A stretch of 64,000 nucleotides of DNA, from NCBI RefSeq assembly GCF_054482595.1, contig NZ_JBTHVH010000004.1; one strand, written 5' to 3'. Source of the DNA: a plasmid. A model generated the notes under the pieces. That model searched no databases, had not been told where the DNA came from, and worked only from the letters and a program-made list of their open reading frames with translations. Shown here one piece after another: positions 1 to 64,000 of this stretch (its first letter is position 1; the number at the start of each line of letters is the position of its first letter). A program made the translations under genes and the position numbers.

Positions 1-141
1 TACAGGTCATTTTAGCACTCATGTACCTGGTTATGAACAGGGTGGAAACAACGAAAAAGGTTGTGAAATCGTTAGGCTTAAGTGAAAAATGATATTAAGA
101 TTATCCCTGGCCAGTTGAGGCCTGTCTAAAGAAGGTTGATT

Positions 142-354
142 ATGTCTGACACAAAGCAGTCTTATTTAATGAAATTCCGTAAGTGTAGTTCGTTCGAAAC
201 GCTCGAAAAAGTATTTGAAAGGTTATGTGAAAAAAACTCGGGTGTCGCCTCTCTTGAAATTTCTGGTGCTTATGATCATCGTAAAGCCGAACTGACAATG
301 AAAAAGTTATATGACAAAGTTCCTGCGAGTGTGTGGACCTTTGTTCGCGAGTAA
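142..354 (+). CDS. hha: Hha/YmoA-family expression modulator (about 70 aa)
   Basis: ORF 136..354 with ATG at 142; translation matches the Hha pattern by eye ('YLMKFRKC..ETLEKV..DHRKAELTMKKLYDKVPASVW'). Confidence 0.7.
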   Translation: MSDTKQSYLMKFRKCSSFETLEKVFERLCEKNSGVASLEISGAYDHRKAELTMKKLYDKVPASVWTFVRE

Positions 355-714
355 TTATTAATATTGGCACAACAAAAAGACTGTGCCTAGATTTGAAAAT
401 AGTTTATGCCCCTTTCGGGGCTAAAGGCATTGTAATAGCCTGTCTTTTAAAGTTGTTTATTAAGTTCGGAGAAAAACTTTAATCATAAGCCAAGCCCACT
501 GCTAAATACATCCGATATTCTCCTTCATTTTATTAGAAGTGATAAAAGTTACTTTACCTAAACTTCTCTCTCAATATTTGTAAGGCTCTCATTTGATTTT
601 TGTCAAACATTAATCTGGAAGACGGAAAAATCATTTCTTTTAATACGTTTTACAGAAATCCTCCTCCGTTATTTCGGATATAGTTTGAATCATTATCAAA
701 AACGGGGTGCAGCC

Positions 715-1797
715 ATGCGTAAGAGTTATACATTTGGTATTCCATTTGGACTCCAGCGAGAATCAGGACTCTTTTTAGATATTACAGAGGTCAGCCGGGG
801 TATTGACTGTAACTGCATCTGCCCCGCTTGCAAAACTGATCTGTTAGCAAAGCAGGGGGAGGTCAAGCTTTGGCATTTCTCACACAGTACAGCTGTAGCC
901 GGTGACTGTGATGGTCTGATGGAAGCCATCCGGGGAAAGATTATTGAAGTCATCAACGAGCACCAGGTTCTTGGTTTCCCAAATCTTCTCGCTGGCGACG
1001 ATGGTGGGCCGGTTTCACTGAATGAGGTTAGTGGAAGCGGCAGTATGTTCGGAGGCACAGCTGATCTGTTCGTAAAGGTTAATGATTTATGTGTGGCCGT
1101 CTTTCTGGACAGGGATCGCAGCATTTCAGAGAAGTTAACCTTTGACCATCTTCATCCTTCCGAAAGAGTTGCCGCATTGCGTATCGATCTTCCTGATATT
1201 GAATATGAAATCAGTCAGGTGCAGCTCGGGCGACGTAAAACAACATACAGTGAGTGCATTGAAAGCCTGATCATTGATGAGACCAGTTCCCGGGAATGGC
1301 TATATCATCCATTAATGCATGAACTTGAATCTGAACCTCTTCAGGAGTATCGGGGACGGGAGCCTTCAGAGGAAGGGCCTCTTCTTCAGCGCCTTGCTGA
1401 CTGTAAGATGAAATTGCCTGATATCCTTCCGGGCAGTCATAACGCGCTAGTCAGGTTACAGCAGGATACGATTGTATGTCTGTGTCGGTTAACGGTTCGG
1501 GCTTATGACATCGCTCAGACCGATGAATTTCCTTTGTTCCTTCGCTATTTCAGGTTGCACTGCCTGGAAAACAGCGAACATGTCAGTTACGAAAGACTGA
1601 TCTGCTGGCAGGAAATGATTTCAAAAACCCAGGAAGGCCAGTCCTTGACACAAAACGAACTTGAATATCTTCATGAGATTGTCCGCATCGCCTTTTACAA
1701 TCACCGGCTTAACAATGTCAGTATTTCAGATGTTAAAAACCATGACACTGGAAAGAAGAGCGGCAGGGTAGAGTCACAAAATTATTCACTTTTATAA
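715..1797 (+). CDS. CoiA-like family protein (Cys-rich N-terminal zinc-finger-like motif)
   Basis: ORF 685..1797; ATG at 715 preferred over the TTG at 685. N-terminus 'CNCICPACKTDL..GEVKLWHFSHS' resembles the CoiA CxxC..HF(A/S)H signature. Confidence 0.5.
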   Translation: MRKSYTFGIPFGLQRESGLFLDITEVSRGIDCNCICPACKTDLLAKQGEVKLWHFSHSTAVAGDCDGLMEAIRGKIIEVINEHQVLGFPNLLAGDDGGPVSLNEVSGSGSMFGGTADLFVKVNDLCVAVFLDRDRSISEKLTFDHLHPSERVAALRIDLPDIEYEISQVQLGRRKTTYSECIESLIIDETSSREWLYHPLMHELESEPLQEYRGREPSEEGPLLQRLADCKMKLPDILPGSHNALVRLQQDTIVCLCRLTVRAYDIAQTDEFPLFLRYFRLHCLENSEHVSYERLICWQEMISKTQEGQSLTQNELEYLHEIVRIAFYNHRLNNVSISDVKNHDTGKKSGRVESQNYSLL

Positions 1798-1963
1798 ATA
1801 ACTTGGGCTTTGCGCATTAAACCCTTGCCGCAGGCGGTGTACCGCATATCCGGCACAGACAGTCAGTTTTTTCTGGCAGCTTAAATTTGACACTGCTTAA
1901 TATAGTGATTCATTAAACAGGTTCAGTATGCTGCCAGAACGTTTTAGTCGTAATGGGCGTCCG

Positions 1964-3463
1964 TTAGTTTTCAACTAACTGAACGACGACCAGCCTGCCG
2001 CCTTCCTCCTTTGACAGAACAAACTGAGCGTTATTCGTCAGTTCAATTTTTTCCCCAATGGCAATCTGTCGTTTATCCGGTAATGACATAAGCCCATTTA
2101 TGCCTTCATTTACTAACCACCACTGATCGTTATGGAAAACAAAATACCCAACTCGTTTCCTTTGTGCATCGGTTGTGCGCTCATTTGGCGCAATGAGGCG
2201 ATTCACATGCCACGCATAGATTGACTGCCCGCTCCACACCATCAACCGGTGGTCGTCAGGACGATAACTGCCTTCCTTTCGGGATGAATATAAATTTAGA
2301 ACCGGTAATTTACCCTTGTATGGCGTACCGCAGTAGGGACAAACCGGCTTTGTCTTACCTGAGAAAACGTACCATTTCTGTTCACACGCCTTGTTCTGGC
2401 AGGGCTGTATCAGATCGACTGTTTTAACCAGGGCACTTTCCCACTCATCGGCGGTCGGGCGTTTATTGGCATCGTGTAAGCCATCAATAAAGGCGCGTTC
2501 AAACAAAGGCGTCAAATAAGGGCCCATGATGGTGTAAGGAATTTTCTCCGGGTCAGCCCAGGGCAGTGAAAAGGAGGATAGCTGACTGACTTTGACTGCA
2601 TTGCTTTTGTCTGTCGGATGTTCAATGAAGAGTGCCTTCTCACCCATAGATAAGGTCTCATCACGTACTTCATCCGACATGTCATGTATTTTTCCGCCAC
2701 GTAGCGGATGACGGAAGAACAGATACATGTAGATAAGCACCGACAGCGCATGACGGTCAGTAGAAATGCTTGGCAATACGCGGTTCGGATCCTCTTTGGA
2801 AAGATGGCTGGTTTTCACCACTTCCGGAGCGATAAAATCCGGGGTGCCCACGACGTCGGGAGGATACTTTCCAGGGACAACCAGGCCGTCTACGTCAATG
2901 ATGCAGGCATGTCCCATTTCTGGATCGATAAGCACGTTTTTATAGCTTAGATCGCTGTGACAGAGACCTGCCGCATGCATCCTTCTGACGGCTCTTGTTA
3001 GCAGCAGACAGACCTTGAGATAGGTAAGCGTATTGCCTCGTTCACGTGGGTCGAGAAATTTATTCTGGTTGCTGGCGCTGGCAAACCATTTGCCTTCCTT
3101 TTCACGGCCTTTTATGCCAAGAAAATCATCGTTTTTAGAGCCGTATTTAAAGAAAAAGTAGCTTTTGTAGGTTGGAACCACGATGCCGATTTTATCCCCA
3201 TGCTCAACAACGTGGGTCGGCCAGCAAAACAGGTCCTTCCAGTATTCACCTCCGGACTGGCCAAAAATGTTTTGCCTGTAGCGTCCGGTGATCATATCAA
3301 TCCGATCCCGGGCCTGCTCGTTCTGCGGTTTATGATAAAAAGCGACGACGTATGATTTATCAGGCGAGAAGTAAACATCCTTCATCGAGCCCGAACCAAT
3401 TACCTCGTCAACATACTGGACTGTTTCGCCGTCCTTTGTTTTGCACGTAACAATATTTGCCAT
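1964..3463 (-). CDS. Ser/Thr protein kinase with C-terminal Cys-rich zinc-ribbon region (ter-linked TerY-P type)
   Basis: Kinase motifs in translation: Gly-rich 'IGSGSMKDVY', catalytic loop 'HSDLSYKNVLID', 'IIDVDG' in the DFG position, 'FIAPEV' (APE). C-terminal 'CQNKACEQKW...CPYCG'. ATG at 3463 (M19 of the track ORF) sits 26 bp after the upstream stop. Confidence 0.8.
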   Translation of the reverse strand: MANIVTCKTKDGETVQYVDEVIGSGSMKDVYFSPDKSYVVAFYHKPQNEQARDRIDMITGRYRQNIFGQSGGEYWKDLFCWPTHVVEHGDKIGIVVPTYKSYFFFKYGSKNDDFLGIKGREKEGKWFASASNQNKFLDPRERGNTLTYLKVCLLLTRAVRRMHAAGLCHSDLSYKNVLIDPEMGHACIIDVDGLVVPGKYPPDVVGTPDFIAPEVVKTSHLSKEDPNRVLPSISTDRHALSVLIYMYLFFRHPLRGGKIHDMSDEVRDETLSMGEKALFIEHPTDKSNAVKVSQLSSFSLPWADPEKIPYTIMGPYLTPLFERAFIDGLHDANKRPTADEWESALVKTVDLIQPCQNKACEQKWYVFSGKTKPVCPYCGTPYKGKLPVLNLYSSRKEGSYRPDDHRLMVWSGQSIYAWHVNRLIAPNERTTDAQRKRVGYFVFHNDQWWLVNEGINGLMSLPDKRQIAIGEKIELTNNAQFVLSKEEGGRLVVVQLVEN

Positions 3464-3488
3464 ATTGATCACCGAAGAAGCGTATCCC

Positions 3489-5129
3489 TTACCACAACAC
3501 CGCAATAGTGCGGTCATCGTGGTTCCCTGTGGAGAAAAAGTTAAGCCAGTCGCCTAACCTCTCAGGCGCAATACTGGCGTCTGTAAGGACAGGGATGAGC
3601 TCATCAAGGAGACGGGTCCATTTTTCGTCACTGCGAAGCCCGTTATCTGTCTCAAACAGAGGGTCTGATACGCCATCTGTCATGAGGATCAAGTGAGATA
3701 CATCATTCCATTTACCCACGCTGATGCGGCCGCTAAACGAGGGGTCTGCGATAATGCTCTGGTCAAGAAAGCGGGTTTGTCCTGCGTATTCTCCGCTATC
3801 GGGATTTCCCAGTATCCTGACTTTACCGGAAGGGCTGTATGCACCTATCGCACCATCACCAAGCCAGAATGCAGCCGCAAACAGCTCGTTATCAGTTCGT
3901 AGCGCTACAGTTGCCAGTAGGGTTGTTGAATAGGATTTCACAGGTTGTTCTGCACAAATGGCTTCGTTCTGGATACTGTTGACCGCGAGCGTAGCTGCCT
4001 GTTTAAAATGATGAAGCATGGCGTTTATGGTTGCCTGCTGATCGCTCCCTTCCCACGCCGTGATGTGCTGCTTTAGATGGACGCCTTTCAAACCACTGAG
4101 CTGATTGAAAAGGTAATCGCCAGCCGTTTGGACTGCAATCCGGGAGCCTTCCCGGGAATTTACCGCACTACCGGCCCCGTCTGCGACCAGCATGACAGAC
4201 CATCCTGTTTCCTGGCAGTGGTTGATATAGAAGTCGTCATCTCTGAAGCTCCCGGCATGCTCATGAGATCGTCCCCGGCGACTGGCGGCAGCAATACGTA
4301 TGTCACCCCTGACCAGGCCAGCAGCGTCCAGATGGGACTTAGGGTAGGAAGCGTCTGCTGGTGGCTCTACCACCTTCCACAGGCTTCTCGGATCGGGATT
4401 GACTATAAAAAGCTGTTTTGTTTCGCATTCGTCGTGCGAAGCGCATGACCAGAGTACTGAAAGCTCTATATCGCCGCTTTCGGTGGGTGTACCTGTCAGC
4501 AACTTATGCTCTTTGTCAAAGGTCAGGCCAATGTTCCTGGGAAAGACAACGTCCCTGACAGTAGCCTGCTGGCCCTCATCCAGAACTATAGCAACCGGCG
4601 AAGAGAAACGTTCGCCTGCGCGGGCGTTGGGAATAACTATTTTAGCTCTCGGGGGAACGGCAGGTGGCACAGCTAATCCGGCCCGCTGCTGGCCTGTCGG
4701 TATCTGCCCGGGTTTTAATACCAGGGAAGACAGGTTTTCGTCTTCCCTCTGTGCTGGTTTATCAAATTCGTAATAAGGCATCAGCTTCCAGAACGGAGGA
4801 TGAGGTTCATTTTCTGGCAGGGGTTGCAGTAATGGTGTATCGGTAGCGTCAATGCCCGGGTTATCAGCATCACTTACGACCGTTTGTTGCTGATCGGAAA
4901 GGCTGGATGCTGACGAGGGGGCGATCTCTGCGTCGTTATAACCTTCGCTAACCCGCGCAGATAAACCCTGTGCAAGGCTCTCAATCCGCTCTTTAAGCCG
5001 CATAATCTCTTCAGTAAGGGAAGGGTCGTGCGATAGAAGAAAAAGCCGCTCACCTTCTACAGGGTGGCCCAGCTCAGACAGCACTAAGCGGATAATCTTC
5101 TCTTCAAGTAAAACATTTTGCGACATCAA
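3489..5129 (-). CDS. PP2C-family Ser/Thr protein phosphatase with long N-terminal extension
   Basis: PP2C signatures 'MLVADGAGSAVNSREGS' and 'LILMTDGVSD'. Its stop overlaps the downstream kinase region; its start overlaps the upstream vWA stop (ATGA). Confidence 0.8.
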   Translation of the reverse strand: MMSQNVLLEEKIIRLVLSELGHPVEGERLFLLSHDPSLTEEIMRLKERIESLAQGLSARVSEGYNDAEIAPSSASSLSDQQQTVVSDADNPGIDATDTPLLQPLPENEPHPPFWKLMPYYEFDKPAQREDENLSSLVLKPGQIPTGQQRAGLAVPPAVPPRAKIVIPNARAGERFSSPVAIVLDEGQQATVRDVVFPRNIGLTFDKEHKLLTGTPTESGDIELSVLWSCASHDECETKQLFIVNPDPRSLWKVVEPPADASYPKSHLDAAGLVRGDIRIAAASRRGRSHEHAGSFRDDDFYINHCQETGWSVMLVADGAGSAVNSREGSRIAVQTAGDYLFNQLSGLKGVHLKQHITAWEGSDQQATINAMLHHFKQAATLAVNSIQNEAICAEQPVKSYSTTLLATVALRTDNELFAAAFWLGDGAIGAYSPSGKVRILGNPDSGEYAGQTRFLDQSIIADPSFSGRISVGKWNDVSHLILMTDGVSDPLFETDNGLRSDEKWTRLLDELIPVLTDASIAPERLGDWLNFFSTGNHDDRTIAVLW

Positions 5130-6166
5130 CCTCTCCCTCTGTTTACGTCGAAGTTAGTGTTTCCGCCATCATTGCTGAATGACAGACCTGTTTCACACCA
5201 CGGGCAGATCACGTCATCCGGGCCGTCAATGCACAGCAATTTTCCGCATGAGCACAGGGCAAACGCACTGGCATTACCGCAGTGAGGGCAACCCGGTACG
5301 CCATGCAGTTCGCTGGTGTTTACCTGCAAACCGGTAGCGGTGGCATCTGACCATGCAAAATAGTCTTCATCGATGGGATAGCATCCGGCAATATTAAAGC
5401 TGTTCAGGTTCAGGCTGAAATCGAGCCCGGAAATCCTTGCTGGTGGCCGTTCATACTTCATCAGATACGGACGACGGGTCTTGCTGCAACGGCCGGTAAG
5501 CGTAACGCAGTTTTCGTCGTACGCTTTTACTGGCTCGTCCTTGGCCAGCCGGACTATGTATTCAGTCTGGCTGAGCTCAGGTTGTTTGTCGTCTCCGACG
5601 CTGCGGCTGTGCGCCGTAACCGAGGCTGTGATCCATTTGATGAAGCGGGTAAAGTCCCCTTCCTGAGACTCGGTGAACAGCATGACATTCTCTGTCAGTT
5701 GCCGCAGGGTATTCAGGTCCGCTGACGGCCCCAGGCCAACGGCAATGAGATTCACTTTACTCGCGTAGTGATCCTTCCAGCGCTTCACTTCTGCGGTTGT
5801 GTCGTCAGTCGGACGTCCGTCGGTAAGGAGATACACGACGGGTTTCCAGTCGCCTTTAGCCTCATGAGTGGTTTTTCTGACCTGGGTATCAATTTGTACG
5901 GTCAGCTCACGCAATGCGGCCCCAAGGCTCGTACCGCCGCCAACGGGAAGGCGGGGAGGGTAGAACGAGGCAATTTCGTGAAGAGGTACAATCGTACGGG
6001 CTACACCGGCAAATGCGATTACCGAAACCCAGGCTGTTTCAAGTGCGTGTGGATCCTTTCTTAAATCTCCGATGATCATTTGCAGACCATCAGTCATTTT
6101 TTTCAGGTTTTCACCAATCATGGACTCTGAACAGTCCAGGACAAAAAACACGGGAAGGCGTCTCAT
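5126..6166 (-). CDS. vWA-domain protein (TerY-like) with C-terminal zinc ribbon
   Basis: MIDAS motif 'FFVLDCSESM' directly after the start 'MRRLPV' (ATG at 6166 with GAGGAAAA RBS); C-terminal 'CPHCGN..CSCG..CPWC'. The track ORF N-extension to 6370 is rejected. Confidence 0.75.
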   Translation of the reverse strand: MRRLPVFFVLDCSESMIGENLKKMTDGLQMIIGDLRKDPHALETAWVSVIAFAGVARTIVPLHEIASFYPPRLPVGGGTSLGAALRELTVQIDTQVRKTTHEAKGDWKPVVYLLTDGRPTDDTTAEVKRWKDHYASKVNLIAVGLGPSADLNTLRQLTENVMLFTESQEGDFTRFIKWITASVTAHSRSVGDDKQPELSQTEYIVRLAKDEPVKAYDENCVTLTGRCSKTRRPYLMKYERPPARISGLDFSLNLNSFNIAGCYPIDEDYFAWSDATATGLQVNTSELHGVPGCPHCGNASAFALCSCGKLLCIDGPDDVICPWCETGLSFSNDGGNTNFDVNRGRG

Positions 6167-6251
6167 AATTTTCCTCGTACGGCTGGTACGGCCAGCAGAA
6201 AACGTTGCTGTACAGAAAGGTGCTGCCCGGAAAGCAGCACCTTTCTGTCTG

Positions 6252-6893
6252 TCAGAGCACCAGCTGGATTTCTGGTGGAGGAGGGGGAAGGGTATCAGTT
6301 CCGTTATTGATCCCCGCGCTTGTGCTGCCGGAAGACACGCTGGCCGATACCCATTTAAAGAAACCTGCAAACGCGGTTGAATCTAGCGTCTCCAGAGACA
6401 CAACCTTATCGGTGAGCTGTTTTAAGTGCTCATGGCCTGCTTTAGGACCAACGGCGCAGGCAATGATGGATCCGAATCCCCGGCCGCGAATCGCTTTTAC
6501 CGCTTCACCGTACGCCAGGGCATCAGAAGGGGTTCCATCAGTCATCAGGAATACCAGAGGACGCCAGTCTCCTTTTGTATCACCATCTGAGCGACGTACA
6601 TCCCGTTCAACACACTGCATCAGACATTCAAGGGCAGCACCGGTGAACGTCCCGCCTGCGCTTGGCACAACGATGTCAGAAAACTGGAAGTCTTCCAGCG
6701 GCGTGAGAGGAATGAACTCACGCGCCTCATTGTCATAGGTGATAATGGAGATATGAACGCTTTCGAGGGCGTAGGGATCCTGGCGAAGAGCGCTAAGCAT
6801 CGCCTGAATTCCAACGTTAACGGAATGGATGGACTCACCGCGCATCGAGCCGGATGTGTCGATAACAAGGTAAACAGGCAGGCGGCGCATCAC
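6252..6893 (-). CDS. vWA-domain protein, TerY-like
   Basis: 'MMRRLPVYLVIDTSGSM' gives the DxSxS MIDAS motif at the N-terminus; 213 aa. Confidence 0.8.
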   Translation of the reverse strand: MMRRLPVYLVIDTSGSMRGESIHSVNVGIQAMLSALRQDPYALESVHISIITYDNEAREFIPLTPLEDFQFSDIVVPSAGGTFTGAALECLMQCVERDVRRSDGDTKGDWRPLVFLMTDGTPSDALAYGEAVKAIRGRGFGSIIACAVGPKAGHEHLKQLTDKVVSLETLDSTAFAGFFKWVSASVSSGSTSAGINNGTDTLPPPPPEIQLVL

Positions 6894-7531
6894 ATGTAAT
6901 TCCTCAGGTGCGAGACAAACGAATCTGATTCTGAAGGCTCACCAATTGCCCTGAGTTTCCAGCCTGTAGCCTCGCGTATCAGCTCGGCAAAAACCATGGA
7001 GCGCTGGCTGGCGAAGGCGGGTCCGCCAGAAAGATCGAATCGTGCCATTTCAATATTACGGGCATCTACTGCCCGGATGAAGGCATTCTGAACTTTACCA
7101 AAGTGCTGCTGGAGCTTTTCACCATTGTAGATCTGAACGATGAACACAATTTTCTCGTACTGAGCGTCAAGGGAATTCAGGCGCACAATAATTTGCTCAT
7201 CGTCACCATCACCGGCTCCGGTTCGGTTATCGCCCGTCAGCCAGATATTTCCTGACTTATGGCGAAGGCTGTTGAAAAAGATGATATCGCCATTCACAAG
7301 CGTTGGTTTACCATTTTCCACATTGCCGAGATCGGTCACCTTTCCGGCTGAATTACACAGGAAAGCGATCACATCAAGGTCGTATTCTTCTTCTTTTTTA
7401 CCAAAGATCCCGCCGAGGAAACCTTTCTTTTCCTCATTAATATCCCAACCCAGGCCGATAGTAACGGACGAGAGATCGTATTCATTTTTTTTCAGGCTTA
7501 CGCCCTGGCCTTTGCTCAGACTGACAGACAT
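6890..7531 (-). CDS. terX: TerD-family protein (TerX-like)
   Basis: TerD-family Ca-binding motif 'GDNRTGAGDGDDEQI'; paralogous by eye to terZ/terD/terE in this window; overlaps the downstream gene by 4 bp. Confidence 0.8.
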   Translation of the reverse strand: MSVSLSKGQGVSLKKNEYDLSSVTIGLGWDINEEKKGFLGGIFGKKEEEYDLDVIAFLCNSAGKVTDLGNVENGKPTLVNGDIIFFNSLRHKSGNIWLTGDNRTGAGDGDDEQIIVRLNSLDAQYEKIVFIVQIYNGEKLQQHFGKVQNAFIRAVDARNIEMARFDLSGGPAFASQRSMVFAELIREATGWKLRAIGEPSESDSFVSHLRNYM

Positions 7532-7553
7532 GACATCCCCTTAATTAATAAAA

Positions 7554-8192
7554 TTATAAGACCACGTTTACTTCTGGCGGCGGCGGTGGCAGGTCTTCAA
7601 GACCGATCACTTCTTTTTTGCTGGACTCCACTTTCTGACTGCCTACCGAAATGCTCGCACTGACCCATTTAAAGAAAGCTTTAATCGTCGAACTGTCAGC
7701 TGTATCGAGCTGAACCACGATTTCAGTGATTTCTTTGAGGACGCTGGTATCGGCATCATGCCCGGCTGCACATGCCACAACAACGCCGGTTCTGGCCGCT
7801 TTAAAGTCATTCAGGCCTTTACGCCAGTCATCATTCGGACTTCCATCCGTCATCAGGAATACAAGGGGACGCCAGTCACCTTTAGTGTCAGCCGTCGTTT
7901 TCTGTACTTCTTTGGCAATGGAGCTGGCCGTGAGGGAAAGCGCTTCGCCAAGAGAGGTGGTGCCGCTGGCTGTTAGTGCTGGCATCTGGAAACTCAGGAG
8001 GTCTGTCAGGGGGACTGCCTGTCGGGCTGAAGAATCAAAGGTGATCACTGACACGTAAGCCGTTTCGAGTGCATACGGATCCTGTTTCAGCGTGGTAAGC
8101 AGCGTCTGAACGCCATTCTTAACCGCTTCGATAGGCTCTCCGTGCATAGAGCCGGACGTGTCGAGTAGCAGATATACGGGTAAGCGTCTCAA
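7554..8192 (-). CDS. terY: vWA-domain protein TerY
   Basis: 'RRLPVYLLLDTSGSMHGE' MIDAS motif. Start assigned to TTG at 8192 preceded by AAGAAGGAA, matching the other vWA paralog N-termini, rather than the track GTG at 8273. Confidence 0.75.
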   Translation of the reverse strand: MRRLPVYLLLDTSGSMHGEPIEAVKNGVQTLLTTLKQDPYALETAYVSVITFDSSARQAVPLTDLLSFQMPALTASGTTSLGEALSLTASSIAKEVQKTTADTKGDWRPLVFLMTDGSPNDDWRKGLNDFKAARTGVVVACAAGHDADTSVLKEITEIVVQLDTADSSTIKAFFKWVSASISVGSQKVESSKKEVIGLEDLPPPPPEVNVVL

Positions 8193-8611
8193 ATGTAATT
8201 CCTTCTTAAGAGATCGGAAGAGGAGAGTAGTTTCAGGAAGAGGCCAGAGTTTGTAGATTTGATAAAACGGCACGACATCTGTCGGGTGGAGATTAAATAC
8301 TCAGAAGCGGCATTAAAGAAATAAGTTAACCACCATTGAATTACCGACATGTGAATGGCCTCTTATCAGAGAAAAAAATTCAGACCGTACTGGAATATAA
8401 ATTTCTGAAAAAAACTCCGGCAAAAATAAACTTTCTTATGTATGAAAATCATCATACATCACAGATCTGCATGAATGGAGTGTAAATCGCCCAAAGATTG
8501 ATGTGTAGCACAAGAGGATGTCAAGACACCAGGTTTTGTAGGCAGAAAGGCGCTGCTGACATTGCGGGAGGAGAATAGATCAAAACTCCGTCACGCAGAT
8601 ACAGAGGTGAA

Positions 8612-8641
8612 ATATGACAAAACCGGGGTTTTCACCCCGGT
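8612..8641 (-). terminator. Rho-independent terminator candidate downstream of terW
   Basis: Hairpin arms 'ACCGGGG'/'CCCCGGT' followed on the minus strand by a U-rich run; lies 15-40 bp after the terW stop. Confidence 0.5.
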
Positions 8642-8654
8642 CTGAGATTTAGCG

Positions 8655-9122
8655 TCAGGACTTTTTAGCGCTGTATTCTTTTATCAGTTCATCAACGGAG
8701 TGCAGAGCCAGCTTCTCTACCGCTTCACTTCGGGTCGAGCCACTCAGCGCAGCCAGACGGTCAATTTTTCTTAAAATCCGCATGCGTAGCGATAATGACA
8801 CGGCTGTTTTTTTATCCTTATCGAGTACGACCTTCCCTGTGGACTCACCGGTTTTCAGTTCAGCATTCTGTGCGAGCGCTTCATTCATCCGGCGAAGGGT
8901 CTTTTTATCCAGCTGGCCCGGATTAACGAGATGGTAGGAATGACCTGCCTTGCTGTATTTGATCTCCGCAGAATATGACTCGCGTAGCTCTTTGAGTGCC
9001 CGGGTTAATGTCGGCTCTGAGCATTCCAGACTGGTTATAATGTCGGCAGCGGAAACGGGCTTGCCGGTGCCCAGTAAGTTGGCAAGCTTAAAAATCCGGG
9101 CCTGTCTGGTATTTAATTGCAT
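8655..9122 (-). CDS. terW: TerW-like small regulatory/DNA-binding protein
   Basis: 155-aa ORF in the position and size of terW between the terY operon and the biosynthesis operon; the N-terminus looks helix-turn-helix-like. Identity is from recalled ter locus organisation. Confidence 0.65.
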   Translation of the reverse strand: MQLNTRQARIFKLANLLGTGKPVSAADIITSLECSEPTLTRALKELRESYSAEIKYSKAGHSYHLVNPGQLDKKTLRRMNEALAQNAELKTGESTGKVVLDKDKKTAVSLSLRMRILRKIDRLAALSGSTRSEAVEKLALHSVDELIKEYSAKKS

Positions 9123-9139
9123 CGTAAGATTTAGCCTGC

Positions 9140-10348
9140 TTAAAGGGTTAGTGGTTCAATAGGCTGAAAAATGAAGGTACTGCTCATCTTTCGAATAACC
9201 GGGTGATCGCCTAACGCTTCAACCGGATCAATGTGTTCTAAGCCTGCAAAATTTACTGACGACATCTGGCTGCGACTGCATTTGCAGGACAGGATATACT
9301 CATCCTCCAGATAGCCGGTCCGCTTACTGACCCGTTGCGTAAAGCCTGACACAATCACGTTGTCGAACGGTAGCGTATGTAAAACGATACCGACCAGGCG
9401 GAACAAGCAGCCATGGACGTGGCGGGCATAGTTTTCGCGTACGGCTTTTTGCGTCATGGCTTTTTCCGTCAGCTCCGTGCCCCGGGCATTAACGCCGTAA
9501 ATCTTATCAGGGAAATCTTCAATCTCAGCTAAATCAACATCCAGCAGGACTGCTGATAGCTCCGGCTTTACTTCAAATGCAACAAGCGTTTCACGCGGCC
9601 ATTCAGTTTCTGCCAGCACACCCGCCAGGTATGATTCGAAAAACGCGGCGTCTGTCCGGAACTGCTGCCGGGCATCTGCCTGAGCCGTGGCGAGCCGTTT
9701 TTCATGTTCTTCAGCCTCAAACTTCCAGTTTGCATACTGTTCGGCCCAGGCCGTCCGTTGTTGCTGGTACCGGTGCTGTCGAAGGGTATTCTCACGCTCC
9801 ACATCAATCAGCTCCTGCTGCCACCGGCGAAGATTTTCGGCGTGGCGCTCAGCTTTAGCTGATTCCGATTCAAACCATTTACCCAGAAAACTAATGCCTT
9901 CGCTCTCGGCAGGCTTTTCCGGCAATGCAAGATAGTCTGGCTTTTCTGGACGCACCGGTGCCGGAACCTGAAAAGGCGACGTTCTGTTATGCAGGTATAC
10001 TGCTTCCAGCTCTGCCCAGCTGATGCCTGTTTTAGGATCCGGCGTCAGCTCGTGAATATTACGGATTGCGGTCACCGCTGACATGAGATCAGCGGCTTCC
10101 TCCTCAAGCGCCTGTCTGAGCCCCGGGTCGGTAGCCGTCCGGTTCCCACCTCCGGAACGCGCGGCCCGATCAAGCCGGGTACGGTAACTCAGCCCGGTAC
10201 CGGGCAAGCCCAGATTGGCATAGGTCCCCCGGCTTCCAAAAGAAACGGAAGCACCTCTCGGCCCGACACTCAGGCTCGGTGCACCGTTACTCAGGTTGAG
10301 GCGAACACCAGGAATAATGTTGATCGACTTTCTGAATCTGAACCCCAT
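9140..10348 (-). CDS. DUF4236-like hypothetical protein
   Basis: N-terminus 'MGFRFRKSINIIPGVRLNLS' matches my recollection of the DUF4236 signature; the remainder is Gln/Glu-rich and coiled-coil-like; ATG at 10348. Confidence 0.55.
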   Translation of the reverse strand: MGFRFRKSINIIPGVRLNLSNGAPSLSVGPRGASVSFGSRGTYANLGLPGTGLSYRTRLDRAARSGGGNRTATDPGLRQALEEEAADLMSAVTAIRNIHELTPDPKTGISWAELEAVYLHNRTSPFQVPAPVRPEKPDYLALPEKPAESEGISFLGKWFESESAKAERHAENLRRWQQELIDVERENTLRQHRYQQQRTAWAEQYANWKFEAEEHEKRLATAQADARQQFRTDAAFFESYLAGVLAETEWPRETLVAFEVKPELSAVLLDVDLAEIEDFPDKIYGVNARGTELTEKAMTQKAVRENYARHVHGCLFRLVGIVLHTLPFDNVIVSGFTQRVSKRTGYLEDEYILSCKCSRSQMSSVNFAGLEHIDPVEALGDHPVIRKMSSTFIFQPIEPLTL

Positions 10349-10358
10349 TATGATTTCC

Positions 10359-11318
10359 TTAATGATGCTGGGTCACGGTAAGTAATCTGATTCCATCAGC
10401 GCTTTGCTCGTTCTGTAACCCATAAAAACGAGCTCTGTCCAGAATGCCAGCCGCCCAGCGGCGATGTGTGGCGGGTTCACACATTGCTCCCTGCGACTTA
10501 AACACGGCCTGGGTAGAGTTCAGGATCCGCAGAGCGTCAGAATGCTCACCCTGAGTGACCATCAGCGCGTTTTGAATGACCTCTATCTGACCCGGGTGAA
10601 TGGCCGTTTTCCCAACAAGCCCATGTGCCATATCAAGAGCCAGCTCTCTGGCCATTACGGCATGATCGTCAATATGCTCACATACGGGCGCGGTCAGGGC
10701 AAAATCACGCGGGCCGAAGACCGAAACGAGCATTTTGATGACGTAGCCCATCGGGCTGTCATACAGCGTCAGGTCCCGGGGACGGCGAAGCGACACAACG
10801 TTCATAAGATCGTTGCCGCCGATTCGAAGCGCAATAATGCGGTCGTGGCAGGGATGTTCCACCAGACGGGTGGCCAGCTCCCGCATCTGAACCACGTCAA
10901 AGACGTCTTCTGTTTCCAGCGTTGGCATCATGCACAGGTGAGTCCCGCCCATGATATCCCACCATTCAGCTAACGAACTGAGGGTAAATTTCGGCAACAC
11001 AAACCCGTCGACAGCGGAAAGATCATAATGCGCTTTTAACCATCTGCCCATTTCGGCATGCCGGGGGCGAATGAACACCAGAGGCCAGTCATTTTTACCC
11101 AGGCTATGCATGCTGTTACTGAGCTCGTGCAGCAGGTGCTCCAGATTTTTGAGGGCGACGGGGATGTCTGCTTCACTGACAGCATCCTCCAGGCAAATCA
11201 CCAGAGAGCGCAAACCCGGGATTTTCCCGTGCAGGACGGCATCAGCAATATCTTCCCGTGTTGCAGGCATGTATAGCGTGGCTCCCAGATTCCAGGGAGA
11301 AAGACGATTTTTCATCAA
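10359..11318 (-). CDS. HpcH/HpaI aldolase / citrate-lyase beta (CitE)-like protein
   Basis: 'VICLEDAV' and 'ALRIGGNDL' motifs typical of the CitE/HpcH TIM-barrel family; 319 aa. Confidence 0.7.
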   Translation of the reverse strand: MMKNRLSPWNLGATLYMPATREDIADAVLHGKIPGLRSLVICLEDAVSEADIPVALKNLEHLLHELSNSMHSLGKNDWPLVFIRPRHAEMGRWLKAHYDLSAVDGFVLPKFTLSSLAEWWDIMGGTHLCMMPTLETEDVFDVVQMRELATRLVEHPCHDRIIALRIGGNDLMNVVSLRRPRDLTLYDSPMGYVIKMLVSVFGPRDFALTAPVCEHIDDHAVMARELALDMAHGLVGKTAIHPGQIEVIQNALMVTQGEHSDALRILNSTQAVFKSQGAMCEPATHRRWAAGILDRARFYGLQNEQSADGIRLLTVTQHH

Positions 11319-12394
11319 AGTACCTTCTTGATAATGGTTACAGCCCGATACTGGCCGAGGGTTCCCCCCATTTCTGTAACAACTATTCCCTTTTCACGAG
11401 CAAGCCCTACAAGCAAGGCAACGTCCGGGTCGTCAATAGAACGCACAAATACATGGTCCGGTACCCGACGTAATACAGCCCGGGTTGCTTCAGCAATACC
11501 GGGTTTTATACGATTGACGCTGTCCACTTTAAATTCATCGGCCAGGAACGCGATAACGTCGCGACTTGTCTGCCATAAGATCCGGGCTGACTCCGTATTC
11601 CAGCTCAGGGGAGCGAGGGATGACGGGGTTAACTTCTTACGGAAATGAGCGACGGTATCGACAAGCATCCGGCTGCATTCGAATTCACTGAGATGCTCGC
11701 AAACCATGCACCCGTGTAATCCTTCAGAGGACCACACTGACCGGGAGATCAGGCCTGACACCGGCGCACCCATGATGCCAAAAGGAATGAGCCAGTCATC
11801 ATCACTGGCTGCAAGCCAGGAGCAGCCACAGGGATCGGCCAGGACAACCAGTCGCGGCTGCTCAGGATAGCCCGGGCGATCTTTCAGTGCGCGTACAAGC
11901 TCTCCGGTAATTGCGCCTTTACCTGTCCATCCGTCAACAAAGACAATACCGCTGGTACCATGCCGCTCTTCAATGACGTCGAGGGCTGCACCGTCAATTC
12001 CACGATCCCGGATAATGCTGATACCGTAATGCCATGAGGTTTTCCCCATGTCACGCAGGGCCTGGTGCAGCATAACGCCGAGCGGCACGCCAGCCCTGAC
12101 AAGACTGGCCAGTACAATGGGCTCATCACCAAAGCGTTTGGCCAGAGCAATAGCGAGCTGTGTGACTTCTTTTGCAAGTCTCTCTGCGCCCCGATCCAGC
12201 GCCCGGTGAAACAAATCAAGATGCCATTGTGTTGGCGCTGGCTCCTGACTGAGCATGTCCGAATAATGTTTCTTCCCTGACTGAATCAGCTCTTCTTTTT
12301 GCTCAACCGGCGTCATCTCAATGACAACCGGCTTTAGCAGAAATTCCACGTCACCGGGCTGGTATGAGCCGGTAAATGTGTCATGTGGCTGCAT
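11315..12394 (-). CDS. StiP-like protein (family annotated as cysteine protease StiP in ter-linked operons)
   Basis: About 360 aa Cys-containing ORF in the ter-linked operon position; ATG at 12394 with GGAG RBS preferred over the TTG at 12460. Family name is from recall, not motif proof. Confidence 0.5.
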   Translation of the reverse strand: MQPHDTFTGSYQPGDVEFLLKPVVIEMTPVEQKEELIQSGKKHYSDMLSQEPAPTQWHLDLFHRALDRGAERLAKEVTQLAIALAKRFGDEPIVLASLVRAGVPLGVMLHQALRDMGKTSWHYGISIIRDRGIDGAALDVIEERHGTSGIVFVDGWTGKGAITGELVRALKDRPGYPEQPRLVVLADPCGCSWLAASDDDWLIPFGIMGAPVSGLISRSVWSSEGLHGCMVCEHLSEFECSRMLVDTVAHFRKKLTPSSLAPLSWNTESARILWQTSRDVIAFLADEFKVDSVNRIKPGIAEATRAVLRRVPDHVFVRSIDDPDVALLVGLAREKGIVVTEMGGTLGQYRAVTIIKKVL

Positions 12395-12395
12395 T

Positions 12396-13169
12396 TTAAT
12401 TTTCTCCAAAAATTCGCTGTGAAATGGCATCTGCAAACTGACTCTGACGCGGGATGCCAAACCAGCTGCACAGTTTCATAAAACGATGATCGCTCAGGCT
12501 GTCGCCCAGGCCAATTACGGGGAAGACTCCGCGTTCAGCCCGAAGTTTTTCAAGCAGCCATCTGACGGCCAGCCCTTTCTCAACCGGGGTGGGAAGCCAG
12601 GCCACGTTATTACTGTTGCGGTGGATGTAGAAGCCCTCGGTCGGAAACACCGTTTCTATCTCATCTGCAATGGCATTGAGCTCGTCAAGGCGGGTGCTGT
12701 CGCGGTGCTTCATCACCATATAAACCGCCGTTTCACCGTATTCGAAGTTCAGCCTTGCCCAGGCATTGATCCCTTTTGCGTCCATCATTTCAGTGATCAG
12801 ACGCTGCATCGATGTCAGCTTTTCCTGGTAGGGAGCCAGCTGGCCAAGCATATGGGCCTTCCACTCCTCGTCGGGTTTGCCTTCAGGCGTGAGAATGACG
12901 GCCCCGTGCGTGGTGATTGCCCAGGAGTGGAAAGGGATCCGGACGCGGCTGATTTCTTCAGTTCCCCGGGCGGTAACAGGTATGAGTTCAGCCTGCTCCA
13001 GGAGCCAGTCCACCAACATGGACTGTTCTTCCGTCATAAAGCTTCGTGGATTCAGGGTGCGATCAACGGCACCGGTACGGAATGGCTCCAGGGCCAGCTC
13101 GTCCACCATTTTACGACGGGTCTGAAAGAGCGTGTCGTCAAGGTCGCTCAGAACAACGGGTTTATTCAT
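12396..13169 (-). CDS. HAD-superfamily hydrolase (phosphatase)
   Basis: HAD motif I 'VLSDLDDTLF' directly after the start 'MNKPVV' (ATG at 13169). The 112-codon N-extension in the track ORF is rejected because it overlaps the upstream PRTase gene. Confidence 0.75.
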   Translation of the reverse strand: MNKPVVLSDLDDTLFQTRRKMVDELALEPFRTGAVDRTLNPRSFMTEEQSMLVDWLLEQAELIPVTARGTEEISRVRIPFHSWAITTHGAVILTPEGKPDEEWKAHMLGQLAPYQEKLTSMQRLITEMMDAKGINAWARLNFEYGETAVYMVMKHRDSTRLDELNAIADEIETVFPTEGFYIHRNSNNVAWLPTPVEKGLAVRWLLEKLRAERGVFPVIGLGDSLSDHRFMKLCSWFGIPRQSQFADAISQRIFGEN

Positions 13170-14304
13170 AGGTAACAATCTCCACGACGGGCGCAACCTC
13201 AGCCAGGGCTTTAAGAAGCTGCGTGTCAATACTTTCTGCGGGTGTCTCAGTACACACAAGAATACGGTCAAACTGCTGGTGGGCGACGTTATAGACAAAA
13301 TTGGGGATGCCCAGCCCGTAGTTATCCGTAAAGGAAATGGCGGACTCAATGGCATAACCAACGGCGATAGGGGAGCGGGTGGTCGAACCATAAAGTGCCT
13401 GTGCTCCGGCAGCTTCGAGCCGTTCAGCAAGCAGGAACGGCTCCCAGACGAATTCCCCGGTCCCGAGAACCAGAATACGTTCCCCCTTGCGGACGGAGAC
13501 CTCATGGCCGAGATCGGCCGCAGGTGCGAGCATCCCCAGTCGACCCCAGGACTGTTTTCCCAGGATGTCCCATTCTCCGCGTGAAGTTACGTTGACTTTC
13601 GGCATGTCCGGGACAGGTGCATCAGGTAATGGGGTCCATCCCCACTGACCGCTTACAAGCGAAACCGAAGTGACGGGCAAGGATGTGCGCTCCGACAGGG
13701 CGTTGCTACTCCAGTCGGTAAGCGTAACGGCGATAACCTGTTCAATATGTTGAAGCTTGCCGGTATTACGCAGGGCAGAAAGCAGGTTAATAAAGGTATT
13801 ACCGGTGGTTGCCTCGTCATCAATCAAAACCAGCGTTCGTGCGTTGGTAACACGACGTCTTTTCTCTTCATCATCTGGCAGATAGATCAGATGATCGGTG
13901 GCGTGGCTGTGTTCTTCCTTGAACTCGCAAAGTAACGTGCCATCAACCGGGTGACGGGTAGAGGTCAGATAGACAGATTCACGATGCTGGTGGCGCACTT
14001 CATCAAACACACCGGCCCCTAGCCCAACGGCGGTTTCAGCCATACCGATAAAAAGTACGGGCCCTGCCAGCGTTGCGGGGAACTGGCTGGCAAGCTGTCT
14101 GTAGGCCTGCCGCATGACTGAGGGTGGCACGGGAATGTGCCTGCCGAGTACTTTGCTGACAAACAGAAAGGCGCGTTTCGGGTTACGTCTTTCAGCGATA
14201 TCAAACAGGTCATCGAGCGAAACATCACCCTGGTCGCGGGTTACCTGTATCGTACCGCATGAGAGGGTACGGCGATAAATCATATCTTCGAGGGTATCAG
14301 ACAT
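13162..14304 (-). CDS. Phosphoribosyltransferase-domain protein (PRTase_2/TRSP-like)
   Basis: PRPP-binding signature 'TLVLIDDEATTGNTF'; about 380 aa; ATG at 14304. Confidence 0.75.
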   Translation of the reverse strand: MSDTLEDMIYRRTLSCGTIQVTRDQGDVSLDDLFDIAERRNPKRAFLFVSKVLGRHIPVPPSVMRQAYRQLASQFPATLAGPVLFIGMAETAVGLGAGVFDEVRHQHRESVYLTSTRHPVDGTLLCEFKEEHSHATDHLIYLPDDEEKRRRVTNARTLVLIDDEATTGNTFINLLSALRNTGKLQHIEQVIAVTLTDWSSNALSERTSLPVTSVSLVSGQWGWTPLPDAPVPDMPKVNVTSRGEWDILGKQSWGRLGMLAPAADLGHEVSVRKGERILVLGTGEFVWEPFLLAERLEAAGAQALYGSTTRSPIAVGYAIESAISFTDNYGLGIPNFVYNVAHQQFDRILVCTETPAESIDTQLLKALAEVAPVVEIVTYE

Positions 14305-14313
14305 AAACACGCC

Positions 14314-15372
14314 TTAATTCAGATGGTTAGAGAGTGATTCCGGGTAAACGATGACATCTGTGATGGATCTCACTGCAACCGGAGAAAAGGTATTTCTGGC
14401 GCTCTGGATCACCGCATCTTCAGACATCAGACCGAGCTTAAAGGCAGCAAACAACCCGGGAAGGTTCACCCCGCTGTGAAGGGTATAACCCACCCCGCCT
14501 GACGGACGCATGTTGGTTTCAAGCAGCACCGGGTTGCCATTCACATCGTTTCGCGTCTGAACATTCACCAGCCCGTCGGCCTTCATAACCCGGGCGCAGT
14601 CACAAGCCAGTTCCCAGGCGCTTCCTTCGTTTACCAGATACTGGATAGCCCCTTCCTTACGGCGTCCCACGGCTGCGAGTATTTCGCCCTTATCCGCGAG
14701 GATATCGACGGAAAATTCCGGGCCTGGCAGGTACGGCATCAAAACAAGGGGTTTAAACGACTCAGAAGCCGATGCTGCTGCAATATACTGTTGCGGACTG
14801 ACCAGACGATGTTCGGGATGATTAAAGACGGCCATGGGCGAAGCACTGTCATCAAAGCGCCAGAATCCCATGCCATAGATACCCGTCACCGGCTTCACGC
14901 ATACCGGGCTGTCCGAGAACGGCGGGGCCGCGAGGTGCGTCTTTAATTCTGCCAGCGTATTCACCCGCCAGGACGGTACGACCGGGAGCCCGTTTTGCTC
15001 CATAAACTGAGCAAAAGTAACTTTTTCGTCAGCCAGAGTTAACCAGTCGACGCCTGTTGCACCGGTAGTAAGGGTGGCTCCGGTCGATTCAATGGCTGAA
15101 CGGTGTTCTTCAAACCACTGGCTGTTACGGCCAGTATGAATATGGTGGATGCCGTAGGTCTGAATGGTTTCCTGAATAAACTGAAGACGTTTTTGAGGAT
15201 CTTCAGGTTCAGTCAAAGAATAATCGGCAACGGAAAGAATTTCATGTCTTTCGTTACGGTGGGAGGCAAATACGGTAATAGCAAAATTATTTTTTTGTGC
15301 AAATGATTTTACCCCCTGAATAATATCTCGCTGGGAGGACAAACCTTCCATAAACCAAATTTTCTTGTTCAT
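14314..15372 (-). CDS. ATP-grasp family enzyme
   Basis: ATP-grasp motif 'LLETNMRPSGG'; first gene of the minus-strand operon, divergent from terZ. Confidence 0.75.
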   Translation of the reverse strand: MNKKIWFMEGLSSQRDIIQGVKSFAQKNNFAITVFASHRNERHEILSVADYSLTEPEDPQKRLQFIQETIQTYGIHHIHTGRNSQWFEEHRSAIESTGATLTTGATGVDWLTLADEKVTFAQFMEQNGLPVVPSWRVNTLAELKTHLAAPPFSDSPVCVKPVTGIYGMGFWRFDDSASPMAVFNHPEHRLVSPQQYIAAASASESFKPLVLMPYLPGPEFSVDILADKGEILAAVGRRKEGAIQYLVNEGSAWELACDCARVMKADGLVNVQTRNDVNGNPVLLETNMRPSGGVGYTLHSGVNLPGLFAAFKLGLMSEDAVIQSARNTFSPVAVRSITDVIVYPESLSNHLN

Positions 15373-15694
15373 TTTTTTTAATTATCCGGAACGCCATGCA
15401 AATTTATGATTGAGAAGTGAGTCTATGAGTGTCTACGCTACATGTCAATCATAATATGATTAATAACTTCAGTGGTTATGGAGTGCGTCAGTGTTTTTTT
15501 AGTACCTTATAACGTATTGATATTTAAATTAAAAATAGAAAAATGAACACCATGAAAAGGATTTATTTTTGTGTTTTTGAAGAAAACTACCAAAATTTCC
15601 CTTGTCAGAGAACTTCATCATGATATGATTTTCTTCGTCAGTTACTAAATATACCTTTGATTGTCTCGGTCATTACCATTTTAAGGAATAAAAC
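15373..15694. promoter_or_regulatory. AT-rich divergent control region between the biosynthesis operon and terZ
   Basis: 322-bp non-coding, strongly AT-rich gap between divergently transcribed operons; no specific promoter elements assigned. Confidence 0.4.
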
Positions 15695-16276
15695 ATGGTT
15701 TCATTAGTTAAGAACCAGACGGTATCACTCAGCAAAGAATCATCTGCATTAAGCCAGCTTCATTTCGGTCTCGGTTGGGATCCGGTTAAGAAAAAAGGTC
15801 TTCTTGGAGGATTGTTTGGAGGCAACGACTCAATCGATCTCGATGCTGGCTGCGTATTAATGGACAGCACCGGTAAAACAATTGACACCATCTGGTTCCG
15901 CAAACTGGAATCCACCTGCGGCGCTGTTGTGCACAGTGGCGATAACCTGACCGGTGAGGGTGACGGTGACGATGAGGTGATTAAGGTCAACCTCTCCCGA
16001 CTGCCTGCAAACGTTGAATACCTGGCGTTTACGGTAAACAGCTTCCGTGGTCAGTCGTTCAATGACGTCGAAAACGCGTTCTGCCGCGTTGTCGATCAAA
16101 CCGGCAAAGAGCTGGCTCGCTACAAGCTGACTGAGCAGGGCTCACATACCGGGATCGTTATTTCTTCGCTGCGCCGTAATAACGGCAACTGGGACTTTAC
16201 CGCCCTTGGCCATGCCTGTCGCGGCCGCACAATTGACGATATGCACTCCGATATCGTTTCAGCGGTTATTCGCTAA
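15695..16276 (+). CDS. terZ: Tellurite resistance protein TerZ (TerD family)
   Basis: '[15 protein letters not shown]' TerD motif; 193 aa; first gene of the Z-A-B-C-D-E order. Confidence 0.85.
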   Translation: MVSLVKNQTVSLSKESSALSQLHFGLGWDPVKKKGLLGGLFGGNDSIDLDAGCVLMDSTGKTIDTIWFRKLESTCGAVVHSGDNLTGEGDGDDEVIKVNLSRLPANVEYLAFTVNSFRGQSFNDVENAFCRVVDQTGKELARYKLTEQGSHTGIVISSLRRNNGNWDFTALGHACRGRTIDDMHSDIVSAVIR

Positions 16277-17433
16277 TGAACCTGACGCCGGGGGGCAATG
16301 CCCCCGTTCCAGCCCAGGAGTTGCGGGTCCGGATCACCTCGGGCGGCCAGGTGGATGCTTCGGCGTTTCGCCTGTATGCCGACGGGAAGGTGCAGGGTGA
16401 TGCGGACATGGTGTTTTATGGTCAGCCACGTAACGATGATGGTACCGTCAGCCTGGTCAGTGAAGGCCAGTACTCAACCTTTACTGTCGCGCTCAACCGG
16501 CTGAAACCTGATGTCCAGAAAATTGCGTTCACCGTGACCTGTGACGGTGGGCAGACGGTGTCCGGTCTTCGTAATCTTTCCATCGACGTGGAGCAAGGGG
16601 CTACCGGCCTGGTTAGCGGCAGTGTCGAACTGAGCGGCCGTCAGGAAGCAGCCTTAATTCTGGGTGAATTTTACCGTCGTAATAATGACTGGAAATTCCG
16701 CTTCGTTGCGCAGGGGTTCAACGGTGGACTTAAACCGCTGGCAGAGCATTTCGGCGTAAATATTGCCGACGAACCGGCTCCCGCAGCCCCGACTCCTCCG
16801 GTTGTAACCCCTCCGCCAGTTGAGACAAAAATCAGCCTGAGCAAGGTATCGCTGACAAAAGAGAAGCCTGCAATCAGCCTGACCAAACGGGATAACTTCG
16901 GTGAAATCCGGATCAACCTGAACTGGCACCGGGGCAGCGGCAAATCAGGCTTTGCAGGCATGTTCGGCTCCAAAGGAATCGACCTGGATCTGGGGGCCTT
17001 TGTTGAGCTTCAGGACGGGTATAAATCGGTCATTCAGGCGCTCGGTAATGCATTCGGTAATTATCGGGATGAACCGTATGTTCAGCTCAAGGGCGATGAC
17101 CGTACGGGTGATGTATCAGACGGCGAGTGGCTGCATATCAATGGACGTGAATGGAAGCATATCCGCGAAGTGCTGATTTACGCCTTTATTTATGAAGGTG
17201 TTCCCAGCTGGGACAAGACTGATGGTGTGGTCACCATTCATGTGCCGGATCAACCGCCCATTGAGACCCGCCTGACCGAAGGTGAAAACCGTCGCACATT
17301 GTGCGCCATTGCCAGACTCGTAAACGAAAACGGCGCAATTAAAGTCGAGCGAATTAACCAGTACTTCAAAGGCCAGGACGAAATGGACCGGGCATTTGGC
17401 TGGGGATTTCGCTGGAGCGCCGGTTCTAAATAA
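16276..17433 (+). CDS. terA: Tellurite resistance protein TerA
   Basis: 385 aa with two TerD-like halves; its start overlaps the terZ stop (TAATGA). Confidence 0.8.
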   Translation: MNLTPGGNAPVPAQELRVRITSGGQVDASAFRLYADGKVQGDADMVFYGQPRNDDGTVSLVSEGQYSTFTVALNRLKPDVQKIAFTVTCDGGQTVSGLRNLSIDVEQGATGLVSGSVELSGRQEAALILGEFYRRNNDWKFRFVAQGFNGGLKPLAEHFGVNIADEPAPAAPTPPVVTPPPVETKISLSKVSLTKEKPAISLTKRDNFGEIRINLNWHRGSGKSGFAGMFGSKGIDLDLGAFVELQDGYKSVIQALGNAFGNYRDEPYVQLKGDDRTGDVSDGEWLHINGREWKHIREVLIYAFIYEGVPSWDKTDGVVTIHVPDQPPIETRLTEGENRRTLCAIARLVNENGAIKVERINQYFKGQDEMDRAFGWGFRWSAGSK

Positions 17434-17455
17434 CACAGCAACAAAGGAAACAGGT

Positions 17456-17911
17456 ATGAGCTTTTTCGACAAAGTTAAAGGTGCCATTAACTCAGGCCGT
17501 GACGAACTGACCCGCCAGGTTGGCCGTTTCAAAAACAAAAAATTCATGCAGGGCACCGTTGCTGTATGTGCCCGTATTGCCGTATCGAGTGACGGCGTAA
17601 GTTCGGAAGAAAAGCAGAAAATGATGGGCTTTCTGCGCTCTTCAGAAGAGCTGAAGGTCTTCGATACCAATGAGGTGATTGAGTTCTTCAATAAACTGGT
17701 TTCAAGCTTCGATTTCGATGTTGAAATCGGCAAGGGCGAAACCATGAAATACATCCTGGCGCTGAAAGATCAGCCTGAGGCCGCTCAGCTGGCCTTACGT
17801 GTTGGTATTGCCGTTGCGAAAAGTGACGGTAACTTCGATCAGGACGAGAAACTGGCCTCCCGCGAGATCGCTATCGCGTTGGGCTTCGACCCGGCTGAAT
17901 TTGGCCTCTGA
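17456..17911 (+). CDS. terB: Tellurite resistance protein TerB
   Basis: 151 aa; ATG at 17456 with AAAGGAAACAGG RBS; the track N-extension is rejected. Confidence 0.8.
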   Translation: MSFFDKVKGAINSGRDELTRQVGRFKNKKFMQGTVAVCARIAVSSDGVSSEEKQKMMGFLRSSEELKVFDTNEVIEFFNKLVSSFDFDVEIGKGETMKYILALKDQPEAAQLALRVGIAVAKSDGNFDQDEKLASREIAIALGFDPAEFGL

Positions 17912-17933
17912 TCCACATCCCTAAGGGTAAAAT

Positions 17934-18974
17934 ATGGTTTCCACACACATCGGCTTCCCGACTGAAACGGTCATTGTTTTTATTGCGCTTTCAGTCGGTG
18001 CCATCTTTATTGACCTGTTTATGCACCGTGATGACAAGCCTATCTCGCTGAAGAGTGCGGCGCTCTGGTCCGTATTCTGGGTTGTGGTTGCGATGGCATT
18101 TGCCGGTTTCCTCTATATCCACCACGGTGCTGAGGTTGCCAGTCTGTTTGTCACGGGTTATGCGCTGGAGAAAGTGCTGTCGGTCGATAACCTGTTCGTC
18201 ATGATGGCCATCTTCTCCTGGTTCGCCGTTCCGGATCGTTATCGCCACCGTGTTCTCTACTGGGGGATCATTGGTGCCATTGTCTTCAGGGGCATCTTTG
18301 TCGCCATCGGTACGAGCCTGCTGAGTCTGGGGCCGTACGTTGAAGTTGTCTTCGCTATTATCGTTGCCTGGACAGCGGTCATGATGCTTAAAAGCGGTGA
18401 TGACGATGATGAAATTGAGGATTACTCCCAGCATCTGGCTTACCGCATGGTTAAACGCTTCTTCCCTATCTGGCCGAAGCTCAGAGGGCATGCCTTCCTG
18501 CTTAACCAGAAGGAAGTGGATGCTGAACTGGCGAAACCAGAAAACAGCGATGTCACCATTGGCCGTGGTAAAAAAGCGGCGCTGTATGCGACCCCGCTGT
18601 TCCTGTGTGTAGCTGTGGTTGAACTCTCGGACGTAATGTTCGCGTTTGACTCGGTACCGGCAATCATTGCCGTCAGTCGTGAACCGCTTATCGTCTATAG
18701 TGCCATGATGTTTGCTATCCTGGGCCTGCGTACTCTGTACTTTGTCCTTGAGGCACTGAAACAGTACCTGGTTCATCTGGAGAAGGCCGTTATCGTGCTG
18801 CTGTTCTTCATCGCGGCAAAACTCGGCCTGAATGCGACCGATCACATCTGGCATCATGGTTACAGCATCGCGGCAACAACCAGCCTGTATGTTGTACTGG
18901 GTGTACTGGCGCTGGGCATTCTCGCAAGCGTCATGTTCCCGGGCAAACCTGAATCTGAGGAAAAGGGGAGTTAA
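17934..18974 (+). CDS. terC: Tellurite resistance integral membrane protein TerC
   Basis: 346 aa with multiple hydrophobic segments, in the expected position. Confidence 0.85.
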   Translation: MVSTHIGFPTETVIVFIALSVGAIFIDLFMHRDDKPISLKSAALWSVFWVVVAMAFAGFLYIHHGAEVASLFVTGYALEKVLSVDNLFVMMAIFSWFAVPDRYRHRVLYWGIIGAIVFRGIFVAIGTSLLSLGPYVEVVFAIIVAWTAVMMLKSGDDDDEIEDYSQHLAYRMVKRFFPIWPKLRGHAFLLNQKEVDAELAKPENSDVTIGRGKKAALYATPLFLCVAVVELSDVMFAFDSVPAIIAVSREPLIVYSAMMFAILGLRTLYFVLEALKQYLVHLEKAVIVLLFFIAAKLGLNATDHIWHHGYSIAATTSLYVVLGVLALGILASVMFPGKPESEEKGS

Positions 18975-19022
18975 TCCCCTTAAGTGTTAACCTGAACAAT
19001 TACTAATCGAAGAGGTTATTTT

Positions 19023-19601
19023 ATGAGTGTTTCTCTTTCCAAAGGCGGGAACGTCTCCCTGAGTAAAGCAGCTCCGTCAATGAAAAACGTCCTGGTGGGC
19101 CTTGGCTGGGATGCGCGTTCAACAGACGGTCAGGACTTTGACCTGGATGCTTCAGCGTTCCTGCTGGCCTCAAACGGCAAAGTGCGCGGCGATTCAGATT
19201 TCATCTTCTATAACAACCTGACGTCATCTGACGGTTCCGTAACCCATACCGGTGATAACCGTACCGGTGAAGGTGATGGTGATGATGAATCGCTGAAAAT
19301 TAAACTGGACGCCGTCCCGTCTGATGTTGACAAGATCATCTTCGTTGTCACTATCCATGATGCTCAGGCTCGTCGCCAGAGCTTTGGTCAGGTATCCGGT
19401 GCGTTTATTCGCCTGGTCAATGACGATAACCAGACTGAAGTCGCTCGCTACGATCTGACCGAAGATGCGTCCACTGAGACTGCCATGCTGTTCGGCGAGC
19501 TGTATCGCCACAATGGTGAGTGGAAATTCCGCGCAGTGGGCCAGGGTTATGCTGGTGGTCTGGCATCTGTATGTGCTCAGTACGGCATTAACGCGTCCTG
19601 A
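19023..19601 (+). CDS. terD: Tellurite resistance protein TerD
   Basis: '[15 protein letters not shown]'; 192 aa. Confidence 0.85.
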
Positions 19602-19668
19602 TCGAAAAGTAACTTTTCACCCGGGGCTGTTAATGCAGCCCTCATTCAACTGTTTGCAGGAGCTAAAA

Positions 19669-20244
19669 ATGGCAGTTTCTCTCGTAAAAGGCGGCAACGT
19701 ATCTCTGACCAAAGAAGCACCAACCATGAATATCGCTATGGTTGGCCTCGGCTGGGATGCCCGTGTAACTGACGGTCAGGCTTTTGACCTGGACGCTTCC
19801 GTGTTCGCAGTAGGCGAAGACGGTAAAGTGCTGTCAGATGCGCATTTCATTTTCTTCAATAACAAAACCAGCCCTGATGGCGCGGTAGAGCACCAGGGCG
19901 ACAACCGTACCGGTGAAGGCGACGGTGACGATGAGCAGGTCAAAATCGATCTGACCAAAGTCTCAGCAGATATCAAAAAACTGGTGTTTGCCGTTACCAT
20001 CTATGATGCAGAAGCGCGTAAACAAAACTTCGGCATGGTGAGCAACAGCTTCATACGCGTTTACAACAACGACAACGGCACGGAAATTGCCCGTTTCGAT
20101 CTGTCTGAAGATGCCTCAACCGAAACCGCTATGGTCTTCGGTGAACTGTATCGTCATGGCGCTGAGTGGAAGTTTAAAGCTGTCGGTCAGGGCTTTGCCG
20201 GTGGCCTGGCGGCTCTTGCCTCCCAGCACGGCGTTAACATCTAA
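19669..20244 (+). CDS. terE: Tellurite resistance protein TerE
   Basis: '[15 protein letters not shown]'; ATG at 19669; the track N-extension is rejected. Confidence 0.85.
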
Positions 20245-20261
20245 AACAACGCTGAATCATA

Positions 20262-20287
20262 CCCCGGCAATGCCGGGGTTTTTTTTG
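20262..20287 (+). terminator. Rho-independent terminator after terE
   Basis: 'CCCCGGCAATGCCGGGG' hairpin followed by T9. Confidence 0.65.
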
Positions 20288-20672
20288 GTTGCGATCCGCT
20301 TTCAGGAGGGAGTAGTAGAAAGGGGACTGGAAATTTCAGAAAGCAGGTCATGTTAATTCAGACCTGAGCCTTTTAAAGGCAGGAAACGGATTTATCTCTG
20401 GTTGCTGGTTAAAGCCGGTATTCCGTGCCTTTTATCAACAGAATGCCCCTCTGATATATGTTACTTTTGCGGTTTATGAAGGAACGGGATCTGGAACATA
20501 AGATACCCGGTCAATCAAAATTCCAGTTCAACAGGTATAGAAACTTCAGCGTGATGAAATATGGTGTCACACCATATATACGCCTCACCAGAAATCCAGC
20601 GTCCTGAACTAAGCCTGGGGAACATATATAAGCGCTGCGCTTTAAAAATAATCAAAAATCAGGAGAGTTAAT

Positions 20673-21914
20673 GTGAATCTACAATCCGGACAAAACATAC
20701 CGCTTCAGCAATCTGCGATCAGGCTGAATCTTCAGTACCCTGCCAAATCCGGCTTTAAAGGCGAACCCGATACCTGCCTCTTCCTGCTTAATGCTCAGGG
20801 AAAGGTAACCGGCGATTCTGACTTTATCTTTTATAATAATCTGTCTTCTCCTGAAGGGGCAGTAAAGCTCGTTACCGGTTCTCAGCAGTCCAGCATTGAG
20901 ATAGCACTGGATCGTGTTCCGGCGAACGTCAGTAAGATTGCGATCACCGTTGTCATTGATGGTGAAGATACTATCAGTGGGCTCAGTTTATTGAGCATTC
21001 AGGCTCCTGGTATCGCTGATTTTCAGGCTGAGACTCAGGGCCGCAGTGAGAAAGCAATCATCCTGGGTGAAGTATATCGGCACAATGGCGCCTGGAAGCT
21101 TCGTGCGCTCGGGCAGGGTTTCAACGGTGGTCTTGAGCCTCTGGCCATTAGCTTTGGCGTTGATGTCGCACAGCCAGCTCCGCAGCCAGCAAAGCCTGCT
21201 CGTATCAGTCTGGAAAAGAAACTTGAAACCAGATCTCCGCGCCTCGTAAGCCTCGCTAAAAAAGCCTCGGTCAGTCTCACTAAAAATAAACTGGACACCC
21301 TTGAGGCAGCGGTTGCATTTGTACTTGACGCATCCGGCTCAATGAGTGGCCAGTTCAGTAAGGGCAACGTTCAGTCTGTGCTGGACCGCATCGCCGTTCT
21401 TGCCGCCCAGTTCGACGACGACGGTGAAATGGATGTCTGGGGATTTGGAGAGAAGCACAAGAAGTATCCAAACGTCACACTGGACAACCTGGACACATAT
21501 ATTCAGTCCATTCGCGGGTCTGGAAAGCGTTCAGCCTGGGAGAACCTGCCGGGACTTGGTGGGACAAACAATGAGCCCCCTGTGATGGAAGAAATTGTCG
21601 ACTACTTTAAGGACTCGAAAATCCCGGTATATGTTGTATTTATTACCGATGGCGGGATCAGCAAGACCCGGGCGATTAAAGATGCAATCCGGCGTTCTGC
21701 CAACTACCCCATCTTCTGGAAGTTTGTCGGCCTGGGTGGTTCAAGCTACGGTATCCTCAAAAATCTGGATGACTTTACTGACCGCCGGGTTGATAACACC
21801 CACTTCTTTGCCATGGATGATTTCGGTTCGATCAGCGATGAAAAGTTATATGATAATTTACTGGAAGAATTCAGACCGTGGATCGATGAAACAAAAAGGT
21901 TAGGCATCCTGTAA
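20673..21914 (+). CDS. terF: TerF: TerD-like N-terminal domain fused to a C-terminal vWA domain
   Basis: GTG start at 20673 with AGGAGAG RBS; C-terminal half has MIDAS '[12 protein letters not shown]'. Confidence 0.8.
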
Positions 21915-21942
21915 TACGCACAGTTTTCGCATGGTTAAAGGA

Positions 21943-21970
21943 GCTCTACAGCAGCTTAATACTGTAGAGC
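21943..21970 (+). terminator. Hairpin (terminator candidate) after terF
   Basis: 9-bp arms 'GCTCTACAG'/'CTGTAGAGC' with a 10-nt loop; downstream T-tract is weak. Confidence 0.4.
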
Positions 21971-22004
21971 CTTTGTTCACTGGAAATCGTACAGGGAGGA
22001 GCAT

Positions 22005-22136
22005 ATGGACCGCATCAAGTACCTGAAATGGATAGCTGAAGAATCACCAACTGATGATGAAATCGACAACTACGATAGTATCATTAGTCGGGGCGCAGAA
22101 AGGGCCGAGAAGGTTCAGTTGTCTTTAAGACGTTAA
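22005..22136 (+). CDS. Small hypothetical protein (43 aa)
   Basis: ATG preceded by a strong GGGAGGAG RBS; not in the ORF track (<60 aa); translation 'MDRIKYLKWIAEESPTDDEIDNYDSIISRGAERAEKVQLSLRR'. Confidence 0.3.
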   Translation: MDRIKYLKWIAEESPTDDEIDNYDSIISRGAERAEKVQLSLRR

Positions 22137-22476
22137 TATACGGGAGTTTAAATGTTCGCAGAAATCAAAGATAATTATTCGTTAGGTGGATAAAGAAAGG
22201 TTGCCATTACCAGCTTTCGACGAGTCGAAAATAAAAACCTTATTTATAGTGACAGGGAGTATGAGCTGACGCTTGCCAATGGAACAATAATTAAAAATGT
22301 ACTTAGAAAAGAAGAGTGGGAACTGTTAGAAAGCAATTCAATTAAGGTTATATTATAACGAAAATATATTTACAGTTTTGGATAGGTTTCAAACGAGTCC
22401 GGACATTTGTACCTGAAGTATCTGACATTACAGTTAAGTGACGATTATGTCAGCACGTCTGTTGCTGGCAGCTTAG

Positions 22477-22758
22477 CTATCGGTCTAAAAGCTGATCCAT
22501 TAATAATTCTTCGTAAAGCCCAGAGGTATCGGGCTTTATTACAATATCCGTTATTTCGAAGCGTTCAAGTACAAATTGCAGATATTCCGGAGTAACGTAG
22601 TAGGGATCAGGTTCAGCCAGATTAGTATAGAGTGGGTCTTCTGCTGCATTAATGTCATAATCAATGCACATATGAAACCACTGCAAAGGTGGATCCCAGC
22701 CTAACATCACCTGAACAATTCCCTGATTGCTTTTCACCTCATACCAGTGCTGGCTCAT
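22477..22758 (-). CDS. Hypothetical protein (93 aa)
   Basis: ORF with no recognisable motif; last of three co-oriented minus-strand small genes. Confidence 0.4.
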   Translation of the reverse strand: MSQHWYEVKSNQGIVQVMLGWDPPLQWFHMCIDYDINAAEDPLYTNLAEPDPYYVTPEYLQFVLERFEITDIVIKPDTSGLYEELLMDQLLDR

Positions 22759-22807
22759 ACTTAGTCCTTAAGAAAATTTGTCATCGGAAAATAACACGAA
22801 GCCTGCA

Positions 22808-22999
22808 TCATCGAGGCGCATAACCTTCTTCCCTTAACGCCTGTTGTAATTTATCAACTGCGCTTTTCATTACCCAGGCTTCTTCGTCACTCACAGCACA
22901 ACCACGTAGATCGCTCCAGCTCAGACGTTTAACAAATTGAGCAAGGGCCATAGTTTCGTTCTCATCAAGCCGCAAACTCAGTGTCTCAATACCTTCCAC
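22808..22999 (-). CDS. Hypothetical small protein (63 aa)
   Basis: ORF in a minus-strand run of small genes; no family recognised. Confidence 0.35.
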   Translation of the reverse strand: MEGIETLSLRLDENETMALAQFVKRLSWSDLRGCAVSDEEAWVMKSAVDKLQQALREEGYAPR

Positions 23000-23090
23000 T
23001 ATCTAACCTCCCTTATAATGAAAAATGGCGCTTTACTTCTGACCAGATGCCGAAGCCTTGAATGCAGCCGGAACTGTCGTTGTTTCTACT

Positions 23091-23462
23091 TTACAGAAAT
23101 GGAATTAAAAAGTGGTGATGCTGGGCACGTTTCTTTTCCAGCCGGGGTTTAAGCCAGAGCTGAAACTCATTCAACTTCTCAGCAGCCAAAACCGCTTCAA
23201 CGGGGAAAACTTTATATTTACCCTGTTGCTGAGGTTCACCCAGCCATCGCCTGATGGCTCCGTCAGTCCATAAACGAGTCTCTTTTAGCCTAGTTACAGT
23301 GACCCATTTTCTGGACCATTCATCAAATTGTCGCTGGCGATCCCGATAACGTTGTTCTTCCTGCTGCCGAAGCCACTCGCGATCAACAGCAAATTTTCGG
23401 TATCCAACAAAGAGCCCTTGTACTTTGGCCATGTCATATTCCGGTTGCTTAGAGTTACTCAT
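23091..23462 (-). CDS. Hypothetical protein (123 aa, Arg/Gln-rich)
   Basis: ORF; first gene of the minus-strand small-gene run. Confidence 0.4.
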   Translation of the reverse strand: MSNSKQPEYDMAKVQGLFVGYRKFAVDREWLRQQEEQRYRDRQRQFDEWSRKWVTVTRLKETRLWTDGAIRRWLGEPQQQGKYKVFPVEAVLAAEKLNEFQLWLKPRLEKKRAQHHHFLIPFL

Positions 23463-23804
23463 TCAACCAAAACCTAAACGTCGATACAAACTCTGTTTCA
23501 TAACCAGGGTTTTATCCTTACCGCGACAGTAAGTAACAGGGGCTGCATAAACCGGTCATTTAGTCCGTTATGCAAAAATTATTGAGGATCCGGGCTGTTA
23601 AACTGTTCTTCCTCTTTCGCTTCCGGTGAAAAGGGGAGGTGTCACCCTGCGAGCCCGTGTAGTGAAAGGGATTCGTCGTAATACAGGCCAAAGGCTAACA
23701 TGACCGCAAAGGACGCCCGGGCGACCGGATACCTGCCGGGTTGTGCGATGTAAAATCCGGAAGCAGTGATAACACAAACAGGCCCCTACAGAGTAAGGAT
23801 TGTG

Positions 23805-24197
23805 ATGGACGATAAAGAGCAGTTTACGAATCTTGTGGCAAAGCATGCCTCCGGACTCACCGAAGAGCAGCTGGCCGGGTACGATGCCTGTTCCCTGGAT
23901 GGTGAATGCGTCACGCCTTCATACGAGGTTTTCCGGGGGTATCGTACCCGCCACACACTGGATGAATTTCTGGAGATGGCCATATCGCTGAATGCCATCC
24001 ACCCGGATGAATATTTAACGGATATGCTGCTGAAGCCTCATGAGGTGATCGGCGCTCTGGCCGATGAAGGCGACCAGCTGAACAACGCCACCCCGGTTTA
24101 TTTCTTTCCGGATACCGGCGTCTATGCAGCGGCCGTTAGTGAAACCCGGGTGCTCGATGCCTGGCTTTGCTGGCCATGCTACCCGGCGAACTGGTAA
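23805..24197 (+). CDS. Hypothetical protein (about 130 aa)
   Basis: ORF 23766..24197; internal Met (MDDKEQ) is the likely start; no family recognised. Confidence 0.35.
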   Translation: MDDKEQFTNLVAKHASGLTEEQLAGYDACSLDGECVTPSYEVFRGYRTRHTLDEFLEMAISLNAIHPDEYLTDMLLKPHEVIGALADEGDQLNNATPVYFFPDTGVYAAAVSETRVLDAWLCWPCYPANW

Positions 24198-24265
24198 CGC
24201 GGCCGTTGGAATTGCACCGGCCGGATACGAATTTAACCGACCCCGTGGCGGGAAGGCTATCAGAG

Positions 24266-24518
24266 TTGCATGTCCTCATCCCTCAAGCCCCCTGCCAGGC
24301 CCCAACGTGCTGTCAGGCTTCGCCTGATTCCCGATCTGCGCCGATACTTCAGCCGATAACTTTTTGTTTTCTTTTTATTTTCTTCCCATTTCCTCAAAAA
24401 TCGCGGGCGGCGTGGACAGGGCACCATTGCCGCATGTGGGGTCTTAATAAGGGCAGGGTGGTCAGTTTTGCTCGATGCCAGGGGTAGGCCCTCCCCTTCA
24501 TGGGATGAGGACATGCAA
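24266..24518. repeat. 17-bp perfect inverted-repeat pair bracketing about 219 bp
   Basis: 'TTGCATGTCCTCATCCC' at about 24266..24282 and its exact reverse complement at about 24502..24518. Confidence 0.6.
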
Positions 24519-24669
24519 GTAAGCTAACTATCTGAAATGACGAAGGTTAATTTGGTGAATGTCGCTTCATATTAATGTTGTGTCACTTATGATCGTATGT
24601 AGCTGGTTGCAAAGAGGAGCGATGAGACAATAAAGTTGTATCGCTAACAAGATTTATGCTGCCACATAG

Positions 24670-24771
24670 TAACAGCCTAAAAGTTGTACGCCCTATTTAA
24701 CAGCTTTTAGGCTGTTAATTTGATATTACAGCTTTTAGGGTGTATGTTTAGGAAACAGCCTGCAAGGTGTA
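24670..24771. promoter_or_regulatory. Array of four operator-like palindromes upstream of hipB
   Basis: Four related sites at about 24670, 24698, 24726 and 24753 (28-bp spacing), consensus ACAGC-N6-8-GTGT(A); the second is a perfect palindrome AACAGC-TTTTAG-GCTGTT. Confidence 0.55.
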
Positions 24772-24797
24772 TCAGAGGAAACTACTGAGGCCAGCTT

Positions 24798-25094
24798 ATG
24801 ATCAATAATGATTACCCGTTAAACACGCTCAACCAGCTGCGTCCCTTGCTCATTGGTTTTCGCAAGGCGAATGGCCTGACGCAAAAAGACCTGTCCGAAA
24901 GGTTAGGCGTCACTCAACAGACATACTCACGTCTGGAAGCCAACCCTGCCAGTGCGAGCATTGAACGGCTATTCAAGGTGTTTTCCATCCTGGGCGTAAA
25001 AATCAGCTTCTCCTCGGCAACCACCTCTTCAGAGAGGAAGCAGACGGAAGAAATGCTTAAATCAAACTCACCTGCACGACAGGAGGATTGGTAA
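24798..25094 (+). CDS. hipB: HipB-like antitoxin (XRE-family HTH)
   Basis: HTH 'LTQKDLSERLGVTQQTYSRLE'; directly upstream of the hipA-like gene. Confidence 0.8.
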   Translation: MINNDYPLNTLNQLRPLLIGFRKANGLTQKDLSERLGVTQQTYSRLEANPASASIERLFKVFSILGVKISFSSATTSSERKQTEEMLKSNSPARQEDW

Positions 25095-25098
25095 CGAT

Positions 25099-26424
25099 AT
25101 GAGCCGGAAACAGCAACGTCTGGTAATTTGGATGAACGGCATCAAAGTCGGGTACTGGGAAAAAAGCAAAGGGGTAGACAGCTTAGAATACCTTCCTGAA
25201 TGGGTTGCTGACGAACAGGGAAGGCCGCTGTCATTGTCCCTTCCTTTTACTCCCGGGAACCAGGTCTGGCGTGGAAATGTGGTACGTGACTATTTTGATA
25301 ATTTACTGCCGGACAGCGAAGGCATACGCAGACGTCTGGCAATGCGTTACAAGGCCGATAGCCTGGAGCCTTTTGATCTGCTGACGGAGCTGGGAAAAGA
25401 CTGCGTGGGCGCGATACAGCTGCTTCATGACGGAGATGAACCCACTGATTTATATTCCGTGAAGTATCACCCGCTTACTGAATCAGAAATTGCGGCAACT
25501 TTGCGTAATACCACGGAGACATTGCTACCGGGCAGGCCAGAAGATAACGACGACTTACGTTTATCTATTGCCGGTGCTCAGGAGAAAACAGCCCTACTGT
25601 GGCATGAAGATCGGTGGTGTATGCCGGAGGGTAATACACCAACGACGCATATATTCAAGCTACCGCTCGGACTTGTGGGGAACATGAAAGCCGACATGAG
25701 CTCGTCGGTTGAAAATGAATGGCTCTGCTCGGTACTTCTCGGCCAGTACGGGCTCCCCGTGGCAAGAACGCAGATTGCTCACTTTGAAGATCAGAAAGCG
25801 CTGGTGGTAGAACGTTTTGACCGAAAATGGTCAGGAGACGGACAATGGATCATTCGTTTACCCCAGGAGGATATGTGTCAGGCCCTGGGCGTTTCGCCAT
25901 TACGAAAATATCAGGCGGACGGCGGGCCAGGTATATCGGAAATTATGGAGGTTCTGAGTAATTCAGACCGTGCTGAGCGTGACAAAGCGCAGTTTTTTAT
26001 GACGCAGATAATTTTCTGGATGATGGCCGCAACAGATGGCCACGCTAAAAATTTCAGTATTTCTATTGGGCCACAGGGACGTTATCACCTTACACCAAAC
26101 TATGATGTGTTGTCGGCATGGCCGGTGATCGGTCATGGGAACAATCAGATATCCTGGCAGAAGTGCAAATTGGCGATGGCCGTACGTGGCAGTAGCAACT
26201 ATTACCAGATATATCGAATACAACGACGCCACTGGATCAGGCATGGTGAGATAACCGGCCTGAGTAAACAGCAGACAGAGGCGATGATAGAGGAAATCAT
26301 CGCCAGAACCCCAGGTGTCATTGAACGTGTTAGCGGGCTTCTTCCGGACCAGTTCCCCCAGCAGCTTGCGGAAAGTATTTTTGATGGAATGAGGCAGCAA
26401 TGCAGGCGCCTGGCTGAGAAATGA
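25099..26424 (+). CDS. hipA: HipA-family toxin kinase
   Basis: 441 aa; N-terminal region aligns by eye with E. coli HipA ('VGYW..YLPEWVA..RPLSLSLP..DNLLPDS..FDLL..G.DCVGA'); AGGAGGA RBS. Confidence 0.85.
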   Translation: MSRKQQRLVIWMNGIKVGYWEKSKGVDSLEYLPEWVADEQGRPLSLSLPFTPGNQVWRGNVVRDYFDNLLPDSEGIRRRLAMRYKADSLEPFDLLTELGKDCVGAIQLLHDGDEPTDLYSVKYHPLTESEIAATLRNTTETLLPGRPEDNDDLRLSIAGAQEKTALLWHEDRWCMPEGNTPTTHIFKLPLGLVGNMKADMSSSVENEWLCSVLLGQYGLPVARTQIAHFEDQKALVVERFDRKWSGDGQWIIRLPQEDMCQALGVSPLRKYQADGGPGISEIMEVLSNSDRAERDKAQFFMTQIIFWMMAATDGHAKNFSISIGPQGRYHLTPNYDVLSAWPVIGHGNNQISWQKCKLAMAVRGSSNYYQIYRIQRRHWIRHGEITGLSKQQTEAMIEEIIARTPGVIERVSGLLPDQFPQQLAESIFDGMRQQCRRLAEK

Positions 26425-26484
26425 CAGCCGCAATTTATAGTGTGCATGTTTTCAGAATAGCTGATGTAAGCGTGAGGATTCAGT

Positions 26485-26691
26485 ATGACTGAAGAACAAA
26501 AAAGAATAGAGCGGGCTATTGAGTTGGCTTGTCGTTACGGCGGAACCGATGAAATGCATCATCTGCAATGGGTCGTGGATCAGATGGTAAGAGAACTTGC
26601 TGGAGAACGTTATGCACAGATTGTAGCTGATGCCACCAGCGGAGAAGATGGGCCTGATACTTACAAATGGAGTGTTGGGATCGCGCCTTAA
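26485..26691 (+). CDS. Hypothetical small protein (68 aa)
   Basis: ORF only. Confidence 0.3.
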   Translation: MTEEQKRIERAIELACRYGGTDEMHHLQWVVDQMVRELAGERYAQIVADATSGEDGPDTYKWSVGIAP

Positions 26692-26792
26692 CAGCTGTCG
26701 GTCTGGGGGTGAAAACGTATTCTTCATTCAGCGAATTCCCAGGCTTCACATTAAGACTAAAGCGGCGGCCGCAGTAACGTAAGAGAAAATAA

Positions 26793-27203
26793 ATGGCTAT
26801 TTTAGCAATCATTGCAGTTATCGCCCTGGGTGGGTACGCCTACGGATTTATTAAAACCCGTGAGCTGAGCGCTTTGCGTAAAGAAATGAAACTATACGTG
26901 GATCGCATGGAAGCGGCGGAGCTGGACTTACACGCAATCAGAAGTGTAGCGGAGCACCGGTTGCACGGTGCAGGTAAACAGTTTGCCGACCTTTACAGCC
27001 GTATCGACGGTGCAACTGTGACGCTGACACCCGAAGATCAGCTGTTACTGGCAACGATGCCATTTAATATTCAGGATGTAGAAGACATCGTAAACGAGCG
27101 CGGTCCAAAGACAATTAGCGGCCGTCCATTCTGGGAAGTTGAGCCAGGCCCGCATGATTATGAATATGGCCCGCAATATCCGTATTTCCCAGACCAGCGC
27201 TAG
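26793..27203 (+). CDS. Hypothetical membrane-anchored protein (136 aa)
   Basis: ORF with an N-terminal hydrophobic segment. Confidence 0.4.
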   Translation: MAILAIIAVIALGGYAYGFIKTRELSALRKEMKLYVDRMEAAELDLHAIRSVAEHRLHGAGKQFADLYSRIDGATVTLTPEDQLLLATMPFNIQDVEDIVNERGPKTISGRPFWEVEPGPHDYEYGPQYPYFPDQR

Positions 27204-27215
27204 GAAGAGATCAAG

Positions 27216-27461
27216 ATGAGAGAGCCAAGACCACGCCATACCTTGCAGGTCATTCGTGTACCTTCTCTGGAGGTTCAGGACCTGGGGCTGACCAGCTTTG
27301 ATAGCTGGCTTGACGAGCACGGGTATGACAAAACGAATGCCAGAAATAACCGTACCATCTGGGCGAGAGAAGGCGGATGGCATCTGAAACGTTGCAGAAA
27401 TCTTGAAACTGGCACGGACGATTTCTGGTTTATCGCTTTCGATGGTAAAGGCGGGAAGATT
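27216..27461 (+). pseudogene. Hypothetical gene truncated at its 3' end by IS26
   Basis: The reading frame runs directly into the IS26 terminal inverted repeat at 27462. Confidence 0.4.
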
Positions 27462-28281
27462 GGCACTGTTGCAAAGTTAGCGATGAGGCAGCCTTTTGTC
27501 TTATTCAAAGGCCTTACATTTCAAAAACTCTGCTTACCAGGCGCATTTCGCCCAGGGGATCACCATAATAAAATGCTGAGGCCTGGCCTTTGCGTAGTGC
27601 ACGCATCACCTCAATACCTTTGATGGTGGCGTAAGCCGTCTTCATGGATTTAAATCCCAGCGTGGCGCCGATTATCCGTTTCAGTTTGCCATGATCGCAT
27701 TCAATCACGTTGTTCCGGTACTTAATCTGTCGGTGTTCAACGTCAGACGGGCACCGGCCTTCGCGTTTGAGCAGAGCAAGCGCGCGACCATAGGCGGGCG
27801 CTTTATCCGTGTTGATGAATCGCGGGATCTGCCACTTCTTCACGTTGTTGAGGATTTTACCCAGAAACCGGTATGCAGCTTTGCTGTTACGACGGGAGGA
27901 GAGATAAAAATCGACAGTGCGGCCCCGGCTGTCGACGGCCCGGTACAGATACGCCCAGCGGCCATTGACCTTCACGTAGGTTTCATCCATGTGCCACGGG
28001 CAAAGATCGGAAGGGTTACGCCAGTACCAGCGCAGCCGTTTTTCCATTTCAGGCGCATAACGCTGAACCCAGCGGTAAATCGTGGAGTGATCGACATTCA
28101 CTCCGCGTTCAGCCAGCATCTCCTGCAGCTCACGGTAACTGATGCCGTATTTGCAGTACCAGCGTACGGCCCACAGAATGATGTCACGCTGAAAATGCCG
28201 GCCTTTGAATGGGTTCATGTGCAGCTCCATCAGCAAAAGGGGATGATAAGTTTATCACCACCGACTATTTGCAACAGTGCC
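27462..28281 (-). mobile_element. IS26 copy 1 (820 bp)
   Basis: 14-bp terminal inverted repeats GGCACTGTTGCAAA at both ends; internal transposase identical in all five copies; no target-site duplication. Confidence 0.95.
27514..28218 (-). CDS. tnpA: IS26 transposase (234 aa)
   Basis: 'MNPFKGRHFQRDIILWAVRWYCKYGISYRELQEM...'; the track ORF includes a 6-codon upstream extension. Confidence 0.95.
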   Translation of the reverse strand: MNPFKGRHFQRDIILWAVRWYCKYGISYRELQEMLAERGVNVDHSTIYRWVQRYAPEMEKRLRWYWRNPSDLCPWHMDETYVKVNGRWAYLYRAVDSRGRTVDFYLSSRRNSKAAYRFLGKILNNVKKWQIPRFINTDKAPAYGRALALLKREGRCPSDVEHRQIKYRNNVIECDHGKLKRIIGATLGFKSMKTAYATIKGIEVMRALRKGQASAFYYGDPLGEMRLVSRVFEM

Positions 28282-28304
28282 GTTGATCGTGCTATGATCG
28301 ACTG

Positions 28305-29108
28305 ATGTCATCAGCGGTGGAGTGCAATGTCGTGCAATACGAATGGCGAAAAGCCGAGCTCATCGGTCAGCTTCTCAACCTTGGGGTTACCCCCGGCGGT
28401 GTGCTGCTGGTCCACAGCTCCTTCCGTAGCGTCCGGCCCCTCGAAGATGGGCCACTTGGACTGATCGAGGCCCTGCGTGCTGCGCTGGGTCCGGGAGGGA
28501 CGCTCGTCATGCCCTCGTGGTCAGGTCTGGACGACGAGCCGTTCGATCCTGCCACGTCGCCCGTTACACCGGACCTTGGAGTTGTCTCTGACACATTCTG
28601 GCGCCTGCCAAATGTAAAGCGCAGCGCCCATCCATTTGCCTTTGCGGCAGCGGGGCCACAGGCAGAGCAGATCATCTCTGATCCATTGCCCCTGCCACCT
28701 CACTCGCCTGCAAGCCCGGTCGCCCGTGTCCATGAACTCGATGGGCAGGTACTTCTCCTCGGCGTGGGACACGATGCCAACACGACGCTGCATCTTGCCG
28801 AGTTGATGGCAAAGGTTCCCTATGGGGTGCCGAGACACTGCACCATTCTTCAGGATGGCAAGTTGGTACGCGTCGATTATCTCGAGAATGACCACTGCTG
28901 TGAGCGCTTTGCCTTGGCGGACAGGTGGCTCAAGGAGAAGAGCCTTCAGAAGGAAGGTCCAGTCGGTCATGCCTTTGCTCGGTTGATCCGCTCCCGCGAC
29001 ATTGTGGCGACAGCCCTGGGTCAACTGGGCCGAGATCCGTTGATCTTCCTGCATCCGCCAGAGGCGGGATGCGAAGAATGCGATGCCGCTCGCCAGTCGA
29101 TTGGCTGA
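28305..29108 (+). CDS. aac(3)-IV: Aminoglycoside 3-N-acetyltransferase AAC(3)-IV (apramycin/gentamicin resistance)
   Basis: Translation matches the recalled AAC(3)-IV sequence ('YEWRKAELIGQLLNLGVTPGGVLLVHSSFRSV...'); starts 23 bp after the IS26 end. Confidence 0.85.
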   Translation: MSSAVECNVVQYEWRKAELIGQLLNLGVTPGGVLLVHSSFRSVRPLEDGPLGLIEALRAALGPGGTLVMPSWSGLDDEPFDPATSPVTPDLGVVSDTFWRLPNVKRSAHPFAFAAAGPQAEQIISDPLPLPPHSPASPVARVHELDGQVLLLGVGHDANTTLHLAELMAKVPYGVPRHCTILQDGKLVRVDYLENDHCCERFALADRWLKEKSLQKEGPVGHAFARLIRSRDIVATALGQLGRDPLIFLHPPEAGCEECDAARQSIG

Positions 29109-29336
29109 GCTCATGAGCGGAGAACGAGATGACGTTGGAGGGGCAAGGTCGCGCTGATTGCTGGGGCAACACGTGGAGCGGATCGGGGATTGTCTTTCTT
29201 CAGCTCGCTGATGATATGCTGACGCTCAATGCCGTTTGGCCTCCGACTAACGAAAATCCCGCATTTGGACGGCTGATCCGATTGGCACGGCGGACGGCGA
29301 ATGGCGGAGCAGACGCTCGTCCGGGGGCAATGAGAT

Positions 29337-30362
29337 ATGAAAAAGCCTGAACTCACCGCGACGTCTGTCGAGAAGTTTCTGATCGAAAAGTTCGACAGCG
29401 TCTCCGACCTGATGCAGCTCTCGGAGGGCGAAGAATCTCGTGCTTTCAGCTTCGATGTAGGAGGGCGTGGATATGTCCTGCGGGTAAATAGCTGCGCCGA
29501 TGGTTTCTACAAAGATCGTTATGTTTATCGGCACTTTGCATCGGCCGCGCTCCCGATTCCGGAAGTGCTTGACATTGGGGAATTCAGCGAGAGCCTGACC
29601 TATTGCATCTCCCGCCGTGCACAGGGTGTCACGTTGCAAGACCTGCCTGAAACCGAACTGCCCGCTGTTCTGCAGCCGGTCGCGGAGGCCATGGATGCGA
29701 TCGCTGCGGCCGATCTTAGCCAGACGAGCGGGTTCGGCCCATTCGGACCGCAAGGAATCGGTCAATACACTACATGGCGTGATTTCATATGCGCGATTGC
29801 TGATCCCCATGTGTATCACTGGCAAACTGTGATGGACGACACCGTCAGTGCGTCCGTCGCGCAGGCTCTCGATGAGCTGATGCTTTGGGCCGAGGACTGC
29901 CCCGAAGTCCGGCACCTCGTGCACGCGGATTTCGGCTCCAACAATGTCCTGACGGACAATGGCCGCATAACAGCGGTCATTGACTGGAGCGAGGCGATGT
30001 TCGGGGATTCCCAATACGAGGTCGCCAACATCTTCTTCTGGAGGCCGTGGTTGGCTTGTATGGAGCAGCAGACGCGCTACTTCGAGCGGAGGCATCCGGA
30101 GCTTGCAGGATCGCCGCGGCTCCGGGCGTATATGCTCCGCATTGGTCTTGACCAACTCTATCAGAGCTTGGTTGACGGCAATTTCGATGATGCAGCTTGG
30201 GCGCAGGGTCGATGCGACGCAATCGTCCGATCCGGAGCCGGGACTGTCGGGCGTACACAAATCGCCCGCAGAAGCGCGGCCGTCTGGACCGATGGCTGTG
30301 TAGAAGTACTCGCCGATAGTGGAAACCGACGCCCCAGCACTCGTCCGAGGGCAAAGGAATAG
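29337..30362 (+). CDS. hph: Hygromycin B phosphotransferase APH(4)-Ia
   Basis: 'MKKPELTATSVEKFLIEKFDSVSDLMQLSEGEESRAFSFDVGGRGYVLRVN...' matches recalled Hph. Confidence 0.9.
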   Translation: MKKPELTATSVEKFLIEKFDSVSDLMQLSEGEESRAFSFDVGGRGYVLRVNSCADGFYKDRYVYRHFASAALPIPEVLDIGEFSESLTYCISRRAQGVTLQDLPETELPAVLQPVAEAMDAIAAADLSQTSGFGPFGPQGIGQYTTWRDFICAIADPHVYHWQTVMDDTVSASVAQALDELMLWAEDCPEVRHLVHADFGSNNVLTDNGRITAVIDWSEAMFGDSQYEVANIFFWRPWLACMEQQTRYFERRHPELAGSPRLRAYMLRIGLDQLYQSLVDGNFDDAAWAQGRCDAIVRSGAGTVGRTQIARRSAAVWTDGCVEVLADSGNRRPSTRPRAKE

Positions 30363-30367
30363 AGTAG

Positions 30368-30729
30368 ATGCCGACCGAACAAGAGCTGATTTCGAGAACG
30401 CCTCAGCCAGCAACTCGCGCGAGCCTAGCAAGGCAAATGCGAGAGAACGGCCTTACGCTTGGTGGCACAGTTCTCGTCCACAGTTCGCTAAGCTCGCTCG
30501 GCTGGGTCGCGGGAGGGCCGGTCGCAGTGATTCAGGCCCTTCTGGATTGTGTTGGTCCCCAGGGCACGATTGTCATGCCCACGCACTCGGGTGATCTGAC
30601 TGATCCCGCAGATTGGAGATCGCCGCCCGTGCCTGCCGATTGGGTGCAGATCTTGCGCAACGAGATGCCGGCATACGATCCGCAAACCACACCAACTCGG
30701 AACATGGGTGCAGTGGCTGAATTGTTCCG
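30368..30729 (+). pseudogene. 3'-truncated AAC(3)-family acetyltransferase gene
   Basis: First 120 codons resemble the AAC(3) N-terminus ('GGTVLVHSSLSSLG...GTIVMPTHSGDLTDP'); the frame is cut by the IS6-family element at about 30730. Confidence 0.5.
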
Positions 30730-31619
30730 GGCGTGTCGCAAACACTTTTGGAGGCAGCTATCACCCAGCCAAGGCCGGTATTTTCATGCTTTGTTAACCT
30801 TTTGCAGTCCGAAGAGGCGCGCAAGCAAATCATTCTGGTCATTGACGGTCCAGCCGCCTGAAAAGCCAAAGCCCTTCCGCAGCCACAGCATCGCCTCGAA
30901 ACCCGCGATGGTTCGCCGCGCCGTGTTAAAGGATTGGAAACCGCCGATCTTCGGCATGTTCTTCTTCACCCGGAAATGGTCGCTCTCAATCCCCTGCTGG
31001 AGATGTTTGGTCACATAATGCACGGGATCGGGATGGAGAAGCCCATCATCAACCGACGTTTTGATCGTTGACGGGAAGGTGTTGGCCCCGTCCGTCCCAA
31101 TCCTGTTCGGCGACAACAAGGGTTCATCTTTAAGCATCTTTCGGAAGAACCGCTTGGCAGCGTCGAGATCGCGCTTAGCGGTCAGCAGGAAATCCACCGG
31201 ATTGCCATGCTTATCGATGGCTCGGTACAGATAGCGCCATTTGCCGCGGATCTTGACATAGGTCTCATCAATCCGGACCGAGCCGCAATGGGGTCGACGA
31301 AACTGCCGCAGCCGTTTCTCGATGACAGGTGCATAAGCCAATACCCAGCGGTTGATCGTGCTATGATCGACCTCGAAGCCCCGCTCGCGAAACATCTCTT
31401 CCAAGTCACGATAGCTGAGCGGGTAGCGCAAGTACCAGGCAACCGCCTGTACAATCAGCCAGGCCTCGAAATGCCTGCCCTTGAAATCATCCTTCGACTG
31501 GCGCTTCAGCTTTTCGGCAATGGTATTCAAAATCATCGGCTCGCTCCGCAATATCAGGAGCGGCAACTTCTCTCCCCATGGTCAACATCGAGTTAACCTG
31601 AAGAATTTGCGACAAGGCC
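30730..31619 (-). mobile_element. IS6-family insertion sequence, distinct from IS26 (about 890 bp)
   Basis: Imperfect terminal repeats GGCGTGTCGCAAA (left) and GGCCTTGTCGCAAA (right, reverse complement) flanking a 260-aa IS6-type transposase; exact IS name not determined. Confidence 0.7.
30784..31566 (-). CDS. IS6-family transposase (260 aa)
   Basis: Same domain layout as IS26 Tnp ('FKGRHFEAWLIVQAVAWYLRYPLSYRDLEEM...') but divergent in sequence. Confidence 0.8.
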   Translation of the reverse strand: MPLLILRSEPMILNTIAEKLKRQSKDDFKGRHFEAWLIVQAVAWYLRYPLSYRDLEEMFRERGFEVDHSTINRWVLAYAPVIEKRLRQFRRPHCGSVRIDETYVKIRGKWRYLYRAIDKHGNPVDFLLTAKRDLDAAKRFFRKMLKDEPLLSPNRIGTDGANTFPSTIKTSVDDGLLHPDPVHYVTKHLQQGIESDHFRVKKNMPKIGGFQSFNTARRTIAGFEAMLWLRKGFGFSGGWTVNDQNDLLARLFGLQKVNKA

Positions 31620-33121
31620 ATGCGTTCCGCTCCGGAGATGTCTGGCTTACTAGGTCCCGGCGCTATGGCGATCTGAAACACGCACTCGTTCCGGCACAAT
31701 CCATCGCGGAAGGCGGTCGTCTCGCTGTGCCATTGCGGCCGGAGGAATGGCTGGCAGACCGGCAAGCTCGCCTCGACATGCGGTTGCGCGAGCTTGGCCG
31801 TGCCGCTCGCGCAGGCACGATCCCGGGCGGGTCGATTGAAAACGGCGTTCTGCATATCGAGAAACTCGAAGCCGCCGCGCCGACAGGCGCCGAAGATCTG
31901 GTGCTCGATCTCTACAAGCAGATCCCGCCCACGCGCATCACCGATCTCCTGCTGGAGGTGGATGCGGCGACCGGCTTCACCGAAGCGTTCACCCATCTGC
32001 GCACAGGAGCACCCTGCGCTGACCGGATCGGGCTAATGAACGTTATCTTGGCGGAAGGGATCAACCTCGGCTTGCGCAAAATGGCGGATGCGACAAACAC
32101 CCACACCTTCTGGGAATTGATCCGCATTGGACGGTGGCATGTCGAGGGCGAAGCCTATGACCGGGCGCTGGCCATGGTGGTCGAGGCACAGGCAGCGTTA
32201 CCCATGGCCCGGTTCTGGGGCATGGGCACGTCGGCTTCGAGCGACGGACAGTTCTTCGTCGCTACAGAGCAAGGTGAGGCCATGAACCTGGTCAACGCGA
32301 AATATGGCAATACCCCGGGCCTGAAAGCCTATAGCCACGTCTCCGACCAATATGCGCCGTTCGCAACCCAGGTGATTCCTGCAACGGCAAGCGAAGCGCC
32401 TTACATCCTCGATGGCCTGCTGATGAACGATGCTGGACGCCATATCCGCGAGCAGTTCACCGACACGGGCGGCTTCACCGATCACGTCTTTGCCGCATGT
32501 GCCATTCTCGGCTACCGGTTCGCTCCGCGCATCCGCGACCTGCCATCCAAACGGCTCTACGCGTTCAATCCGTCGGCCGCCCCGGCGCACCTGCGAGCGT
32601 TGATCGGCGGAAAGGTCAACCAAGCCATGATCGAGCGCAATTGGCCCGACATCCTGCGCATCGCCGCCACCATTGCTGCCGGGACCGTCGCGCCAAGCCA
32701 GATTCTGCGGAAACTCGCCTCCTATCCGCGGCAGAACGAGCTCGCGACAGCCCTGCGGGAAGTCGGTCGCGTCGAGCGCACCCTGTTCATGATCGACTGG
32801 ATTCTGGATGCCGAACTCCAACGGCGTGCCCAGATCGGGCTCAACAAAGGCGAAGCTCATCATGCGCTGAAGCGGGCAATCAGCTTCCACCGCCGCGGTG
32901 AAATCCGCGACCGTTCCGCCGAAGGCCAGCATTACCGCATCGCCGGCATGAATCTGCTCGCCGCCATCATCATCTTCTGGAACACCATGAAGCTCGGCGA
33001 GGTCGTTGCAAACCAGAAACGCGATGGAAAGCTGCTATCGCCCGATCTCTTGGCCCATGTTTCGCCGCTCGGATGGGAACACATCAATCTCACCGGAGAA
33101 TATCGCTGGCCAAAGCCTTAG
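31620..33121 (+). pseudogene. tnpA: 5'-truncated Tn3-family transposase gene (Tn5393-type tnpA, C-terminal about 500 codons)
   Basis: Homologous by eye to the C-terminal half of the 995-aa TnpA at 50492..53479 ('...SPLGWEHINLTGEYRW'); the track ORF start lies inside the IS6 element so the 5' end is missing. Confidence 0.7.
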
Positions 33122-33153
33122 CGTAGGATTCCGCCCCCTCCCGCAAACGACCC
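33073..33153. repeat. Tn5393-type 81-bp terminal inverted repeat (tnpA end)
   Basis: Reverse complement reads 'GGGGTCGTTTGCGGGAGGGGGCGGAATCCTACGCTAAGGCTTTGGCCAGCGATATTCTCCGG...', matching the recalled Tn5393 IR; overlaps the tnpA 3' end. Confidence 0.6.
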
Positions 33154-33154
33154 C

Positions 33155-34066
33155 GTGATGACCCTGCAGGCATCCCCTGAGACCCGGTTAATGCGCGCCG
33201 AGGTGCAGCGGCATTATCCGCACATCTGGCAGGAGCTGGAGGGGCTGGCGCAGGGACTGGAGGCCACTGTTGATCAGGTCTTTGCCTGGAACTGCCGTGG
33301 CGATCTGGTGCGCTCAACGTCGGATGGCTGTACGACGGTGGCCGGGGTAAACGCCGCAGGCGAGCGGATTATCGCGCATAATGAAGACGGTTTTCCTCAG
33401 TTACGGGATGAATGCTTGCTGGCTACCATTACTCCGAGTCGCGGTCTGAGCTTTACGAGTTTTGCCTATCCGGGGTCGATTTGCGGCCACACCTTTGCGG
33501 TAAATGAAAAAGGTATCGTTAACACGGTGAATAACATCCGTGCAGTGTATCGTCCGCAGGGATTACCGCGTCAGATCCTGGCTCGCGCCTCGCTGAATGC
33601 GAACACCCTCGACGAGGCCATCACTATACTTACCGGCCAGCCGCGATCCGGGGCGTTTCACCATACGCTCGGGCAGCTGGGCGATGCGCGGCTGTTCAGC
33701 GTTGAGGCCACCGGTCAAGGCTGTTCCGTTCTACCCCTGACGACGGTAACCGGGCATGCCAACCATCTGGTGCATGCGGCACTGGCTGGCGTTGAGCAGA
33801 TCGTTACCGACAGTTCAGCGTCGCGGCAGTTACGCCTCGTGCAGTGGCGGGAAACGCAACCTCCGTTTGACGCCGCGGCGGCAAAAACCATTCTCTCAGA
33901 TACCCATGACGCAGAACTGCCAATTTACCGGCTGGCTGCCGACGATCCGGATGAGGAGAACACCCTCGCCACGGCAGTTTTCACCCTCGATGCCAACCAC
34001 GTCAGGTGGCAAATTTTCGACATTAACCGCGACGATGCTAAATTTCATGGAGAAGTGCGTGGGTGA
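33155..34066 (+). CDS. Hypothetical Ntn-hydrolase / peptidase C45-like protein (303 aa)
   Basis: ORF with 'DGCTT' candidate nucleophile context; family assignment is tentative. Confidence 0.45.
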   Translation: MMTLQASPETRLMRAEVQRHYPHIWQELEGLAQGLEATVDQVFAWNCRGDLVRSTSDGCTTVAGVNAAGERIIAHNEDGFPQLRDECLLATITPSRGLSFTSFAYPGSICGHTFAVNEKGIVNTVNNIRAVYRPQGLPRQILARASLNANTLDEAITILTGQPRSGAFHHTLGQLGDARLFSVEATGQGCSVLPLTTVTGHANHLVHAALAGVEQIVTDSSASRQLRLVQWRETQPPFDAAAAKTILSDTHDAELPIYRLAADDPDEENTLATAVFTLDANHVRWQIFDINRDDAKFHGEVRG

Positions 34067-34219
34067 AATAGCCGGTCGTCAGTCATAAAGGGCAGGGGAG
34101 TACCGTTGGCCCGGCGTTCGATAGTACCGTCCGGATACTGCCAGATATCGGCGTCCAGGGAGATGTCCTGAAGCGCGGTGTCCGGAATTTCAGGTTTGTG
34201 TCTCTACAAAGACTAACTA

Positions 34220-35035
34220 TCAGAAAAACTCATCGAGCATCAAATGAAACTGCAATTTATTCATATCAGGATTATCAATACCATATTTTTGAAAAAGCCG
34301 TTTCTGTAATGAAGGAGAAAATTCACCGAGGCAGTTCCATAGGATGGCAAGATCCTGGTATCGGTCTGCGATTCCGACTCGTCCAACATCAATACAACCT
34401 ATTAATTTCCCCTCGTCAAAAATAAGGTTATCAAGTGAGAAATCACCATGAGTGACGACTGAATCCGGTGAGAATGGCAAAAGCTTATGCATTTCTTTCC
34501 AGACTTGTTCAACAGGCCAGCCATTACGCTCGTCATCAAAATCACTCGCATCAACCAAACCGTTATTCATTCGTGATTGCGCCTGAGCGAGACGAAATAC
34601 GCGATCGCTGTTAAAAGGACAATTACTAACAGGAATCGAATGCAACCGGCGCAGGAACGCTGCCAGCGCATCAACAATATTTTCACCTGAATCAGGATAT
34701 TCTTCTAATACCTGGAATGCTGTTTTCCCGGGGAGCGCAGTGGTGAGTAACCATGCATCATCAGGAGTACGGATAAAATGCTTGATGGTCGGAAGAGGCA
34801 TAAATGCCGTCAGCCAGTTTAGTCTGACCATCTCATCTGTAACATCATTGGCAACGCTACCTTTGCCATGTTTCAGAAACAACTCTGGCGCATCGGGCTT
34901 CCCATACAATCGATAGATTGTCGCACCTGATTGCCCGACATTATCGCGAGCCCATTTATACCCATATAAATCAGCATCCAGGTTGGAATTTAATCGCGGC
35001 CTCGAGCAAGACGTTTCCCGTTGAATATGGCTCAT
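34220..35035 (-). CDS. aph(3')-Ia: Aminoglycoside 3'-phosphotransferase APH(3')-Ia (kanamycin/neomycin resistance)
   Basis: 'MSHIQRETSCSRPRLNSNLDADLYGYKWARDNVGQSGATIYRLYGKPDAPELFLKHGKG...' matches recalled Tn903 AphA1. Confidence 0.9.
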   Translation of the reverse strand: MSHIQRETSCSRPRLNSNLDADLYGYKWARDNVGQSGATIYRLYGKPDAPELFLKHGKGSVANDVTDEMVRLNWLTAFMPLPTIKHFIRTPDDAWLLTTALPGKTAFQVLEEYPDSGENIVDALAAFLRRLHSIPVSNCPFNSDRVFRLAQAQSRMNNGLVDASDFDDERNGWPVEQVWKEMHKLLPFSPDSVVTHGDFSLDNLIFDEGKLIGCIDVGRVGIADRYQDLAILWNCLGEFSPSLQKRLFQKYGIDNPDMNKLQFHLMLDEFF

Positions 35036-35139
35036 AACACCCCTTGTATTACTGTTTATGTAAGCAGACAGTTTTATTGTTCATGATGATATATTTTTAT
35101 CTTGTGCAATGTAACATCAGAGATTTTGAGACACAACGT

Positions 35140-35264
35140 GGATTTGTTGAATAAATCGAACTTTTGCTGAGTTGAAGGATCAGATCACGCATCTTCCCGA
35201 CAACGCAGACCGTTCCGTGGCAAAGCAAAAGTTCAAAATCACCAACTGGCCCACCTACAATAAA
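35140..35264. mobile_element. IS903 end remnant (about 125 bp) upstream of aph(3')-Ia
   Basis: 'GGATTTGTTGAATAAATCGAACTTTTGCTGAGTTGAAGGATCAGATCACGC...' resembles the IS903 terminal repeat and adjoining sequence of Tn903; cut by the Tn5393 IR. Confidence 0.5.
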
Positions 35265-35345
35265 GGGGTCGTTTGCGGGAGAGGGCGAAATCCTACGCTA
35301 AGGCTTTGGCCAACGATATTCTCCGGTAAGATTGATGTGTTCCCA
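35265..35345. repeat. Tn5393-type 81-bp terminal inverted repeat (strB end)
   Basis: 'GGGGTCGTTTGCGGGAGAGGGCGAAATCCTACGCTAAGGCTTTGGCCAACGATATTCTCCGG...' immediately downstream of strB. Confidence 0.6.
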
Positions 35346-35370
35346 GGGGATAGGAGAAGTCGCTTGATAT

Positions 35371-36207
35371 CTAGTATGACGTCTGTCGCACCTGCTTGAT
35401 CGCGGCCGCGATAGCTAGATCGCGTTGCTCCTCTTCTCCATCCGCGTTCCAAGCTGCGGAAAGGCACCCATAAGCGTACGCCTGGTCGAGCAGGCGACGC
35501 GGATCGACGTCCAGCGCACGAGAGAATGCGTCCGCCATCTGTGCAATGCGTCTAGGATCGAGACAAAGGTCGTCTCTGTCAGCCGGATCGTAGAACATAT
35601 TGGCGGCGCCAAAGCCCACTTCACCGACCAGACCGACGGGATCTATCACCAGCCAGCCGCGACTGGAGAACATGATGTTTTCATGATGCAGATCGCCATG
35701 TAGCCCACGCAGTTCCGAGGCATTGCTCATCATTTGATCGGCTATAATCGCCGCGTGGACGTAGTCAGTTTGACAACCTGCGTTTTGATCATCGCGCGCC
35801 CGCTGAAACAAAGCTGCAAAGCGATCCCGGATCGGGAGAAGGGCAGAAGGCAGGGGTTCCTCAGATGCGGCATACAGCTTCGCCATTAGTTCCGCTGCAA
35901 TTTCGGTCGCCTGGTAGTCGCCGTGCTCGGCAACGATGTGAGAGAGCATTCGCTCCCCGGCATATTCGAGCAACATCAGATTGTTCTCACGACCGAGCAA
36001 CCGGACTGCTCCCCTCCCATTGCGCCATACCAGATAGTCGGCCCCGCGCAGTTCATCAGCAATGTCTTCTATAGGTTTCAATTCCTTGACGATTGCAGGA
36101 GTCCCGTCTGGCAATGAAACTTTCCAAACGAGGCTGGAAAAGGTGTCCGCAATGAGAACAGGTTGCGAAACGTGCCAATGAGCAGGAAAAACAGGCGGCA
36201 TGAACAT
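35371..36207 (-). CDS. strB: Streptomycin phosphotransferase APH(6)-Id
   Basis: 'MFMPPVFPAHWHVSQPVLIADTFSSLVWKVSLPDGTPAIVK...' matches recalled StrB; its ATG shares one base with the strA stop. Confidence 0.9.
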   Translation of the reverse strand: MFMPPVFPAHWHVSQPVLIADTFSSLVWKVSLPDGTPAIVKELKPIEDIADELRGADYLVWRNGRGAVRLLGRENNLMLLEYAGERMLSHIVAEHGDYQATEIAAELMAKLYAASEEPLPSALLPIRDRFAALFQRARDDQNAGCQTDYVHAAIIADQMMSNASELRGLHGDLHHENIMFSSRGWLVIDPVGLVGEVGFGAANMFYDPADRDDLCLDPRRIAQMADAFSRALDVDPRRLLDQAYAYGCLSAAWNADGEEEQRDLAIAAAIKQVRQTSY

Positions 36208-37010
36208 CAACCCCAAGTCAGAGGGTCCAATCGCAGATAGAAGGCAAGGCGTTCGCGGTCGGGGGCTTCGATCCCCAATACATTGAATAGGACAGCGAAG
36301 GCGCGCTCTGCTTCATCTGGCGCTGCCCAGTTCTCTTCGGCGTTAGCAATCATGAGTGCCAAATCGGCATAGCGATCTGCTGTTCCGAGCCGCCCAAGGT
36401 CGATCAGACCCGTGCATTGAAGAGTTTTAGGGTCCACCATGAAGTTCGGCATGCAGGGATCACCATGGCAAACAACCATATCGGTGCGCTCTTGGTCGAG
36501 CCGCACCGGTAGCTCTCGTTCGACACGAGCCAAAAGATCGAGCTGCGGCGTACTCTTGTCCTCGTCCGGTAAGAAGTCGGGATTGACGGCATTGCGGGAC
36601 ACCACATCAACGGCGCGTCCGAACATTCGCGACAGCCTGCGCTCAAACGGACATTGATCAACCGATAGGCTGTGAACAGCGCCAAGTTGCTGCCCCATTG
36701 ACGGCCACGCTTTGAGCAAATCCGCTCCAGACAGATCAGCCGCCGGTACTCCCGGAATTGCCGTTATCACCAAGCATGCACCCTCCTGTTCCTCCTGCCA
36801 GTTGATCACCTCGGGGCAAGCCACACCTCGACCTTTGAGCCAAATGAGGCGGTCACGCTCTCCAGCGAGCTCACCGCGGCGGGAAGCAGGTGCGATTTTC
36901 GCGAAGGCATGCCCGTCACCACGTCGAAAAACAAAATCACCAGATTCTCCGCCTCTGACAGGCAACCAGTCAGAATGCGATTCACCAAAAAAAATATTAG
37001 TTCGATTCAA
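36207..37010 (-). CDS. strA: Streptomycin phosphotransferase APH(3'')-Ib
   Basis: '(M/L)NRTNIFFGESHSDWLPVRGGESGDFVFRRGDGHAFAKIAP...' matches recalled StrA; TTG start at 37010 with GAAGGA RBS. Confidence 0.9.
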   Translation of the reverse strand: MNRTNIFFGESHSDWLPVRGGESGDFVFRRGDGHAFAKIAPASRRGELAGERDRLIWLKGRGVACPEVINWQEEQEGACLVITAIPGVPAADLSGADLLKAWPSMGQQLGAVHSLSVDQCPFERRLSRMFGRAVDVVSRNAVNPDFLPDEDKSTPQLDLLARVERELPVRLDQERTDMVVCHGDPCMPNFMVDPKTLQCTGLIDLGRLGTADRYADLALMIANAEENWAAPDEAERAFAVLFNVLGIEAPDRERLAFYLRLDPLTWG

Positions 37011-37302
37011 TGGAGGTTCCTTCAGTTTTCTGATGAAGCGCGGAGGTGGCTCAACCTGCGAAAAGAAACGAGTTGCTATGGACTTGCACCGGTTGTGTTC
37101 CGGTCTATCTCTCATTTTAAGCGGCTTTTTTCTCAAATGCCACCGGCGATTTCCAGCCGAGTGTTGAATGTCTTCGGCGTGGATTATAAAAGCCATTTAC
37201 CCATATAATGCGCCTACTTATCAGCCTTTGGGACGTTGGGACGGTATTTTTCACTATATACCCCCAAGTTTTTAGACATGAAAAAAGGGTAATGACTCCA
37301 AC

Positions 37303-37806
37303 TTATTGATAGTGTTTTATGTTCAGATAATGCCCGATGACTTTGTCATGCAGCTCCACCGATTTTGAGAACGACAGCGACTTCCGTCCCAGCCGTGCCA
37401 GGTGCTGCCTCAGATTCAGGTTATGCCGCTCAATTCGCTGCGTATATCGCTTGCTGATTACGTGCAGCTTTCCCTTCAGGCGGGATTCATACAGCGGCCA
37501 GCCATCCGTCATCCATATCACCACGTCAAAGGGTGACAGCAGGCTCATAAGACGCCCCAGCGTCGCCATAGTGCGTTCACCGAATACGTGCGCAACAACC
37601 GTCTTCCGGAGCCTGTCATACGCGTAAAACAGCCAGCGCTGGCGCGATTTAGCCCCGACGTATCCCCACTGTTCGTCCATTTCCGCGCAGACGATGACGT
37701 CACTGCCCGGCTGTATGCGCGAGGTTACCGACTGCGGCCTGAGTTTTTTAAGTGACGTAAAATCGTGTTGAGGCCAACGCCCATAATGCGGGCTGTTGCC
37801 CGGCAT
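37303..37806 (-). CDS. insB: IS1 InsB (expressed as InsAB' by frameshift)
   Basis: 167-aa ORF overlapping insA in the -1 frame, as in IS1. Confidence 0.85.
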
Positions 37807-38000
37807 CCAACGCCATTCATGGCCATATCAATGATTTTCTGGTGCGTACCGGGTTGAGAAGCGGTGTAAGTGAACTGCAGTTGCCATGTTTTACGGCAGT
37901 GAGAGCAGAGATAGCGCTGATGTCCGGCGGTGCTTTTGCCGTTACGCACCACCCCGTCAGTAGCTGAACAGGAGGGACAGCTGATAGAAACAGAAGCCAC
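37725..38000 (-). CDS. insA: IS1 InsA
   Basis: '[43 protein letters not shown]...'. Confidence 0.9.
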
Positions 38001-38055
38001 TGGAGCACCTCAAAAACACCATCATACACTAAATCAGTAAGTTGGCAGCATCACC

Positions 38056-38234
38056 CGACGCACTTTGCGCCGAATAAATACCTGTGACGGAAGATCACTT
38101 CGCAGAATAAATAAATCCTGGTGTCCCTGTTGATACCGGGAAGCCCTGGGCCAACTTTTGGCGAAAATGAGACGTTGATCGGCACGTAAGAGGTTCCAAC
38201 TTTCACCATAATGAAATAAGATCACTACCGGGCG
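38056..38234. other. Tn9 remnant: catA1 upstream/promoter region without the cat gene
   Basis: 'CGACGCACTTTGCGCCGAATAAATACCTGTGACGGAAGATCACTTCGCAG...TTTCACCATAATGAAATAAGATCACTACCGGGCG' is the recalled sequence between IS1 and cat in Tn9/pACYC184-type DNA. Confidence 0.65.
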
Positions 38235-38793
38235 CTGAGAGATCCCCTCATAATTTCCCCAAAGCGTAACCATGTGTGAATAAATTTTGAGCTAGTAGGG
38301 TTGCAGCCACGAGTAAGTCTTCCCTTGTTATTGTGTAGCCAGAATGCCGCAAAACTTCCATGCCTAAGCGAACTGTTGAGAGTACGTTTCGATTTCTGAC
38401 TGTGTTAGCCTGGAAGTGCTTGTCCCAACCTTGTTTCTGAGCATGAACGCCCGCAAGCCAACATGTTAGTTGAAGCATCAGGGCGATTAGCAGCATGATA
38501 TCAAAACGCTCTGAGCTGCTCGTTCGGCTATGGCGTAGGCCTAGTCCGTAGGCAGGACTTTTCAAGTCTCGGAAGGTTTCTTCAATCTGCATTCGCTTCG
38601 AATAGATATTAACAAGTTGTTTGGGTGTTCGAATTTCAACAGGTAAGTTAGTTGCTAGAACCCATGGCTCCTTTGCCGACGCTGAGTAGATTTTAGGTGA
38701 CGGGTGGTGACAATGAGTCCGTGTCGAGCGCTGATTTTTTCGGCCTTTAGAGCGAGATTTATACAATAGAATTTGGCATGAGATTGGATTGCT
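38235..38793 (-). mobile_element. IS10 fragment (terminal about 560 bp, transposase C-terminus), truncated by IS26
   Basis: Starts with the IS10 end 'CTGAGAGATCCCCTCATAATTTCCCCAAAGCGTAACC'; the encoded C-terminal fragment ends '...LFTHGYALGKL'. Confidence 0.7.
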
Positions 38794-39613
38794 GGCACTG
38801 TTGCAAAGTTAGCGATGAGGCAGCCTTTTGTCTTATTCAAAGGCCTTACATTTCAAAAACTCTGCTTACCAGGCGCATTTCGCCCAGGGGATCACCATAA
38901 TAAAATGCTGAGGCCTGGCCTTTGCGTAGTGCACGCATCACCTCAATACCTTTGATGGTGGCGTAAGCCGTCTTCATGGATTTAAATCCCAGCGTGGCGC
39001 CGATTATCCGTTTCAGTTTGCCATGATCGCATTCAATCACGTTGTTCCGGTACTTAATCTGTCGGTGTTCAACGTCAGACGGGCACCGGCCTTCGCGTTT
39101 GAGCAGAGCAAGCGCGCGACCATAGGCGGGCGCTTTATCCGTGTTGATGAATCGCGGGATCTGCCACTTCTTCACGTTGTTGAGGATTTTACCCAGAAAC
39201 CGGTATGCAGCTTTGCTGTTACGACGGGAGGAGAGATAAAAATCGACAGTGCGGCCCCGGCTGTCGACGGCCCGGTACAGATACGCCCAGCGGCCATTGA
39301 CCTTCACGTAGGTTTCATCCATGTGCCACGGGCAAAGATCGGAAGGGTTACGCCAGTACCAGCGCAGCCGTTTTTCCATTTCAGGCGCATAACGCTGAAC
39401 CCAGCGGTAAATCGTGGAGTGATCGACATTCACTCCGCGTTCAGCCAGCATCTCCTGCAGCTCACGGTAACTGATGCCGTATTTGCAGTACCAGCGTACG
39501 GCCCACAGAATGATGTCACGCTGAAAATGCCGGCCTTTGAATGGGTTCATGTGCAGCTCCATCAGCAAAAGGGGATGATAAGTTTATCACCACCGACTAT
39601 TTGCAACAGTGCC
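38794..39613 (-). mobile_element. IS26 copy 2
   Basis: Identical terminal repeats and transposase; boundary set by the fixed 52/45-bp offsets from the tnp ORF; no target-site duplication. Confidence 0.95.
38846..39550 (-). CDS. tnpA: IS26 transposase
   Basis: Identical to copy 1. Confidence 0.95.
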   Translation of the reverse strand: MNPFKGRHFQRDIILWAVRWYCKYGISYRELQEMLAERGVNVDHSTIYRWVQRYAPEMEKRLRWYWRNPSDLCPWHMDETYVKVNGRWAYLYRAVDSRGRTVDFYLSSRRNSKAAYRFLGKILNNVKKWQIPRFINTDKAPAYGRALALLKREGRCPSDVEHRQIKYRNNVIECDHGKLKRIIGATLGFKSMKTAYATIKGIEVMRALRKGQASAFYYGDPLGEMRLVSRVFEM

Positions 39614-39664
39614 ACTTGACCTGATAGTTTGGCTGTGAGCAATTATGTGCTTAGTGCATCTAAC
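39614..39664 (-). other. Class 1 integron 3'-conserved-segment start (51 bp), truncated by IS26
   Basis: Reverse complement 'GTTAGATGCACTAAGCACATAATTGCTCACAGCCAAACTATCAGGTCAAGT' is the recalled beginning of the 3'-CS upstream of qacEdelta1. Confidence 0.6.
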
Positions 39665-39702
39665 GTCAAAATCAGCGGCGCGTTTTTATGCGTCCGCTGG
39701 AT

Positions 39703-40524
39703 TTACTTGTTGTGCGGCGTCGCAGACTCATTGAACAACCTTTTTGCCTGCGCAATTACAGTTCTCGGAAGCTCGATATTCAGAGGTTCTGTCACGCTCT
39801 TGAACAATTCGAGACTCCACGTCCACGTTTGATGATAGGCTGCACATAGTGCTCTTGGTTCTGCACTGCTTGTGCATGCCAGATAGCGATTATACGAGTC
39901 CTCCGAGATATCCTTTTCGAGCGCGCGTGAAGGTGTCGGCCAGTGGTCTGTTGCCCCTTCGTGGAGTCGAACCAGCTTGAGTAGGTTTTCATGTGCTTTG
40001 CTGAGCAAAGCCCAGGCGCGAGCGTACTCTCCCCGATTTAAAAGATTGGCCCCAAAGAGCATCAGGCTGATGAGGTTCAACACAAGCCCTTCCACCAGCG
40101 GCGCGCCTTCACGTATCGGGGGACCGCCCACGAGAGCGCTTGCGTACCTTGACAACTCTCCTGATCGGTCCAACAAAACAGCCGCCTCAAGCGAGGGAAA
40201 CCACCCATAGCCTTGCCAAGTGGAAATGACCGGTATGTCCGATTTTCGCATGAAATGGAATTCACCGCGAATGCCGTTTTCAAAAAGTGCGGTGTGGTGG
40301 CCGAAGTCGTCCGGAAAGTAAGCAGCAACCGGACTTACGGCATTAAGCCACGAGCGCTGATCGAAATTTTCAAAATGGTCATCCTGGATGAACACTGCGA
40401 ATTCGATATCAGAGAACTCGTCACCCTCTCCGATAGCAAATGAGCCGAACATCAATGCCGCGATTATTCGTGCATCCTCATGACAACCTTCCTTGAAGAG
40501 TTCGATCATTTTCAGTTGAAGCAT
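39703..40524 (-). CDS. lnu(F): Lincosamide nucleotidyltransferase Lnu(F)
   Basis: 273 aa 'MLQLKMIELFKEGCHEDARIIAALMFGSFAIGEGDEFSDIEFAVFIQDD...' matches recalled Lnu(F); second cassette position. Confidence 0.8.
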   Translation of the reverse strand: MLQLKMIELFKEGCHEDARIIAALMFGSFAIGEGDEFSDIEFAVFIQDDHFENFDQRSWLNAVSPVAAYFPDDFGHHTALFENGIRGEFHFMRKSDIPVISTWQGYGWFPSLEAAVLLDRSGELSRYASALVGGPPIREGAPLVEGLVLNLISLMLFGANLLNRGEYARAWALLSKAHENLLKLVRLHEGATDHWPTPSRALEKDISEDSYNRYLACTSSAEPRALCAAYHQTWTWSLELFKSVTEPLNIELPRTVIAQAKRLFNESATPHNK

Positions 40525-40589
40525 AGAAATATCCTTTTATTGAAGCCACAGATTATGAGGAAAGGTATACGCAGATTTTTGTTTTTTTT

Positions 40590-40655
40590 CGTCAGCACAA
40601 CGCCGGAGTTAAGCCGCCGCGCGTAGCGCGGTCGGCTTGAACGAATTGTTAGACA
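40590..40655 (-). other. attC (59-base element) of the aadA2 cassette (approximate)
   Basis: Imperfect palindromic region 'GTCTAACAATTCGTTCAAGCCGACCGCGCTACGCGCGGCGGCTTAACTCCGGCGTT' between the aadA2 stop and lnu(F). Confidence 0.5.
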
Positions 40656-41447
40656 TTATTTGCCGATTACCTTGGTGATCTCGCCTTTCACGTAGTGGAC
40701 AAATTCTTCCAACTGATCTGCGCGCGAGGCCAAGCGATCTTCTTCTTGTCCAAGATAAGCCTGTCTAGCTTCAAGTATGACGGGCTGATACTGGGCCGGC
40801 AGGCGCTCCATTGCCCAGTCGGCAGCGACATCCTTCGGCGCGATTTTGCCGGTTACTGCGCTGTACCAAATGCGGGACAACGTAAGCACTACATTTCGCT
40901 CATCGCCAGCCCAGTCGGGCGGCGAGTTCCATAGCGTTAAGGTTTCATTTAGCGCCTCAAATAGATCCTGTTCAGGAACCGGATCAAAGAGTTCCTCCGC
41001 CGCTGGACCTACCAAGGCAACGCTATGTTCTCTTGCTTTTGTCAGCAAGATAGCCAGATCAATGTCGATCGTGGCTGGCTCGAAGATACCTGCAAGAATG
41101 TCATTGCGCTGCCATTCTCCAAATTGCAGTTCGCGCTTAGCTGGATAACGCCACGGAATGATGTCGTCGTGCACAACAATGGTGACTTCTACAGCGCGGA
41201 GAATCTCGCTCTCTCCAGGGGAAGCCGAAGTTTCCAAAAGGTCGTTGATCAAAGCTCGCCGCGTTGTTTCATCAAGCCTTACGGTCACCGTAACCAGCAA
41301 ATCAATATCGCTGTATGGCTTCAGGCCGCCATCCACTGCGGAGCCGTACAAATGCACGGCCAGCAACGTTGATTCCAGATGGCGCTCAATGACGCTTAGC
41401 ACCTCTGATAGTTGGTTCGAAATTTCGATGGTCACCGCTACCCTCAT
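40656..41447 (-). CDS. aadA2: Aminoglycoside 3''-adenylyltransferase AadA2
   Basis: 'MRVAVTIEISNQLSEVLSVIERHLESTLLAVHLYGSAVDGGLKPYSDIDLL...'; preceded by the 5'-CS sequence '...AAAACAAAGTTAGACATCATGAGGGTAGCGGTGAC'. Confidence 0.9.
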   Translation of the reverse strand: MRVAVTIEISNQLSEVLSVIERHLESTLLAVHLYGSAVDGGLKPYSDIDLLVTVTVRLDETTRRALINDLLETSASPGESEILRAVEVTIVVHDDIIPWRYPAKRELQFGEWQRNDILAGIFEPATIDIDLAILLTKAREHSVALVGPAAEELFDPVPEQDLFEALNETLTLWNSPPDWAGDERNVVLTLSRIWYSAVTGKIAPKDVAADWAMERLPAQYQPVILEARQAYLGQEEDRLASRADQLEEFVHYVKGEITKVIGK

Positions 41448-41595
41448 GATGTCTAACTTTGTTTTAGGGCGACTGCCCTGCTGCGTAACATCGTTGCTGC
41501 TCCATAACATCAAACATCGACCCACGGCGTAACGCGCTTGCTGCTTGGATGCCCGAGGCATAGACTGTACCCCAAAAAAACAGTCATAACAAGCC

Positions 41596-41716
41596 ATGAA
41601 AACCGCCACTGCGCCGTTACCACCGCTGCGTTCGGTCAAGGTTCTGGACCAGTTGCGTGAGCGCATACGCTACTTGCATTACAGCTTACGAACCGAACAG
41701 GCTTATGTCCACTGGG
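41596..41716 (+). pseudogene. intI1: intI1 truncated after about 40 codons by IS26
   Basis: '[40 protein letters not shown]' then the IS26 inverted repeat. Confidence 0.85.
41683..41711 (-). promoter_or_regulatory. Integron cassette promoter Pc (weak variant: -35 TGGACA, -10 TAAGCT, 17-bp spacer)
   Basis: Reverse complement reads 'TGGACATAAGCCTGTTCGGTTCGTAAGCT'; the -35 lies 5 bp from the IS26 end. Confidence 0.65.
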
Positions 41717-42536
41717 GGCACTGTTGCAAATAGTCGGTGGTGATAAACTTATCATCCCCTTTTGCTGATGGAGCTGCACATGAACCCATTCAAAGGCCGG
41801 CATTTTCAGCGTGACATCATTCTGTGGGCCGTACGCTGGTACTGCAAATACGGCATCAGTTACCGTGAGCTGCAGGAGATGCTGGCTGAACGCGGAGTGA
41901 ATGTCGATCACTCCACGATTTACCGCTGGGTTCAGCGTTATGCGCCTGAAATGGAAAAACGGCTGCGCTGGTACTGGCGTAACCCTTCCGATCTTTGCCC
42001 GTGGCACATGGATGAAACCTACGTGAAGGTCAATGGCCGCTGGGCGTATCTGTACCGGGCCGTCGACAGCCGGGGCCGCACTGTCGATTTTTATCTCTCC
42101 TCCCGTCGTAACAGCAAAGCTGCATACCGGTTTCTGGGTAAAATCCTCAACAACGTGAAGAAGTGGCAGATCCCGCGATTCATCAACACGGATAAAGCGC
42201 CCGCCTATGGTCGCGCGCTTGCTCTGCTCAAACGCGAAGGCCGGTGCCCGTCTGACGTTGAACACCGACAGATTAAGTACCGGAACAACGTGATTGAATG
42301 CGATCATGGCAAACTGAAACGGATAATCGGCGCCACGCTGGGATTTAAATCCATGAAGACGGCTTACGCCACCATCAAAGGTATTGAGGTGATGCGTGCA
42401 CTACGCAAAGGCCAGGCCTCAGCATTTTATTATGGTGATCCCCTGGGCGAAATGCGCCTGGTAAGCAGAGTTTTTGAAATGTAAGGCCTTTGAATAAGAC
42501 AAAAGGCTGCCTCATCGCTAACTTTGCAACAGTGCC
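41717..42536 (+). mobile_element. IS26 copy 3
   Basis: Terminal repeats at both ends; opposite orientation to copies 1 and 2. Confidence 0.95.
41780..42484 (+). CDS. tnpA: IS26 transposase
   Basis: Identical to the other copies. Confidence 0.95.
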   Translation: MNPFKGRHFQRDIILWAVRWYCKYGISYRELQEMLAERGVNVDHSTIYRWVQRYAPEMEKRLRWYWRNPSDLCPWHMDETYVKVNGRWAYLYRAVDSRGRTVDFYLSSRRNSKAAYRFLGKILNNVKKWQIPRFINTDKAPAYGRALALLKREGRCPSDVEHRQIKYRNNVIECDHGKLKRIIGATLGFKSMKTAYATIKGIEVMRALRKGQASAFYYGDPLGEMRLVSRVFEM

Positions 42537-42964
42537 GTAAAGGCGGCCTTATCCACCATTTCCCGAACAAGCAGGCGCTAATATTCGCCCTGTTCGCGCG
42601 TCTGCTGGCAATCATGGAAGAAGCGATTACCGCGCTGATGCAACAGGATGGCGTGAGCTATGGCCGGTTTACCCGCGCCTATCTGAACTATCTGGCGGAT
42701 CTCACGGACACCCATGAAAGCCGCCAGCTTATGGTTTTGTCGCTGGCAATGCCCGATGAACCGGTGCTGCGCAAATGCTGGCGCGACTGGATGCTGGAGA
42801 AACTGGCGCAGGGCGATGAGCTGGATAACAGCCCAACCGGCACGCTGGTGCGCTACGCCGCTGACGGCATCTGGCTTTCGGAGTTGACGGAAGGGATCAC
42901 CATGAGCGCCGACCACCGTCGCGCGCTGGTTGACTCCCTGAATAAAATGACGCTTCCCGCGTGA
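42537..42964 (+). pseudogene. 5'-truncated TetR-family regulator gene (C-terminal ligand-binding part only)
   Basis: The reading frame continues from inside the IS26 end; no N-terminal HTH remains. Confidence 0.5.
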
Positions 42965-42983
42965 AGCACAGACTGAGGCCGCG

Positions 42984-43772
42984 ATGCGCTACAACATCAA
43001 TGCCCGTTTTATCTACGACGCCACCGACGGAACCCTGACGCTGCCGCAAAGCGATGAACCGGACAGCCAGCTATCCCTCACCGCCAGCGCCCTGTTTAAC
43101 TATTTTCTGCGCCATACCGAGATTGTCAGCCGGGAAGATGTTCTGAAAAAAGTCTGGGATGACAATGGATTAACCTCATCCAACAGCAATCTGAATCAGT
43201 ATCTCAGCATGCTGCGGAAGACCTTTCGCCATTACGGCGTCGATAACATCATCGTCACCGTCTCGCGCGGCTATTTGCAGCTTAATCCCGAGGTCATTAT
43301 CGAAGCGCTGGACGACGCGCCGCCGGTTTCACCACAACAGACGCCTGCCGAACCGCCGCCCGTTACGACAACGCCAGACGCACCGCGCTCCGCACATGCT
43401 CGCGGGATGTGCTGGTACATGGCCGGAGCCTGCTTGCTCACCATTGCCCTGCTTCTGGTTGCCTTCAGTCTGGTCGGCATCAGTGAATCCCAGCCTATCG
43501 CGCTGACCCGCCTCAGCCATAGCCAGTGCGAACTGCTGGCCAGCGATGAAATGCGACGTTCGGTCAGTGAAGAGTCCTACGGCAAAAACTTCGATGAGGT
43601 ACGCCAGCGGCTGAATATTGCCTGTAAACCCGGTGAACGTTTTCTTTTCTTCTACGGCGATCGGCTCGAAACCAACGGGCTGGGGCGCGTGTTCCTTGCC
43701 CACTGCGCCATGCATGAAGATAACCCGTTCAGCTATTGCGATAACTACTTTTACTACTCCTGGAAGCCGTAA
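42984..43772 (+). CDS. Membrane-anchored winged-helix (CadC/OmpR-like) transcriptional regulator
   Basis: N-terminal DNA-binding-like domain, Pro-rich linker and one hydrophobic segment ('MCWYMAGACLLTIALLLVAF'). Confidence 0.5.
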   Translation: MRYNINARFIYDATDGTLTLPQSDEPDSQLSLTASALFNYFLRHTEIVSREDVLKKVWDDNGLTSSNSNLNQYLSMLRKTFRHYGVDNIIVTVSRGYLQLNPEVIIEALDDAPPVSPQQTPAEPPPVTTTPDAPRSAHARGMCWYMAGACLLTIALLLVAFSLVGISESQPIALTRLSHSQCELLASDEMRRSVSEESYGKNFDEVRQRLNIACKPGERFLFFYGDRLETNGLGRVFLAHCAMHEDNPFSYCDNYFYYSWKP

Positions 43773-44290
43773 TGAGACTCGCGCCGCGTCCGTTCTTTGC
43801 CCTCTGCGTTCTGGTATTTATTGCCGCCGCCGCGTTTAGCGCCTGGCGGCTGCTGCCTGCCGACAACGCGGGTGTCATGAGCTGTTCCACTAAGGGCATC
43901 ATGCGCTTTGAGAACATGGACAAAGAGAACGTTAACGGCAATATTCACTTCAATTTTGGCGCGCAGGGTAAAGGCTCGATGGTGGTCGAAGGTTACACCG
44001 ACTCCGCCGCCGGCTGGCTCTACCTGCAACGCTACGTGAAGTTTACCTACAGCAGCAAACGCATCTCGGCCACCGAGCGTCATTACCGCATCAATCAGTG
44101 GGAATCGAGCGCCTCCTCGATTGATGAATCGCCGAACGTGATTTTCGACTACTTTATGCGCGAGATGTCCGACAGCCACGACGGGCTGTTTCTCAACGCT
44201 CAGAAGCTCAACGAAAAGGCTATCTTGCTCAGCTCTATCAATTCACCGCTGTGGATCTGCACGTTGAAATCCGGCAGTAAGCTGAACTAA
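43772..44290 (+). CDS. Hypothetical exported/membrane protein (172 aa)
   Basis: ORF with an N-terminal hydrophobic segment; start overlaps the upstream stop. Confidence 0.45.
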   Translation: MRLAPRPFFALCVLVFIAAAAFSAWRLLPADNAGVMSCSTKGIMRFENMDKENVNGNIHFNFGAQGKGSMVVEGYTDSAAGWLYLQRYVKFTYSSKRISATERHYRINQWESSASSIDESPNVIFDYFMREMSDSHDGLFLNAQKLNEKAILLSSINSPLWICTLKSGSKLN

Positions 44291-44294
44291 CCCG

Positions 44295-44711
44295 TCAATC
44301 AAAAAAGACCATCCCCTTGTAGGGGCGTTCGCGACAGGCGGCCAGCCGCTGCGCCAGATTCCCCACATGCAGCTCCAGCTTATGGCCGTCAGGGTCGAGA
44401 AAATAGTAAGACGCCCCTTCACTGCGGTTATCTTTCCATACCTCAGCCCCCGCCTGCGCCAGCAGAGCCACCACCCCGGCAAACTCTTCTTCCGCCACGC
44501 TGAAGGCGTAGTGGGTATAGTCGCTTTCCTGAGGGGGCGTTTTACGCCGCTGCTCATCCAGCGACAAGCACAGCCACAGCGCCCCACAGGAGAGATAGGC
44601 TCCGCTATCCCAGCTGGCGTGCAGGCGCATTCCAGGTAACTGCTGATAAAATGCCAGGCTTGACGCCAGATCGCTGACCGCCAGCGTCAGATGATTCAAT
44701 CCCTGCAGCAT
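44295..44711 (-). CDS. fosA3: Fosfomycin thiol transferase FosA3
   Basis: 138 aa '[54 protein letters not shown]...' matches recalled FosA3; ATG at 44711. Confidence 0.9.
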
Positions 44712-45033
44712 GACTTTTCCTCCCGTTATCAAACCCTGTTGTAAACTGTGATCGGCGACGCATCCCCTCCCGGCCTCACCTCATCACCGGCTAAAAAGCG
44801 CATTTTTTGCGTTTAGCCTGCCATCGGAAACCTGCGCCTCGCCACACTAATCCCCGCTCTATGTTACCCCTTTTTTGAAATCATTTAGCAATCCAATAAC
44901 ATTTCATCCCCCCGGAAAAAGCGGGCTAAAAATCGCCTTATTGAAGACCAAATCAGCACCGACATTACAGCATAAAGACATAAATAAACGCCCTAAAAAG
45001 ACTAAATCACAGAGCTATATCCTAAATAATTAC

Positions 45034-46594
<1,561 letters not shown>

Positions 46595-46703
46595 CTGTCA
46601 GACCAAGTTTACTCATATATACTTTAGATTGATTTAAAACTTCATTTTTAATTTAAAAGGATCTAGGTGAAGATCCTTTTTGATAATCTCATGACCAAAA
46701 TCC

Positions 46704-46741
46704 CTTAACGTGAGTTTTCGTTCCACTGAGCGTCAGACCCC
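46704..46741. repeat. Tn2/Tn3 38-bp terminal inverted repeat
   Basis: 'CTTAACGTGAGTTTTCGTTCCACTGAGCGTCAGACCCC' downstream of blaTEM. Confidence 0.85.
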
Positions 46742-47355
46742 GTATATCGCTTGCTGATTACGTGCAGCTTTCCCTTCAGGCGGGATTCATACAGCGGCCA
46801 GCCATCCGTCATCCATATCACCACGTCAAAGGGTGACAGCAGGCTCAGAAGACGCTCCAGTGTGGCCAGAGTGCGTTCACCGAAAACGTGCGCCACAACT
46901 GTCCTCCGTATCCTGTCATACGCGTAAAACAGCCAGCGCTGACGTGATTTAGCACCGACGTAGCCCCACTGTTCGTCCATTTCAGCGCAGACAATCACAT
47001 CACTGCCCGGTTGTATGCGCGAGGTTACCGACTGCGGCCTGAGTTTTTTAAGTGACGTAAAACCGTGTTGAGGCCAACGCCCATAATGCGGGCAGTTGCC
47101 CGGCATCCAACGCCATTCATGGCCATATCAATGATTTTCTGGTGCGTACCGGGTTGAGAAGCGGTGTAAGTGAACTGCAGTTGCCATGTTTTACGGCAGT
47201 GAGAGCAGAGATAGCGCTGGTGTCCGGCAGTGCTTTTGCCGTTACGCACCACCCCGTCAGTAGCTGAACAGGAGGGACAGCTGATAGAAACAGAAGCCAC
47301 TGGAGCACCTCAAAAACACCATCATACACTAAATCAGTAAGTTGGCAGCATCACC
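46742..47355 (-). mobile_element. IS1, truncated (about 614 bp; insA intact, insB 3'-truncated)
   Basis: Matches the full IS1 at 37288..38055 from an internal point to the insA-proximal end '...GTTGGCAGCATCACC'; abuts the Tn2 IR. Confidence 0.85.
47025..47300 (-). CDS. insA: IS1 InsA
   Basis: Near-identical to insA at 37725..38000. Confidence 0.85.
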
Positions 47356-47401
47356 CGATGCAGCTTTCGTCAATCATGACAGTTATGAGTTTTCCGGTTA
47401 C

Positions 47402-47725
47402 TTATCCATTTTTGCCAGCGTGTTCCGCAACATCTGTTTTACTGTTTACACAGCACTCTTCACGTAAGAATTCGATGATAGCTTCCAGTATTTCGTATTG
47501 AGAGACACACATGAGCGTTCGACTCTCCCGGTTTTGTGTGACGAGCCCTACTGATACCAGGGCTGAAATATGATGACTTAACGTTGATGAGGGAATGCCA
47601 AGCTGCTTTTGCAATTCACCTACAGGCAAACCTTGTTCTCCAGCTTTTACAAGATGTTTGAATATGAACAAACGGGTCGGGTGACCCAGCTCTTTTAGTG
47701 CTTTAGCTACTTCTTCCAGTTGCAT
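47402..47725 (-). CDS. ArsR/SmtB-family metalloregulatory transcriptional repressor
   Basis: 107 aa with HTH 'LPVGELQKQLGIPSSTLSHHISAL' and C-terminal Cys pair 'ECCVN'. Confidence 0.7.
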   Translation of the reverse strand: MQLEEVAKALKELGHPTRLFIFKHLVKAGEQGLPVGELQKQLGIPSSTLSHHISALVSVGLVTQNRESRTLMCVSQYEILEAIIEFLREECCVNSKTDVAEHAGKNG

Positions 47726-47830
47726 GTGACAACCCTCTGTCTAATGATATTTCGATAATACCAGAAATATCTTGACCAGAATTATATTTCGATTATTCTA
47801 GAAACGTAGATTTTGTCAAGAGGGTTTAGT

Positions 47831-48964
47831 ATGAATAGTTGGATTTCTATGCTGCAAGATGCCGCAGAGATGTTTTTGTTTTTGGCCGTCGAGCTATCTT
47901 TGCTGTTTATTGTCATCAGTGCCGGTGTGAGCCTGATAAGGCAAAAGGTCCCGGACCATAAAATCCAGCAATTGATAGGGGCGAAAAAAGGAAAAGGCTA
48001 CCTGCTGGCCTCGTTGTTGGGAGCCGTTACCCCTTTCTGTAGTTGCTCAACAATTCCAATGCTACGAGGGTTGTTGTCGGCGAAAGCAGGGTTTGGTCCG
48101 ACACTCACTTTTTTGTTTGTTTCACCGTTGCTTAATCCCATTATCGTGGGGTTAATGTGGGTTACCTTTGGCTGGAAAGTAACTTTGTTGTACGCGATCA
48201 TCGCTGCCGGTGTCTCAGTCCTTGCCAGTATCGTATTGGATTTACTAGGATTTGAACGTCATATTGTTGATCACAAAAACTCAGCATCAAGTGGTTGCAC
48301 CACGAAATGCGATGATTCCGAAGCTTCGGTAAAAACGTCGGCGGGTTCCAGTTGTTGCAGCACTAGCTCGACTCAATTGCCTTTAAAAACGAGTTGCTGT
48401 ACTTCATCAGCGAACCCCATAATTAACTTAAGGACGGTAAAGAACGAGCAGAACGTATCAGCGTGTTGTTCATCAATATCATCTGAACAACCAGCTGTTA
48501 GCTGTTGCAGCAGCGAGAATCTGGGCAATGTGAATCTCACAACGAATACCACCTCTGGCCCAATAAAGTTAGCTATGAAAGATGCCTTACAGCAGTTTAA
48601 GGATGTTCTGCCTTATCTTTTGTTAAGTGTATTAATAGGTTCATTTATTTATGGCTTTATCCCTTCAGAGTGGATTGCAGCTCATGCCGGAGCAGATAAT
48701 CCCTTAGCCATACCGCTGAGTGCAGTTGTTGGTATTCCGTTGTATATCCGCGCAGAGGCAGTGATACCACTTGCATCAGTGCTGATGACTAAAGGAATGG
48801 GCCTGGGGGCATTAATGGCCTTGATAATCGGTAGTGCTGGAGCGAGTTTGACAGAAGTAATACTGCTTAAATCAATGTTCAGAATGCCTATGATAGTCGC
48901 TTTTCTGACAGTAATCCTGGGTATGGCCATACTTATGGGGTATCTGACCCAATTGCTTTTTTAA
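47831..48964 (+). CDS. Permease with conserved 'TPFCSCS' motif (ArsP-like) and Cys/Ser-rich central loop
   Basis: Multi-TM protein; 'VTPFCSCSTIP' motif; divergent from the arsR-like gene; ATG at 47831 preferred over TTG at 47813. Confidence 0.6.
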   Translation: MNSWISMLQDAAEMFLFLAVELSLLFIVISAGVSLIRQKVPDHKIQQLIGAKKGKGYLLASLLGAVTPFCSCSTIPMLRGLLSAKAGFGPTLTFLFVSPLLNPIIVGLMWVTFGWKVTLLYAIIAAGVSVLASIVLDLLGFERHIVDHKNSASSGCTTKCDDSEASVKTSAGSSCCSTSSTQLPLKTSCCTSSANPIINLRTVKNEQNVSACCSSISSEQPAVSCCSSENLGNVNLTTNTTSGPIKLAMKDALQQFKDVLPYLLLSVLIGSFIYGFIPSEWIAAHAGADNPLAIPLSAVVGIPLYIRAEAVIPLASVLMTKGMGLGALMALIIGSAGASLTEVILLKSMFRMPMIVAFLTVILGMAILMGYLTQLLF

Positions 48965-48988
48965 TAATAATAGTAAGGGTCTTCTGGT

Positions 48989-49808
48989 GGCACTGTTGCA
49001 AATAGTCGGTGGTGATAAACTTATCATCCCCTTTTGCTGATGGAGCTGCACATGAACCCATTCAAAGGCCGGCATTTTCAGCGTGACATCATTCTGTGGG
49101 CCGTACGCTGGTACTGCAAATACGGCATCAGTTACCGTGAGCTGCAGGAGATGCTGGCTGAACGCGGAGTGAATGTCGATCACTCCACGATTTACCGCTG
49201 GGTTCAGCGTTATGCGCCTGAAATGGAAAAACGGCTGCGCTGGTACTGGCGTAACCCTTCCGATCTTTGCCCGTGGCACATGGATGAAACCTACGTGAAG
49301 GTCAATGGCCGCTGGGCGTATCTGTACCGGGCCGTCGACAGCCGGGGCCGCACTGTCGATTTTTATCTCTCCTCCCGTCGTAACAGCAAAGCTGCATACC
49401 GGTTTCTGGGTAAAATCCTCAACAACGTGAAGAAGTGGCAGATCCCGCGATTCATCAACACGGATAAAGCGCCCGCCTATGGTCGCGCGCTTGCTCTGCT
49501 CAAACGCGAAGGCCGGTGCCCGTCTGACGTTGAACACCGACAGATTAAGTACCGGAACAACGTGATTGAATGCGATCATGGCAAACTGAAACGGATAATC
49601 GGCGCCACGCTGGGATTTAAATCCATGAAGACGGCTTACGCCACCATCAAAGGTATTGAGGTGATGCGTGCACTACGCAAAGGCCAGGCCTCAGCATTTT
49701 ATTATGGTGATCCCCTGGGCGAAATGCGCCTGGTAAGCAGAGTTTTTGAAATGTAAGGCCTTTGAATAAGACAAAAGGCTGCCTCATCGCTAACTTTGCA
49801 ACAGTGCC
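48989..49808 (+). mobile_element. IS26 copy 5, flanked by an 8-bp target-site duplication CTTCTGGT
   Basis: Identical 8-mer at 48981..48988 and 49809..49816 directly abutting the inverted repeats; the only IS26 copy with a duplication. Confidence 0.95.
49052..49756 (+). CDS. tnpA: IS26 transposase
   Basis: Identical to the other copies. Confidence 0.95.
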   Translation: MNPFKGRHFQRDIILWAVRWYCKYGISYRELQEMLAERGVNVDHSTIYRWVQRYAPEMEKRLRWYWRNPSDLCPWHMDETYVKVNGRWAYLYRAVDSRGRTVDFYLSSRRNSKAAYRFLGKILNNVKKWQIPRFINTDKAPAYGRALALLKREGRCPSDVEHRQIKYRNNVIECDHGKLKRIIGATLGFKSMKTAYATIKGIEVMRALRKGQASAFYYGDPLGEMRLVSRVFEM

Positions 49809-49919
49809 CTTCTGGTTTCATGTTGAACAAAGAAGACCCTTTAGCTTCTGTAATCCATTTAATCAGTCTGAATGAAATAGATTATAAATTCTGCTCTGCA
49901 TACCTGCTTAACCAAAGTC

Positions 49920-50314
49920 TCATGATTCTGATTGTCGGTACAGTGCCTGAATGTGGCATATCTGGGAGGTGCTGTACCCTGTTGCATCTGCCGTTTCTTT
50001 CTTGACCTGCCGGTAGTAAAGTACCTTTTGATGCCGTTCCTGAGCGACCTGTTTTCCCTGATATTTACCCAGCGTATGTGCGAGTTCAACTCCCTGCTTT
50101 TGGCGCTGGCGGTCAATTTGCTCGACCAGCAAAATATCATTGCGGTGACTGTCCATCAGTAAGCGACCCAGTTCCGGTCGGTCAAGTTTTGTACCGCTGA
50201 TATTCTCCCGGTAGTAACTGGCTATTTTATGCCCCCGCTCCTAAACAAACTGCTCCAGCATCTCTTTTGCCCGATCGGTGAACTGATCTTCCGTCTATGC
50301 CCTTAAATAAGTGC
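49920..50314 (-). pseudogene. Serine recombinase (resolvase/invertase-like) pseudogene
   Basis: Conceptual translation 'MFISTYLRA*TEDQ...LEQFV*ERGHKIASYYRENISGTKLDRPELGRLL...TGYSTSQICHIQALYR': two in-frame TAG codons, the first at the expected catalytic-Ser position (Y.R.S.T.DQ), and a shortened central region. Confidence 0.55.
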
Positions 50315-50491
50315 TGATGAACATTTTTTCACCGCATTACCGCATTTAGGTTATTGCATTTAATCTATCGCATATAGGCTATGTCGTTCATTGTGTGCCG
50401 TCACGTTTAGATTATGGTGTCAGGGTATACCCTTATGCGATAACCATTTTTGTTAAAAATAACGCATCGAATAATTTATGAGGAAAACTAT

Positions 50492-53479
50492 ATGGCAAGG
50501 AGGCAGATTCTTTCTCTGTCGGAAAGAGAATCATTACTGGCATTACCGGACGATGAGTTAACGCTGACCCGAATGGCCTATTTCAGTGAGCATGATCTGG
50601 CGCTTATCAGTGCTCACCGTAAACCCGCCAGCCGTTTTGGTTTTGCCGTCCTTCTTTGCTATCTGAAAAATGTCGGCTTTGCCCCGGATAAAAAAATCTC
50701 TCCCTCTGATGCGCTGCTGAAGCATATCGCCAGCAGGCTAAAGCTTACCGGGGATCTCTGGCCTGCTTACCTTTCCGGCCGGGATACGACCCTGCGTGAG
50801 CATTTAACCGAACTGTACCGCTATCTTGGCGTAAAGGCGTTCACCGGCAAAATACAGCAGGACTGTATTACGCACCTGTTATCGATGGCGACGCGCACCG
50901 ATAAAGGCATTCTCCTAGCCGAAGAGTTACTTGTCTATCTCCGGCAGAACAACGTGATAATCCCCGCGATTGATGTCGTGGAGCGTACCTGTGCTGAAGT
51001 CATGGCAGGCGGCGATAAAATCGTATTTCAGACCCTGAATGCCCCGTTAACTCCGGCTCACAGGGATGCCCTGGATCATTTACTTGAGTCATCAGATAAT
51101 CAGCCTTCCAGGCTGACATGGCTTCTGCAACCGCCGGGTAAAATCAATGGTAAGAACGTGCTGCAACATCTTGATCGGCTCAGCAGCATTGAATCGCTGG
51201 CATTACCTGAAGGTATAGATCGTACCATTCACCAGAACCGGTTGCTGAAACTGGCGCGGGAAGGCCGAAAGATGAGTAGCCGGGATTTGACCCGATTTTC
51301 AGCTGCCCGGCGTCATGCGATCCTGGTGTGCGTGCTGGAAGAAGCCAGAGCCACACTGACAGACGAAGTGATTGAGCTGCATGAGCGAATGCTGAATAGT
51401 CTTTTCAGCAAAGCCAAACGAACACAGGCTGAGCGCCTTCAGCAGACCGGAAAGCTGATCCAGTCAAAACTGAGGCAGTACATCGATGTCGGTCAGGCGC
51501 TGTCTGATGCCCGTGATTCCGGTGGCGATCCCTGGCTCGCAATAGAAAACATACTCCCATGGGCTGAATTTGTCGCCAGTCTGGATGAAACACGCCATCT
51601 CGCCAGAAAAAATAATTTTGACCCGCTGCATATTATTACCGAGAAATACAGCACATTACGGAAATATGCCCCACGCATGTTGTCCGCTTTACAGTTAGTC
51701 GCAACCCCGGCAGCGCAACCTCTGGCTGATGCACTGGTTGTGATCAAGGATATGTACCGGAAGCAGTCACGTAAAGTTCCGGCGGCAGCGCCGCTTGAGT
51801 TTGTCCCTGAAAGCTGGCGCAAGGTGGTGATTACACCTGTGGGTATTGACCGGCAGTACTATGAGTTTTGTGCACTCAGCGAGCTTAAGGGGGCGTTGCG
51901 CTCCGGGGATATCTGGGTTAAAGGCTCGCGCCGCTACAAAAATTTTGATGATTACCTCATACCCGAGAAGGACTTTGACAAACTCACACCGGCACTGCCA
52001 CTGCCCGTATCTGCTGATTATCATGAGTACATTACCAGCCGTATGACCCTGCTTCAGTCCAGACTTGAAGAGGTCAATGCCATGGCTGCCCTTGGTGAAC
52101 TGCCCGATGTGGAAATATCCGACAGGGGCGTAAAAGTCTCTCCGCTGGATAACTGCGTTCCGGCGCAGGTTTCACCGCTGGCAGAGCTGGTTTACAGCAT
52201 GCTACCGCGACCTAAAATCACGGAAATTCTCGATGAGGTAAACAGCTGGACGACGTTTACCCGACATTTTTCGCATATAAAAAATGACATTACCCGTCCC
52301 GATACCCGCTTGCTCCTCACCACCATTCTTGCGGATGGCATCAATCTTGGCCTGACCAAAATGGCAGAAGCCTGCCCCGGGAGCACCAAATCATCACTCG
52401 AAGATATTCAGGCATGGTACATCCGTGACGAAACCTATTCAGCCGCTCTTGCAGAGCTGGTAAATGCGCAGGGGAAAAGACCGTTGGCGGCATTTTGGGG
52501 AGACGGAACAACGTCATCATCAGATGGACAAAATTTCAGAACCGGCAGCTCAGGCCGCTACGCAGGGCAGGTTAACCCGAAATATGGGCAAGAGCCTGGA
52601 CGTCAGTTTTATACCCATATTTCGGATCAATACAGCCCGTTTTACACCTGCATAATCAGTCGGGTCAGGGATTCAACCCATGTTCTCGATGGCTTGCTGT
52701 ACCACGAAAGCGACCTGGAAATCAGGGAACATTACACCGATACCGCTGGTTTCACCGATCATGTCTTTGCCCTGATGCATCTGTTGGGATTTGCGTTCTG
52801 TCCGCGAATCAGGGATCTCCACGACAAAAAACTGTTTATCAAAGGGAAAGCAGAGAAATACCCGGCGCTTCAGTCACTGATATCAACGACCAGCCTGAAT
52901 CTGAAAGAGATCGAAATCCACTGGCGTGAAGTGCTGCGTCTGGCAACCTCGATAAAGCAGGGAACCGTGACGGCATCCCTGATGCTGAAAAAGCTTGCCA
53001 GCTATCCCAAGCAAAACGGACTTGCCAAAGCACTGAGAGAAATTGGCCGCATTGAGCGAACCCTGTTTATGCTCGACTGGTTCCGCGACCCGGCTCTGCG
53101 TCGGCGGGTACAGGCGGGGCTGAATAAAGGCGAAGCCCGTAACGCGCTGGCGCGTGCGGTATTTATGCACCGACTGGGAGAAATCAGGGACAGAAAACCG
53201 GAAAATCAGAGCTATCGCGCCAGTGGACTGACGCTGCTGACGGCTGCCATATCCCTGTGGAATACCGTCTATATGGAAAGAGCGGTCGATGCCCTGAAGC
53301 GTAAAGGGGTGAAGATCAACGAGCAACTGCTGTCGCATTTGTCGCCGTTGGGCTGGGAACACATCAATCTGACAGGTGATTATATCTGGAAAAGCAACCG
53401 GATACCGGCTTCTGGTAAGTTTCGTCGGCTAAGACCAGCTAAAGTCGAAAGGTCAAAAAACAGCCTTAACGTACAATAA
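50492..53479 (+). CDS. tnpA: Tn3-family transposase TnpA (995 aa)
   Basis: Full-length; conserved C-terminal '...HYTDTAGFTDHVFALMHLLGF...LSPLGWEHINLTGDYIW'; ATG at 50492 with AGGAAAAC RBS. Confidence 0.85.
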   Translation: MARRQILSLSERESLLALPDDELTLTRMAYFSEHDLALISAHRKPASRFGFAVLLCYLKNVGFAPDKKISPSDALLKHIASRLKLTGDLWPAYLSGRDTTLREHLTELYRYLGVKAFTGKIQQDCITHLLSMATRTDKGILLAEELLVYLRQNNVIIPAIDVVERTCAEVMAGGDKIVFQTLNAPLTPAHRDALDHLLESSDNQPSRLTWLLQPPGKINGKNVLQHLDRLSSIESLALPEGIDRTIHQNRLLKLAREGRKMSSRDLTRFSAARRHAILVCVLEEARATLTDEVIELHERMLNSLFSKAKRTQAERLQQTGKLIQSKLRQYIDVGQALSDARDSGGDPWLAIENILPWAEFVASLDETRHLARKNNFDPLHIITEKYSTLRKYAPRMLSALQLVATPAAQPLADALVVIKDMYRKQSRKVPAAAPLEFVPESWRKVVITPVGIDRQYYEFCALSELKGALRSGDIWVKGSRRYKNFDDYLIPEKDFDKLTPALPLPVSADYHEYITSRMTLLQSRLEEVNAMAALGELPDVEISDRGVKVSPLDNCVPAQVSPLAELVYSMLPRPKITEILDEVNSWTTFTRHFSHIKNDITRPDTRLLLTTILADGINLGLTKMAEACPGSTKSSLEDIQAWYIRDETYSAALAELVNAQGKRPLAAFWGDGTTSSSDGQNFRTGSSGRYAGQVNPKYGQEPGRQFYTHISDQYSPFYTCIISRVRDSTHVLDGLLYHESDLEIREHYTDTAGFTDHVFALMHLLGFAFCPRIRDLHDKKLFIKGKAEKYPALQSLISTTSLNLKEIEIHWREVLRLATSIKQGTVTASLMLKKLASYPKQNGLAKALREIGRIERTLFMLDWFRDPALRRRVQAGLNKGEARNALARAVFMHRLGEIRDRKPENQSYRASGLTLLTAAISLWNTVYMERAVDALKRKGVKINEQLLSHLSPLGWEHINLTGDYIWKSNRIPASGKFRRLRPAKVERSKNSLNVQ

Positions 53480-53502
53480 TTTTCGATATCCAAACTGACC
53501 CC
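53465..53502. repeat. Tn3-family 38-bp terminal inverted repeat overlapping the tnpA stop
   Basis: 'CTTAACGTACAATAATTTTCGATATCCAAACTGACCCC' shares the CTTAACGT..GACCCC ends of the Tn3 IR; no partner left IR found in the window. Confidence 0.55.
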
Positions 53503-53832
53503 GAATACAAGGACAATGCCGGTACCGCCTGATTACTTCTGGCGTCGTCTACAATGTTACTCCAGGCATATGCTGCGTCGTCCGGGGTTTGTTTTGGATC
53601 TATGTCCAATGTCGGCCAGACGTGGCCCTGATGATTCTTGCCCTTTGTACAGGAAGTGATTAAGTGTACTGAGCGTTCAGAGAACATTATCTTCCTTACA
53701 TACCCATAGAACAGCTTTCTAAGAACGGTGGGCTCGGCTGAAAATTACAAATCAGCCCCTTTCACGGCATCATTTTGATTCTTCGCGTCTGCCCCAGTAA
53801 GATGACCGGTTTTCTGCATGACAGTGTTATTC

Positions 53833-54126
53833 CTAACAAACGCAACACAAAACCACGCCAGCCAGAGCAAATTTTTTCATTTGCTGCGTAAAGAGCCTAT
53901 TGTTTTCTCTTTTAAGCTTCGCCCACTCGTTACAGAGGGTAACATCATCAAGCGCTGTTATATGCTTCGCCTCACCTTCGACGATAACGGTATGGATACC
54001 GTATGCTGTAAATCTCATACTATTTTCCAGAACCCAGTTGCGGTATTCGTCGAGTCCACCTTCGGAACCGGTAGCTCTGCGCCACATTTCAATTTGCTTG
54101 TGTGATGGGTCAAGTGTACTTGTCAT
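53833..54126 (-). CDS. Hypothetical protein (97 aa)
   Basis: ORF only. Confidence 0.3.
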   Translation of the reverse strand: MTSTLDPSHKQIEMWRRATGSEGGLDEYRNWVLENSMRFTAYGIHTVIVEGEAKHITALDDVTLCNEWAKLKRENNRLFTQQMKKFALAGVVLCCVC

Positions 54127-54394
54127 TGAAGCCTCGTCTCAGCGATAACGCTTGAAATAGCCCGCTTTGGTCATCATGAAATTAGCCATCTGACTGGCGA
54201 TTTGATTGTATCTTACTCATAGTGCCCTACCTATAGGTTAAAAAGGGGCATTTTCGCTTTATAGCGTGTTCAGCAGCATCAATCCTCCCAAGAAAGGCTG
54301 GCTTATTAAGCCGGTCCATCATTTTCTGTATATCTCTCATCAATTTTTATATCCGCCCTGGAGTGCACCGTTCAAGCACACCGATTAGGCAGAT

Positions 54395-54680
54395 AGTCAC
54401 TAGTTAACTCTTTACTAGTGACTAAATTCCATTGATATACGTGACAACGTCACGTCATGAAAGCTTTTAAATGCCTATTTTTCATACAATGGGATTTAAT
54501 TAGGAGTAAATCCCATAGGCTTACATAAGGATGACAATTAAAAGCGTTAAATATCAACCAGATAGAATGATTACCCCCAATTAATGGGCTCATCACATTA
54601 TTTCACTGGCTGGGGTTATTGCTGGCATATCTGAAAGTGCTAATATGTTAGTCATTAGTAATTAGTAAAGCCTTTACTAA
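54395..54680. promoter_or_regulatory. Palindrome-rich intergenic region (candidate operator / partition-type sites)
   Basis: Palindromes 'AGTCACTAGT..ACTAGTGACT' (about 54395..54424), 'ACGTGACAACGTCACGT' (about 54439..54455), 'TTAGTAAAGCCTTTACTAA' (about 54662..54680), plus repeated 'TAGTG(C/T)CCTACCT' at about 54217 and 54709. Confidence 0.45.
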
Positions 54681-54768
54681 ACGCGTTTCTACGTAAATTC
54701 TATAGGTTTTATAGTGTCCTACCTTTGCTCAAATCAAAATGTTCTGACATACCAAAATGGAGTGTAAA

Positions 54769-55587
54769 ATGACTCAAAACCAGGGTTCTGAGCCAGTACC
54801 GGCGAGCCGGACAGGGCAGCTCATCAGCGCCCGGGATATGGCCATGCAGAAATTCGAAGAAGGGATGCGGTTAATCTCGGAAGCGTCGGAACTGTGCGGT
54901 CTCTCTCTCTTCACCAGCAGAATTATGCAGCCCAACGCATTTGGTCTTCCGTCGTCACTGGATCGCACCATCGAGGAGGGGCGTAAGGAAATTGACCGTA
55001 AAACGTGGAAAAGGCTCTTTGAAGAAACAGGTATGGACCGGTACTGGAACCATAAGCAAAAAGAAGCCTTTAACGAATCCCTTCGTACGGATCCGCCCGT
55101 CGCTTCCCTGGAGATTGTTAAGGGAACATTACAGCATGCACTGGCTAACAGACGAGACACCCTTGCAGAAGGTTTCGTTGATGTTCTCAACAAGCTTGAC
55201 CGAAGTTTCAAAAGCAATGCCAGGCAATATACAATGCCAAAAAAGCTTGTTCTTCGGGGGATTTTTCCTGGTGTGAACGTGCTGAGGTACAACGGTTTCT
55301 CGCAGGACAATCACTTTTGTTTACGCGACTTTGAGAATATTGTATGCATCTGTTCTGATACTCCAACACCTGCAACCGGCGGTGGGCTGAGTATGGTCGA
55401 CAGGCTGACGGCCATGAGAAATACAGAATTCACAGGCGAGGTCAGTGATGAGAATGGCTGGCGGTGTCGCCTGTTTGAGAATGGAAACGTTCATATTTGC
55501 ATCGACAGTATCTCGCTTCTGAATGCTCTGAACGATCTTATCAGCATATATTTTGCAAACCAGCTTCCGGCCGCAGGAAAAAAATGA
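54769..55587 (+). CDS. Hypothetical protein (about 272 aa)
   Basis: ATG at 54769 with GGAGTG RBS; its stop overlaps the next start (ATGA), indicating translational coupling. Confidence 0.5.
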   Translation: MTQNQGSEPVPASRTGQLISARDMAMQKFEEGMRLISEASELCGLSLFTSRIMQPNAFGLPSSLDRTIEEGRKEIDRKTWKRLFEETGMDRYWNHKQKEAFNESLRTDPPVASLEIVKGTLQHALANRRDTLAEGFVDVLNKLDRSFKSNARQYTMPKKLVLRGIFPGVNVLRYNGFSQDNHFCLRDFENIVCICSDTPTPATGGGLSMVDRLTAMRNTEFTGEVSDENGWRCRLFENGNVHICIDSISLLNALNDLISIYFANQLPAAGKK

Positions 55588-56789
55588 TGATTGAAAATGA
55601 TAAAGAAAAAAGCCTGAACGATGCTACCCCGCCAGAGGTGCAGAATGACATCCGCAGCGAATCCACTGAAAAATCAAAGGAAATGGGTCGTTCAAGGTAC
55701 TCATCTATCGCGATGATCGATTACTTCAATGCAATCGAACGTCTGTGCAAAGAGAAAGAAATTAACCCGGAAAATATCGATCTGAGCTTCAAAGTTCACT
55801 GGCTCAGAAACGCTGTTGGCGGCTCGTTTGCAAGGTCACAGGAGATGTTCGCGGAGTACCAGAAGTATGTTAAAGAGGTTCCTGAAGAGGCCCGTTACCT
55901 GGATATACCCGATGAGGTAAAGGTTGCACTCGGCGATATTATCTCGTACATCACCTGGCACTACCGTAGAAGCTATACCGCAATACAGAATGATAGTGTT
56001 AAAAAAGCTGAAGCACGTAGCATGCAGCTGGAGGAGGAGGTAACGCAGCTGTTACAGCGGCTTGAGCAAAGCGCTACCGATATGGATGAGCTGAAACTTG
56101 AGAATCAGGCACTACAGGGTCGATTAGAGATCCGGGACAGTACCGTCAAGGAGTTAGAAACAAGGCTGAATGTTGCCGAAGCAGAACTCGAAACCTGCCA
56201 TCACCAGTTAGATAGCACACGGCATGAATTGAGCCTCGCACAGCAGTCAAATGACTCACTCTCCCAGCAACTGGCTGAACGTAAAACAGAGATCGCTGGT
56301 CACCTTGAATATCAAAAAAAGCTGAACGAAGAGATCAACACGCAGCGTTCTGATAACGCCGGTCTTTCCAGACAATGCGACCAGTTAAGTCAGACTGTGT
56401 CAGATACAAAGGCAGAGAGGGACAGGTTTGAACAGGAATTGATTGCTGCACAGAACCTTTGTACTGAGCTGAAAAGTGCACTGTCCGGGAAAGAGGGTGA
56501 CCTGGTGGCGGTGAATGCCGAGCTTACTGAACTCCATAAACTAAACGAGTCGCTGAGCGCCGACCTGAATAAAGTAACTTTGGTCAGCCAGGGCTATGAA
56601 GCGGAAGTGGCTGAACAAAGCAATGAACTCAAAACGCTCCAGGCCAAAGTAATGAAGCTGGAAGCTACCCTGGAGGCGGAGAAAACAATCTCAGAATCCC
56701 TAAAAGGCACCATTGATACATTAACTGGTGCAATGGCAGGGGGAGGTACTGGAAAGTCAAAACAGCCGCGTAGCAGAAAAACATCATGA
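55584..56789 (+). CDS. KfrA-like DNA-binding protein with long coiled-coil C-terminal region
   Basis: N-terminal 'HWLRNAVGGSFARSQEMFAEYQ' resembles the KfrA N-domain GGGSF motif; the C-terminal about 250 aa is heptad-like and Glu/Leu/Gln-rich. Confidence 0.5.
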   Translation: MMIENDKEKSLNDATPPEVQNDIRSESTEKSKEMGRSRYSSIAMIDYFNAIERLCKEKEINPENIDLSFKVHWLRNAVGGSFARSQEMFAEYQKYVKEVPEEARYLDIPDEVKVALGDIISYITWHYRRSYTAIQNDSVKKAEARSMQLEEEVTQLLQRLEQSATDMDELKLENQALQGRLEIRDSTVKELETRLNVAEAELETCHHQLDSTRHELSLAQQSNDSLSQQLAERKTEIAGHLEYQKKLNEEINTQRSDNAGLSRQCDQLSQTVSDTKAERDRFEQELIAAQNLCTELKSALSGKEGDLVAVNAELTELHKLNESLSADLNKVTLVSQGYEAEVAEQSNELKTLQAKVMKLEATLEAEKTISESLKGTIDTLTGAMAGGGTGKSKQPRSRKTS

Positions 56790-56852
56790 TAAATGAAGCC
56801 AGGTTGATACACTTCTCTGCATCCCCTGGCACATAAGAACTTCTGCGGACAT

Positions 56853-57056
56853 TCAGCCCGTCCGCAGGAGTTTTCGTCCTTCAGTCAACAAATGCACTAC
56901 CTTTTTTGAGTCTCCACTTTCCAGAGCAGAAAACACGTTACCGATTCTACCAACAGCTTGTATCTGAGTGATAACCCCAGTCTTGTAATCATCTAGGATC
57001 CCTGACAGGAAAGCGTTCAGTTTTGTCTGTTCGCTTAGCGAAAGCATGTAGGACAT
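56853..57056 (-). CDS. Hypothetical small protein (67 aa)
   Basis: ORF at the 3' end of the minus-strand methyltransferase operon. Confidence 0.3.
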   Translation of the reverse strand: MSYMLSLSEQTKLNAFLSGILDDYKTGVITQIQAVGRIGNVFSALESGDSKKVVHLLTEGRKLLRTG

Positions 57057-57068
57057 TTTTTCTCCATT

Positions 57069-58388
57069 TTAAGCAGGTGTGTCAGTTGAAAGAGGTTTGC
57101 GTGATTCTGGAAAATGAGGCAGCACCATAGTTTCAGATGCTGTGGTCGCATCCCAGTGCCACCATCCATAAGGCCCATATTCACGGTTGTAATAATCTTT
57201 TTTGAGTTGCTTTCGGGCCAGATAAGCAGGAGTGGCCATACCAAATACTTCCATCGGGAACGGCTTATCGCTTTTTGTGTCGAGCAGGTAGAAGTCAGGG
57301 AACACCTCACTAATACTCGCATCATAACGCATGGGCTTAACGTACTGCCGGTGCTCTGCATCCAGCTTTTCTGCAACAACCGCCTCATAGGAGGAGTCCA
57401 GAGGTATCCAGTTCTCGCTAACGTGCATCAGCACAATTTGATGAGCTCTTACAGAAGGGCCTCTGCCGGTTACCGCAGCTGGTGACGTCAACGCAAAGAC
57501 AACTATTTTCGCCCCGGATTTCCATGCTGCGTACTCCGATGAAAATCGTTTCTTTACGCTATCCCAATGGACTTCTGAATTGAAAAAAATCAGCGGTAGC
57601 CCCCCAAAATTCCGCAGGGGTAAAAATTTAAGTGGCTTCTCATGCTTTTCAGCATCGTAGCGAGGTAAAACTGACAGGAGCATGAGACGTTTATCACTCA
57701 TCGCCTGTGATGAAAGACGCTGAATTTGCGACTGAGCGACAGGTTGTTTCGGGTCAGGTACACCAATGAATAAATGGTCACCTATGCAGGCTCTGCCGGT
57801 ACGAATTTGTTTAGCGGTTTCAAGCAGACGATACCGTACCAGTGAATCGTTACGTTTCCCTGCCATTTTCGGGTACCAGACATTCAGACCAGACTCTGTC
57901 CACAAAAGACTAAGCAAGCCCAGGAGGGTCATTGAGGCCTGACCTCCTTCTGGTCGCTGAACATGGGGCAGGGGAGGCACTTCTGATTTTTCAGGAGGAT
58001 CTTTCTCTGTCATACCGATACCGAGCCTTACAGCCATATCACCTTCGGTTGTAATCCGGACCACACCACTCGCATATCCTTTCAGGCCGGTATGCCGGGC
58101 ATCAAGGGAGAAGAATACACAGGAAGGATCATGCTCAATGCCCGTGTTAGCGGCTTTGACGAGAATAAAGGCATCACCGTTCGGTAAAGCACGAACATAA
58201 AGTCGCTTTTCTCCTTTTCCACGACATCCGCAGGTGATGACTGATTTTTGACCTGAGGTGTGGTGTGCCTTTTTAAGAGCCGACTGCCACCCTTTAGCAA
58301 ACTCATCCTGCGTTTGAAAGTCAGGTGAATACCTTTTGACGTTTGGATCGTCGTCGTAAGCAATCATCACTGCGAATTTTTGGCTCAT
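57069..58388 (-). CDS. Hypothetical protein (439 aa; possibly DUF1173-like)
   Basis: Long ORF co-oriented with and downstream of the C5-methyltransferase; contains 'CGCRG' and 'PDFYLLDTK' segments; family uncertain. Confidence 0.5.
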   Translation of the reverse strand: MSQKFAVMIAYDDDPNVKRYSPDFQTQDEFAKGWQSALKKAHHTSGQKSVITCGCRGKGEKRLYVRALPNGDAFILVKAANTGIEHDPSCVFFSLDARHTGLKGYASGVVRITTEGDMAVRLGIGMTEKDPPEKSEVPPLPHVQRPEGGQASMTLLGLLSLLWTESGLNVWYPKMAGKRNDSLVRYRLLETAKQIRTGRACIGDHLFIGVPDPKQPVAQSQIQRLSSQAMSDKRLMLLSVLPRYDAEKHEKPLKFLPLRNFGGLPLIFFNSEVHWDSVKKRFSSEYAAWKSGAKIVVFALTSPAAVTGRGPSVRAHQIVLMHVSENWIPLDSSYEAVVAEKLDAEHRQYVKPMRYDASISEVFPDFYLLDTKSDKPFPMEVFGMATPAYLARKQLKKDYYNREYGPYGWWHWDATTASETMVLPHFPESRKPLSTDTPA

Positions 58389-58410
58389 AGTAGTCTCCTA
58401 AACAGGAAGT

Positions 58411-58578
58411 TTAATATCCCAACCAGAGCAACACTTCCTGAGCGTCATACTGTTCCTTTACGCCCATGTCGCTAAAGAATTCTTCGAAATCTGTTTCGGG
58501 AACGCAATGCCTGGACAGTTCTTGTAATGCTCGTTCTTTAGATACCGTCTCACCTTCAGCTGATTCGAAATACGTCAT
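58411..58578 (-). CDS. Hypothetical small acidic protein (55 aa)
   Basis: Not in the ORF track (<60 aa); 'MTYFESAEGETVSKERALQELSRHCVPETDFEEFFSDMGVKEQYDAQEVLLWLGY'; sits between the methyltransferase and the 439-aa gene. Confidence 0.25.
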   Translation of the reverse strand: MTYFESAEGETVSKERALQELSRHCVPETDFEEFFSDMGVKEQYDAQEVLLWLGY

Positions 58579-58638
58579 GGTTGACCTCTGACATTATTAC
58601 AACAATCTTAAGCATTTAAATTGATGAAGGAGCTCAGG

Positions 58639-60108
58639 TCAGCTGACTTCGTCGTAAAACTGCCGCAAGCGCTGGGAGGCTGCAAATTCAATTCGTGACT
58701 TCAGCAGTTTGGCGACGGCCGCAAAGACATCAACGACCACGGAGTTCCCAAACTGTCTGTAAGCCTGTGTATTGGACACAGGGATACGGAAAACACTTTC
58801 CCCGGGTTTATCGAAGCCCATTAGCCTGCTGCATTCACGTGGCGTTAGCATGCGTGGCCGACGGTCCATGTTGTATGTGTTATGGAAATCAGTTTCTCCC
58901 AGTTCATGAGACCAGCCCCGATCAATAAGAATTTCAGATCCGTCTTTCATATAGCGGCTTGAGAGGGTTATGGTGACACTATTAACATTGGAAGGATCTA
59001 CTAGTCCAAAACCAAAACCATTGCCTTTTGCCGCATGTTTCTTTGCATAGTTGTATAAGTACTCCCAGAGTTTAGGGGAGAGGATGTATTTACTATCTAC
59101 GCTCGGATCCAGTAAATCTGAGAGAGAAGGGCGCTTGTCCGGATAAAAGTCTTTAATGTCTCTCAGAGTAAAACCGTCTTTCAGACGTAGGTCGCGGCGA
59201 AAACCAATAAGGACGATACGTTCACGGTGCTGGGGTCGGAAATGACGGCCATCGATGACTTTAGGATCATCCGCGCCCGTGCTTTCGCTGTTTGCGACGT
59301 CGTAGCCAAGCTCATCGAGCGTTTTCATGATGATGTTAAAGGTATTACCCTTATCGTGACTCTTCAGATTTTTTACGTTTTCCAGAACAAAAATTGCAGG
59401 TTGTTTTGCCCGGATGATCCTGGCCACATCAAAGAAGAGCGTACCCTGAGTGTCGCACTCGAAACCGTGTTTGCGACCCATAGAGTTCTTTTTACTGACA
59501 CCGGCGATGCTGAATGGCTGGCATGGAAATCCCGCAAGAAGAACATCATGATCCGGGATAGAGGCATCGATAAATTTGTATGCCTCGTCATCAGTAACCT
59601 CGGGCCGGTTGCTAAGAGTGATGTCACGGATGTCTGAATTGAAGCGGTGCTCGTTCTCATCGCAATACCAGTTCGCCCGGTAAGTACGGCTGGAATAAGT
59701 ATTCCATTCGCTCGTGAAAAGACATTTACCACCGATGGCATCAAATCCGCTTCGCAGTCCACCTATCCCTGCAAACAGATCGATAAAGCTAAAGTGCCTG
59801 TCCTCATAATCAGCAGGTCGTGAAGGTATTAAAGTCTGTAGATAGCGTCCATCTGCGATACTCAGCTCACAATGCTCAGGTATGCATGTAACCTGACGTT
59901 TAAGGGATGCACGGGACCAATTACTGCCATTTTCATCATTTAATACCTGAGCCAGATATTTCAGGTCATAAATGGTCGAAGCTGTTAACAAAGTTTTGTG
60001 GATCAGAGATGGTGTTTTATCCACATCATTCAGGTCTGTCTCAAGATCATGAGTGTAACGTTTCATCCAAACTCTCTCAGGAATAATATCTTTGAGATAG
60101 ATTAACAC
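58639..60108 (-). CDS. DNA (cytosine-5)-methyltransferase
   Basis: C5-MTase motifs '[15 protein letters not shown]' (I), '[11 protein letters not shown]' (IV), 'VLENVKNL' (VI); start is either GTG at 60108 or ATG at 60066. Confidence 0.8.
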
Positions 60109-60277
60109 GCTTAATTTGGATTATTTTTTGGTTCAGGTTCTAAATTTATTGTGATTATTCTGCCTTTAAGTTGCAAAAAGATTGGTTTTAAGCCCGCCCA
60201 TGAAATAATGACTTGTTAAAATACTGCCTGTAAATAGGCTTGTGGATACATGTCTGTACTCAACAAATCAAGGTGAA

Positions 60278-60796
60278 ATGATGTTTTTTTTAACAAAGTT
60301 ACTTTTGCCCATCATGATTGTTGTATTCCCAGTGGCGTCCTGGGGGAACTCAACAACTTTTGAGGCAAAGGTGGTTAAGATTGTTGACGGTGACACCATA
60401 ACTGCGTTGGATGCTCAAAACACAACCATCAAAATACGGATGTATGGTATAGACGCTCCTGAATCTAAACAGGCTTTTGGCCAAAAAGCAAAACAGGCCT
60501 TAACCACAGCTATAGCAACTAAAATCGTTACCGTGATAGACCATGGTACGGATATCTATGGCCGTATGTTAGGTACCATCTGGTTAGATGGATATGATAT
60601 CAATGCCTCTATGGTGGACAGTGGATATGCGTGGGTTTATCGGTTCGAAGATAACGCCATTGTCCCTGGCTATATCAAATATGAATCCGCAGCACAAAAG
60701 GAGGCAAAAGGGTTATGGGCAGACACCAACCCTGTCCCACCATGGCAGTGGAGACAGGCAAACGAAAAGCCCAGAAAGGTGAAAGAGAAGAAATAA
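60278..60796 (+). CDS. Thermonuclease (staphylococcal-nuclease-like) family protein with signal peptide
   Basis: N-terminal hydrophobic signal; 'VVKIVDGDTI...IRMYGIDAPES' SNase-like core; ATG at 60278 with AAGGTGA RBS. Confidence 0.7.
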   Translation: MMFFLTKLLLPIMIVVFPVASWGNSTTFEAKVVKIVDGDTITALDAQNTTIKIRMYGIDAPESKQAFGQKAKQALTTAIATKIVTVIDHGTDIYGRMLGTIWLDGYDINASMVDSGYAWVYRFEDNAIVPGYIKYESAAQKEAKGLWADTNPVPPWQWRQANEKPRKVKEKK

Positions 60797-60798
60797 CC

Positions 60799-61695
60799 AT
60801 GATGAAAGAGCCTCATCCGTTACTTCAGTTGGTACTAAACGATTCCGGTCGTCTAACCATGCCTGTTTATTATAGAGATCAACAGTATTGCCCGACTTGC
60901 CTTACAAAGGTGTTGAAGAGTGAGGATGGAAGTTTGGCGCACCTCGGGGAAATAAATCAAAATACATGTAGACCTTCTATTTCAGTAGTTGTGACAAAAG
61001 CAATTATTGAAATGTTATGTGACGGGGAAAAAATATATGTAAATCCAATACGACACCGAGGCCGGGTGCTGGCACCCTCAGTAATTTTTTCTCCCGACAC
61101 TCACACTTTCAAACCGTTTATAAATACAGACTATCAGCCTGTGGGAGCAAACTGGAAAAGTGAAAAGGGATATAAACTCGGTCTGTTTTATCTCAAAGAT
61201 CGAGCCAACTCTATCAATAAAGAGGAATTTGATTTCATTGCCGTTATAGACCCTGAGGCAATGCAGAAAGAATTTATTTCGGCCTGGTCTGAGGTTGATG
61301 AAAAAAATCCATTGGAAACGCTGAAGCAGATCTTACGATCTAAAAACAACTCTTCTTTATGGGTAAAATGGCCTGGCAAAATTGAGCATGCGCAAAAAGG
61401 AAATTACAACGAAAATTACTGGTTCGATTATCAATCTGATAATCAGGAAGTGAACTGTACGGTCTCTGTTGTAGGTATCGAAGGTAACAGTTCCGGTGAG
61501 ACAATTTATAGATTGCAAACTTTGCTAAAGCGTAAGCTCAATGAATATCAACTGGTTCGGTCTTTAGGGACTATTATGCTTCTTGATAATACCGGGAATA
61601 TGATTCCATCAAACCATCCTTATTTTGAAGTCATCTCAAAAGCATGTATAAATGGAGTGCGTGACTTTGTTCGTCAAAACCCGTGGGTAGTCTGA
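60799..61695 (+). CDS. Hypothetical protein (298 aa) with 'CPTC' motif
   Basis: ATG at 60799, 3 bp after the upstream stop; AT-rich codon usage. Confidence 0.45.
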   Translation: MMKEPHPLLQLVLNDSGRLTMPVYYRDQQYCPTCLTKVLKSEDGSLAHLGEINQNTCRPSISVVVTKAIIEMLCDGEKIYVNPIRHRGRVLAPSVIFSPDTHTFKPFINTDYQPVGANWKSEKGYKLGLFYLKDRANSINKEEFDFIAVIDPEAMQKEFISAWSEVDEKNPLETLKQILRSKNNSSLWVKWPGKIEHAQKGNYNENYWFDYQSDNQEVNCTVSVVGIEGNSSGETIYRLQTLLKRKLNEYQLVRSLGTIMLLDNTGNMIPSNHPYFEVISKACINGVRDFVRQNPWVV

Positions 61696-61742
61696 CGGTC
61701 AACTATAAAGCATAATATAATTAGTAATAACAAGGAACAGAC

Positions 61743-62150
61743 ATGAATGAAAACTCAGTAATCTTAATAAGTTTATTTTGGTTTTTTTTGGGATCGAGTG
61801 TTGTAGCTGGTTTTATGGATGCATCATTATATTGCTGGATTTTTGCAGCCATAAGCGCATTGTTTCTTCTTTCGGTGATACAAACACCAAAGGAGTTAAC
61901 GGTATCTATTAGTCATATGACAAGCAAAACGCTGATCTCAAAGACAGATGATGGATACACATTTAGCATTTCACCTTACGGAGACGGGTACCGCTTATCA
62001 GTCTCGCCTGAAAATCGTCACAATGGTACCCAAAGCTTTGACGGCTGGTTCCCACGTTTTTTTTCCGAACCACAGTATGCCAAATCATCTTTAACTAAAT
62101 TTCTCGGTGAGTCCTTAGTATGGGAAGAAGATTCAAGTAATGCTCTATGA
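61743..62150 (+). CDS. Hypothetical membrane protein (135 aa)
   Basis: ORF with two N-terminal hydrophobic segments. Confidence 0.4.
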   Translation: MNENSVILISLFWFFLGSSVVAGFMDASLYCWIFAAISALFLLSVIQTPKELTVSISHMTSKTLISKTDDGYTFSISPYGDGYRLSVSPENRHNGTQSFDGWFPRFFSEPQYAKSSLTKFLGESLVWEEDSSNAL

Positions 62151-62195
62151 GATTACTTATTATAAATTTTTCTATTAATCTCCATGGAGTGATAT

Positions 62196-62450
62196 ATGAA
62201 TTTGGCCTATTTTTTATTTTTGTCTATAACTGTTATGCTTACGAGCTTTATTATTAAATCACTTGTCGTATTGGTAAAGTTCAAATTACTTCGTGATGAA
62301 CGTCTCGAATATACCAGCAATAAAAATATTGATGAGATGTACGATTTAATGAATGCGAAGGAAGAAATCCTCATAAGGCATCATAAGCAGATGTTGGCAT
62401 TGCATCTTTCACTATTAATATTCGTTCTATTTATTGCTTACATTTACTAA
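62196..62450 (+). CDS. Hypothetical small membrane protein (84 aa)
   Basis: ORF with hydrophobic N- and C-termini. Confidence 0.35.
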   Translation: MNLAYFLFLSITVMLTSFIIKSLVVLVKFKLLRDERLEYTSNKNIDEMYDLMNAKEEILIRHHKQMLALHLSLLIFVLFIAYIY

Positions 62451-62487
62451 AAATAATTTTATTCAACATTTCAACAAAGGGTTTTCA

Positions 62488-62775
62488 ATGGAAAGCTTCG
62501 AAACTGAACAAATGATTCAATATGCTTTCTACATAAATATCGTAATAACGACTGGTTTGGCATGGTTTTGCTTGCGGTCAGGATTGCATTACAATTTTTT
62601 CAGAAAAGCAGAGAGTGCCAGAACAAAAGGGCTGAGTAGTACCTCTACTGAACACGGTCCAGCAATAGTGAGACTAAAGAAGCTACAAGCATTAGTAGAT
62701 TTTATTAGTAACTGTGCTTTTCTAATCCTTTCAATTGGCACAGCTTATATTTTGTATGTTTGGAGCCACAGTTAA
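62488..62775 (+). CDS. Hypothetical small membrane protein (about 95 aa)
   Basis: Internal ATG of ORF 62434..62775; two hydrophobic segments. Confidence 0.3.
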   Translation: MESFETEQMIQYAFYINIVITTGLAWFCLRSGLHYNFFRKAESARTKGLSSTSTEHGPAIVRLKKLQALVDFISNCAFLILSIGTAYILYVWSHS

Positions 62776-62841
62776 CTCATACGAGGTAACTTCGGCAGGT
62801 AACAACTTCTAATGCAGGACTTTAATAACTCTAAGGGATTC

Positions 62842-63042
62842 TACATGAAAAAAGACGATCTAATTACGCGTTGTAAATTACTTAAAGGCGAACGCGATGA
62901 GTCTATCTTTACCATATTAATTGGGATAGTAGTAAAGCTGGGGCTGGTAGGCCTGGCATTCTATCTGTTGCTTGGTTCCACGATTGATTGGTCAAGCTGG
63001 AAAACTTATGCCGCCATGTTGATCTTGGGAGCATTTCTCTAA
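62842..63042 (+). CDS. Hypothetical small membrane protein (about 66 aa)
   Basis: Internal ATG of ORF 62812..63042; C-terminal hydrophobic segment. Confidence 0.3.
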   Translation, partial: YMKKDDLITRCKLLKGERDESIFTILIGIVVKLGLVGLAFYLLLGSTIDWSSWKTYAAMLILGAFL

Positions 63043-63378
63043 AATCTTGAACCTTTTTTCACTCATTACAAGCCATGACCTAGTGCGTAGATCATACGAT
63101 CTTTAAACCTTATGTCATTGATTTATAAGTACATATAACAAAGATTATGTTAAATACTGTATGTATGTACAGCATCAACAGTTGCCCCCCTCATATTGAG
63201 GTAATTGCTACATTCATACCACTATTCTTCTTATAGTATCGACATCCTGAATTATTGCACCCTACTGCTTTGTCTTTAGCTGTTCCGAATTAAAATTCAT
63301 TGCTCAATTTGGATCACATGACGATCAGCGTATTCCTTTGCTTTATCAAAGTTAAGTTTTTAAAACATAAGATATGTA

Positions 63379-63840
63379 ATGACAAATTCTCAATCTGATT
63401 TTCCTTTGAACGATCAAAATTTTCAGGCAGATTTGCTGAAAATCAAAAAGGTTTTCGCCGACCTTATAACGCAGGCATCAGATGGTAAGATACCCATAAG
63501 GTCTTCTCATGTACACGGCTTACACCATTTCGAGGAGCTCTACATCCGGGCAAGAGCAGGCATGTGTTCGGTCCTGGGATATCCGGTCATGGTTGTTTCA
63601 ACTATCTCAGTTAAAGAGCCCGGCACAGGCATTTTTAGAGCGCTTCTTGCAGAATTGAAATGTATTGCAGATGAACAAAATTACATTTTGAAAATTGAAA
63701 ATGTACTGCCTCCCCTATTCCGCAAATACCTTATTCAAGAAGGTTTTGTTTTCCCAGGTGAACCTTGGATGTGTGGTTCCGGCTATTGGTTTAAGAACCC
63801 ACAAGTACTTCATGAAAATATTGAGTTATTATCTGTTTAA
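63379..63840 (+). CDS. Hypothetical protein (153 aa)
   Basis: ORF only. Confidence 0.4.
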   Translation: MTNSQSDFPLNDQNFQADLLKIKKVFADLITQASDGKIPIRSSHVHGLHHFEELYIRARAGMCSVLGYPVMVVSTISVKEPGTGIFRALLAELKCIADEQNYILKIENVLPPLFRKYLIQEGFVFPGEPWMCGSGYWFKNPQVLHENIELLSV

Positions 63841-63869
63841 GTCGATCTAACAATTTCACTGGAGCTAAC

Positions 63870-64000
63870 ATGTCCCCGGAATTGGTATCAGACATTGCAA
63901 GAGTGGCGCATGAAAAGCTACTTTCAATTTTAACGGAGTGCGGCATAGAGAAGACGGCAGGCACTTGCCTTTTTGCAAGCTATCTTGTGTGTTATTTAGC
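63870..64000 (+). CDS. Hypothetical protein, 5' part only (runs off the window end)
   Basis: ATG at 63870 with GGAG RBS; open to the window edge. Confidence 0.3.
   Translation, partial: MSPELVSDIARVAHEKLLSILTECGIEKTAGTCLFASYLVCYL

What the first reader, a model, noticed from the sequence alone, without database searches (positions are those of the whole stretch)
50315..53502. Intact Tn3-family transposase with one recognisable terminal repeat and no partner
The full 995-aa tnpA ends inside a 38-bp Tn3-like repeat, but the matching left repeat is not found in the window. The element is probably immobile on its own yet may mobilise in trans or through one-ended transposition.
Basis: seen in the sequence. 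Interest (0 to 1): 0.3.

Follow-up and report, generated by a model that had tools for sequence, protein, structure and literature searches.

The report
Truncated TnEc1-like transposon remnant
This is the right-hand remnant of a common Tn3-family (TnEc1-like) transposon at the edge of the drug-resistance region of an IncHI2 plasmid: its transposase gene is whole, but its left end is gone and its resolvase gene is dead. The arrangement is ordinary and already described.

Summary
A 995-aa Tn3-family transposase gene (50492-53479, +) ends inside a 38-bp terminal repeat (53465-53502). No partner repeat exists in the window, nor anywhere in a fully scanned sister plasmid.

It continues leftwards across an IS26 insertion (48989-49808, 8-bp duplication CTTCTGGT). 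It then runs through a dead resolvase gene, a PF03773 permease gene and an ArsR-type regulator gene, and into an IS1 copy that is cut at 46742 by a Tn2 end.

Complete copies of the same element occur in other plasmids. pVM01 has both 38-bp repeats and the 5-bp duplication TACAA. Only about 460 bp of the left end is missing here.

The transposase is 91% identical to TnEc1's and 98% identical to that of a formaldehyde-cargo relative resembling Tn7489/Tn6901. One paper on IncHI2 plasmids already labels this structure "ΔTnEc1" and reports the same IS26 duplication.

The remnant cannot move as a unit. One-ended transposition, action in trans and target immunity are plausible from Tn3-family biology but were not shown. 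This is an already known, low-interest structure.

The parts
53465..53502 (-). The right 38-bp terminal inverted repeat (IRR), the only one of its kind in the window. Its outer end GGGG abuts the IncHI2 backbone at GAATA (53503-53507).
   Evidence: The repeat is identical to both ends of complete copies in pVM01 and pECTm80, and to the IRR of TnEc1.
50492..53479 (+). tnpA, an intact 995-aa Tn3-family DDE transposase. It differs from the copy in complete elements by one residue, R101L (nucleotide 50793, G>T).
50325..50491 (.). The tnpR-tnpA intergenic region, presumed to be the res site and the divergent promoters. This is inferred from its position and its conservation in relatives.
   Evidence: Alignment with a relative that has an intact tnpR. 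The consensus promoter scan was uninformative.
49920..50324 (-). tnpR pseudogene (serine resolvase). The codon aligning with the Ser of the N-terminal RAST(E)DQ stretch is TAG (50295-50297). A second in-frame TAG lies at 50241-50243. There is also a 222-bp internal deletion and a 12-bp deletion.
   Evidence: The same double-stop segment is present in complete copies.
48989..49808 (+). An IS26 inserted into the transposon between the permease gene and tnpR. It is flanked by the 8-bp duplication CTTCTGGT (48981-48988 and 49809-49816), so nothing was deleted at this point.
   Evidence: The copy without IS26 in E. albertii is contiguous across this site. The same duplication is reported in PMC8920835.
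47831..48964 (+). Cargo gene for a PF03773 (ArsP_1, 'predicted permease') membrane protein. Its substrate is unknown.
   Evidence: below the NCBIfam cut-offs for the Cu/Zn efflux and SaoE families.
47402..47725 (-). Cargo gene for an ArsR/SmtB-family metalloregulator, divergent from the permease gene.
46742..47355 (-). IS1 remnant of about 614 of 768 bp. The same IS1 insertion is present in complete copies. Here it is cut by the end of Tn2. The transposon's left 460 bp (IRL, 269 bp of transposon sequence and 153 bp of IS1) is missing beyond this point.
46704..46741 (-). The Tn2/Tn3 38-bp end next to a 5'-truncated blaTEM. It is not part of the element but marks where the element is broken off.

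Best explanation
Window 46742-53502 is the right-hand remnant of a Tn3-family transposon of the TnEc1 / Tn6901 (Tn7489) clade. Its original layout was IRL, about 270 bp, [IS1], arsR, PF03773 permease, decayed tnpR, res, tnpA, IRR. That is 6,394 bp with IS1, or about 5.6 kb without it.

The most likely history is as follows. The element inserted into the IncHI2 backbone at GAATA. An IS26 then landed cleanly between the permease gene and tnpR. Tn2 inserted into the resident IS1. Further IS26-associated rearrangements built the 26-kb multiresistance region (27462-53502) and removed the transposon's left 460 bp together with 5.76 kb of adjacent backbone.

What remains is an intact, probably active transposase gene, the neighbouring res region and one terminal repeat. 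With one end and no resolvase, it cannot transpose as a defined unit.

Three residual activities can be inferred from Tn3-family biology but are not shown here: target immunity conferred on the plasmid by the single repeat plus TnpA, supply of TnpA in trans to elements with the same repeats, and rare one-ended transposition or cointegrate formation.
For: Shown here:
- tnpA is intact and of the Tn3 family.
- The window holds a single 38-bp repeat.
- Window 49809-53502 matches the complete copy in E. albertii plasmid NZ_CP024287 at 3693 of 3694 bases. Window 46741-48998 matches the adjoining part of that copy at 99.3%.
- That copy has a perfect IRL, and so do pVM01 and pECTm80. The 5-bp duplications are TACAA and ATATA.
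- The IS26 has the 8-bp duplication CTTCTGGT.
- IS1 is cut at the Tn2 end.
- The empty site in IncHI2 plasmid pP136-1 reads ...ACCT GAATA CAAGG. Window 27220-27461 equals the backbone 5.76 kb to the left of that site.
- tnpR is decayed, and identically so in complete copies.
- A sister IncHI2 plasmid scanned over its whole length has one repeat only.
- TnpA is 91% identical to a PGAP-labelled TnEc1 transposase, with identical repeats. It is 98% identical to the frmR-frmA cargo relative.

From the literature: IncHI2 NDM-5 plasmids are drawn with 'IS26 upstream of ΔTnEc1' and the duplication CTTCTGGT (PMC8920835).
Against: - No PLSDB record carries the predicted ancestral left junction (IncHI2 backbone, GAATA, IRL). 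Zero records covered at least 80% of the constructed junction query. The complete ancestral insertion in IncHI2 is therefore inferred, not observed.
- The window's own parent replicon outside the 64 kb could not be examined.
- The IncHI2 copy carries a private R101L change of unknown effect. Tn4430 TnpA has Leu at the aligned position, which argues that the change is tolerated.
- No functional test of any residual activity was possible.
Confidence: 0.88

Rival explanations
1. The IRR-backbone junction was made by one-ended transposition. TnpA acted on the single right repeat and carried a variable length of donor DNA into the IncHI2 backbone. On this reading a complete two-ended insertion never existed at this site.
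For: No plasmid in PLSDB has the predicted left junction. One-ended transposition with variable far end-points is documented for Tn21-type elements (Avila et al. 1988, cited in PMC4133298). The dead tnpR would leave cointegrate-like products unresolved.
Against: The left side has been overwritten by Tn2 and IS26 events and a 5.76-kb backbone deletion, which fully explains the missing junction. The internal structure (IS1, arsR, permease, tnpR pseudogene) is the same as in two-ended copies flanked by duplications. One-ended events are much rarer than normal transposition.
Confidence: 0.07
2. The remnant is still part of a working hybrid transposon, in which the IRR pairs with a heterologous Tn3-family end in the window. 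The Tn5393-type end at 35265-35302 (+) would bracket about 18 kb of resistance genes. A hybrid of this kind has been proposed for Tn6952.
For: The orientation is correct for 35265 (+) against 53502 (-). One paper proposes that a unit bounded by dissimilar TnAs3 and TnAs1 ends (67.5% identity) formed a cointegrate (PMC8193513).
Against: The two ends differ at 17 of 38 positions. The flanking 5 bp do not match: ATAAA against GAATA. As general background knowledge, not tested here, Tn3-family transposases are usually specific for their own repeats. The only nearer end, that of Tn2, lies in the same orientation as the IRR, so the two are not inverted.
Confidence: 0.02
3. The transposase is inactive despite its open frame, because the lineage-specific R101L change in the N-terminal DNA-binding region disables it. 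The remnant would then be inert.
For: R101L is the only difference in 3,694 bp from the copy found in complete elements. Arg is kept in the TnEc1-labelled and frm-cargo relatives.
Against: Tn4430 TnpA, an active transposase with solved structures, has Leu at the aligned position. There are no other lesions. A single substitution at a variable position is weak evidence of inactivation.
Confidence: 0.1

Closest known systems
TnEc1 (ISfinder Tn3-family element). The example used here is CP056619.1 positions 2296-6149, annotated by PGAP as 'Tn3-like element TnEc1 family transposase'.
   Same: The IRR is identical over 38 bp and the IRL matches at 37 of 38. TnpA is 91% identical over 989 aa. The core layout is the same: tnpR and tnpA divergent around an intergenic res region, with tnpA ending inside the repeat. 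The literature labels this very remnant in IncHI2 plasmids ΔTnEc1 (PMC8920835).
   Different: TnEc1 is a 3.85-kb cryptic element with an intact resolvase and no cargo. The window element carried arsR-permease cargo and an IS1, has a dead tnpR, has lost its left end, and is split by IS26. PGAP names its transposase only 'Tn3 family transposase'.
Tn7489 / Tn6901 / Tn6399-type formaldehyde-resistance transposons (frmR-frmA-gloA-frmB cargo). The relative examined here is CP124985.1 (locus L004).
   Same: TnpA is 98% identical. The 38-bp repeats are the same. The architecture is the same: IRL, cargo, tnpR, res, tnpA, IRR. The relative has a 5-bp duplication, TTTCA. The family is described in bioRxiv 10.1101/2022.09.12.507718.
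   Different: The cargo differs: an ArsR regulator and PF03773 permease here, frm genes there. The relative has an intact 211-aa resolvase, where the window has a pseudogene. The 3' part of tnpR and the sequence downstream of it are much more divergent.
Complete copies of the same arsR-permease transposon, for example pVM01 (NC_010409, 6,394 bp with IS1) and E. albertii plasmid NZ_CP024287.
   Same: The shared part is 99.3-99.97% identical in nucleotides. It includes the IS1 insertion and the tnpR pseudogene.
   Different: Those copies keep the IRL and lack the IS26. pVM01 has the 5-bp duplication TACAA. Their TnpA has Arg101.
The solo-end 'Tn3-like' remnant described in pECTm80 (PMC3332091).
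   Same: The 38-bp repeats and the left-end sequence are the same. The element there was likewise remodelled by IS1 and by another transposon.
   Different: In pECTm80 both repeats and the duplication survive but tnpA is truncated. In the window, tnpA survives and one repeat is lost.

Membership tests
Tn3-family transposon | A DDE transposase of about 1,000 aa with the Tn3 catalytic domain and the N-terminal DNA-binding region | tested here: met
   Pfam DDE_Tnp_Tn3 E=5e-148 and DUF4158 E=5e-40. NCBIfam transpos_Tn3 scores 1128 bits against a cut-off of 500. End-to-end alignment with Tn4430 TnpA, E=2e-214.
Tn3-family transposon | Two terminal inverted repeats of about 38 bp (GGGG...ACGYTAAG), with tnpA ending inside one of them | tested here: not met
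   Only the right repeat is present, at 53465-53502. The best other site in the window has 14 mismatches. Both repeats are present in sibling copies, so this is a truncated member, not a different kind of element.
Tn3-family transposon | A 5-bp target-site duplication | not testable with these tools
   Only one junction survives, with GAATA at 53503-53507. The empty site in pP136-1 shows a single GAATA. Sibling copies have 5-bp duplications: TACAA, ATATA and TTTCA.
Tn3-family transposon | A cointegrate-resolution module (res site plus a functional resolvase) | tested here: not met
   tnpR has two in-frame stops, one at the codon aligning with the Ser of the N-terminal RAST(E)DQ stretch, and deletions of 222 bp and 12 bp. 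The intergenic res region is conserved.
Tn3-family transposon | Replicative transposition through cointegrates, and target immunity | not testable with these tools
   This needs genetic assays.
TnEc1 clade (TnEc1, Tn6901/Tn6399/Tn7489) | The clade's terminal repeat sequence | tested here: met
   38 of 38 identity with the IRR of a PGAP-labelled TnEc1 and of the frm-cargo relative.
TnEc1 clade (TnEc1, Tn6901/Tn6399/Tn7489) | Close transposase identity | tested here: met
   91% aa identity to the TnEc1-labelled protein and 98% to the frm-cargo relative. In my judgement 91% makes it a close relative of TnEc1 itself rather than the same element.
TnEc1 clade (TnEc1, Tn6901/Tn6399/Tn7489) | The layout IRL, (cargo), tnpR, res, tnpA, IRR | tested here: met
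   The same order is seen in L010, L004 and L006 and in the window remnant, apart from the missing left end.

The most novel reading that the evidence does not exclude
Two features could make the remnant active rather than inert: its resolvase-repressor is dead, so tnpA may be expressed without repression, and it keeps one perfect repeat. It could then supply transposase in trans to cassettes bounded by the same repeats, such as the 2.4-kb oxidoreductase/ArsR cassette seen on a Col156 plasmid. It could also drive one-ended, unresolved cointegrates that fuse IncHI2 plasmids with other replicons.
Probability: 0.1. Interest if true: 0.3.

Novelty: already known. Interest (0 to 1): 0.1.

Why it matters
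It matters little beyond correct annotation. The remnant marks the right-hand boundary of the multiresistance region in a widespread lineage of IncHI2 plasmids from food animals and people. Its junctions are useful markers for tracing that lineage: the IS26 duplication CTTCTGGT, IRR followed by GAATA, and the R101L change. If the orphan transposase is active, it could mobilise cassettes bounded by the same repeats or promote plasmid fusions, but nothing here shows that.

Tried and rejected
- A full-text search for the repeat sequence in papers found nothing.
- The consensus promoter and terminator scan of 49800-53700 gave no more sites than shuffled sequence, and no tnpA promoter call in the res region. 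No claim about expression is made.
- A constructed query joining the IncHI2 backbone, GAATA and the transposon's left end found no record with the ancestral junction.
- Several hits to that query extended 12 bp into the backbone part. On inspection this was chance similarity of an unrelated flank.
- Serratia IncHI2 plasmids that matched the query in two pieces carry a different clade member, inserted about 455 bp away. They do not carry the ancestral insertion.
- pFORC82_1 (IncHI2A+IncN) has both repeats, but in a different place and without a clean 5-bp duplication. It is not the ancestor either.
- The 8-bp similarity between the window's right flank (GAATACAA) and pVM01's left flank was judged coincidental. 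The two positions are not equivalent.
- Pairing of the IRR with the Tn5393-type or Tn2 ends in the window was rejected on sequence, orientation and flanks.
- No plasmid in PLSDB is colinear with the whole resistance region of the window; the best covers 84%. The exact parent could therefore not be identified.
- Some fetched loci did not appear in the scripting folder, so they were examined with the locus tools instead.
Full report

Yes. The plus strand carries an open frame at 50450-53479. The probable start is the ATG at 50492, preceded by GAGGA, which gives 995 residues.

The protein matches Pfam DDE_Tnp_Tn3 (E=5e-148) and DUF4158 (E=5e-40). It matches NCBIfam transpos_Tn3 at 1128 bits. It aligns over its whole length with the structurally solved Tn4430 transposase.

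The last four codons and the stop lie inside GGGGTCAGTTTGGATATCGAAAATTATTGTACGTTAAG, read on the minus strand at 53465-53502. A search allowing 3 mismatches finds only this copy, and no shuffle gave any match. My own scan shows that the next best site on either strand has 14 mismatches.

The window holds three other Tn3-type ends, but they belong to other elements. Two are Tn5393-like (33117-33154 minus, 35265-35302 plus) and one is the Tn2/Tn3 end (46704-46741 minus).

**2. What is really there?**

The window comes from an IncHI2-type multiresistance plasmid. The region is 100% identical to many Salmonella and E. coli IncHI2A plasmids. There are five IS26 copies.

Reading the minus strand from 50324 gives a serine-resolvase gene (Pfam Resolvase) that is thoroughly dead:
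- The codon that aligns with the Ser of the N-terminal RAST(E)DQ stretch in the intact relative is TAG (50295-50297). By general knowledge of serine recombinases this is the catalytic serine; that was not tested here.
- A second in-frame TAG lies at 50241-50243.
- 222 bp are missing from the middle, and 12 bp from the C-terminal part.

The key comparison is with an E. albertii plasmid, NZ_CP024287. There the same sequence continues leftwards without IS26 into a PF03773 permease gene, an ArsR/SmtB regulator gene, an IS1 and 269 bp more, ending in a perfect inverted copy of the 38-bp repeat.
- Window 49809-53502 equals that copy at 3693 of 3694 bases.
- Window 46741-48998 equals the adjoining part at 99.3%.

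The IS26 at 48989-49808 is flanked by CTTCTGGT on both sides. It is the only one of the five IS26 copies with a duplication. It is therefore a simple insertion, and the transposon is contiguous across it.

To the left, the IS1 is cut at 46742 by the end of Tn2, which sits next to a 5'-truncated blaTEM. The transposon lacks only its left 460 bp: the left repeat, 269 bp of transposon sequence and 153 bp of IS1.

**3. Complete relatives and family**

pVM01 carries the whole element: 6,394 bp with IS1, both repeats perfect, flanked by TACAA. pECTm80 has both repeats and the duplication ATATA around a rearranged version. Its authors described this as a Tn3-like remnant (PMC3332091).

The left-end sequence occurs at full length in 242 plasmid records. 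The 87-bp tnpR segment with both stop codons is present exactly in every copy I fetched that includes that part of tnpR. These include the pVM01 copy with its duplication and a P1-like phage-plasmid. This cargo variant therefore appears to have spread without its own resolvase.

The transposase is 98% identical to that of a relative with frmR-frmA-VOC-fghA cargo and an intact resolvase. That relative has the same repeats and the duplication TTTCA. It corresponds to the Tn7489/Tn6901/Tn6399 type described in bioRxiv 10.1101/2022.09.12.507718.

The transposase is 91% identical to a protein that PGAP labels as TnEc1 family, in a 3.85-kb cryptic element with the same repeats. A paper on NDM-5 IncHI2 plasmids draws this structure as 'IS26 upstream of ΔTnEc1' and reports the 8-bp duplication CTTCTGGT (PMC8920835). 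That is the junction seen here. The structure is therefore already known, even if its cargo and its dead resolvase are not discussed in the passage I read.

**4. How was the left end lost?**

An IncHI2 plasmid without this resistance region (pP136-1) has the uninterrupted site ...ACCT GAATA CAAGG. The window's repeat abuts GAATA. Window 27220-27461, just left of the first IS26, matches backbone lying 5.76 kb to the left of that site. The intervening backbone is absent from the window.

The 26-kb resistance region (27462-53502) therefore replaces 5.76 kb of backbone, and the transposon remnant forms its right edge. Its contents include aac(3)-IV, aph(4)-Ia, a Tn5393 fragment, a C45 peptidase gene, lnu(F), aadA and a truncated blaTEM. 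By their position and by the annotation of sister plasmids, aph(3')-Ia and strAB are also there.

The simplest history is a normal two-ended insertion at GAATA, followed by Tn2 insertion into IS1 and IS26-associated deletions. I could not find the predicted ancestral left junction in any PLSDB record, so this step is inferred. Origin by one-ended transposition cannot be formally excluded.

**5. Is there a partner elsewhere in the replicon?**

The parent replicon outside the window is not available. As a proxy I fetched all 254,873 bp of pS304_1, which has the identical IS26-remnant-backbone junction. I searched it for the outer 20 bases, the inner 19 bases and a degenerate form of the repeat. 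Only the one right-hand copy is present.

Three other plasmids that carry this tnpA end at 99.8-100% identity, at least one of them of IncHI2 size with the same backbone junction, showed a single matching place for queries that contain the repeat.

**6. Function**

Shown: the transposase frame is intact. Its only difference from the copy in mobile, complete elements is R101L (nucleotide 50793). Tn4430 TnpA has Leu at the aligned position, so the change is probably tolerated.

Inferred from Tn3-family biology:
- With one end, the remnant cannot transpose as a unit.
- One repeat plus TnpA may still confer target immunity on the plasmid.
- TnpA may act in trans on elements with the same repeats.
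- Rare one-ended events are possible (PMC4133298 and the references it cites).
- Loss of the resolvase, which in Tn3 also represses tnpA (general knowledge, not tested here), could raise transposase expression and leave cointegrates unresolved.

A possible substrate for action in trans exists in nature. It is a 2.4-kb cassette on a Col156 plasmid, bounded by repeats with 1 and 3 mismatches and flanked by AACATT.

**7. Verdict**

This is a routine, previously described transposon remnant. Novelty: already known. Interest: low.

Noticed in passing
window 49920-50324 (-); also L002 6430-6516, L006 12130-12216, L009, L011: The resolvase gene of this arsR-permease transposon is dead: two in-frame stops and two deletions. 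It is dead in exactly the same way in complete copies, including the pVM01 copy flanked by a 5-bp duplication. This cargo variant therefore seems to have spread without its own cointegrate-resolution enzyme.
   Followed up: partly
L003 (NZ_LR898877.1, a 7.45-kb Col156 plasmid) 1062-3436: A 2.4-kb cassette is bounded by inverted copies of the same 38-bp repeat, with 3 and 1 mismatches. It carries only an FAD-dependent oxidoreductase gene and an ArsR regulator gene, has no transposase, and has AACATT on both flanks. It looks like a non-autonomous cassette that would depend on a transposase of this clade supplied in trans.
   Followed up: partly
window 50793: The IncHI2 copy of tnpA has a private G>T change giving R101L. 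It is the only difference in 3,694 bp from the copy in complete elements and may serve as a lineage marker. Its effect on activity is unknown.
   Followed up: partly
window 31481-33154 and 35265-35302: There is a second orphan Tn3-family fragment: the C-terminal half of a Tn3-family transposase (546-aa ORF) ending in a Tn5393-type repeat at 33117-33154. A second Tn5393-type repeat at 35265-35302 faces it across a C45 peptidase gene and an ORF at 34220-35035. That ORF is presumed to be aph(3')-Ia from the sister-plasmid annotation. The 99-nt arms are 88% complementary.
   Followed up: no
window 45854-46741: blaTEM is truncated at its 5' end by the IS26 at 45034-45853. The remaining frame starts about 41 codons into the gene, so it is probably not expressed as a functional beta-lactamase. 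In the sister plasmid pS304_1 the gene is complete.
   Followed up: partly
window 27462-53502, compared with L008 243-6003: The 26-kb resistance region replaces 5.76 kb of IncHI2 backbone, including HNH endonuclease genes and an H-NS-family gene that are present in pP136-1. Only one of the five IS26 copies has a target duplication, which fits repeated IS26-mediated deletion or recombination.
   Followed up: partly
L012 (AP028550.1, Serratia marcescens IncHI2 plasmid) 7755-14787: A different member of the same transposon clade, with AhpD, AraC-regulator, MFS transporter and oxidoreductase cargo, sits about 455 bp from the window's insertion site in the same backbone and in the same orientation. 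This stretch of IncHI2 backbone may be a preferred target.
   Followed up: no
L002 (NZ_CP024287.1) 3014-3051: A degenerate copy of the repeat, with 7 mismatches and in the opposite orientation, lies 250 bp outside the left end of the complete element. The complete element there has no matching 5-bp flanks (TACTT against CATAA). This suggests an older insertion and later rearrangement at that site.
   Followed up: no
window 47402-48964: The cargo is an ArsR/SmtB regulator gene and a PF03773 ('ArsP_1') permease gene, and it scores below the NCBIfam cut-offs for the Cu/Zn and SaoE efflux families. Many of the listed carrier plasmids come from poultry and pigs. Whether the permease exports an organoarsenical or a metal is unknown.
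   Followed up: no

What the first reader, a model, noticed from the sequence alone, without database searches (positions are those of the whole stretch)
54130..54756. Palindrome-dense intergenic region upstream of the KfrA-like operon
At least three distinct perfect palindromes (10-bp arms AGTCACTAGT; ACGTGAC-AA-GTCACGT; TTAGTAAAG-C-CTTTACTAA) and a repeated 'TAGTG(C/T)CCTACCT' motif are packed into about 600 bp of non-coding DNA. Such density is typical of plasmid operator, partition-site or transfer-origin regions.
Basis: seen in the sequence. Interest (0 to 1): 0.45.

Follow-up and report, generated by a model that had tools for sequence, protein, structure and literature searches.

The report
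Conserved operator cluster of IncHI plasmids
The palindromes are real and mark a conserved but uncharacterised control region in front of a two-gene operon (DUF4942 plus a KfrA-like coiled-coil protein) on IncHI resistance plasmids; it is most likely a set of repressor/activator binding sites, and it is not a transfer origin.

Summary
The window is an IncHI2 plasmid, 99.8% identical to pEGY1-MCR-1. The finding is the 642-bp gap (54127-54768) between a leftward 126-aa gene and a rightward operon of DUF4942 plus a 401-aa coiled-coil protein.

Three have arms of at least 9 bp, against 0.044 expected from shuffles. None recurs elsewhere in the 229-kb plasmid.

The decisive result is comparative. 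Eight other lineages of the same operon (IncHI1 and metagenomic relatives, proteins down to 30% identical) keep the same elements in the same order: A, B (GTGAC-N3-GTCAC), TACNAT plus C, an extended -10, D, and the block CTACGTrAATTC. The rest of the gap has diverged: 0.27-0.41 identity outside the palindromes, mostly 0.53-0.93 inside.

A and D share one 7-N5-7 palindrome with extra heptads, much like the RA3 KfrA operator. The coiled-coil protein gives weak KfrA_N hits.

Best reading: a multi-operator promoter region, with the KfrA-like protein repressing its own operon at A and D. The proteins that bind B and C are unknown. oriT and both partition loci lie elsewhere. No binding or promoter activity has been shown.

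The parts
54127..54768 (.). Whole intergenic region between divergent genes of the IncHI2 backbone (38% G+C)
   Evidence: It is unannotated in the plasmid records checked.
54394..54424 (.). Site A: perfect inverted repeat with 11-bp arms and a 9-bp spacer. It is built of heptads: TAGTCAC, CTAGTTA, spacer actct, TTACTAG, then GTGACTA. The core 7-N5-7 palindrome is 54400-54418.
   Evidence: Orthologous A sites occur in IncHI1 (TTAGTCATGCCTTTACTAA) and L026 (TTAGTAAggaagTTACTAA). Identity to other lineages is 0.58-0.68 (0.32 in L028), against 0.27-0.41 outside the palindromes.
54439..54455 (.). Site B: ACGTGAC-AAC-GTCACGT. The core is GTGAC-N3-GTCAC at 54441-54453.
   Evidence: The core half-sites are identical in all nine lineages while the spacer varies. 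It occurs once in the 229-kb plasmid.
54485..54490 (+). TACAAT, a -10-like hexamer abutting site C. It is a candidate upstream promoter, or it may be part of the C site.
   Evidence: TACNAT (AACCAT and CACTAT in the two most distant lineages) is present at this position in all nine lineages. Promoter activity is not shown.
54489..54516 (.).
   Evidence: Both arms are unchanged in IncHI1 (L009, L010); in L033 one arm base differs (TAAATCCCAC). It is degenerate in L024, L026 and L031. L028 has a different palindrome at the same place. The distance from B keeps its helical phase.
54619..54646 (+). Candidate promoter of the DUF4942 operon: -35-like TTGCTG (54619-54624), a 16-bp spacer including TG at 54638-54639, and -10 TAATAT (54641-54646).
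   Evidence: My own position-weight scan found it at orthologous positions in IncHI2 and IncHI1. TGnTAnnnT lies 23-25 bp upstream of D in six lineages. The strict consensus scan found nothing here. This is a prediction only.
54648..54680 (.). Site D: three direct heptads (TTAGTCA, TTAGTAA, TTAGTAA), spacer agcct, then the inverted heptad TTACTAA. The core palindrome is 54662-54680.
   Evidence: The 7-N5-7 geometry is kept in all lineages; in L028 the half-site is changed on both sides to CTCATAA / TTATGAA.
54689..54700 (+). Block E: CTACGTAAATTC, a conserved leader element exactly 27 bp after the start of D.
   Evidence: The D-to-E distance is 27 bp in all five lineages where both were found.
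54219..54232 (+). Left copy of the 14-bp direct repeat ATAGTGCCCTACCT, followed by CTATAGGTT
   Evidence: It is specific to IncHI2, and P is about 0.04 by shuffling.
54711..54724 (+). Right copy of the repeat, ATAGTGTCCTACCT, in the leader of the DUF4942 gene. It contains CCTAC (54718-54722), the 5-bp target duplicated by a Tn7-like element in R478-like IncHI2 plasmids.
54769..55587 (+). DUF4942 gene (272 aa), first gene of the operon. A GGAG ribosome-binding site lies at 54759-54762.
   Evidence: Pfam PF13708, E = 3e-26. The annotation in pEGY1 agrees. GGA upstream of the start codon is kept in the other lineages.
55584..56789 (+). KfrA-like gene (401 aa): a helical N-terminal domain, a long coiled coil and a basic C-terminal tail
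53745..54126 (-). Leftward neighbour: a 126-aa hypothetical protein in pEGY1, frameshifted in this window

Best explanation
The region is the cis-regulatory control region of a conserved IncHI backbone operon: DUF4942, then a KfrA-like coiled-coil DNA-binding protein.

It holds at least three classes of double-stranded protein-binding sites, arranged around one or two rightward promoters.

1. Sites A and D are two copies, 262 bp apart, of one operator type: a 7-N5-7 palindrome yTAGTwA-N5-TTACTAr flanked by extra direct heptads.
2. D lies about +9 to +27 from the start site predicted for an extended -10 promoter (TGcTAATAT). There, a bound repressor would block initiation or early elongation.
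3. The most likely binder of A and D is the operon's own KfrA-like protein. That would give negative autoregulation of the kind shown for KfrA of RA3 and the IncP-1 plasmids, and possibly an added plasmid-maintenance role.
4. Sites B and C bind one or two further, unidentified proteins that interact on one face of the helix. They act either on a second promoter (TACNAT, overlapping C) or together with the A/D repressor.

What is shown: the sites exist, are statistically unusual, are unique in the plasmid, are conserved in sequence, order and partly in spacing across nine lineages, and travel with the operon.

What is inferred: the promoters, the identity of every binding protein, and repression itself.
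For: 1. Enrichment: three inverted repeats with arms of at least 9 bp against 0.044 expected.
2. Conservation: in nine lineages whose KfrA-like proteins are 30-100% identical, the four palindromes (defined from the window alone) are mostly 0.53-0.93 identical to IncHI2; the exceptions are A and D in L028, at 0.32 and 0.47. The rest of the gap is 0.27-0.41 identical (Mann-Whitney P = 2e-16).
3. Order and spacing: the order A-B-C-promoter-D-E is constant. The extended -10 lies 23-25 bp before D, and E lies 27 bp after the start of D.
4. Link to the operon: the sites stay with the operon while the leftward genes differ (126-aa gene, DUF6884, FRG, IS110, others). DUF4942 genes of IncL/M and IncI plasmids, which have no KfrA-like partner, lack the sites.
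5. Dyad symmetry is kept in 88.9% of cells, against 29-45% when the partner columns are slid. Sequence is conserved as well as pairing, and B never varies.
6. The B-to-C distance ranges from 44.5 to 77.5 bp but keeps its helical phase (R = 0.79, P = 0.006).
7. KfrA likeness: KfrA_N is the only Pfam hit of the N-terminal domain (E = 0.003; 2 of 8 relatives at E <= 1e-3). The protein also has a long coiled coil and a basic C-terminal tail. Its invariant R75, G79, G80 and Y92 line up, by my reading, with R33, G38/G39 and W51, which are essential in RA3 KfrA (PMC7783346).
8. The RA3 KfrA operator is likewise made of short repeats in both orientations around the -10, and is unique in its plasmid (PMC7783346).
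9. In L028 the D half-sites change on both sides (TAGTAA to TCATAA), and the helix after the GG turn of its KfrA-like protein also differs (GGRIHNATTAF against GGSFxRAQEMF).
Against: - No binding, transcription-start or expression data exist for this locus in anything I could search.
- The strict sigma-70 consensus scan finds no promoter here. My promoter calls rest on a permissive scan plus conservation.
- The KfrA_N match is below normal significance, and the fold search of the N-terminal model found nothing (best E = 1.6).
- The L028 covariation is a single event, and site C changes in the same lineage, so it cannot assign A/D specifically to the KfrA-like protein.
- Conserved dyad symmetry with some two-sided changes also fits hairpins in single-stranded DNA or RNA.
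- The A-to-D spacing is close to whole helical turns in only three lineages (my reading of the coordinates), which is not significant.
Confidence: 0.6

Rival explanations
1. Centromere-like or plasmid-stability site. Arrays A and D, perhaps with B and C, would be where the KfrA-like filament-forming protein holds the plasmid for positioning or segregation; gene regulation would be secondary.
For: RA3 KfrA needs its specific DNA binding for stable maintenance and interacts with ParA and ParB (PMC7783346). The heptad arrays in both orientations resemble small centromeres. The protein has a long coiled coil and a basic tail.
Against: IncHI2 already carries parAB and parM modules at 107-114 kb. 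D sits just after a conserved -10 element, the position of an operator. In R478-like plasmids a Tn7-like element separates the sites from the operon, yet both are retained; this is uninformative either way. No stability data exist.
Confidence: 0.2
2. Structured nucleic acid instead of protein-binding duplex: hairpins in the mRNA leader or a small RNA, or single-stranded DNA hairpins acting on entry into a recipient (single-strand promoter or priming site).
For: The region folds better than its shuffles as single-stranded DNA on both strands (z = -3.5 and -4.2). Dyad symmetry is conserved, with seven two-sided changes. DUF4942 genes sit in leading regions next to ardA and ssb in IncI and IncL/M plasmids. 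D and E fall within the predicted leader.
Against: Arm sequences, and part of the C loop, are conserved and not merely complementary; B never varies. Several changes in C are one-sided and break pairing (L024, L026, L031). A has the same sequence as D but lies upstream of both candidate promoters. There is no long hairpin that would rebuild a -35/-10 pair, only short local stems. No Rfam family matches. The stretch between C and D varies in both sequence and length, unlike an sRNA gene.
Confidence: 0.08
3. Origin of transfer, or another nick or origin site.
Against: mobI, the MobH relaxase and the coupling protein lie at 21-28 kb of pEGY1, about 60 kb from this locus. In R27 and SXT, oriT lies directly next to mobI (PMC10838148). 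The region has no DnaA box, no IHF consensus and no GATC. The replication genes repHI2 and repB are at 75 and 90 kb.
Confidence: 0.02
4. Attachment site for a mobile element. The conserved D/E stretch would be kept, or used, as the target sequence read by the target selector of the Tn7-like pco/sil transposon. The 14-bp repeats would be traces of insertion or recombination.
For: In R478-like IncHI2 plasmids a Tn7-like element is inserted after 54722 with a 5-bp duplication, CCTAC. Its tnsA-proximal end faces D and E, which lie 20-60 bp away. The intergenic region is a repeated insertion target: IS3, Tn3 and other breakpoints.
Against: A to E are conserved in lineages with no such transposon and travel with the operon, so their primary function predates the insertion. 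Tn7/pco/sil also uses other sites, such as yhiN-yhiM (PMC8417528). This could only be a secondary use of the sequence.
Confidence: 0.08

Closest known systems
KfrA autoregulated promoter-operator of plasmid RA3 (IncU) and the IncP-1 plasmids RK2 and R751
   Same: An alpha-helical protein with an N-terminal helix-turn-helix carrying a GG(S) turn, a long coiled coil and a basic C-terminus. The operator is made of several short repeats in direct and inverted orientation placed around the -10 of the protein's own promoter, and the motif is unique in the plasmid (PMC7783346).
   Different: Here the repeats are heptads in a 7-N5-7 arrangement, not 9-mers. There are two separated copies (A and D, 262 bp apart). 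The KfrA-like gene is second in its operon, behind DUF4942. There is no kfrB or kfrC and no korA/korB/incC neighbourhood. Two further conserved palindromes (B and C) are present. The KfrA_N match is only E = 0.003. Binding is untested.
Omega repressor heptad operators of plasmid pSM19035 (compared from memory)
   Same: Arrays of contiguous 7-bp repeats in direct and inverted orientation near promoters, read cooperatively by a small dimeric repressor that also serves partition.
   Different: A different heptad sequence (WATCACW) and a ribbon-helix-helix protein. No such protein is evident at this locus.
Multi-operator looping systems such as lac, gal and deo (textbook knowledge)
   Same: Two copies of one operator a few hundred bp apart, one of them overlapping or just downstream of the promoter.
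   Different: Looping is conjecture here. The A-to-D distance is near a whole number of turns in only three lineages, which is not significant.
Single-strand promoters and leading-region control elements of conjugative plasmids (compared from memory)
   Same: DUF4942 genes lie in leading regions of IncI and IncL/M plasmids, and the region is rich in hairpins.
   Different: There is no long imperfect hairpin, the locus is far from oriT, and sequence is conserved along with pairing.

Membership tests
KfrA-type protein (for the 401-aa gene product) | N-terminal KfrA_N (PF11740) helix-turn-helix DNA-binding domain | tested here: inconclusive
   KfrA_N is the only Pfam hit of the N-terminal domain, but it is weak: E = 0.0031 for the window protein, 2 of 8 relatives at E <= 1e-3 and 4 of 8 at E <= 0.1. 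It was not among the hits shown for the full-length scan. The AF2 model is helical (pLDDT 72.7), but Foldseek against the PDB found nothing (best E = 1.6).
KfrA-type protein (for the 401-aa gene product) | Long alpha-helical coiled-coil tail | tested here: met
   SMC, crescentin and lamin-type coiled-coil matches over residues 136-380. The model shows one continuous helix from residue 110.
KfrA-type protein (for the 401-aa gene product) | Positively charged C-terminal tip (non-specific DNA binding in RA3 KfrA, PMC7783346) | tested here: met
   The C-terminus reads ...GGGTGKSKQPRSRKTS. Similar basic tails occur in the relatives. Only the sequence feature was checked, not the activity.
KfrA-type protein (for the 401-aa gene product) | Represses its own promoter through a repeat operator overlapping that promoter | not testable with these tools
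   Operator-like heptad arrays lie next to a conserved -10 element.
KfrA-type protein (for the 401-aa gene product) | Genomic context: a kfrA(-kfrB-kfrC) unit in the stability or central control region, beside korA/incC/korB | tested here: not met
   The gene follows DUF4942 and is flanked by DUF1173, a 55-aa gene, dcm and a thermonuclease gene. parAB lies about 80 kb away.
Origin of transfer (MOBH type) | Lies next to mobI and the relaxase gene | tested here: not met
   mobI is at 21,384 and mobH at 22,613 in pEGY1; this region is at 190,460-191,101. PMC10838148 places oriT next to mobI in R27 and SXT.
Partition centromere (parS or parC type) | Repeat array adjacent to parAB or parMR genes | tested here: not met
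   parA and parB are at 107-109.6 kb, with a 249-bp tandem array upstream. parM is at 112.7 kb. No par gene lies near the finding.
Global plasmid regulon operator (KorA/KorB style) | The same operator recurs at several promoters of the replicon | tested here: not met
   Each of A/D, B, C and E occurs only here in the 228,947-bp pEGY1. Degenerate matches elsewhere are at the frequency seen in shuffles.
Known RNA family | Match to an Rfam covariance model | tested here: not met
   Nothing approaches a gathering score. The best match is a hammerhead ribozyme model at 22 bits against a threshold of 52, and it lies inside the DUF4942 gene.

The most novel reading that the evidence does not exclude
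The five-element region (A, B, C, D, E) is the control switch of an undescribed plasmid module: DUF4942, the KfrA-like protein, DUF1173, a 55-aa protein, Dcm and a nuclease, usually next to an H-NS paralogue. In this reading the KfrA-like protein loops A to D. Site B, which never varies, is read either by DUF4942 acting as a new DNA-binding fold or by a conserved host factor. The module would be switched on briefly after entry into a new host, as an establishment or anti-defence function, and then shut off.
Probability: 0.15. Interest if true: 0.6.

Novelty: new variant of a known kind. Interest (0 to 1): 0.36.

Why it matters
IncHI1 and IncHI2 plasmids are major carriers of mcr-1, mcr-9, ESBL and heavy-metal resistance genes, yet most of their backbone is unannotated.

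This work defines a testable control region with base-level coordinates for five conserved elements, together with the conserved operon it travels with. It gives clear targets for footprinting, reporter fusions and deletion studies of plasmid stability, establishment or fitness cost.

It also shows that in the R478-like lineage a Tn7-like metal-resistance transposon has cut this control region away from its operon. That is a natural experiment on what the regulation is for.

If the KfrA-like assignment holds, KfrA-type autoregulators extend to MOBH/IncHI plasmids, in a new operon context.

Tried and rejected
- Motifs elsewhere: I searched the 64-kb window and the rebuilt 229-kb pEGY1 for further copies of every motif and found none. 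The only look-alikes of the 14-bp repeat are 2-mismatch matches; most lie at non-conserved positions of the 249-bp tandem array upstream of parA, so I treat them as chance.
- Genome scan: scanning 100,044 species genomes for site C returned only chance hits in unrelated AT-rich genomes.
- RNA and promoter scans: the Rfam scan was negative and the strict promoter scan found nothing.
- Origin features: no DnaA box, IHF consensus or GATC.
- Protein family libraries: NCBIfam and PHROGs gave no DNA-binding family for any neighbouring protein. A sequence search of the PDB was negative for both operon proteins.
- Fold searches of both AF2 models were negative, so the function of DUF4942 remains unknown.
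- The word-indexed protein search returned only fragments; the exhaustive search was needed to find the family.
- I could not obtain an RA3 record to make a direct KfrA profile comparison.
- Literature searches for the motifs and for kfrA in IncHI plasmids found nothing on this locus. R27 microarray data mention only R0166, without detail.
- A-to-D helical phasing holds in three lineages only, so I do not claim it.

Full report
**Identity of the window.** The stretch 53800-55100 is 99.8% identical to more than 500 large conjugative plasmids of E. coli, Salmonella, Enterobacter and Klebsiella. The reference I used, pEGY1-MCR-1 (NZ_CP023143.1), is typed IncHI2A, MOBH, MPF_F. To the left of about 53650 the window carries a resistance region ending in a Tn3-family transposase. 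From there rightwards it is IncHI2 backbone.

**The locus.** The finding is the 642-bp gap 54127-54768. On its left is a leftward 126-aa hypothetical gene, which is frameshifted in this window. On its right is a rightward operon of two genes:
- a DUF4942 gene at 54769-55587 (Pfam E = 3e-26);
- an overlapping 401-aa gene at 55584-56789.

**The observation.** A scan for perfect inverted repeats finds four:

| Site | Coordinates | Arms / spacer |
|---|---|---|
| A | 54394-54424 | 11 bp / 9 bp |
| D | 54662-54680 | 9 bp / 1 bp |

Dinucleotide shuffles give 0.044 repeats with arms of at least 9 bp, and three are present. These three are a quarter of all such repeats in the 64-kb window.

The 14-bp direct repeat ATAGTG(C/T)CCTACCT exists at 54219 and 54711. 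It is only marginally unusual (P about 0.04) and it is specific to IncHI2.

A and D are related to each other. Both are built from heptads of the form TAGTNAN around a 7-N5-7 core.

**Uniqueness.** I rebuilt the whole 228,947-bp pEGY1 from six fetched pieces and searched it. Each site occurs only here. Relaxed patterns match elsewhere only as often as in shuffled sequence. The 9-nt repeat of the RA3 KfrA operator is also found nowhere else in RA3 (PMC7783346).

**What the region is not.**
- *Not oriT.* mobI, the MobH relaxase and the coupling protein are at 21-28 kb of pEGY1, and in R27 and SXT the mobI gene lies directly next to oriT (PMC10838148). This locus is at 190.5 kb.
- *Not a primary centromere or replication origin.* parAB and parM are at 107-114 kb, and the two replication genes at 75 and 90 kb. 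There are no DnaA boxes, IHF sites or GATC sites.
- *Not a known RNA.* No Rfam family matches.

**Comparative evidence.** This is the main result.

IncHI1 plasmids (R27 type; L009 and L010) have the same gene order: hns paralogue, small genes, a gap of about 620 bp, DUF4942 (63-64% identical at protein level), a 406-aa coiled-coil gene, then DUF1173, a small gene and dcm on the other strand.

An exhaustive search of 1.84 billion representative proteins with the N-terminal domain of the 401-aa protein found only 15 relatives. I fetched the contigs of six full-length relatives. Every one has DUF4942 immediately upstream. Most have DUF1173, the 55-aa gene and dcm downstream, and several have an H-NS gene to the left.

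In all nine lineages the upstream gap keeps the same series of elements:
1. an A-type palindrome;
2. GTGAC-N3-GTCAC (B), with both half-sites identical in every lineage;
3. TACNAT abutting a C palindrome. C is exact or one base off in IncHI2, IncHI1 and L033, degenerate in three lineages, replaced by a different palindrome at the same spot in L028, and unrecognisable in L030;
4. an extended -10-like TGnTAnnnT;
5. 23-25 bp later, the D palindrome with extra upstream heptads;
6. exactly 27 bp after the start of D, the block CTACGTrAATTC (E).

The four palindromes were defined from the window alone. They are mostly 0.53-0.93 identical to the orthologous columns of the other lineages; the exceptions are A and D in L028, at 0.32 and 0.47. 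The remaining columns are 0.27-0.41 identical (P = 2e-16).

The genes to the left of the gap differ between lineages: the 126-aa gene, DUF6884, an FRG-domain gene, IS110 and others. The sites therefore belong with the rightward operon. Stand-alone DUF4942 genes in IncL/M and IncI plasmids have no KfrA-like partner and lack all of these sites.

**Duplex binding sites or hairpins?** Dyad symmetry is kept in 88.9% of pair cells, against 29-45% for slid controls, with seven two-sided changes. Taken alone, that fits either a hairpin or a symmetric protein site. Four points favour duplex recognition:
- The arm sequences themselves are conserved, and B never varies.
- Several changes in C are one-sided and break pairing.
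- A repeats the sequence of D although it lies upstream of both candidate promoters.
- The single-strand folds show only short local stems.

The B-to-C centre distance ranges from 44.5 to 77.5 bp yet stays within 0.05-0.38 of a helical turn (R = 0.79, P = 0.006, treating seven lineages as independent). That pattern is expected when proteins, or a protein and RNA polymerase, contact each other on one face of the helix.

**Promoters.** The strict consensus scan finds none. A permissive weight-matrix scan places TTGCTG-16-TGcTAATAT at 54619-54646, and an equivalent element at the orthologous IncHI1 position. The TGnTA...T element is present in most lineages. With a start site near 54653, D would cover about +9 to +27, which is an operator position. 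The invariant TACNAT next to C may be a second promoter, or it may be part of the C site. Both promoters are predictions.

**The KfrA-like protein.** The full-length protein hits only coiled-coil families. Its N-terminal domain, scanned together with seven relatives, hits only KfrA_N: E = 0.003 for the window protein, and 2 of 8 members at E <= 1e-3. The AF2 model (pLDDT 72.7) has a disordered first 36 residues, four to five short helices and then one long helix. Foldseek found no significant neighbour.

The family's invariant R75, G79, G80 and Y92 can be lined up with R33, G38/G39 and W51, which are essential in the RA3 KfrA helix-turn-helix. The basic C-terminal tail also matches the RA3 description (PMC7783346). 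That alignment is my own reading and was not computed.

RA3 KfrA represses its own promoter through five 9-nt repeats, three in one orientation and two in the other, placed around the -10 (PMC7783346). Here D has three direct heptads and one inverted heptad just after the -10.

In L028, D keeps the 7-N5-7 geometry but both half-sites change from TAGTAA to TCATAA. The segment after the GG turn of its KfrA-like protein is also different. This is a single covariation event, consistent with the KfrA-like protein reading A and D but not proof of it.

**DUF4942.** The AF2 model is fairly confident (pLDDT 79, pTM 0.71) but has no PDB neighbour. No paper assigns the family a function. Its occurrence next to ardA, ssb and nikA in other plasmids hints at an early, establishment-type role. 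That is conjecture.

**Verdict.** The region is best explained as a conserved multi-operator control region of the DUF4942/KfrA-like operon. A and D are probably the KfrA-like protein's own operator. B and C are read by unidentified partners.

This is a new variant of a known kind: plasmid autoregulatory operators of the KfrA type. Membership of the KfrA family is plausible but not established. Of five defining features, two are met, one is inconclusive, one is not met and one is untestable here. Every functional statement remains inference until binding and transcript mapping are done.

Noticed in passing
window 54718-54722; L003 6590-6980; L035 5700-6200: In R478-like (about 91% identical) IncHI2 plasmids a Tn7-like element is inserted in the leader of the DUF4942 gene, just after 54722, with a 5-bp duplication (CCTAC). 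In L035 its cargo side carries pcoS, rcnA/rcnR and mcr-9. The insertion separates sites A-E from the operon, which stays intact at 97-99% identity. The tnsA-proximal end faces sites D and E, 20-60 bp away.
   Followed up: partly
window 53745-54126 (- strand): The leftward 126-aa gene is frameshifted in this window relative to pEGY1: an extra AG near 53893 and a missing C near 53792. It may be a pseudogene or carry sequencing errors.
   Followed up: partly
L009 4001-4813 (IncHI1 plasmid NZ_CP139338): The DUF4942 gene of this IncHI1 plasmid has an in-frame stop and is not annotated. The same gene is intact in L010.
   Followed up: partly
window 54216-54370; L004, L011: The left half of the intergenic region is a recurrent insertion target. 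An IS3-family element sits at about 54223 (L004) and Tn3 at about 54304 (L011). Further homology breaks occur at about 54328 and 54368 in other plasmids.
   Followed up: partly
L008 3868-6958 (pEGY1 103.9-107.0 kb): 12.6 copies of a 249-bp tandem repeat fill the unannotated 4.3 kb between trhC and parA. This may be the partition or incompatibility repeat region of the IncHI Par1 module.
   Followed up: no
window 56853-60108 (- strand), 60242-61695 (+ strand); L026, L028, L033: A gene set travels with the operon across lineages: a 67-aa gene, DUF1173, a 55-aa acidic protein and a Dcm-type cytosine methyltransferase on the opposite strand, then a thermonuclease gene. It looks like a conserved module of unknown function.
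   Followed up: partly
window 54398-54408: Site A contains ACTAGTTAACT, which from memory equals the core of the E. coli trp operator (ACTAGTTAACTAGT). The second CTAG half-site is missing at the TrpR spacing, so this is probably coincidence.
   Followed up: no
L030 2855-3157: In the most distant lineage a 100-aa ORF sits between element E and the DUF4942 gene. The control region there may drive a three-gene operon.
   Followed up: no

What the first reader, a model, noticed from the sequence alone, without database searches (positions are those of the whole stretch)
54769..56789. Translationally coupled pair: unknown 272-aa protein plus KfrA-like coiled-coil protein
The ATGA overlap links an uncharacterised protein to a protein with a KfrA-type N-terminal DNA-binding motif and about 250 residues of coiled coil, a layout seen in plasmid segregation and maintenance accessory factors.
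Basis: partly seen in the sequence, partly recalled or inferred. Interest (0 to 1): 0.45.

Follow-up and report, generated by a model that had tools for sequence, protein, structure and literature searches.

The report
IncHI plasmid DUF4942–coiled-coil gene pair
The two overlapping genes are real and are a conserved backbone operon of IncHI resistance plasmids: the first protein belongs to a family typical of the part of a plasmid that enters a new cell first, the second looks like the DNA-binding coiled-coil protein KfrA, and nothing here supports the proposed role in plasmid segregation.

Summary
Window 54769-55587 encodes a 272-aa protein (A) and 55584-56789 a 401-aa protein (B). They share an ATGA overlap, and each has its own Shine-Dalgarno sequence.

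A is not anonymous. It is a stand-alone DUF4942/YdiA protein (Pfam E 3e-26). This family is enriched in plasmid leading regions. In many relatives it forms the N-terminal half of N6-adenine methyltransferases of mobile elements. A has no methyltransferase domain.

B has a helix-turn-helix-like head of about 100 aa, roughly 250 residues of heptad coiled coil and a basic tail. That is the KfrA layout. It fails the Pfam KfrA_N test (1 of 13 orthologues, E 0.066). A profile-profile alignment is collinear but not significant (probability 1.9%).

B exists only in IncHI-type elements. In all six lineages examined it directly follows A, with a gap of -4 or +2 nt. Convergent DUF1173 and Dcm genes lie beyond it in each lineage. 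No par or rep genes lie within 12 kb.

IncHI1A plasmids carry a nonsense codon in A while B stays intact.

A palindrome found only at this locus, and a second palindrome that overlaps a -10-like box, sit upstream in most or all lineages. This suggests KfrA-style autoregulation.

Verdict: a real, uncharacterised IncHI backbone operon. KfrA-like is a fair analogy. A segregation function is unsupported.

The parts
54394..54424 (.). Palindrome TAGTCACTAGTTAA-ctc-TTTACTAGTGACTA. It is related to the TAGTAAAG-N-CTTTACTA palindrome at 54662-54680.
   Evidence: A related site lies in L002 at about 7650-7680.
54441..54453 (.). Palindrome GTGACA-AC-GTCAC, an operator-like site specific to this locus.
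   Evidence: It occurs once in each of 7 IncHI-like loci, always upstream of the DUF4942 gene. It is absent from the rest of the window and from the other two stretches (90 kb) of plasmid NZ_CP042898.1 that were read. Expected frequency is 0.01 per 64 kb.
54487..54518 (.). Palindrome CAATGGGATTTA-N8-TAAATCCCATAG overlapping a -10-like hexamer TTTAAT (54495-54500). Candidate operator or 5' hairpin.
   Evidence: It lies 10-55 nt downstream of the GTGACA palindrome in 5 of 6 lineages. Its arms change in a compensatory way: ATGCGATATAA/TTATATCGCAT in L003 and L014, ATGAGATTTA/TAAATCGCAT in L015.
54662..54680 (.). Perfect palindrome TTAGTAAAG-c-CTTTACTAA, 107 nt upstream of the start of A.
   Evidence: It is extended to GTCACTAGTAAAG-g-CTTTACTAGTGGC 70 nt upstream of the start of A in L002.
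54769..55587 (+). Gene A: 272-aa stand-alone DUF4942 (YdiA-family) protein. GGAG Shine-Dalgarno at 54759-54762.
   Evidence: Pfam PF13708 E 3.3e-26. phrog_38825 E 4e-100. AlphaFold2 pLDDT 89, pTM 0.84. Matches AFDB DUF4942 models. Carries the family-invariant residues W80, D187, H242, N255.
55584..56789 (+). Gene B: 401-aa protein. ATGA overlap with A; AGGA Shine-Dalgarno at 55575-55578.
   Evidence: 14 orthologue clusters of 337-408 aa (13 of them 384-408 aa), those with a named source from Enterobacterales.
55689..55988 (+). B head, residues 36-135: a conserved helical HTH-like domain. Residues 1-35 are variable and predicted disordered.
   Evidence: Alignment A3. AlphaFold2 pLDDT 85. Foldseek hits are HTH domains, including a KfrA_N protein, none significant. 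hhalign against a KfrA_N profile gives E 0.026, probability 1.9%.
55989..56738 (+). B coiled coil, residues ~136-385.
   Evidence: Heptad periodicity z = 5.1, Fourier peak at 3.5, no proline. Generic coiled-coil hits.
56739..56786 (+). B C-terminal Gly-rich basic tail (GGGTGKSKQPRSRKTS). It holds a chance P-loop-like string, which explains the 'ATP/GTP-binding protein' label in some records.
   Evidence: The GK[ST] string is not conserved in L002 or L003.
56838..56872 (.). Inverted repeat AACTTCTGCGGAC-N9-GTCCGCAGGAGTT between the convergent operons. Likely a bidirectional terminator.

Best explanation
This is a two-gene backbone operon specific to IncHI-type plasmids. It sits inside a conserved block of DNA-transaction genes: H-NS, HNH nucleases, DUF1173, a Dcm-type orphan methyltransferase and an SNase nuclease.

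Shown:
- The two genes are kept adjacent, with a -4 or +2 nt junction and an internal Shine-Dalgarno sequence, in every lineage that has B.
- Both are under purifying selection.
- A is a stand-alone DUF4942/YdiA protein. Elsewhere this module is the non-catalytic N-terminal half of NPPF/Y-type (M.TaqI-like) methyltransferases of mobile elements. As a stand-alone gene it sits in the leading regions of IncL/M, IncI and IncFII plasmids.
- B has a helical HTH-like head, about 250 residues of coiled coil and a basic tail.

Inferred:
- B dimerises through the coiled coil and binds DNA through its head, as KfrA does.
- Its likeliest targets are the palindromes in its own promoter region, so the operon would be autoregulated.
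- Coupled translation delivers A and B in fixed proportion, so that B scaffolds or positions A on plasmid DNA.
- The role is in establishment or protection of the plasmid's DNA in a new host, or in its nucleoid-level organisation. It is not in ParA/ParB-driven partition.
For: - Pair conservation and junctions.
- B is restricted to IncHI-like elements and always lies downstream of A.
- A family membership and fold.
- DUF4942 fused to class-I SAM methyltransferases with an NPPF motif.
- Leading-region location of stand-alone DUF4942 next to ssb, psiB/psiA, ardA/antirestriction genes and oriT/relaxase.
- The DUF4942/YdiA families rank 24 and 76 among leading-region-enriched gene families in Samuel et al. 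2024 (PMC11541004, supplementary file 3).
- B architecture.
- Collinear KfrA_N landmarks. Foldseek returns HTH-type hits, including KfrA_N.
- Locus-specific palindromes that travel with the operon while the upstream neighbour gene changes.
- No par or rep genes nearby.
Against: - No physical A-B interaction, DNA binding or phenotype was tested here or found in the literature.
- The HTH/KfrA similarity of the B head is below significance.
- A is a pseudogene (nonsense at codon 152) in IncHI1A plasmids such as pHCM1, while B is intact. B therefore does not strictly need A.
- Distant stand-alone DUF4942 genes have no B-like partner.
- In IncHI2 plasmid NZ_CP042898.1 the pair lies about 45 kb from mobI and the relaxase, so a leading-region position is not established for IncHI.
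- The consensus scan found no sigma-70 promoter in the upstream region. The palindromes could serve another regulator.
Confidence: 0.4

Rival explanations
1. B is a true KfrA homologue that acts as an accessory to the plasmid's partition machinery by forming DNA-bound filaments and contacting ParA/ParB. A plays the part of KfrB/KfrC.
For: - Same head, coiled coil and basic tail architecture, and similar length (401 against 342 aa).
- Collinear alignment of head landmarks.
- One orthologue hits Pfam KfrA_N at E 0.066. A KfrA_N protein ranks 6th in Foldseek.
- A palindrome overlaps a -10-like box, as described for the putative R751 kfrA operator.
Against: - Pfam KfrA_N is not met in 13 of 13 orthologues at E <= 0.001.
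- hhalign probability is 1.9%.
- The coiled coil is Leu/Glu/Gln/Ser-rich with 9.6% Ala, against 30% Ala in R751 KfrA.
- The pair is not adjacent to any par operon.
- B is the second gene of its operon.
- A's family is tied to leading regions and methyltransferases, not to partition.
Confidence: 0.2
2. A and B are co-transcribed neighbours with independent functions. B is an autonomous DNA-binding or structural protein. A is a YdiA-type establishment or anti-defence factor that happens to share the promoter.
For: - IncHI1A plasmids keep B intact, with an identical protein (WP_010892342.1), while A carries a fixed nonsense codon.
- Thousands of plasmids carry DUF4942 without any B-like gene.
Against: - In every one of six divergent lineages with B, A lies immediately upstream with a -4 or +2 nt junction. 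Synonymous sites are saturated and the upstream neighbour genes have been exchanged, yet the junction persists. This is hard to explain without functional coupling.
Confidence: 0.2
3. A is a non-catalytic targeting or regulatory subunit for a methyltransferase encoded elsewhere, for example the conserved Dcm-type enzyme 3 kb downstream. It would mimic in trans the DUF4942-methyltransferase fusions. B would tether that complex.
For: - DUF4942 is fused to a bare ~180-aa catalytic methyltransferase domain in many relatives.
- A Dcm-subfamily methyltransferase (NF007772, 841 bits) is syntenic with the pair in all six lineages.
Against: - The fused methyltransferases are N6-adenine/NPPF type. The neighbour is a complete C5-cytosine enzyme with its own N-terminal domain.
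- Distant DUF4942 genes occur without any adjacent methyltransferase.
- The separate N-6 methylase near DUF4942 in an IncFII(K) plasmid is unrelated to the fused domain.
Confidence: 0.1
4. The pair is a defence, abortive-infection or addiction (toxin-antitoxin-like) module.
For: - The setting is a mobile element rich in nucleases and methyltransferases.
- B hits PADLOC LmuB and JetC models.
Against: - The PADLOC hits cover only coiled-coil rods of SMC-like proteins. B has no ATPase head, and A has no PADLOC hit.
- The P-loop-like string lies in a non-conserved tail.
- Loss of A with retention of B in IncHI1A argues against A acting as an antitoxin.
Confidence: 0.05

Closest known systems
KfrA of IncP-1 (RK2, R751) and IncU (RA3) plasmids (Pfam KfrA_N head plus coiled coil)
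   Same: - Plasmid-encoded and almost entirely alpha-helical.
- Small N-terminal helical head, then about 250 residues of coiled coil, then a Gly-rich basic C-terminal tail.
- Collinear head landmarks: P, GGS, aromatic residue, P, W.
- Palindromic sites in its own upstream region, one overlapping a -10-like hexamer.
- Encoded in an operon with a partner protein.
   Different: - No significant sequence or fold match to KfrA_N.
- The head is preceded by a 35-aa disordered extension and carries a 7-residue insertion.
- The coiled coil is not alanine-rich.
- The gene is second in its operon, not first.
- It is not adjacent to a partition operon.
- Its partner is DUF4942, not KfrB or KfrC.
[not shown]
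   Same: - A matches the Pfam domain and the predicted fold, and keeps the family-invariant residues.
- Stand-alone size of about 270 aa.
- Carried by a conjugative plasmid.
   Different: - A is only 20-30% identical to the IncL/M, IncI and IncF proteins.
- In IncHI it is not shown to be close to oriT.
- Only in IncHI is it coupled to a coiled-coil gene.
- The family has no demonstrated function.
DUF4942-methyltransferase fusion proteins (450-600 aa; M.TaqI/Erm-like class-I SAM domain with NPPF/Y)
   Same: The whole of A (residues ~10-270) aligns with their N-terminal half.
   Different: A ends at residue 272 and has no methyltransferase domain. It cannot methylate by itself.

Membership tests
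KfrA family | N-terminal HTH domain recognised by Pfam KfrA_N (PF11740) | tested here: not met
   13 B-head orthologues were scanned. None reached E <= 0.001. One reached E 0.066. Full-length B showed no KfrA_N among its listed hits.
KfrA family | Remote homology or fold similarity of the head to KfrA_N | tested here: inconclusive
   hhalign of the B-head profile against a profile of 8 KfrA heads gave E 0.026 and probability 1.9%, over 68 collinear columns with matching conserved landmarks. In Foldseek against AFDB50, a KfrA_N protein ranked 6th at E 1.4 among other HTH domains.
KfrA family | Long C-terminal coiled coil (about 250 aa) following the head | tested here: met
   Residues ~136-385 have heptad periodicity (z 5.1, Fourier peak at 3.5) and no proline.
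KfrA family | Alanine-rich, non-canonical coiled coil (reported as characteristic in PMC7821693) | tested here: not met
   Ala is 9.6% in B, against 29.9% in R751 KfrA residues 77-327. Departures from the heptad pattern were not analysed.
KfrA family | Gene next to the active-partition operon and first in a kfrA-kfrB-kfrC type operon | tested here: not met
   No par or rep genes lie within 12 kb in the uninterrupted IncHI2 backbone. B is the second gene, after DUF4942. For the R751 layout.
KfrA family | Site-specific DNA binding to an operator overlapping its own promoter; autoregulation; filament formation on DNA | not testable with these tools
   Conserved palindromes exist upstream, but binding was not tested.
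DUF4942 / YdiA family (PF13708) | Pfam domain match above threshold | tested here: met
   E 3.3e-26, model positions 2-187 of 190. phrog_38825 E 3.8e-100.
DUF4942 / YdiA family (PF13708) | Family fold and invariant residues | tested here: met
   W80, D187, H242 and N255 are invariant in 84 sequences. The AlphaFold2 model (pLDDT 89) matches AFDB DUF4942 models, for example TM 0.84-0.87 at 30% identity.
DUF4942 / YdiA family (PF13708) | Location in the leading region next to oriT (a statistical property of the family, not a strict criterion) | tested here: inconclusive
   This holds in the IncL/M, IncI-gamma and IncFII(K) samples. In IncHI2 the pair lies about 45 kb from mobI and the MobH relaxase, and the polarity of transfer is unknown.
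DUF4942-fused N6-adenine DNA methyltransferases | C-terminal class-I SAM-dependent methyltransferase domain with an (N/D)PP(F/Y) motif | tested here: not met
   A ends at residue 272. It has no methyltransferase hit in Pfam or NCBIfam. Long relatives do have the domain.
P-loop NTPase ('ATP/GTP-binding protein' label in some records) | Conserved Walker A motif inside an NTPase fold | tested here: not met
   The only string is AGGGTGKS, in the C-terminal tail after the coiled coil. It is not conserved in L002 or L003. No NTPase domain was hit.
Known anti-phage defence systems (PADLOC) | Match to a defence-system protein model beyond low-complexity or coiled-coil regions | tested here: not met
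   A has no hit. B hits only the coiled-coil arms of LmuB and JetC models.

The most novel reading that the evidence does not exclude
B founds a divergent sister family of KfrA whose job is to load a YdiA/DUF4942 protein onto plasmid DNA. DUF4942 would then be a DNA-engaging module. When it lacks its methyltransferase half, it would protect or mark incoming plasmid DNA without methylating it. This would give a first function to one of the largest uncharacterised leading-region gene families.
Probability: 0.12. Interest if true: 0.65.

Novelty: new variant of a known kind. Interest (0 to 1): 0.36.

Why it matters
The locus is part of the backbone of IncHI1 and IncHI2 plasmids. These plasmids are major carriers of mcr-1, NDM and multidrug resistance in E. 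coli, Salmonella and Enterobacter. The locus is at least 95% identical in more than 1100 sequenced plasmids, and neither gene has a known function.

DUF4942/YdiA is among the most abundant uncharacterised families enriched in plasmid leading regions. The IncHI version is the only one found here with a fixed partner and a candidate operator, which makes it a tractable entry point to that family.

If B proves to be a KfrA relative, the KfrA-type 'head plus coiled coil' proteins would extend from broad-host-range IncP/IncU plasmids to the large enterobacterial IncHI plasmids.

This is useful but not surprising. It refines annotation and suggests experiments rather than overturning anything.

Tried and rejected
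- **PDB sequence searches.** Searches with A, with the A-family profile, with the B head and with the B-head profile gave nothing below E 0.1.
- **PADLOC.** Only coiled-coil artefacts.
- **Rfam on 53400-57200.** Only a sub-threshold hammerhead HH9 hit (22 bits against a gathering score of 52), which is chance.
- **Sigma-70 and terminator scan.** No promoter was found upstream of A, and hits were fewer than in shuffles.
- **First search for B-head homologues.** It returned mainly fragments. An alignment query recovered the full-length orthologues.
- **P0010 context look-up.** Not on record.
- **RK2 accession BN000925.** Not in the collection. R751 was used instead.
- **Separate N-6 methylase near DUF4942 in an IncFII(K) plasmid.** Tested as a possible detached version of the fused methyltransferase domain. 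It is not related.
- **Literature.** 'DUF4942' occurs in 4 papers as an annotation only, and 'PF13708' in none.
Full report
**What is there**

Window 54769-55587 (+) encodes a 272-aa protein (A). Window 55584-56789 (+) encodes a 401-aa protein (B). The stop of A (TGA 55585-55587) and the start of B (ATG 55584-55586) form an ATGA overlap. A has GGAG 6 nt upstream of its ATG. B has AGGA at 55575-55578, inside the end of A. An inverted repeat at 56838-56872 lies between B and the convergent genes downstream and looks like a bidirectional terminator.

**Origin**

The 2.5-kb stretch is 100% identical in hundreds of large (150-370 kb) plasmids of E. coli, Salmonella, Enterobacter and relatives, most of them conjugative. 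1143 plasmid records cover at least 80% of it. It is found in 291 of 5426 complete E. coli genomes, almost always on plasmids. RefSeq calls the two genes 'DUF4942 domain-containing protein' and 'coiled-coil domain-containing protein'.

The carrier is an IncHI2-type plasmid. It has the ter operon, mcr-1, hha, a MobH relaxase, mobI and trhH. In this window a Tn3-family transposase (50450-53479) and a resistance region lie immediately upstream and truncate the divergent neighbour gene.

**Are the genes and the pairing real?**

Yes. Orthologous pairs were recovered from five further lineages:
- IncHI1-like elements (L002, L009, L018-L022);
- three other enterobacterial element lineages (L003 and L014; L015; L016 and L017).

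A is 54-65% identical to the window protein in these lineages and B is 28-43% identical. Synonymous sites are saturated (pS 0.75-0.9). Non-synonymous differences are 0.22-0.33 for A, 0.24-0.45 for the B head and 0.44-0.54 for the coiled coil. So both genes are under purifying selection, with the rod evolving fastest.

In all six lineages B starts 4 nt before or 2 nt after the stop codon of A, always behind a purine-rich Shine-Dalgarno-like stretch. The ATGA overlap is therefore one form of a conserved tight junction.

B has only 14 orthologue clusters in a 5.8-billion-protein collection. Thirteen are 384-408 aa long and one is a shorter 337-aa entry. tblastn finds B only in IncHI-type plasmids. 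Every B examined follows a DUF4942 gene.

The reverse is not true. DUF4942 genes at 20-33% identity occur in at least 5000 plasmids without any B-like neighbour.

**Protein A**

A matches Pfam DUF4942 (E 3.3e-26). It has 583 relatives in a 50%-clustered library of 1.8 billion proteins.

Two architectures exist:
- stand-alone proteins of 250-290 aa, like A;
- proteins of 450-600 aa in which the same module, aligned from about residue 10 to 270, precedes a class-I SAM-dependent methyltransferase domain.

That methyltransferase domain gives:
- weak Erm/KsgA/HemK hits in NCBIfam;
- Pfam MTS;
- M.TaqI and rRNA methyltransferases as the nearest solved proteins;
- an NPPF motif;
- strong matches to methyltransferase segments of giant phage proteins.

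A itself has no methyltransferase domain.

**Where stand-alone DUF4942 genes sit in other plasmids**

- In IncL/M (pOXA-48-like) plasmids the gene lies with hha, DUF1380, an antirestriction gene and ssb, just before mobA/traI.
- In an IncI-gamma plasmid it lies after psiB, psiA and ardA, within about 700 bp of nikA.
- In an IncFII(K) plasmid it lies between psiA and an antirestriction gene, ahead of traM.

**Protein B**

Residues 1-35 are variable and predicted disordered. Residues 36-135 form a conserved helical head (alignment A3; AlphaFold2 pLDDT 85).

Residues ~136-385 are a coiled coil. The hydrophobic Fourier peak lies at period 3.5. Occupancy of a/d positions is 5.1 sd above shuffles. 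There is no proline. All database hits to this part are generic rods: SMC, crescentin, LmuB, JetC.

The last 16 residues are Gly-rich and basic. The string AGGGTGKS there explains the 'ATP/GTP-binding protein' label in some records. It is not conserved, and there is no NTPase fold.

**Is B a KfrA?**

The defining features of KfrA come from PMC7821693: a Pfam KfrA_N HTH head, a coiled coil of about 250 aa, autoregulation through an operator at its own promoter, and a position beside the partition operon. R751 is the example.

| Test | Result |
|---|---|
| Pfam KfrA_N on 13 B-head orthologues | one hit, E 0.066 |
| hhalign, B-head profile against R751 KfrA alone | aligned LRNAVG-GSFARSQEMFAEYQ with VRKQLGSGSFTTISEAMNEWR; probability 0.1% |
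| hhalign, B-head profile against a profile of eight diverse plasmid KfrA heads | 68 collinear columns, E 0.026, probability 1.9% |
| Foldseek against AFDB50 | only the family itself is significant; a KfrA_N protein ranks 6th at E 1.4 among sigma-factor, transposase and repressor HTH domains |

In the profile-profile alignment the most conserved positions of the two families correspond at similar spacing: P29/P22, GGS/GGS, Y59/W46, P76/P62 and W92/W77.

Other differences from KfrA:
- The coiled coil has 9.6% Ala, against 30% in R751 KfrA.
- No par or rep gene lies within 12 kb of the pair.
- B is the second gene of its operon.

B therefore works like a KfrA in layout and may be a very distant relative. 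I put that at roughly even odds. It cannot be filed as a member of the family.

**Upstream region**

The 640-bp AT-rich spacer (36-39% G+C) holds three kinds of palindrome.

1. GTGACA-NN-GTCAC (54441-54453). It occurs exactly once in each of seven IncHI-like loci, always upstream of the DUF4942 gene. It occurs nowhere else in the 64-kb window or in the other two stretches (90 kb) of the IncHI2 plasmid that were read. The expected frequency is 0.01 per 64 kb.
2. A second palindrome 10-55 nt downstream, present in five of the six lineages. Its arms differ between lineages in a compensatory way. It overlaps a -10-like TTTAAT/TATAAT hexamer (54487-54518).
3. TAGTAAAG-N-CTTTACTA. It lies 107 nt before the start of A and is conserved in IncHI1.

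The upstream neighbour gene differs between lineages, so these sites belong to the A-B unit. An inverted repeat over the -10 is the putative KfrA operator described for R751. It is a reasonable inference, not a result, that B or another locus-specific factor binds here. The consensus promoter scan found nothing, and Rfam found nothing real.

**Surroundings**

Downstream and convergent, in all six lineages, lie DUF1173 and a Dcm-subfamily cytosine methyltransferase. In most lineages a 55-59 aa ORF sits between them. The methyltransferase scores 841 bits to NF007772 and matches the PADLOC 'orphan MTase' model. An SNase-type nuclease follows where the contig extends far enough. DUF1173 is a PD-(D/E)XK-like protein without the active-site signature (PMC3045609). 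Upstream in the uninterrupted backbone are an H-NS homologue, HNH nucleases, a CoiA-like protein with a helicase, and HipA. The block deals with DNA. It contains no partition or replication function.

**A natural experiment**

IncHI1A plasmids (pHCM1 and three others) share a TAA at codon 152 of A, while B is intact and identical. IncHI1B plasmids have an intact A. B can therefore persist without A. This argues against an antitoxin-type dependence and weakens, without excluding, an obligatory complex.

**Conclusion**

The best-supported reading (confidence about 0.4) is an IncHI-specific operon. It couples a YdiA/DUF4942 establishment-type protein to a KfrA-like DNA-binding coiled-coil scaffold that probably regulates itself.

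The rivals are:
- a genuine KfrA-type segregation accessory (0.2);
- functionally independent neighbours (0.2);
- a methyltransferase-targeting subunit (0.1);
- a defence or addiction module (0.05).

None can be settled without binding, interaction and deletion experiments. Novelty is moderate: a known but uncharacterised family (A), plus a new divergent KfrA-like family (B), in a combination not described before.

Noticed in passing
window 54441-54453; L002 7698, L003 7576, L009 5743, L014 3938, L015 4797, L016 4592: The GTGACA-NN-GTCAC palindrome is unique to the region upstream of the DUF4942 gene in every IncHI-like lineage. It is absent from the rest of the window and from the other two stretches (90 kb) of the IncHI2 plasmid that were read. 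The half-sites are invariant although the B head diverges to about 30% identity, so the binding factor may not be B.
   Followed up: partly
window 54487-54518; L003 7642-7677; L014 3977-4002; L015 4832-4863: A palindrome whose arms co-vary between lineages overlaps a -10-like hexamer. It could be an operator that co-evolves with its protein, or an RNA/DNA hairpin at the start of a long 5' UTR. In L016 two 17-nt direct repeats take its place.
   Followed up: partly
L009 6087-6899 (pHCM1); L018, L019, L020 587-1399: IncHI1A plasmids share a TAA nonsense codon at codon 152 of the DUF4942 gene, while the downstream coiled-coil gene stays intact. IncHI1B plasmids (L021, L022) have the intact gene.
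   Followed up: yes
window 57069-60108 (- strand): A conserved convergent operon: a Dcm-subfamily C5 methyltransferase (58639-60108), a 55-aa ORF (58411-58578) and DUF1173 (57069-58388). DUF1173 has a Zn-motif N-terminus and a PD-(D/E)XK-like C-terminus without the active-site signature. The layout resembles a restriction-modification operon, but DUF1173 also occurs without the methyltransferase (L005-L007, L029).
   Followed up: partly
window 50450-53479 and 53833-54126: A Tn3-family transposase and a resistance region abut the locus and truncate the divergent upstream gene. That gene is 126 aa in the uninterrupted backbone (L001 11247-11627), and a homologue is labelled 'tgtA5 cluster protein 2' in L010. 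The A-B upstream region is left intact.
   Followed up: partly
window 56739-56786 (B residues 386-401): The string AGGGTGKS fits the Walker A pattern by chance and is the likely source of the 'ATP/GTP-binding protein' annotation in older records. The Gly-rich basic tail ending RKTS resembles the tail of R751 KfrA (GGRKKT).
   Followed up: yes
P0061, P0066, P0076, P0089, P0119, P0151 (relatives of A): The methyltransferase domain fused to DUF4942 matches segments of giant (1200-3900 aa) phage protein families (phrog_9133, 15406, 11358, 10691). It therefore belongs to a methyltransferase lineage typical of large multi-domain proteins of mobile elements.
   Followed up: no
L010 (NZ_MN868652.1): In this IncHI1B/IncX1 record the whole block, including DUF1173 and the A-B region, is broken into short ORFs. 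This looks like frameshift-rich assembly error rather than biology.
   Followed up: no
window 54782-54846 (- strand): A sub-threshold Rfam hit to hammerhead ribozyme HH9 (22 bits, gathering score 52) inside the coding sequence of A. Judged to be chance.
   Followed up: no

Follow-up and report, generated by a model that had tools for sequence, protein, structure and literature searches.

The methyltransferase locus described here is an operon that conjugative plasmids of the IncHI type share as part of their conserved backbone. It carries an orphan methylase that is placed by similarity in the Dcm subfamily, and the DUF1173 gene beside it is independent and not the partner of the methylase. 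The best reading, which we consider fairly probable, is that the operon combines an orphan protective Dcm-family methylase with independent DNA-processing genes. An orphan protective methylase is a gene of an already known kind, and the IncHI2 block is ordinary plasmid backbone rather than a restriction-modification pair. The whole stretch of plasmid DNA that was analysed, 64,000 nucleotides in length, is referred to as the window. The features of the locus in it are as follows.

58639..60066, minus strand: dcm, orphan C5-cytosine DNA methyltransferase of the Dcm subfamily, 475 aa; the ORF reaches a GTG at 60108; predicted target CCWGG
58411..58578, minus strand: orf55, conserved 55-aa protein; Autographiviridae phages have homologues among their first genes
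57069..58388, minus strand: DUF1173 family protein, 439 aa; no other gene of the operon is as well conserved
58119..58232, minus strand: putative zinc-binding motif of DUF1173, C53-x-C55 ... H86-x3-C90 (codon coordinates checked)
57129..57491, minus strand: C-terminal PD-(D/E)XK nuclease-like domain of DUF1173, Bax1/DUF790 type, residues ~300-420
56853..57056, minus strand: orf67, conserved 67-aa protein
60067..60280, no strand: intergenic region from which the thermonuclease gene and dcm diverge, with one candidate sigma-70-like operon promoter
60234..60205, minus strand: candidate promoter -35/-10 from a consensus scan
56843..56867, minus strand: terminator-like hairpin with a 9-bp stem and 6 G-C pairs, overlapping the orf67 stop codon and lying between convergent operons

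The minus strand carries four ORFs, which encode the C5-cytosine methyltransferase (60108..58639, 489 aa when read from GTG) and products of 55 aa (58578..58411), 439 aa (58388..57069) and 67 aa (57056..56853). The gaps between them are 60, 22, and 12 bp, and a ribosome-binding site of the GGAG/GAGG type precedes each downstream gene, the GGAG site of orf67 being located 12 bp past the DUF1173 stop. The original prediction of an operon with a 439-aa protein and two small ORFs was right about the ORFs, while the operon itself, and co-transcription of dcm-orf55-DUF1173-orf67, is plausible from the close spacing, the ribosome-binding sites and the hairpin at the end. The promoter candidate was not significant alone, with 6 promoter-like sites in the region compared to 5.4 expected from the shuffled background. 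Terminator-like sites numbered 7 compared to 3.4 expected, and the hairpin at the end of orf67 has a weak T tail. An Rfam search around the locus gave a chance hammerhead match only. As the start of the methyltransferase, the ATG at 60066 is more likely than the GTG at 60108, judging from the RefSeq annotation of identical plasmids and from homologues, which begin there too.

The 3.6-kb block was present at an identity of at least 99% in 1,133 public plasmids, which were mostly IncHI2A, MOBH and conjugative. Moreover, a nine-gene neighbourhood, composed of orf298-SNase, dcm-orf55-DUF1173-(orf67) and coiled-coil-DUF4942, kept its synteny in IncHI1 and in relatives whose DUF1173 is as little as 53% identical. 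In pSTM6-275, dcm is found at ~155 kb and mobI/mobH at 192-197 kb, which places them ~36 kb apart with resistance insertions and Tra1 genes in between and lends no support to an early-entry role. Leading-region anti-defence islands of conjugative plasmids are found among the first tens of genes on the leading side of oriT and are transcribed from the T-strand (Samuel et al., 2024). The families to which the adjoining DUF4942 domain belongs are enriched in leading regions, and psiA is located near the Klebsiella DUF1173 homologue. Among plasmid establishment genes, orphan methyltransferases form a prominent class (PMC11541004).

All canonical motifs originally claimed for the methyltransferase were located, namely FAGIGG at residues 98-103 (motif I, 59758-59775), GFPCQPFS at 179-186 (motif IV with PCQ, 59509-59532) and ENVKNL at 229-234 (motif VI with ENV, 59365-59382), and motifs VIII, IX, and X were present as well, with QHRERI at 279-284, an 11-residue stretch at 408-418 and GNSVVV at 440-445. 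The protein scored 841.4 bits with the NCBIfam model PRK10458 “DNA cytosine methylase” (cutoff 710) and 334.6 with TIGR00675 (cutoff 100.65), and its best PADLOC match was the “orphan methyltransferase” model (oMTase) with 680 bits. Its identity over ~438 residues was 65% with E. coli Dcm and 66% with M.EcoRII. It shares all landmarks of the ten motifs with both, and the N-terminal extension is of equal length, although the N-terminal 90 residues are just 26-29% identical. In the target-recognition region of 117 residues, the identity was 61.5% to Dcm and 70.9% to M.EcoRII, compared to 67.5% between Dcm and M.EcoRII. Since the likeness includes this region, CCWGG is the predicted target.

The original prediction also stated that no recognisable restriction endonuclease follows the methyltransferase, which was confirmed. 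With EcoRII endonuclease and Vsr as tblastn queries there was no match within the window, ruling out a hidden copy of either there, and no restriction-endonuclease model of PADLOC or NCBIfam matched any of the four operon proteins. Chromosomal dcm is followed by vsr, whereas the plasmid dcm is followed by orf55, DUF1173 and orf67, and a Vsr-family gene, which in a dcm-vsr module overlaps or follows dcm, was absent at both places. M.EcoRII has a convergent gene for the EcoRII endonuclease, unlike the plasmid dcm. Of the two readings offered originally, that of an orphan protective methylase such as conjugative plasmids carry is thus supported by the IncHI2/IncHI1 MOBH backbone, the resemblance to Dcm and M.EcoRII, the oMTase match and the lack of a cognate endonuclease.

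In such a role, the plasmid methylase would methylate CCWGG at its inner cytosine, both in the plasmid and in the chromosome of the host. The plasmid DNA would exit the donor already protected from EcoRII-type restriction, regardless of the dcm status of the donor, and the carrier cell would be less exposed to killing when an EcoRII-like system enters or is lost. The window contains 168 CCWGG sites compared to 117.6 ± 9.1 expected; the site is not avoided, so protection has to come from methylation. The resistance plasmid pKAZ3, which is also large and conjugative, has an orphan dcm that is likewise of the Dcm type and lacks a cognate endonuclease (Dimitriu et al., 2024, PMC11602122). Deletion of one orphan dcm in pKAZ3 increased EcoRII restriction ~2,700-fold, and conjugating plasmids are protected from EcoRII by the Dcm of the host (PMC11602122). 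The pKAZ3 gene protects against EcoRII, and by analogy the IncHI2 dcm would be expected to protect transferred DNA from EcoRII-type restriction, although the plasmid family differs (here IncHI2, MOBH) and the two genes are likened by type and context, not by sequence. IncHI2 plasmids play a major part in the carriage of mcr, NDM, ESBL, and metal-resistance genes. With a Dcm on the plasmid, their transfer would no longer depend on the methylation state of the donor and EcoRII-type barriers would be blunted, which is unsurprising in a large conjugative plasmid. Hosts such as E. coli and Salmonella usually carry a chromosomal Dcm, and the benefit of the plasmid gene in these hosts is therefore uncertain.

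The 439-aa protein had been described as unknown. Its family was recognisable as Pfam DUF1173 (PF06666) with E = 5.7e-39, residues 26-393 aligning to model positions 7-367 of 386. By tblastn, DUF1173 was detected in 3,316 of 72,556 plasmids (~4.6%), 2,425 of which were conjugative, and the family is concentrated on plasmids and probable integrative elements. Between IncHI2 and IncHI1, dN was 0.126 for DUF1173 and 0.232 for dcm. The comparison of homologues marks DUF1173 as a gene under strong purifying selection. Residues C53, C55, H86, and C90 were invariant in 32/32 homologues, down to 20% identity. Laganeckas et al. (2011, PMC3045609) reported a putative zinc motif CxC...Hx3-5C in the family, and these four residues putatively form it. 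A profile search for related DUF1173 loci with a narrow alignment returned 21 loci. The recurrent neighbours of DUF1173 are DNA-metabolism genes, with umuDC at 7 loci, thermonuclease at 6 and H-NS at 4. Literature searches on DUF1173, DUF790 and the IncHI2/R478 methylases found no functional study of the operon genes.

The other original reading, a methyltransferase paired with an uncharacterised effector, was not supported as a functional pair by the distribution of the two genes. Outside the IncHI-like group, no C5- or N-methyltransferase motif occurred within ~6 kb of DUF1173 at any of 24 loci; the methylase-free loci include ones from Klebsiella, Pseudomonas, Enterobacter, Acinetobacter, Pantoea, Mixta, Erwinia, and actinobacteria, plasmids of Pseudomonas and Acinetobacter among them. 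Moreover, dcm was destroyed by IS1203, by IS100, by a 62-bp insertion or by an internal deletion, and DUF1173 was intact each time, representing four independent losses. The reverse case was seen in one plasmid, in which dcm is intact, the DUF1173 CDS is no longer annotated and the region is ~45 bp longer. The adjacent cognate endonuclease of a Type II restriction-modification system is missing, and DUF1173 is kept without dcm, although enterobacterial hosts may supply a chromosomal Dcm.

If DUF1173 cleaved unmethylated CCWGG or related DNA, with Dcm from the shared transcript guarding the carrier, the two would form a restriction-modification-like pair or a guarded toxic effector. The genes are co-oriented and close, they stay together in IncHI1, in IncHI2 and in relatives with as little as 53% identity, and DUF1173 has a PD-(D/E)XK fold with a conserved acidic triad. 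In addition, chromosomal Dcm could mask toxicity in the natural dcm knock-outs, which are compatible with a CCWGG-dependent activity of DUF1173 in E. coli and Salmonella because Dcm is usual there. Besides the 24 methylase-free loci and the four dcm losses, this arrangement is disfavoured by the unrelated phage-type small gene between dcm and DUF1173, by PADLOC, in which no restriction model matched and only the weak candidate-family match PDC-S68 (E = 8e-5) was obtained, and by Bax1, the closest nuclease relative, which is structure-specific and not sequence-specific. We regard it as the least probable of all the readings, to the point of being hardly credible. In the preferred reading of the operon, orf55, DUF1173 and orf67 would be independent cargo on a shared transcript, and not restriction-modification or toxin-guard partners of the methylase.

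A search for a nuclease fold in the 439-aa protein had been suggested originally, and one was detected. The AlphaFold2 model of the protein had a pLDDT of 88.5 and a pTM of 0.88. Structure and profile comparison identified the C-terminal domain as a probable PD-(D/E)XK domain of the Bax1/DUF790 type. The DUF1173 profile matched Bax1 in the PDB with E = 0.036 and all three catalytic motifs aligned. DUF790 was the sole other Pfam family detected; its profile gave E = 0.053 for DUF1173 in the window, E ≤ 0.1 for 13 of 18 homologues and E ≤ 0.001 for 3 of 18, the best being 6e-5. The acidic triad consists of E335 (codon at 57384-57386), D365 (57294-57296) and E380 (57249-57251), opposite E274/E275, D305 and E318 of AfBax1. 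There is a one-residue ambiguity, as the first acidic residue of Bax1 is cited as E275 and the HMMER alignment sets E335 opposite E274. The complete triad was retained in 28 of 32 homologues (26-100% identity), and its individual residues in 28-32 of 32.

Other searches with DUF1173 gave little. The sequence matched no PDB chain below E = 0.5, and the full-length profile had only a chance L22 match in the PDB. Foldseek returned nothing at E ≤ 1e-3 from the PDB, with aminoacyl-tRNA-synthetase OB-domain noise only, and uncharacterised DUF1173 proteins only from AFDB50. The N-terminal domain profile found no relatives in the PDB and Pfam, and that of the middle domain gave a chance match to L22 or FosB (E ≥ 0.36) and none in Pfam. 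Among NCBIfam, PADLOC, and PHROGs, the only match was the weak one to PDC-S68.

DUF1173 appears to be related to Bax1 through this one domain. It is not a Bax1 orthologue, because the full-length profile misses Bax1 and no XPB-like helicase was found among the annotated or conserved neighbours. Bax1 is an archaeal, XPB-associated, structure-specific endonuclease, whereas DUF1173 is bacterial and located on mobile elements. The N-terminal and Cas2-like domains of Bax1 were not detected in DUF1173, which combines an N-terminal domain of its own, bearing the zinc motif, with an uncharacterised middle domain, and the statistical support for the likeness is marginal. From sequence comparison, we infer a nuclease activity and its substrate. 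DUF1173 would most likely be a zinc-binding, DNA-structure-specific endonuclease with E335, D365, and E380 as the putative acidic triad. It would probably act on the DNA of its own element, at intermediates that arise in replication, repair or conjugative entry and are branched or have single-strand/double-strand junctions, and recognise a DNA structure rather than a methylation-defined target. As a complete proposal, that of an active Bax1-type structure-specific endonuclease which processes the DNA of plasmids and integrative elements (for example at single-strand/double-strand junctions or stalled forks, during entry, replication or damage tolerance alongside umuDC) is tentative and stays on the doubtful side. 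If it is true, the nuclease would represent an undescribed DNA-processing step encoded by ~4.6% of sequenced plasmids, and IncHI plasmids have joined it with an orphan Dcm and a phage-early-type small protein in one operon. If it proved to be an active junction nuclease, DUF1173 would fill a gap among the enzymes of plasmid establishment or repair.

The active site bears on whether the domain is catalytic at all. The lysine of the classic (D/E)xK motif is missing from DUF1173 (EVF), where Phe or Trp takes the +2 position, and four distant members are without D365 and E380. The family was also judged to be without a conserved active site or PD-(D/E)XK signature (Laganeckas et al., 2011, PMC3045609). 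These points would fit a catalytically inactive DNA-binding or scaffolding protein that keeps the nuclease fold, a view put forward for the family in 2011, as would the label of predicted CopG/Arc/MetJ-type regulator that some sources give to homologues. On the other hand, the triad kept in most homologues aligns with the experimentally supported triad of Bax1, which likewise has no +2 lysine (EIAG). Furthermore, K351 is invariant among the 32 homologues and R392 and K393 are nearly so; these could supply the missing positive charge. Pfam found no CopG/Arc/MetJ domain in DUF1173. Loss of activity is unlikely in our judgement.

DUF1173 may also be a stand-alone defence or exclusion nuclease, for example against modified phage DNA or competing plasmids, with its adjacency to dcm being incidental. 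A single gene encodes the protein with its nuclease fold, chiefly on plasmids and probable integrative elements, residues 317-403 provide the weak match to the candidate-defence protein PDC-S68, and accessory genes are nearby, including the thermonuclease and, in relatives, phospholipase-D-family and HNH proteins. We consider such a function a shade less likely than loss of activity, since no established defence model of PADLOC matches, genes for maintenance and repair (parAB, umuDC, H-NS, resolvase), not defence islands, recur in its vicinity, and the IncHI1-IncHI2 conservation is high, without the rapid turnover typical of defence genes.

Vsr resembles DUF1173 in having a PD-(D/E)XK-derived fold without the classic lysine, zinc (putative in DUF1173) and a gene downstream of dcm. 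In a dcm-vsr-like module, DUF1173 would be a Vsr analogue that nicks the T:G mismatches arising from 5-methylcytosine deamination at CCWGG. Such an analogue would limit the mutational cost of bringing Dcm into hosts without Vsr. This is very improbable, as the likeness is at the fold level only (11% identity, with a Z no better than that of other PD-(D/E)XK proteins) and sequence profiles point to Bax1/DUF790 instead of Vsr. There is no sequence similarity, the catalytic residues differ, the active-site histidines of Vsr have no counterpart in the EVFG motif, and DUF1173 is three times larger. Moreover, another gene separates it from dcm, most DUF1173 genes are on Dcm-free elements, and a Photorhabdus plasmid has retained DUF1173 after deletion of dcm.

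By their evolutionary pattern, the two small ORFs are real genes, because they are conserved in relatives and their synonymous sites are saturated while dN stays at 0.12-0.46. Computable for few pairs, with synonymous sites saturated in most, dN/dS was 0.17 for orf55 and 0.08 for orf67. Pfam had no match for either. For orf67, PHROG, NCBIfam, and PADLOC gave none as well; its product is 70% identical in a Photorhabdus plasmid and 59% in IncHI1, and in more distant relatives the gene is replaced by unrelated ones. It is unannotated in the PLSDB-distributed gene tables of identical plasmids, and these tables are incomplete.

In contrast to orf67, orf55 matched a phage family, phrog_25588, with E = 1.8e-24. 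It is present in 1,467 plasmids and conserved in IncHI1, IncHI-like relatives, and phages, and T2, H24, G39, Y44, L50, W52, G54, and Y55 are invariant. Its homologues are first genes of T7-like (Autographiviridae) phages: orf55 corresponds to gp01, the first gene, of Pectobacterium phage PhiM1 and to gp02, the second annotated gene, of Escherichia phage PGT2, and both phages carry it without dcm or DUF1173. The possibility that orf55 is a restriction-modification controller (C) protein was rejected, as there was no helix-turn-helix match and the gene is found by itself, as an early gene of phages and in pQBR57. Whatever role orf55 and orf67 are given is one that we infer; orf55 would be a small protein of the phage-early-gene type and may be an anti-defence or host-takeover factor, which makes it a cheap candidate for anti-defence screening.

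Four ORFs followed one another on the minus strand between positions 56853 and 60108 of the window.

60108..58639, minus strand: dcm, C5-cytosine methyltransferase, read from a GTG
58578..58411, minus strand: orf55, 55 aa
58388..57069, minus strand: DUF1173 protein, 439 aa
57056..56853, minus strand: orf67, 67 aa

The ATG at 60066 is more likely than the GTG at 60108 to be the start of dcm, since the resulting 475-aa protein is annotated by RefSeq in identical plasmids and the homologues begin there. The intergenic gaps were, in order, 60, 22, and 12 bp, a GGAG/GAGG-type ribosome-binding site lay 5' of each downstream gene, and a hairpin with a 9-bp stem overlapped the final stop codon, opposite a convergent gene pair. 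The short gaps, the ribosome-binding sites and the end hairpin make co-transcription of dcm, orf55, DUF1173, and orf67 plausible. The operon of the original prediction stood as four close-set ORFs on one strand, and a promoter scan of the region performed no better than shuffled sequence. The conserved gene order comprised a divergent pair, a 298-aa ORF and a thermonuclease (SNase); the operon genes dcm, orf55, and DUF1173, joined by orf67 in some lineages; and a convergent pair of coiled-coil and DUF4942 genes.

The dcm protein matched NCBIfam PRK10458 (Dcm subfamily) with 841 bits against a cutoff of 710. Motifs I, IV, and VI, noted in the original prediction, were all present, and motifs VIII, IX, and X were also found. 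Over about 438 residues the protein was 65% identical to chromosomal Dcm of E. coli and 66% identical to M.EcoRII. The target of such a methyltransferase is set by the variable stretch that separates motifs VIII and IX. Here the identity of the dcm protein was 61.5% with Dcm and 70.9% with M.EcoRII, which is comparable to the 67.5% between Dcm and M.EcoRII, both known to methylate CCWGG; we therefore infer CCWGG as its probable specificity. CCWGG was over-represented in the window, with 168 sites against 117.6 ± 9.1 expected from dinucleotide-preserving shuffles (0 of 100 reached 168). The plasmid does not avoid the site, and its protection against EcoRII-type enzymes depends on methylation.

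Searches of the window by tblastn with the EcoRII endonuclease and Vsr proteins gave no match, in agreement with the earlier statement that no recognizable restriction endonuclease is present, and the best PADLOC model for the dcm protein was "orphan methyltransferase." The chromosomal dcm of E. coli is overlapped by vsr, whereas the plasmid gene is not accompanied by it; in plasmid pTA13-1 an EcoRII endonuclease gene is convergent to its own methylase, unlike in the window. In membership tests the locus grouped neither with type II restriction-modification systems nor with dcm-vsr modules. Judged by these comparisons, the dcm protein belongs to the Dcm subfamily and to a known class of plasmid-borne orphan methylases, and of the two original readings that of an orphan protective methylase is favored. 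Methylation of CCWGG by the dcm product would protect the many sites of the plasmid on entry into a cell with an EcoRII-type system, whatever the dcm status of the donor, and a host carrying the gene would itself be buffered against such systems. This reading matches experiments in which protection by chromosomal Dcm of E. coli was shown and deletion of one orphan dcm of pKAZ3 raised EcoRII restriction about 2,700-fold (PMC11602122), and it fits the prominence of orphan methylases among plasmid establishment genes (PMC11541004).

The other original reading paired the methyltransferase with an uncharacterized effector, the 439-aa protein. To this, comparative genomics says no. DUF1173 was detected by tblastn in 3,316 of 72,556 plasmids, 2,425 of them conjugative. 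In Klebsiella plasmids SNase was followed by DUF1173, with psiA and H-NS nearby and no methyltransferase alongside; none stood beside DUF1173 in Pseudomonas elements, an Enterobacter IncFII/IncR plasmid or Acinetobacter plasmids either, and a scan of genome contigs added 21 species-level loci outside the IncHI-like group with the same result. Altogether, a Dcm or C5-/N-methyltransferase motif occurred within about 6 kb of DUF1173 in 0 of the 24 loci examined outside that group (tblastn and regex). The recurrent neighbors in those loci were umuDC (7, in three plasmid groups), thermonuclease (6), resolvase (5), and H-NS (4). The umuDC genes (translesion polymerase V) adjoined DUF1173 in three unrelated groups, namely one Pseudomonas IncP-type plasmid, one Enterobacter IncFII/IncR plasmid, and plasmids of Pantoea/Mixta; in one such locus, L017, a replication gene and parA lay between them.

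Natural knock-outs pointed the same way. In IncHI2 plasmids dcm was interrupted by IS1203, IS100 or a 62-bp insertion while orf55 and DUF1173 were intact, and in a Photorhabdus plasmid dcm was reduced to a 145-aa remnant without motif IV beside intact orf55, DUF1173, and orf67. The chromosomal Dcm usual in E. coli and Salmonella could mask a CCWGG-dependent toxicity in the dcm knock-outs, but the DUF1173 lineages without a methylase argue against such masking. Conversely, one plasmid with an intact dcm had lost its DUF1173 annotation and was about 45 bp longer there. In the K. pneumoniae plasmids H73-H78 the DUF1173 homologue was annotated in two pieces covering 69% of the query, which suggests a pseudogene in this lineage. 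On the Photorhabdus tasmaniensis plasmid contig with the dcm remnant (L009 10282-12647), a reverse transcriptase/maturase of the group II intron type, which carries an HNH domain, adjoins the conserved block.

The 439-aa protein, originally described as unknown, belongs to a recognized family (Pfam PF06666, DUF1173; E = 5.7e-39). We found one published analysis of this family, which reported a zinc motif, CxC...HxnC, at the N-terminus, a PD-(D/E)XK-related fold "lacking the active-site signature" at the C-terminus, and, by HHsearch, a weak connection with DUF790 (Laganeckas et al., 2011; PMC3045609). No functional study of the operon genes was found in the searchable literature, where the sole mention was the remark that IncHI2 plasmids "encode at least two DNA methylases" (PMC5320650). 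Comparison of the protein with known proteins and domains gave the following figures, which carry no unit.

Comparison of the DUF1173 protein (unlabeled figures)
RAP domains: 6.5
Vsr: 6.4
I-Bth0305I: 6.4
VRR-NUC: 5.9
Bax1: 5.7 and 5.0
Hjc: 5.3

Structure prediction for a nuclease fold had been proposed earlier as a check on this protein. Foldseek returned no solved or annotated relative. A profile built from the C-terminal domain alone matched a single PDB family, that of the archaeal endonuclease Bax1 (E = 0.036), with three motifs in register: DSsyE/DSTLEE, fPDF/IPDF, and EVFGm..YlarKaeK/EIAGFWTDEYLRKKAEK. Pfam DUF790, the Bax1 family, was also the only family other than DUF1173 touched by this domain; among 18 homologues, 13 matched it at E ≤ 0.1 and 3 at E ≤ 0.001 (best 6e-5). 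The nuclease domain of Bax1 binds metal through E275, D305, and E318, and cutting is reduced or abolished by D305A, or by D301A in the Sulfolobus enzyme (DuPrez et al., 2020; PMC7293015). The conservation of the corresponding residues and of one lysine among 32 DUF1173 homologues was as follows.

E335: 29 E and 3 D
D365: 28 of 32
E380: 28 of 32
K351: 32 of 32, invariant

In the predicted model the triad residues lay on the expected helix (333-344), at the start of a strand (366-368), and on a strand (377-382). A lysine two residues past the last acidic residue is missing in DUF1173, as it is in Bax1. This convergent, statistically marginal evidence points to retention of a Bax1-type triad in the greater part of the family, this protein included, with loss limited to a distant subgroup, so the 2011 statement on the active site needs refining. 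DUF1173 would be related to Bax1/DUF790 through this one domain and is not a Bax1 orthologue, because the other Bax1 domains and the XPB helicase partner are absent from it and its loci; for its N-terminal and middle domains no relatives were detectable. It is most likely a separate, zinc-containing, structure-specific endonuclease, which would act apart from dcm on DNA intermediates of the element itself.

The 3.6-kb block recurred with an identity of 99% or more in 1,133 plasmids from Escherichia, Salmonella, Enterobacter, Klebsiella, and Citrobacter, typed IncHI2A, MOBH, and MPF_F and mostly conjugative. In the window it lies as a backbone island between Tn3-family and IS26-borne resistance regions. 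The wider neighborhood was syntenic in IncHI1 plasmids (DUF1173 81% identical), in the Photorhabdus plasmid, and in two remoter metagenomic/enterobacterial lineages, with DUF1173 identity down to 53%. By sequence comparison, purifying selection acts on all four operon genes. With synonymous sites saturated, dN was 0.12-0.46; pairs that allowed an estimate of dS gave a dN/dS of 0.17 for orf55 and 0.08 for orf67. Between IncHI2 and IncHI1, DUF1173 changed more slowly than dcm (dN 0.126 vs. 0.232). A leading-region position of the locus is only a possibility: in pSTM6-275 it lay about 36 kb from mobI/mobH, but DUF4942 families are enriched in such regions.

The small orf55 matched phrog_25588. 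Two Autographiviridae phages had homologues with 50-55% identity, both within the early-injected region: in Pectobacterium phage PhiM1 it was gene 1, directly past the terminal repeat, and in Escherichia phage PGT2 it was gene 2. In plasmid pQBR57 a homologue stood alone. Given these phage homologues and the lone copy, orf55 is a module in its own right, of a type that phages express first; a role in anti-defense or host takeover is a reasonable guess and no more. The orf67 gene was restricted to the closest relatives, and no family was detectable for it. The finding at this locus is real and largely ordinary; the parts worth experiment are DUF1173 first and orf55 second.

Several other features were observed around the operon. 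At 54769-56789 (plus strand) the convergent pair consists of a 272-aa DUF4942 protein and, overlapping it, a 401-aa coiled-coil protein, and its synteny is kept throughout the IncHI-like relatives; the supplement of Samuel et al. (2024) lists DUF4942 families (F-plasmid YdiA type) as leading-region-enriched. A Hammerhead_HH9 match in the DUF4942 coding region (54782-54846, minus strand; 22 bits against a gathering threshold of 52, E = 0.075) is almost certainly due to chance. At 60281-61695 (plus strand) lie the SNase, with a hydrophobic signal-like N-terminus, and the 298-aa ORF, starting 3 bp downstream of it; SNase also recurs outside dcm loci, adjoining DUF1173 in Klebsiella and near it in dcm-less Acinetobacter plasmids. 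Four small ORFs of 76-135 aa with strongly hydrophobic segments occupy 61743-63042 (plus strand), where the window is richest in AT (GC 0.37-0.40).

A full-length Tn3-family transposase (50450-53479, plus strand) lies directly upstream of the backbone island, at a junction held in related IncHI2 plasmids by the pco copper-resistance operon, and a fragment of a second one lies further left (31481-33121, plus strand). A HipA-like toxin ORF was found at 25099-26424 (plus strand; HipA N-terminal domain, E = 7e-27). At 1964-5129 (minus strand) a 517-aa Ser/Thr-kinase-like ORF, with weak kinase-domain matches, adjoins a 546-aa ORF; the remoter IncHI-like relatives (L010-L013) have a protein kinase beside the SNase block, and in L010 a PP2C phosphatase adjoins the kinase.
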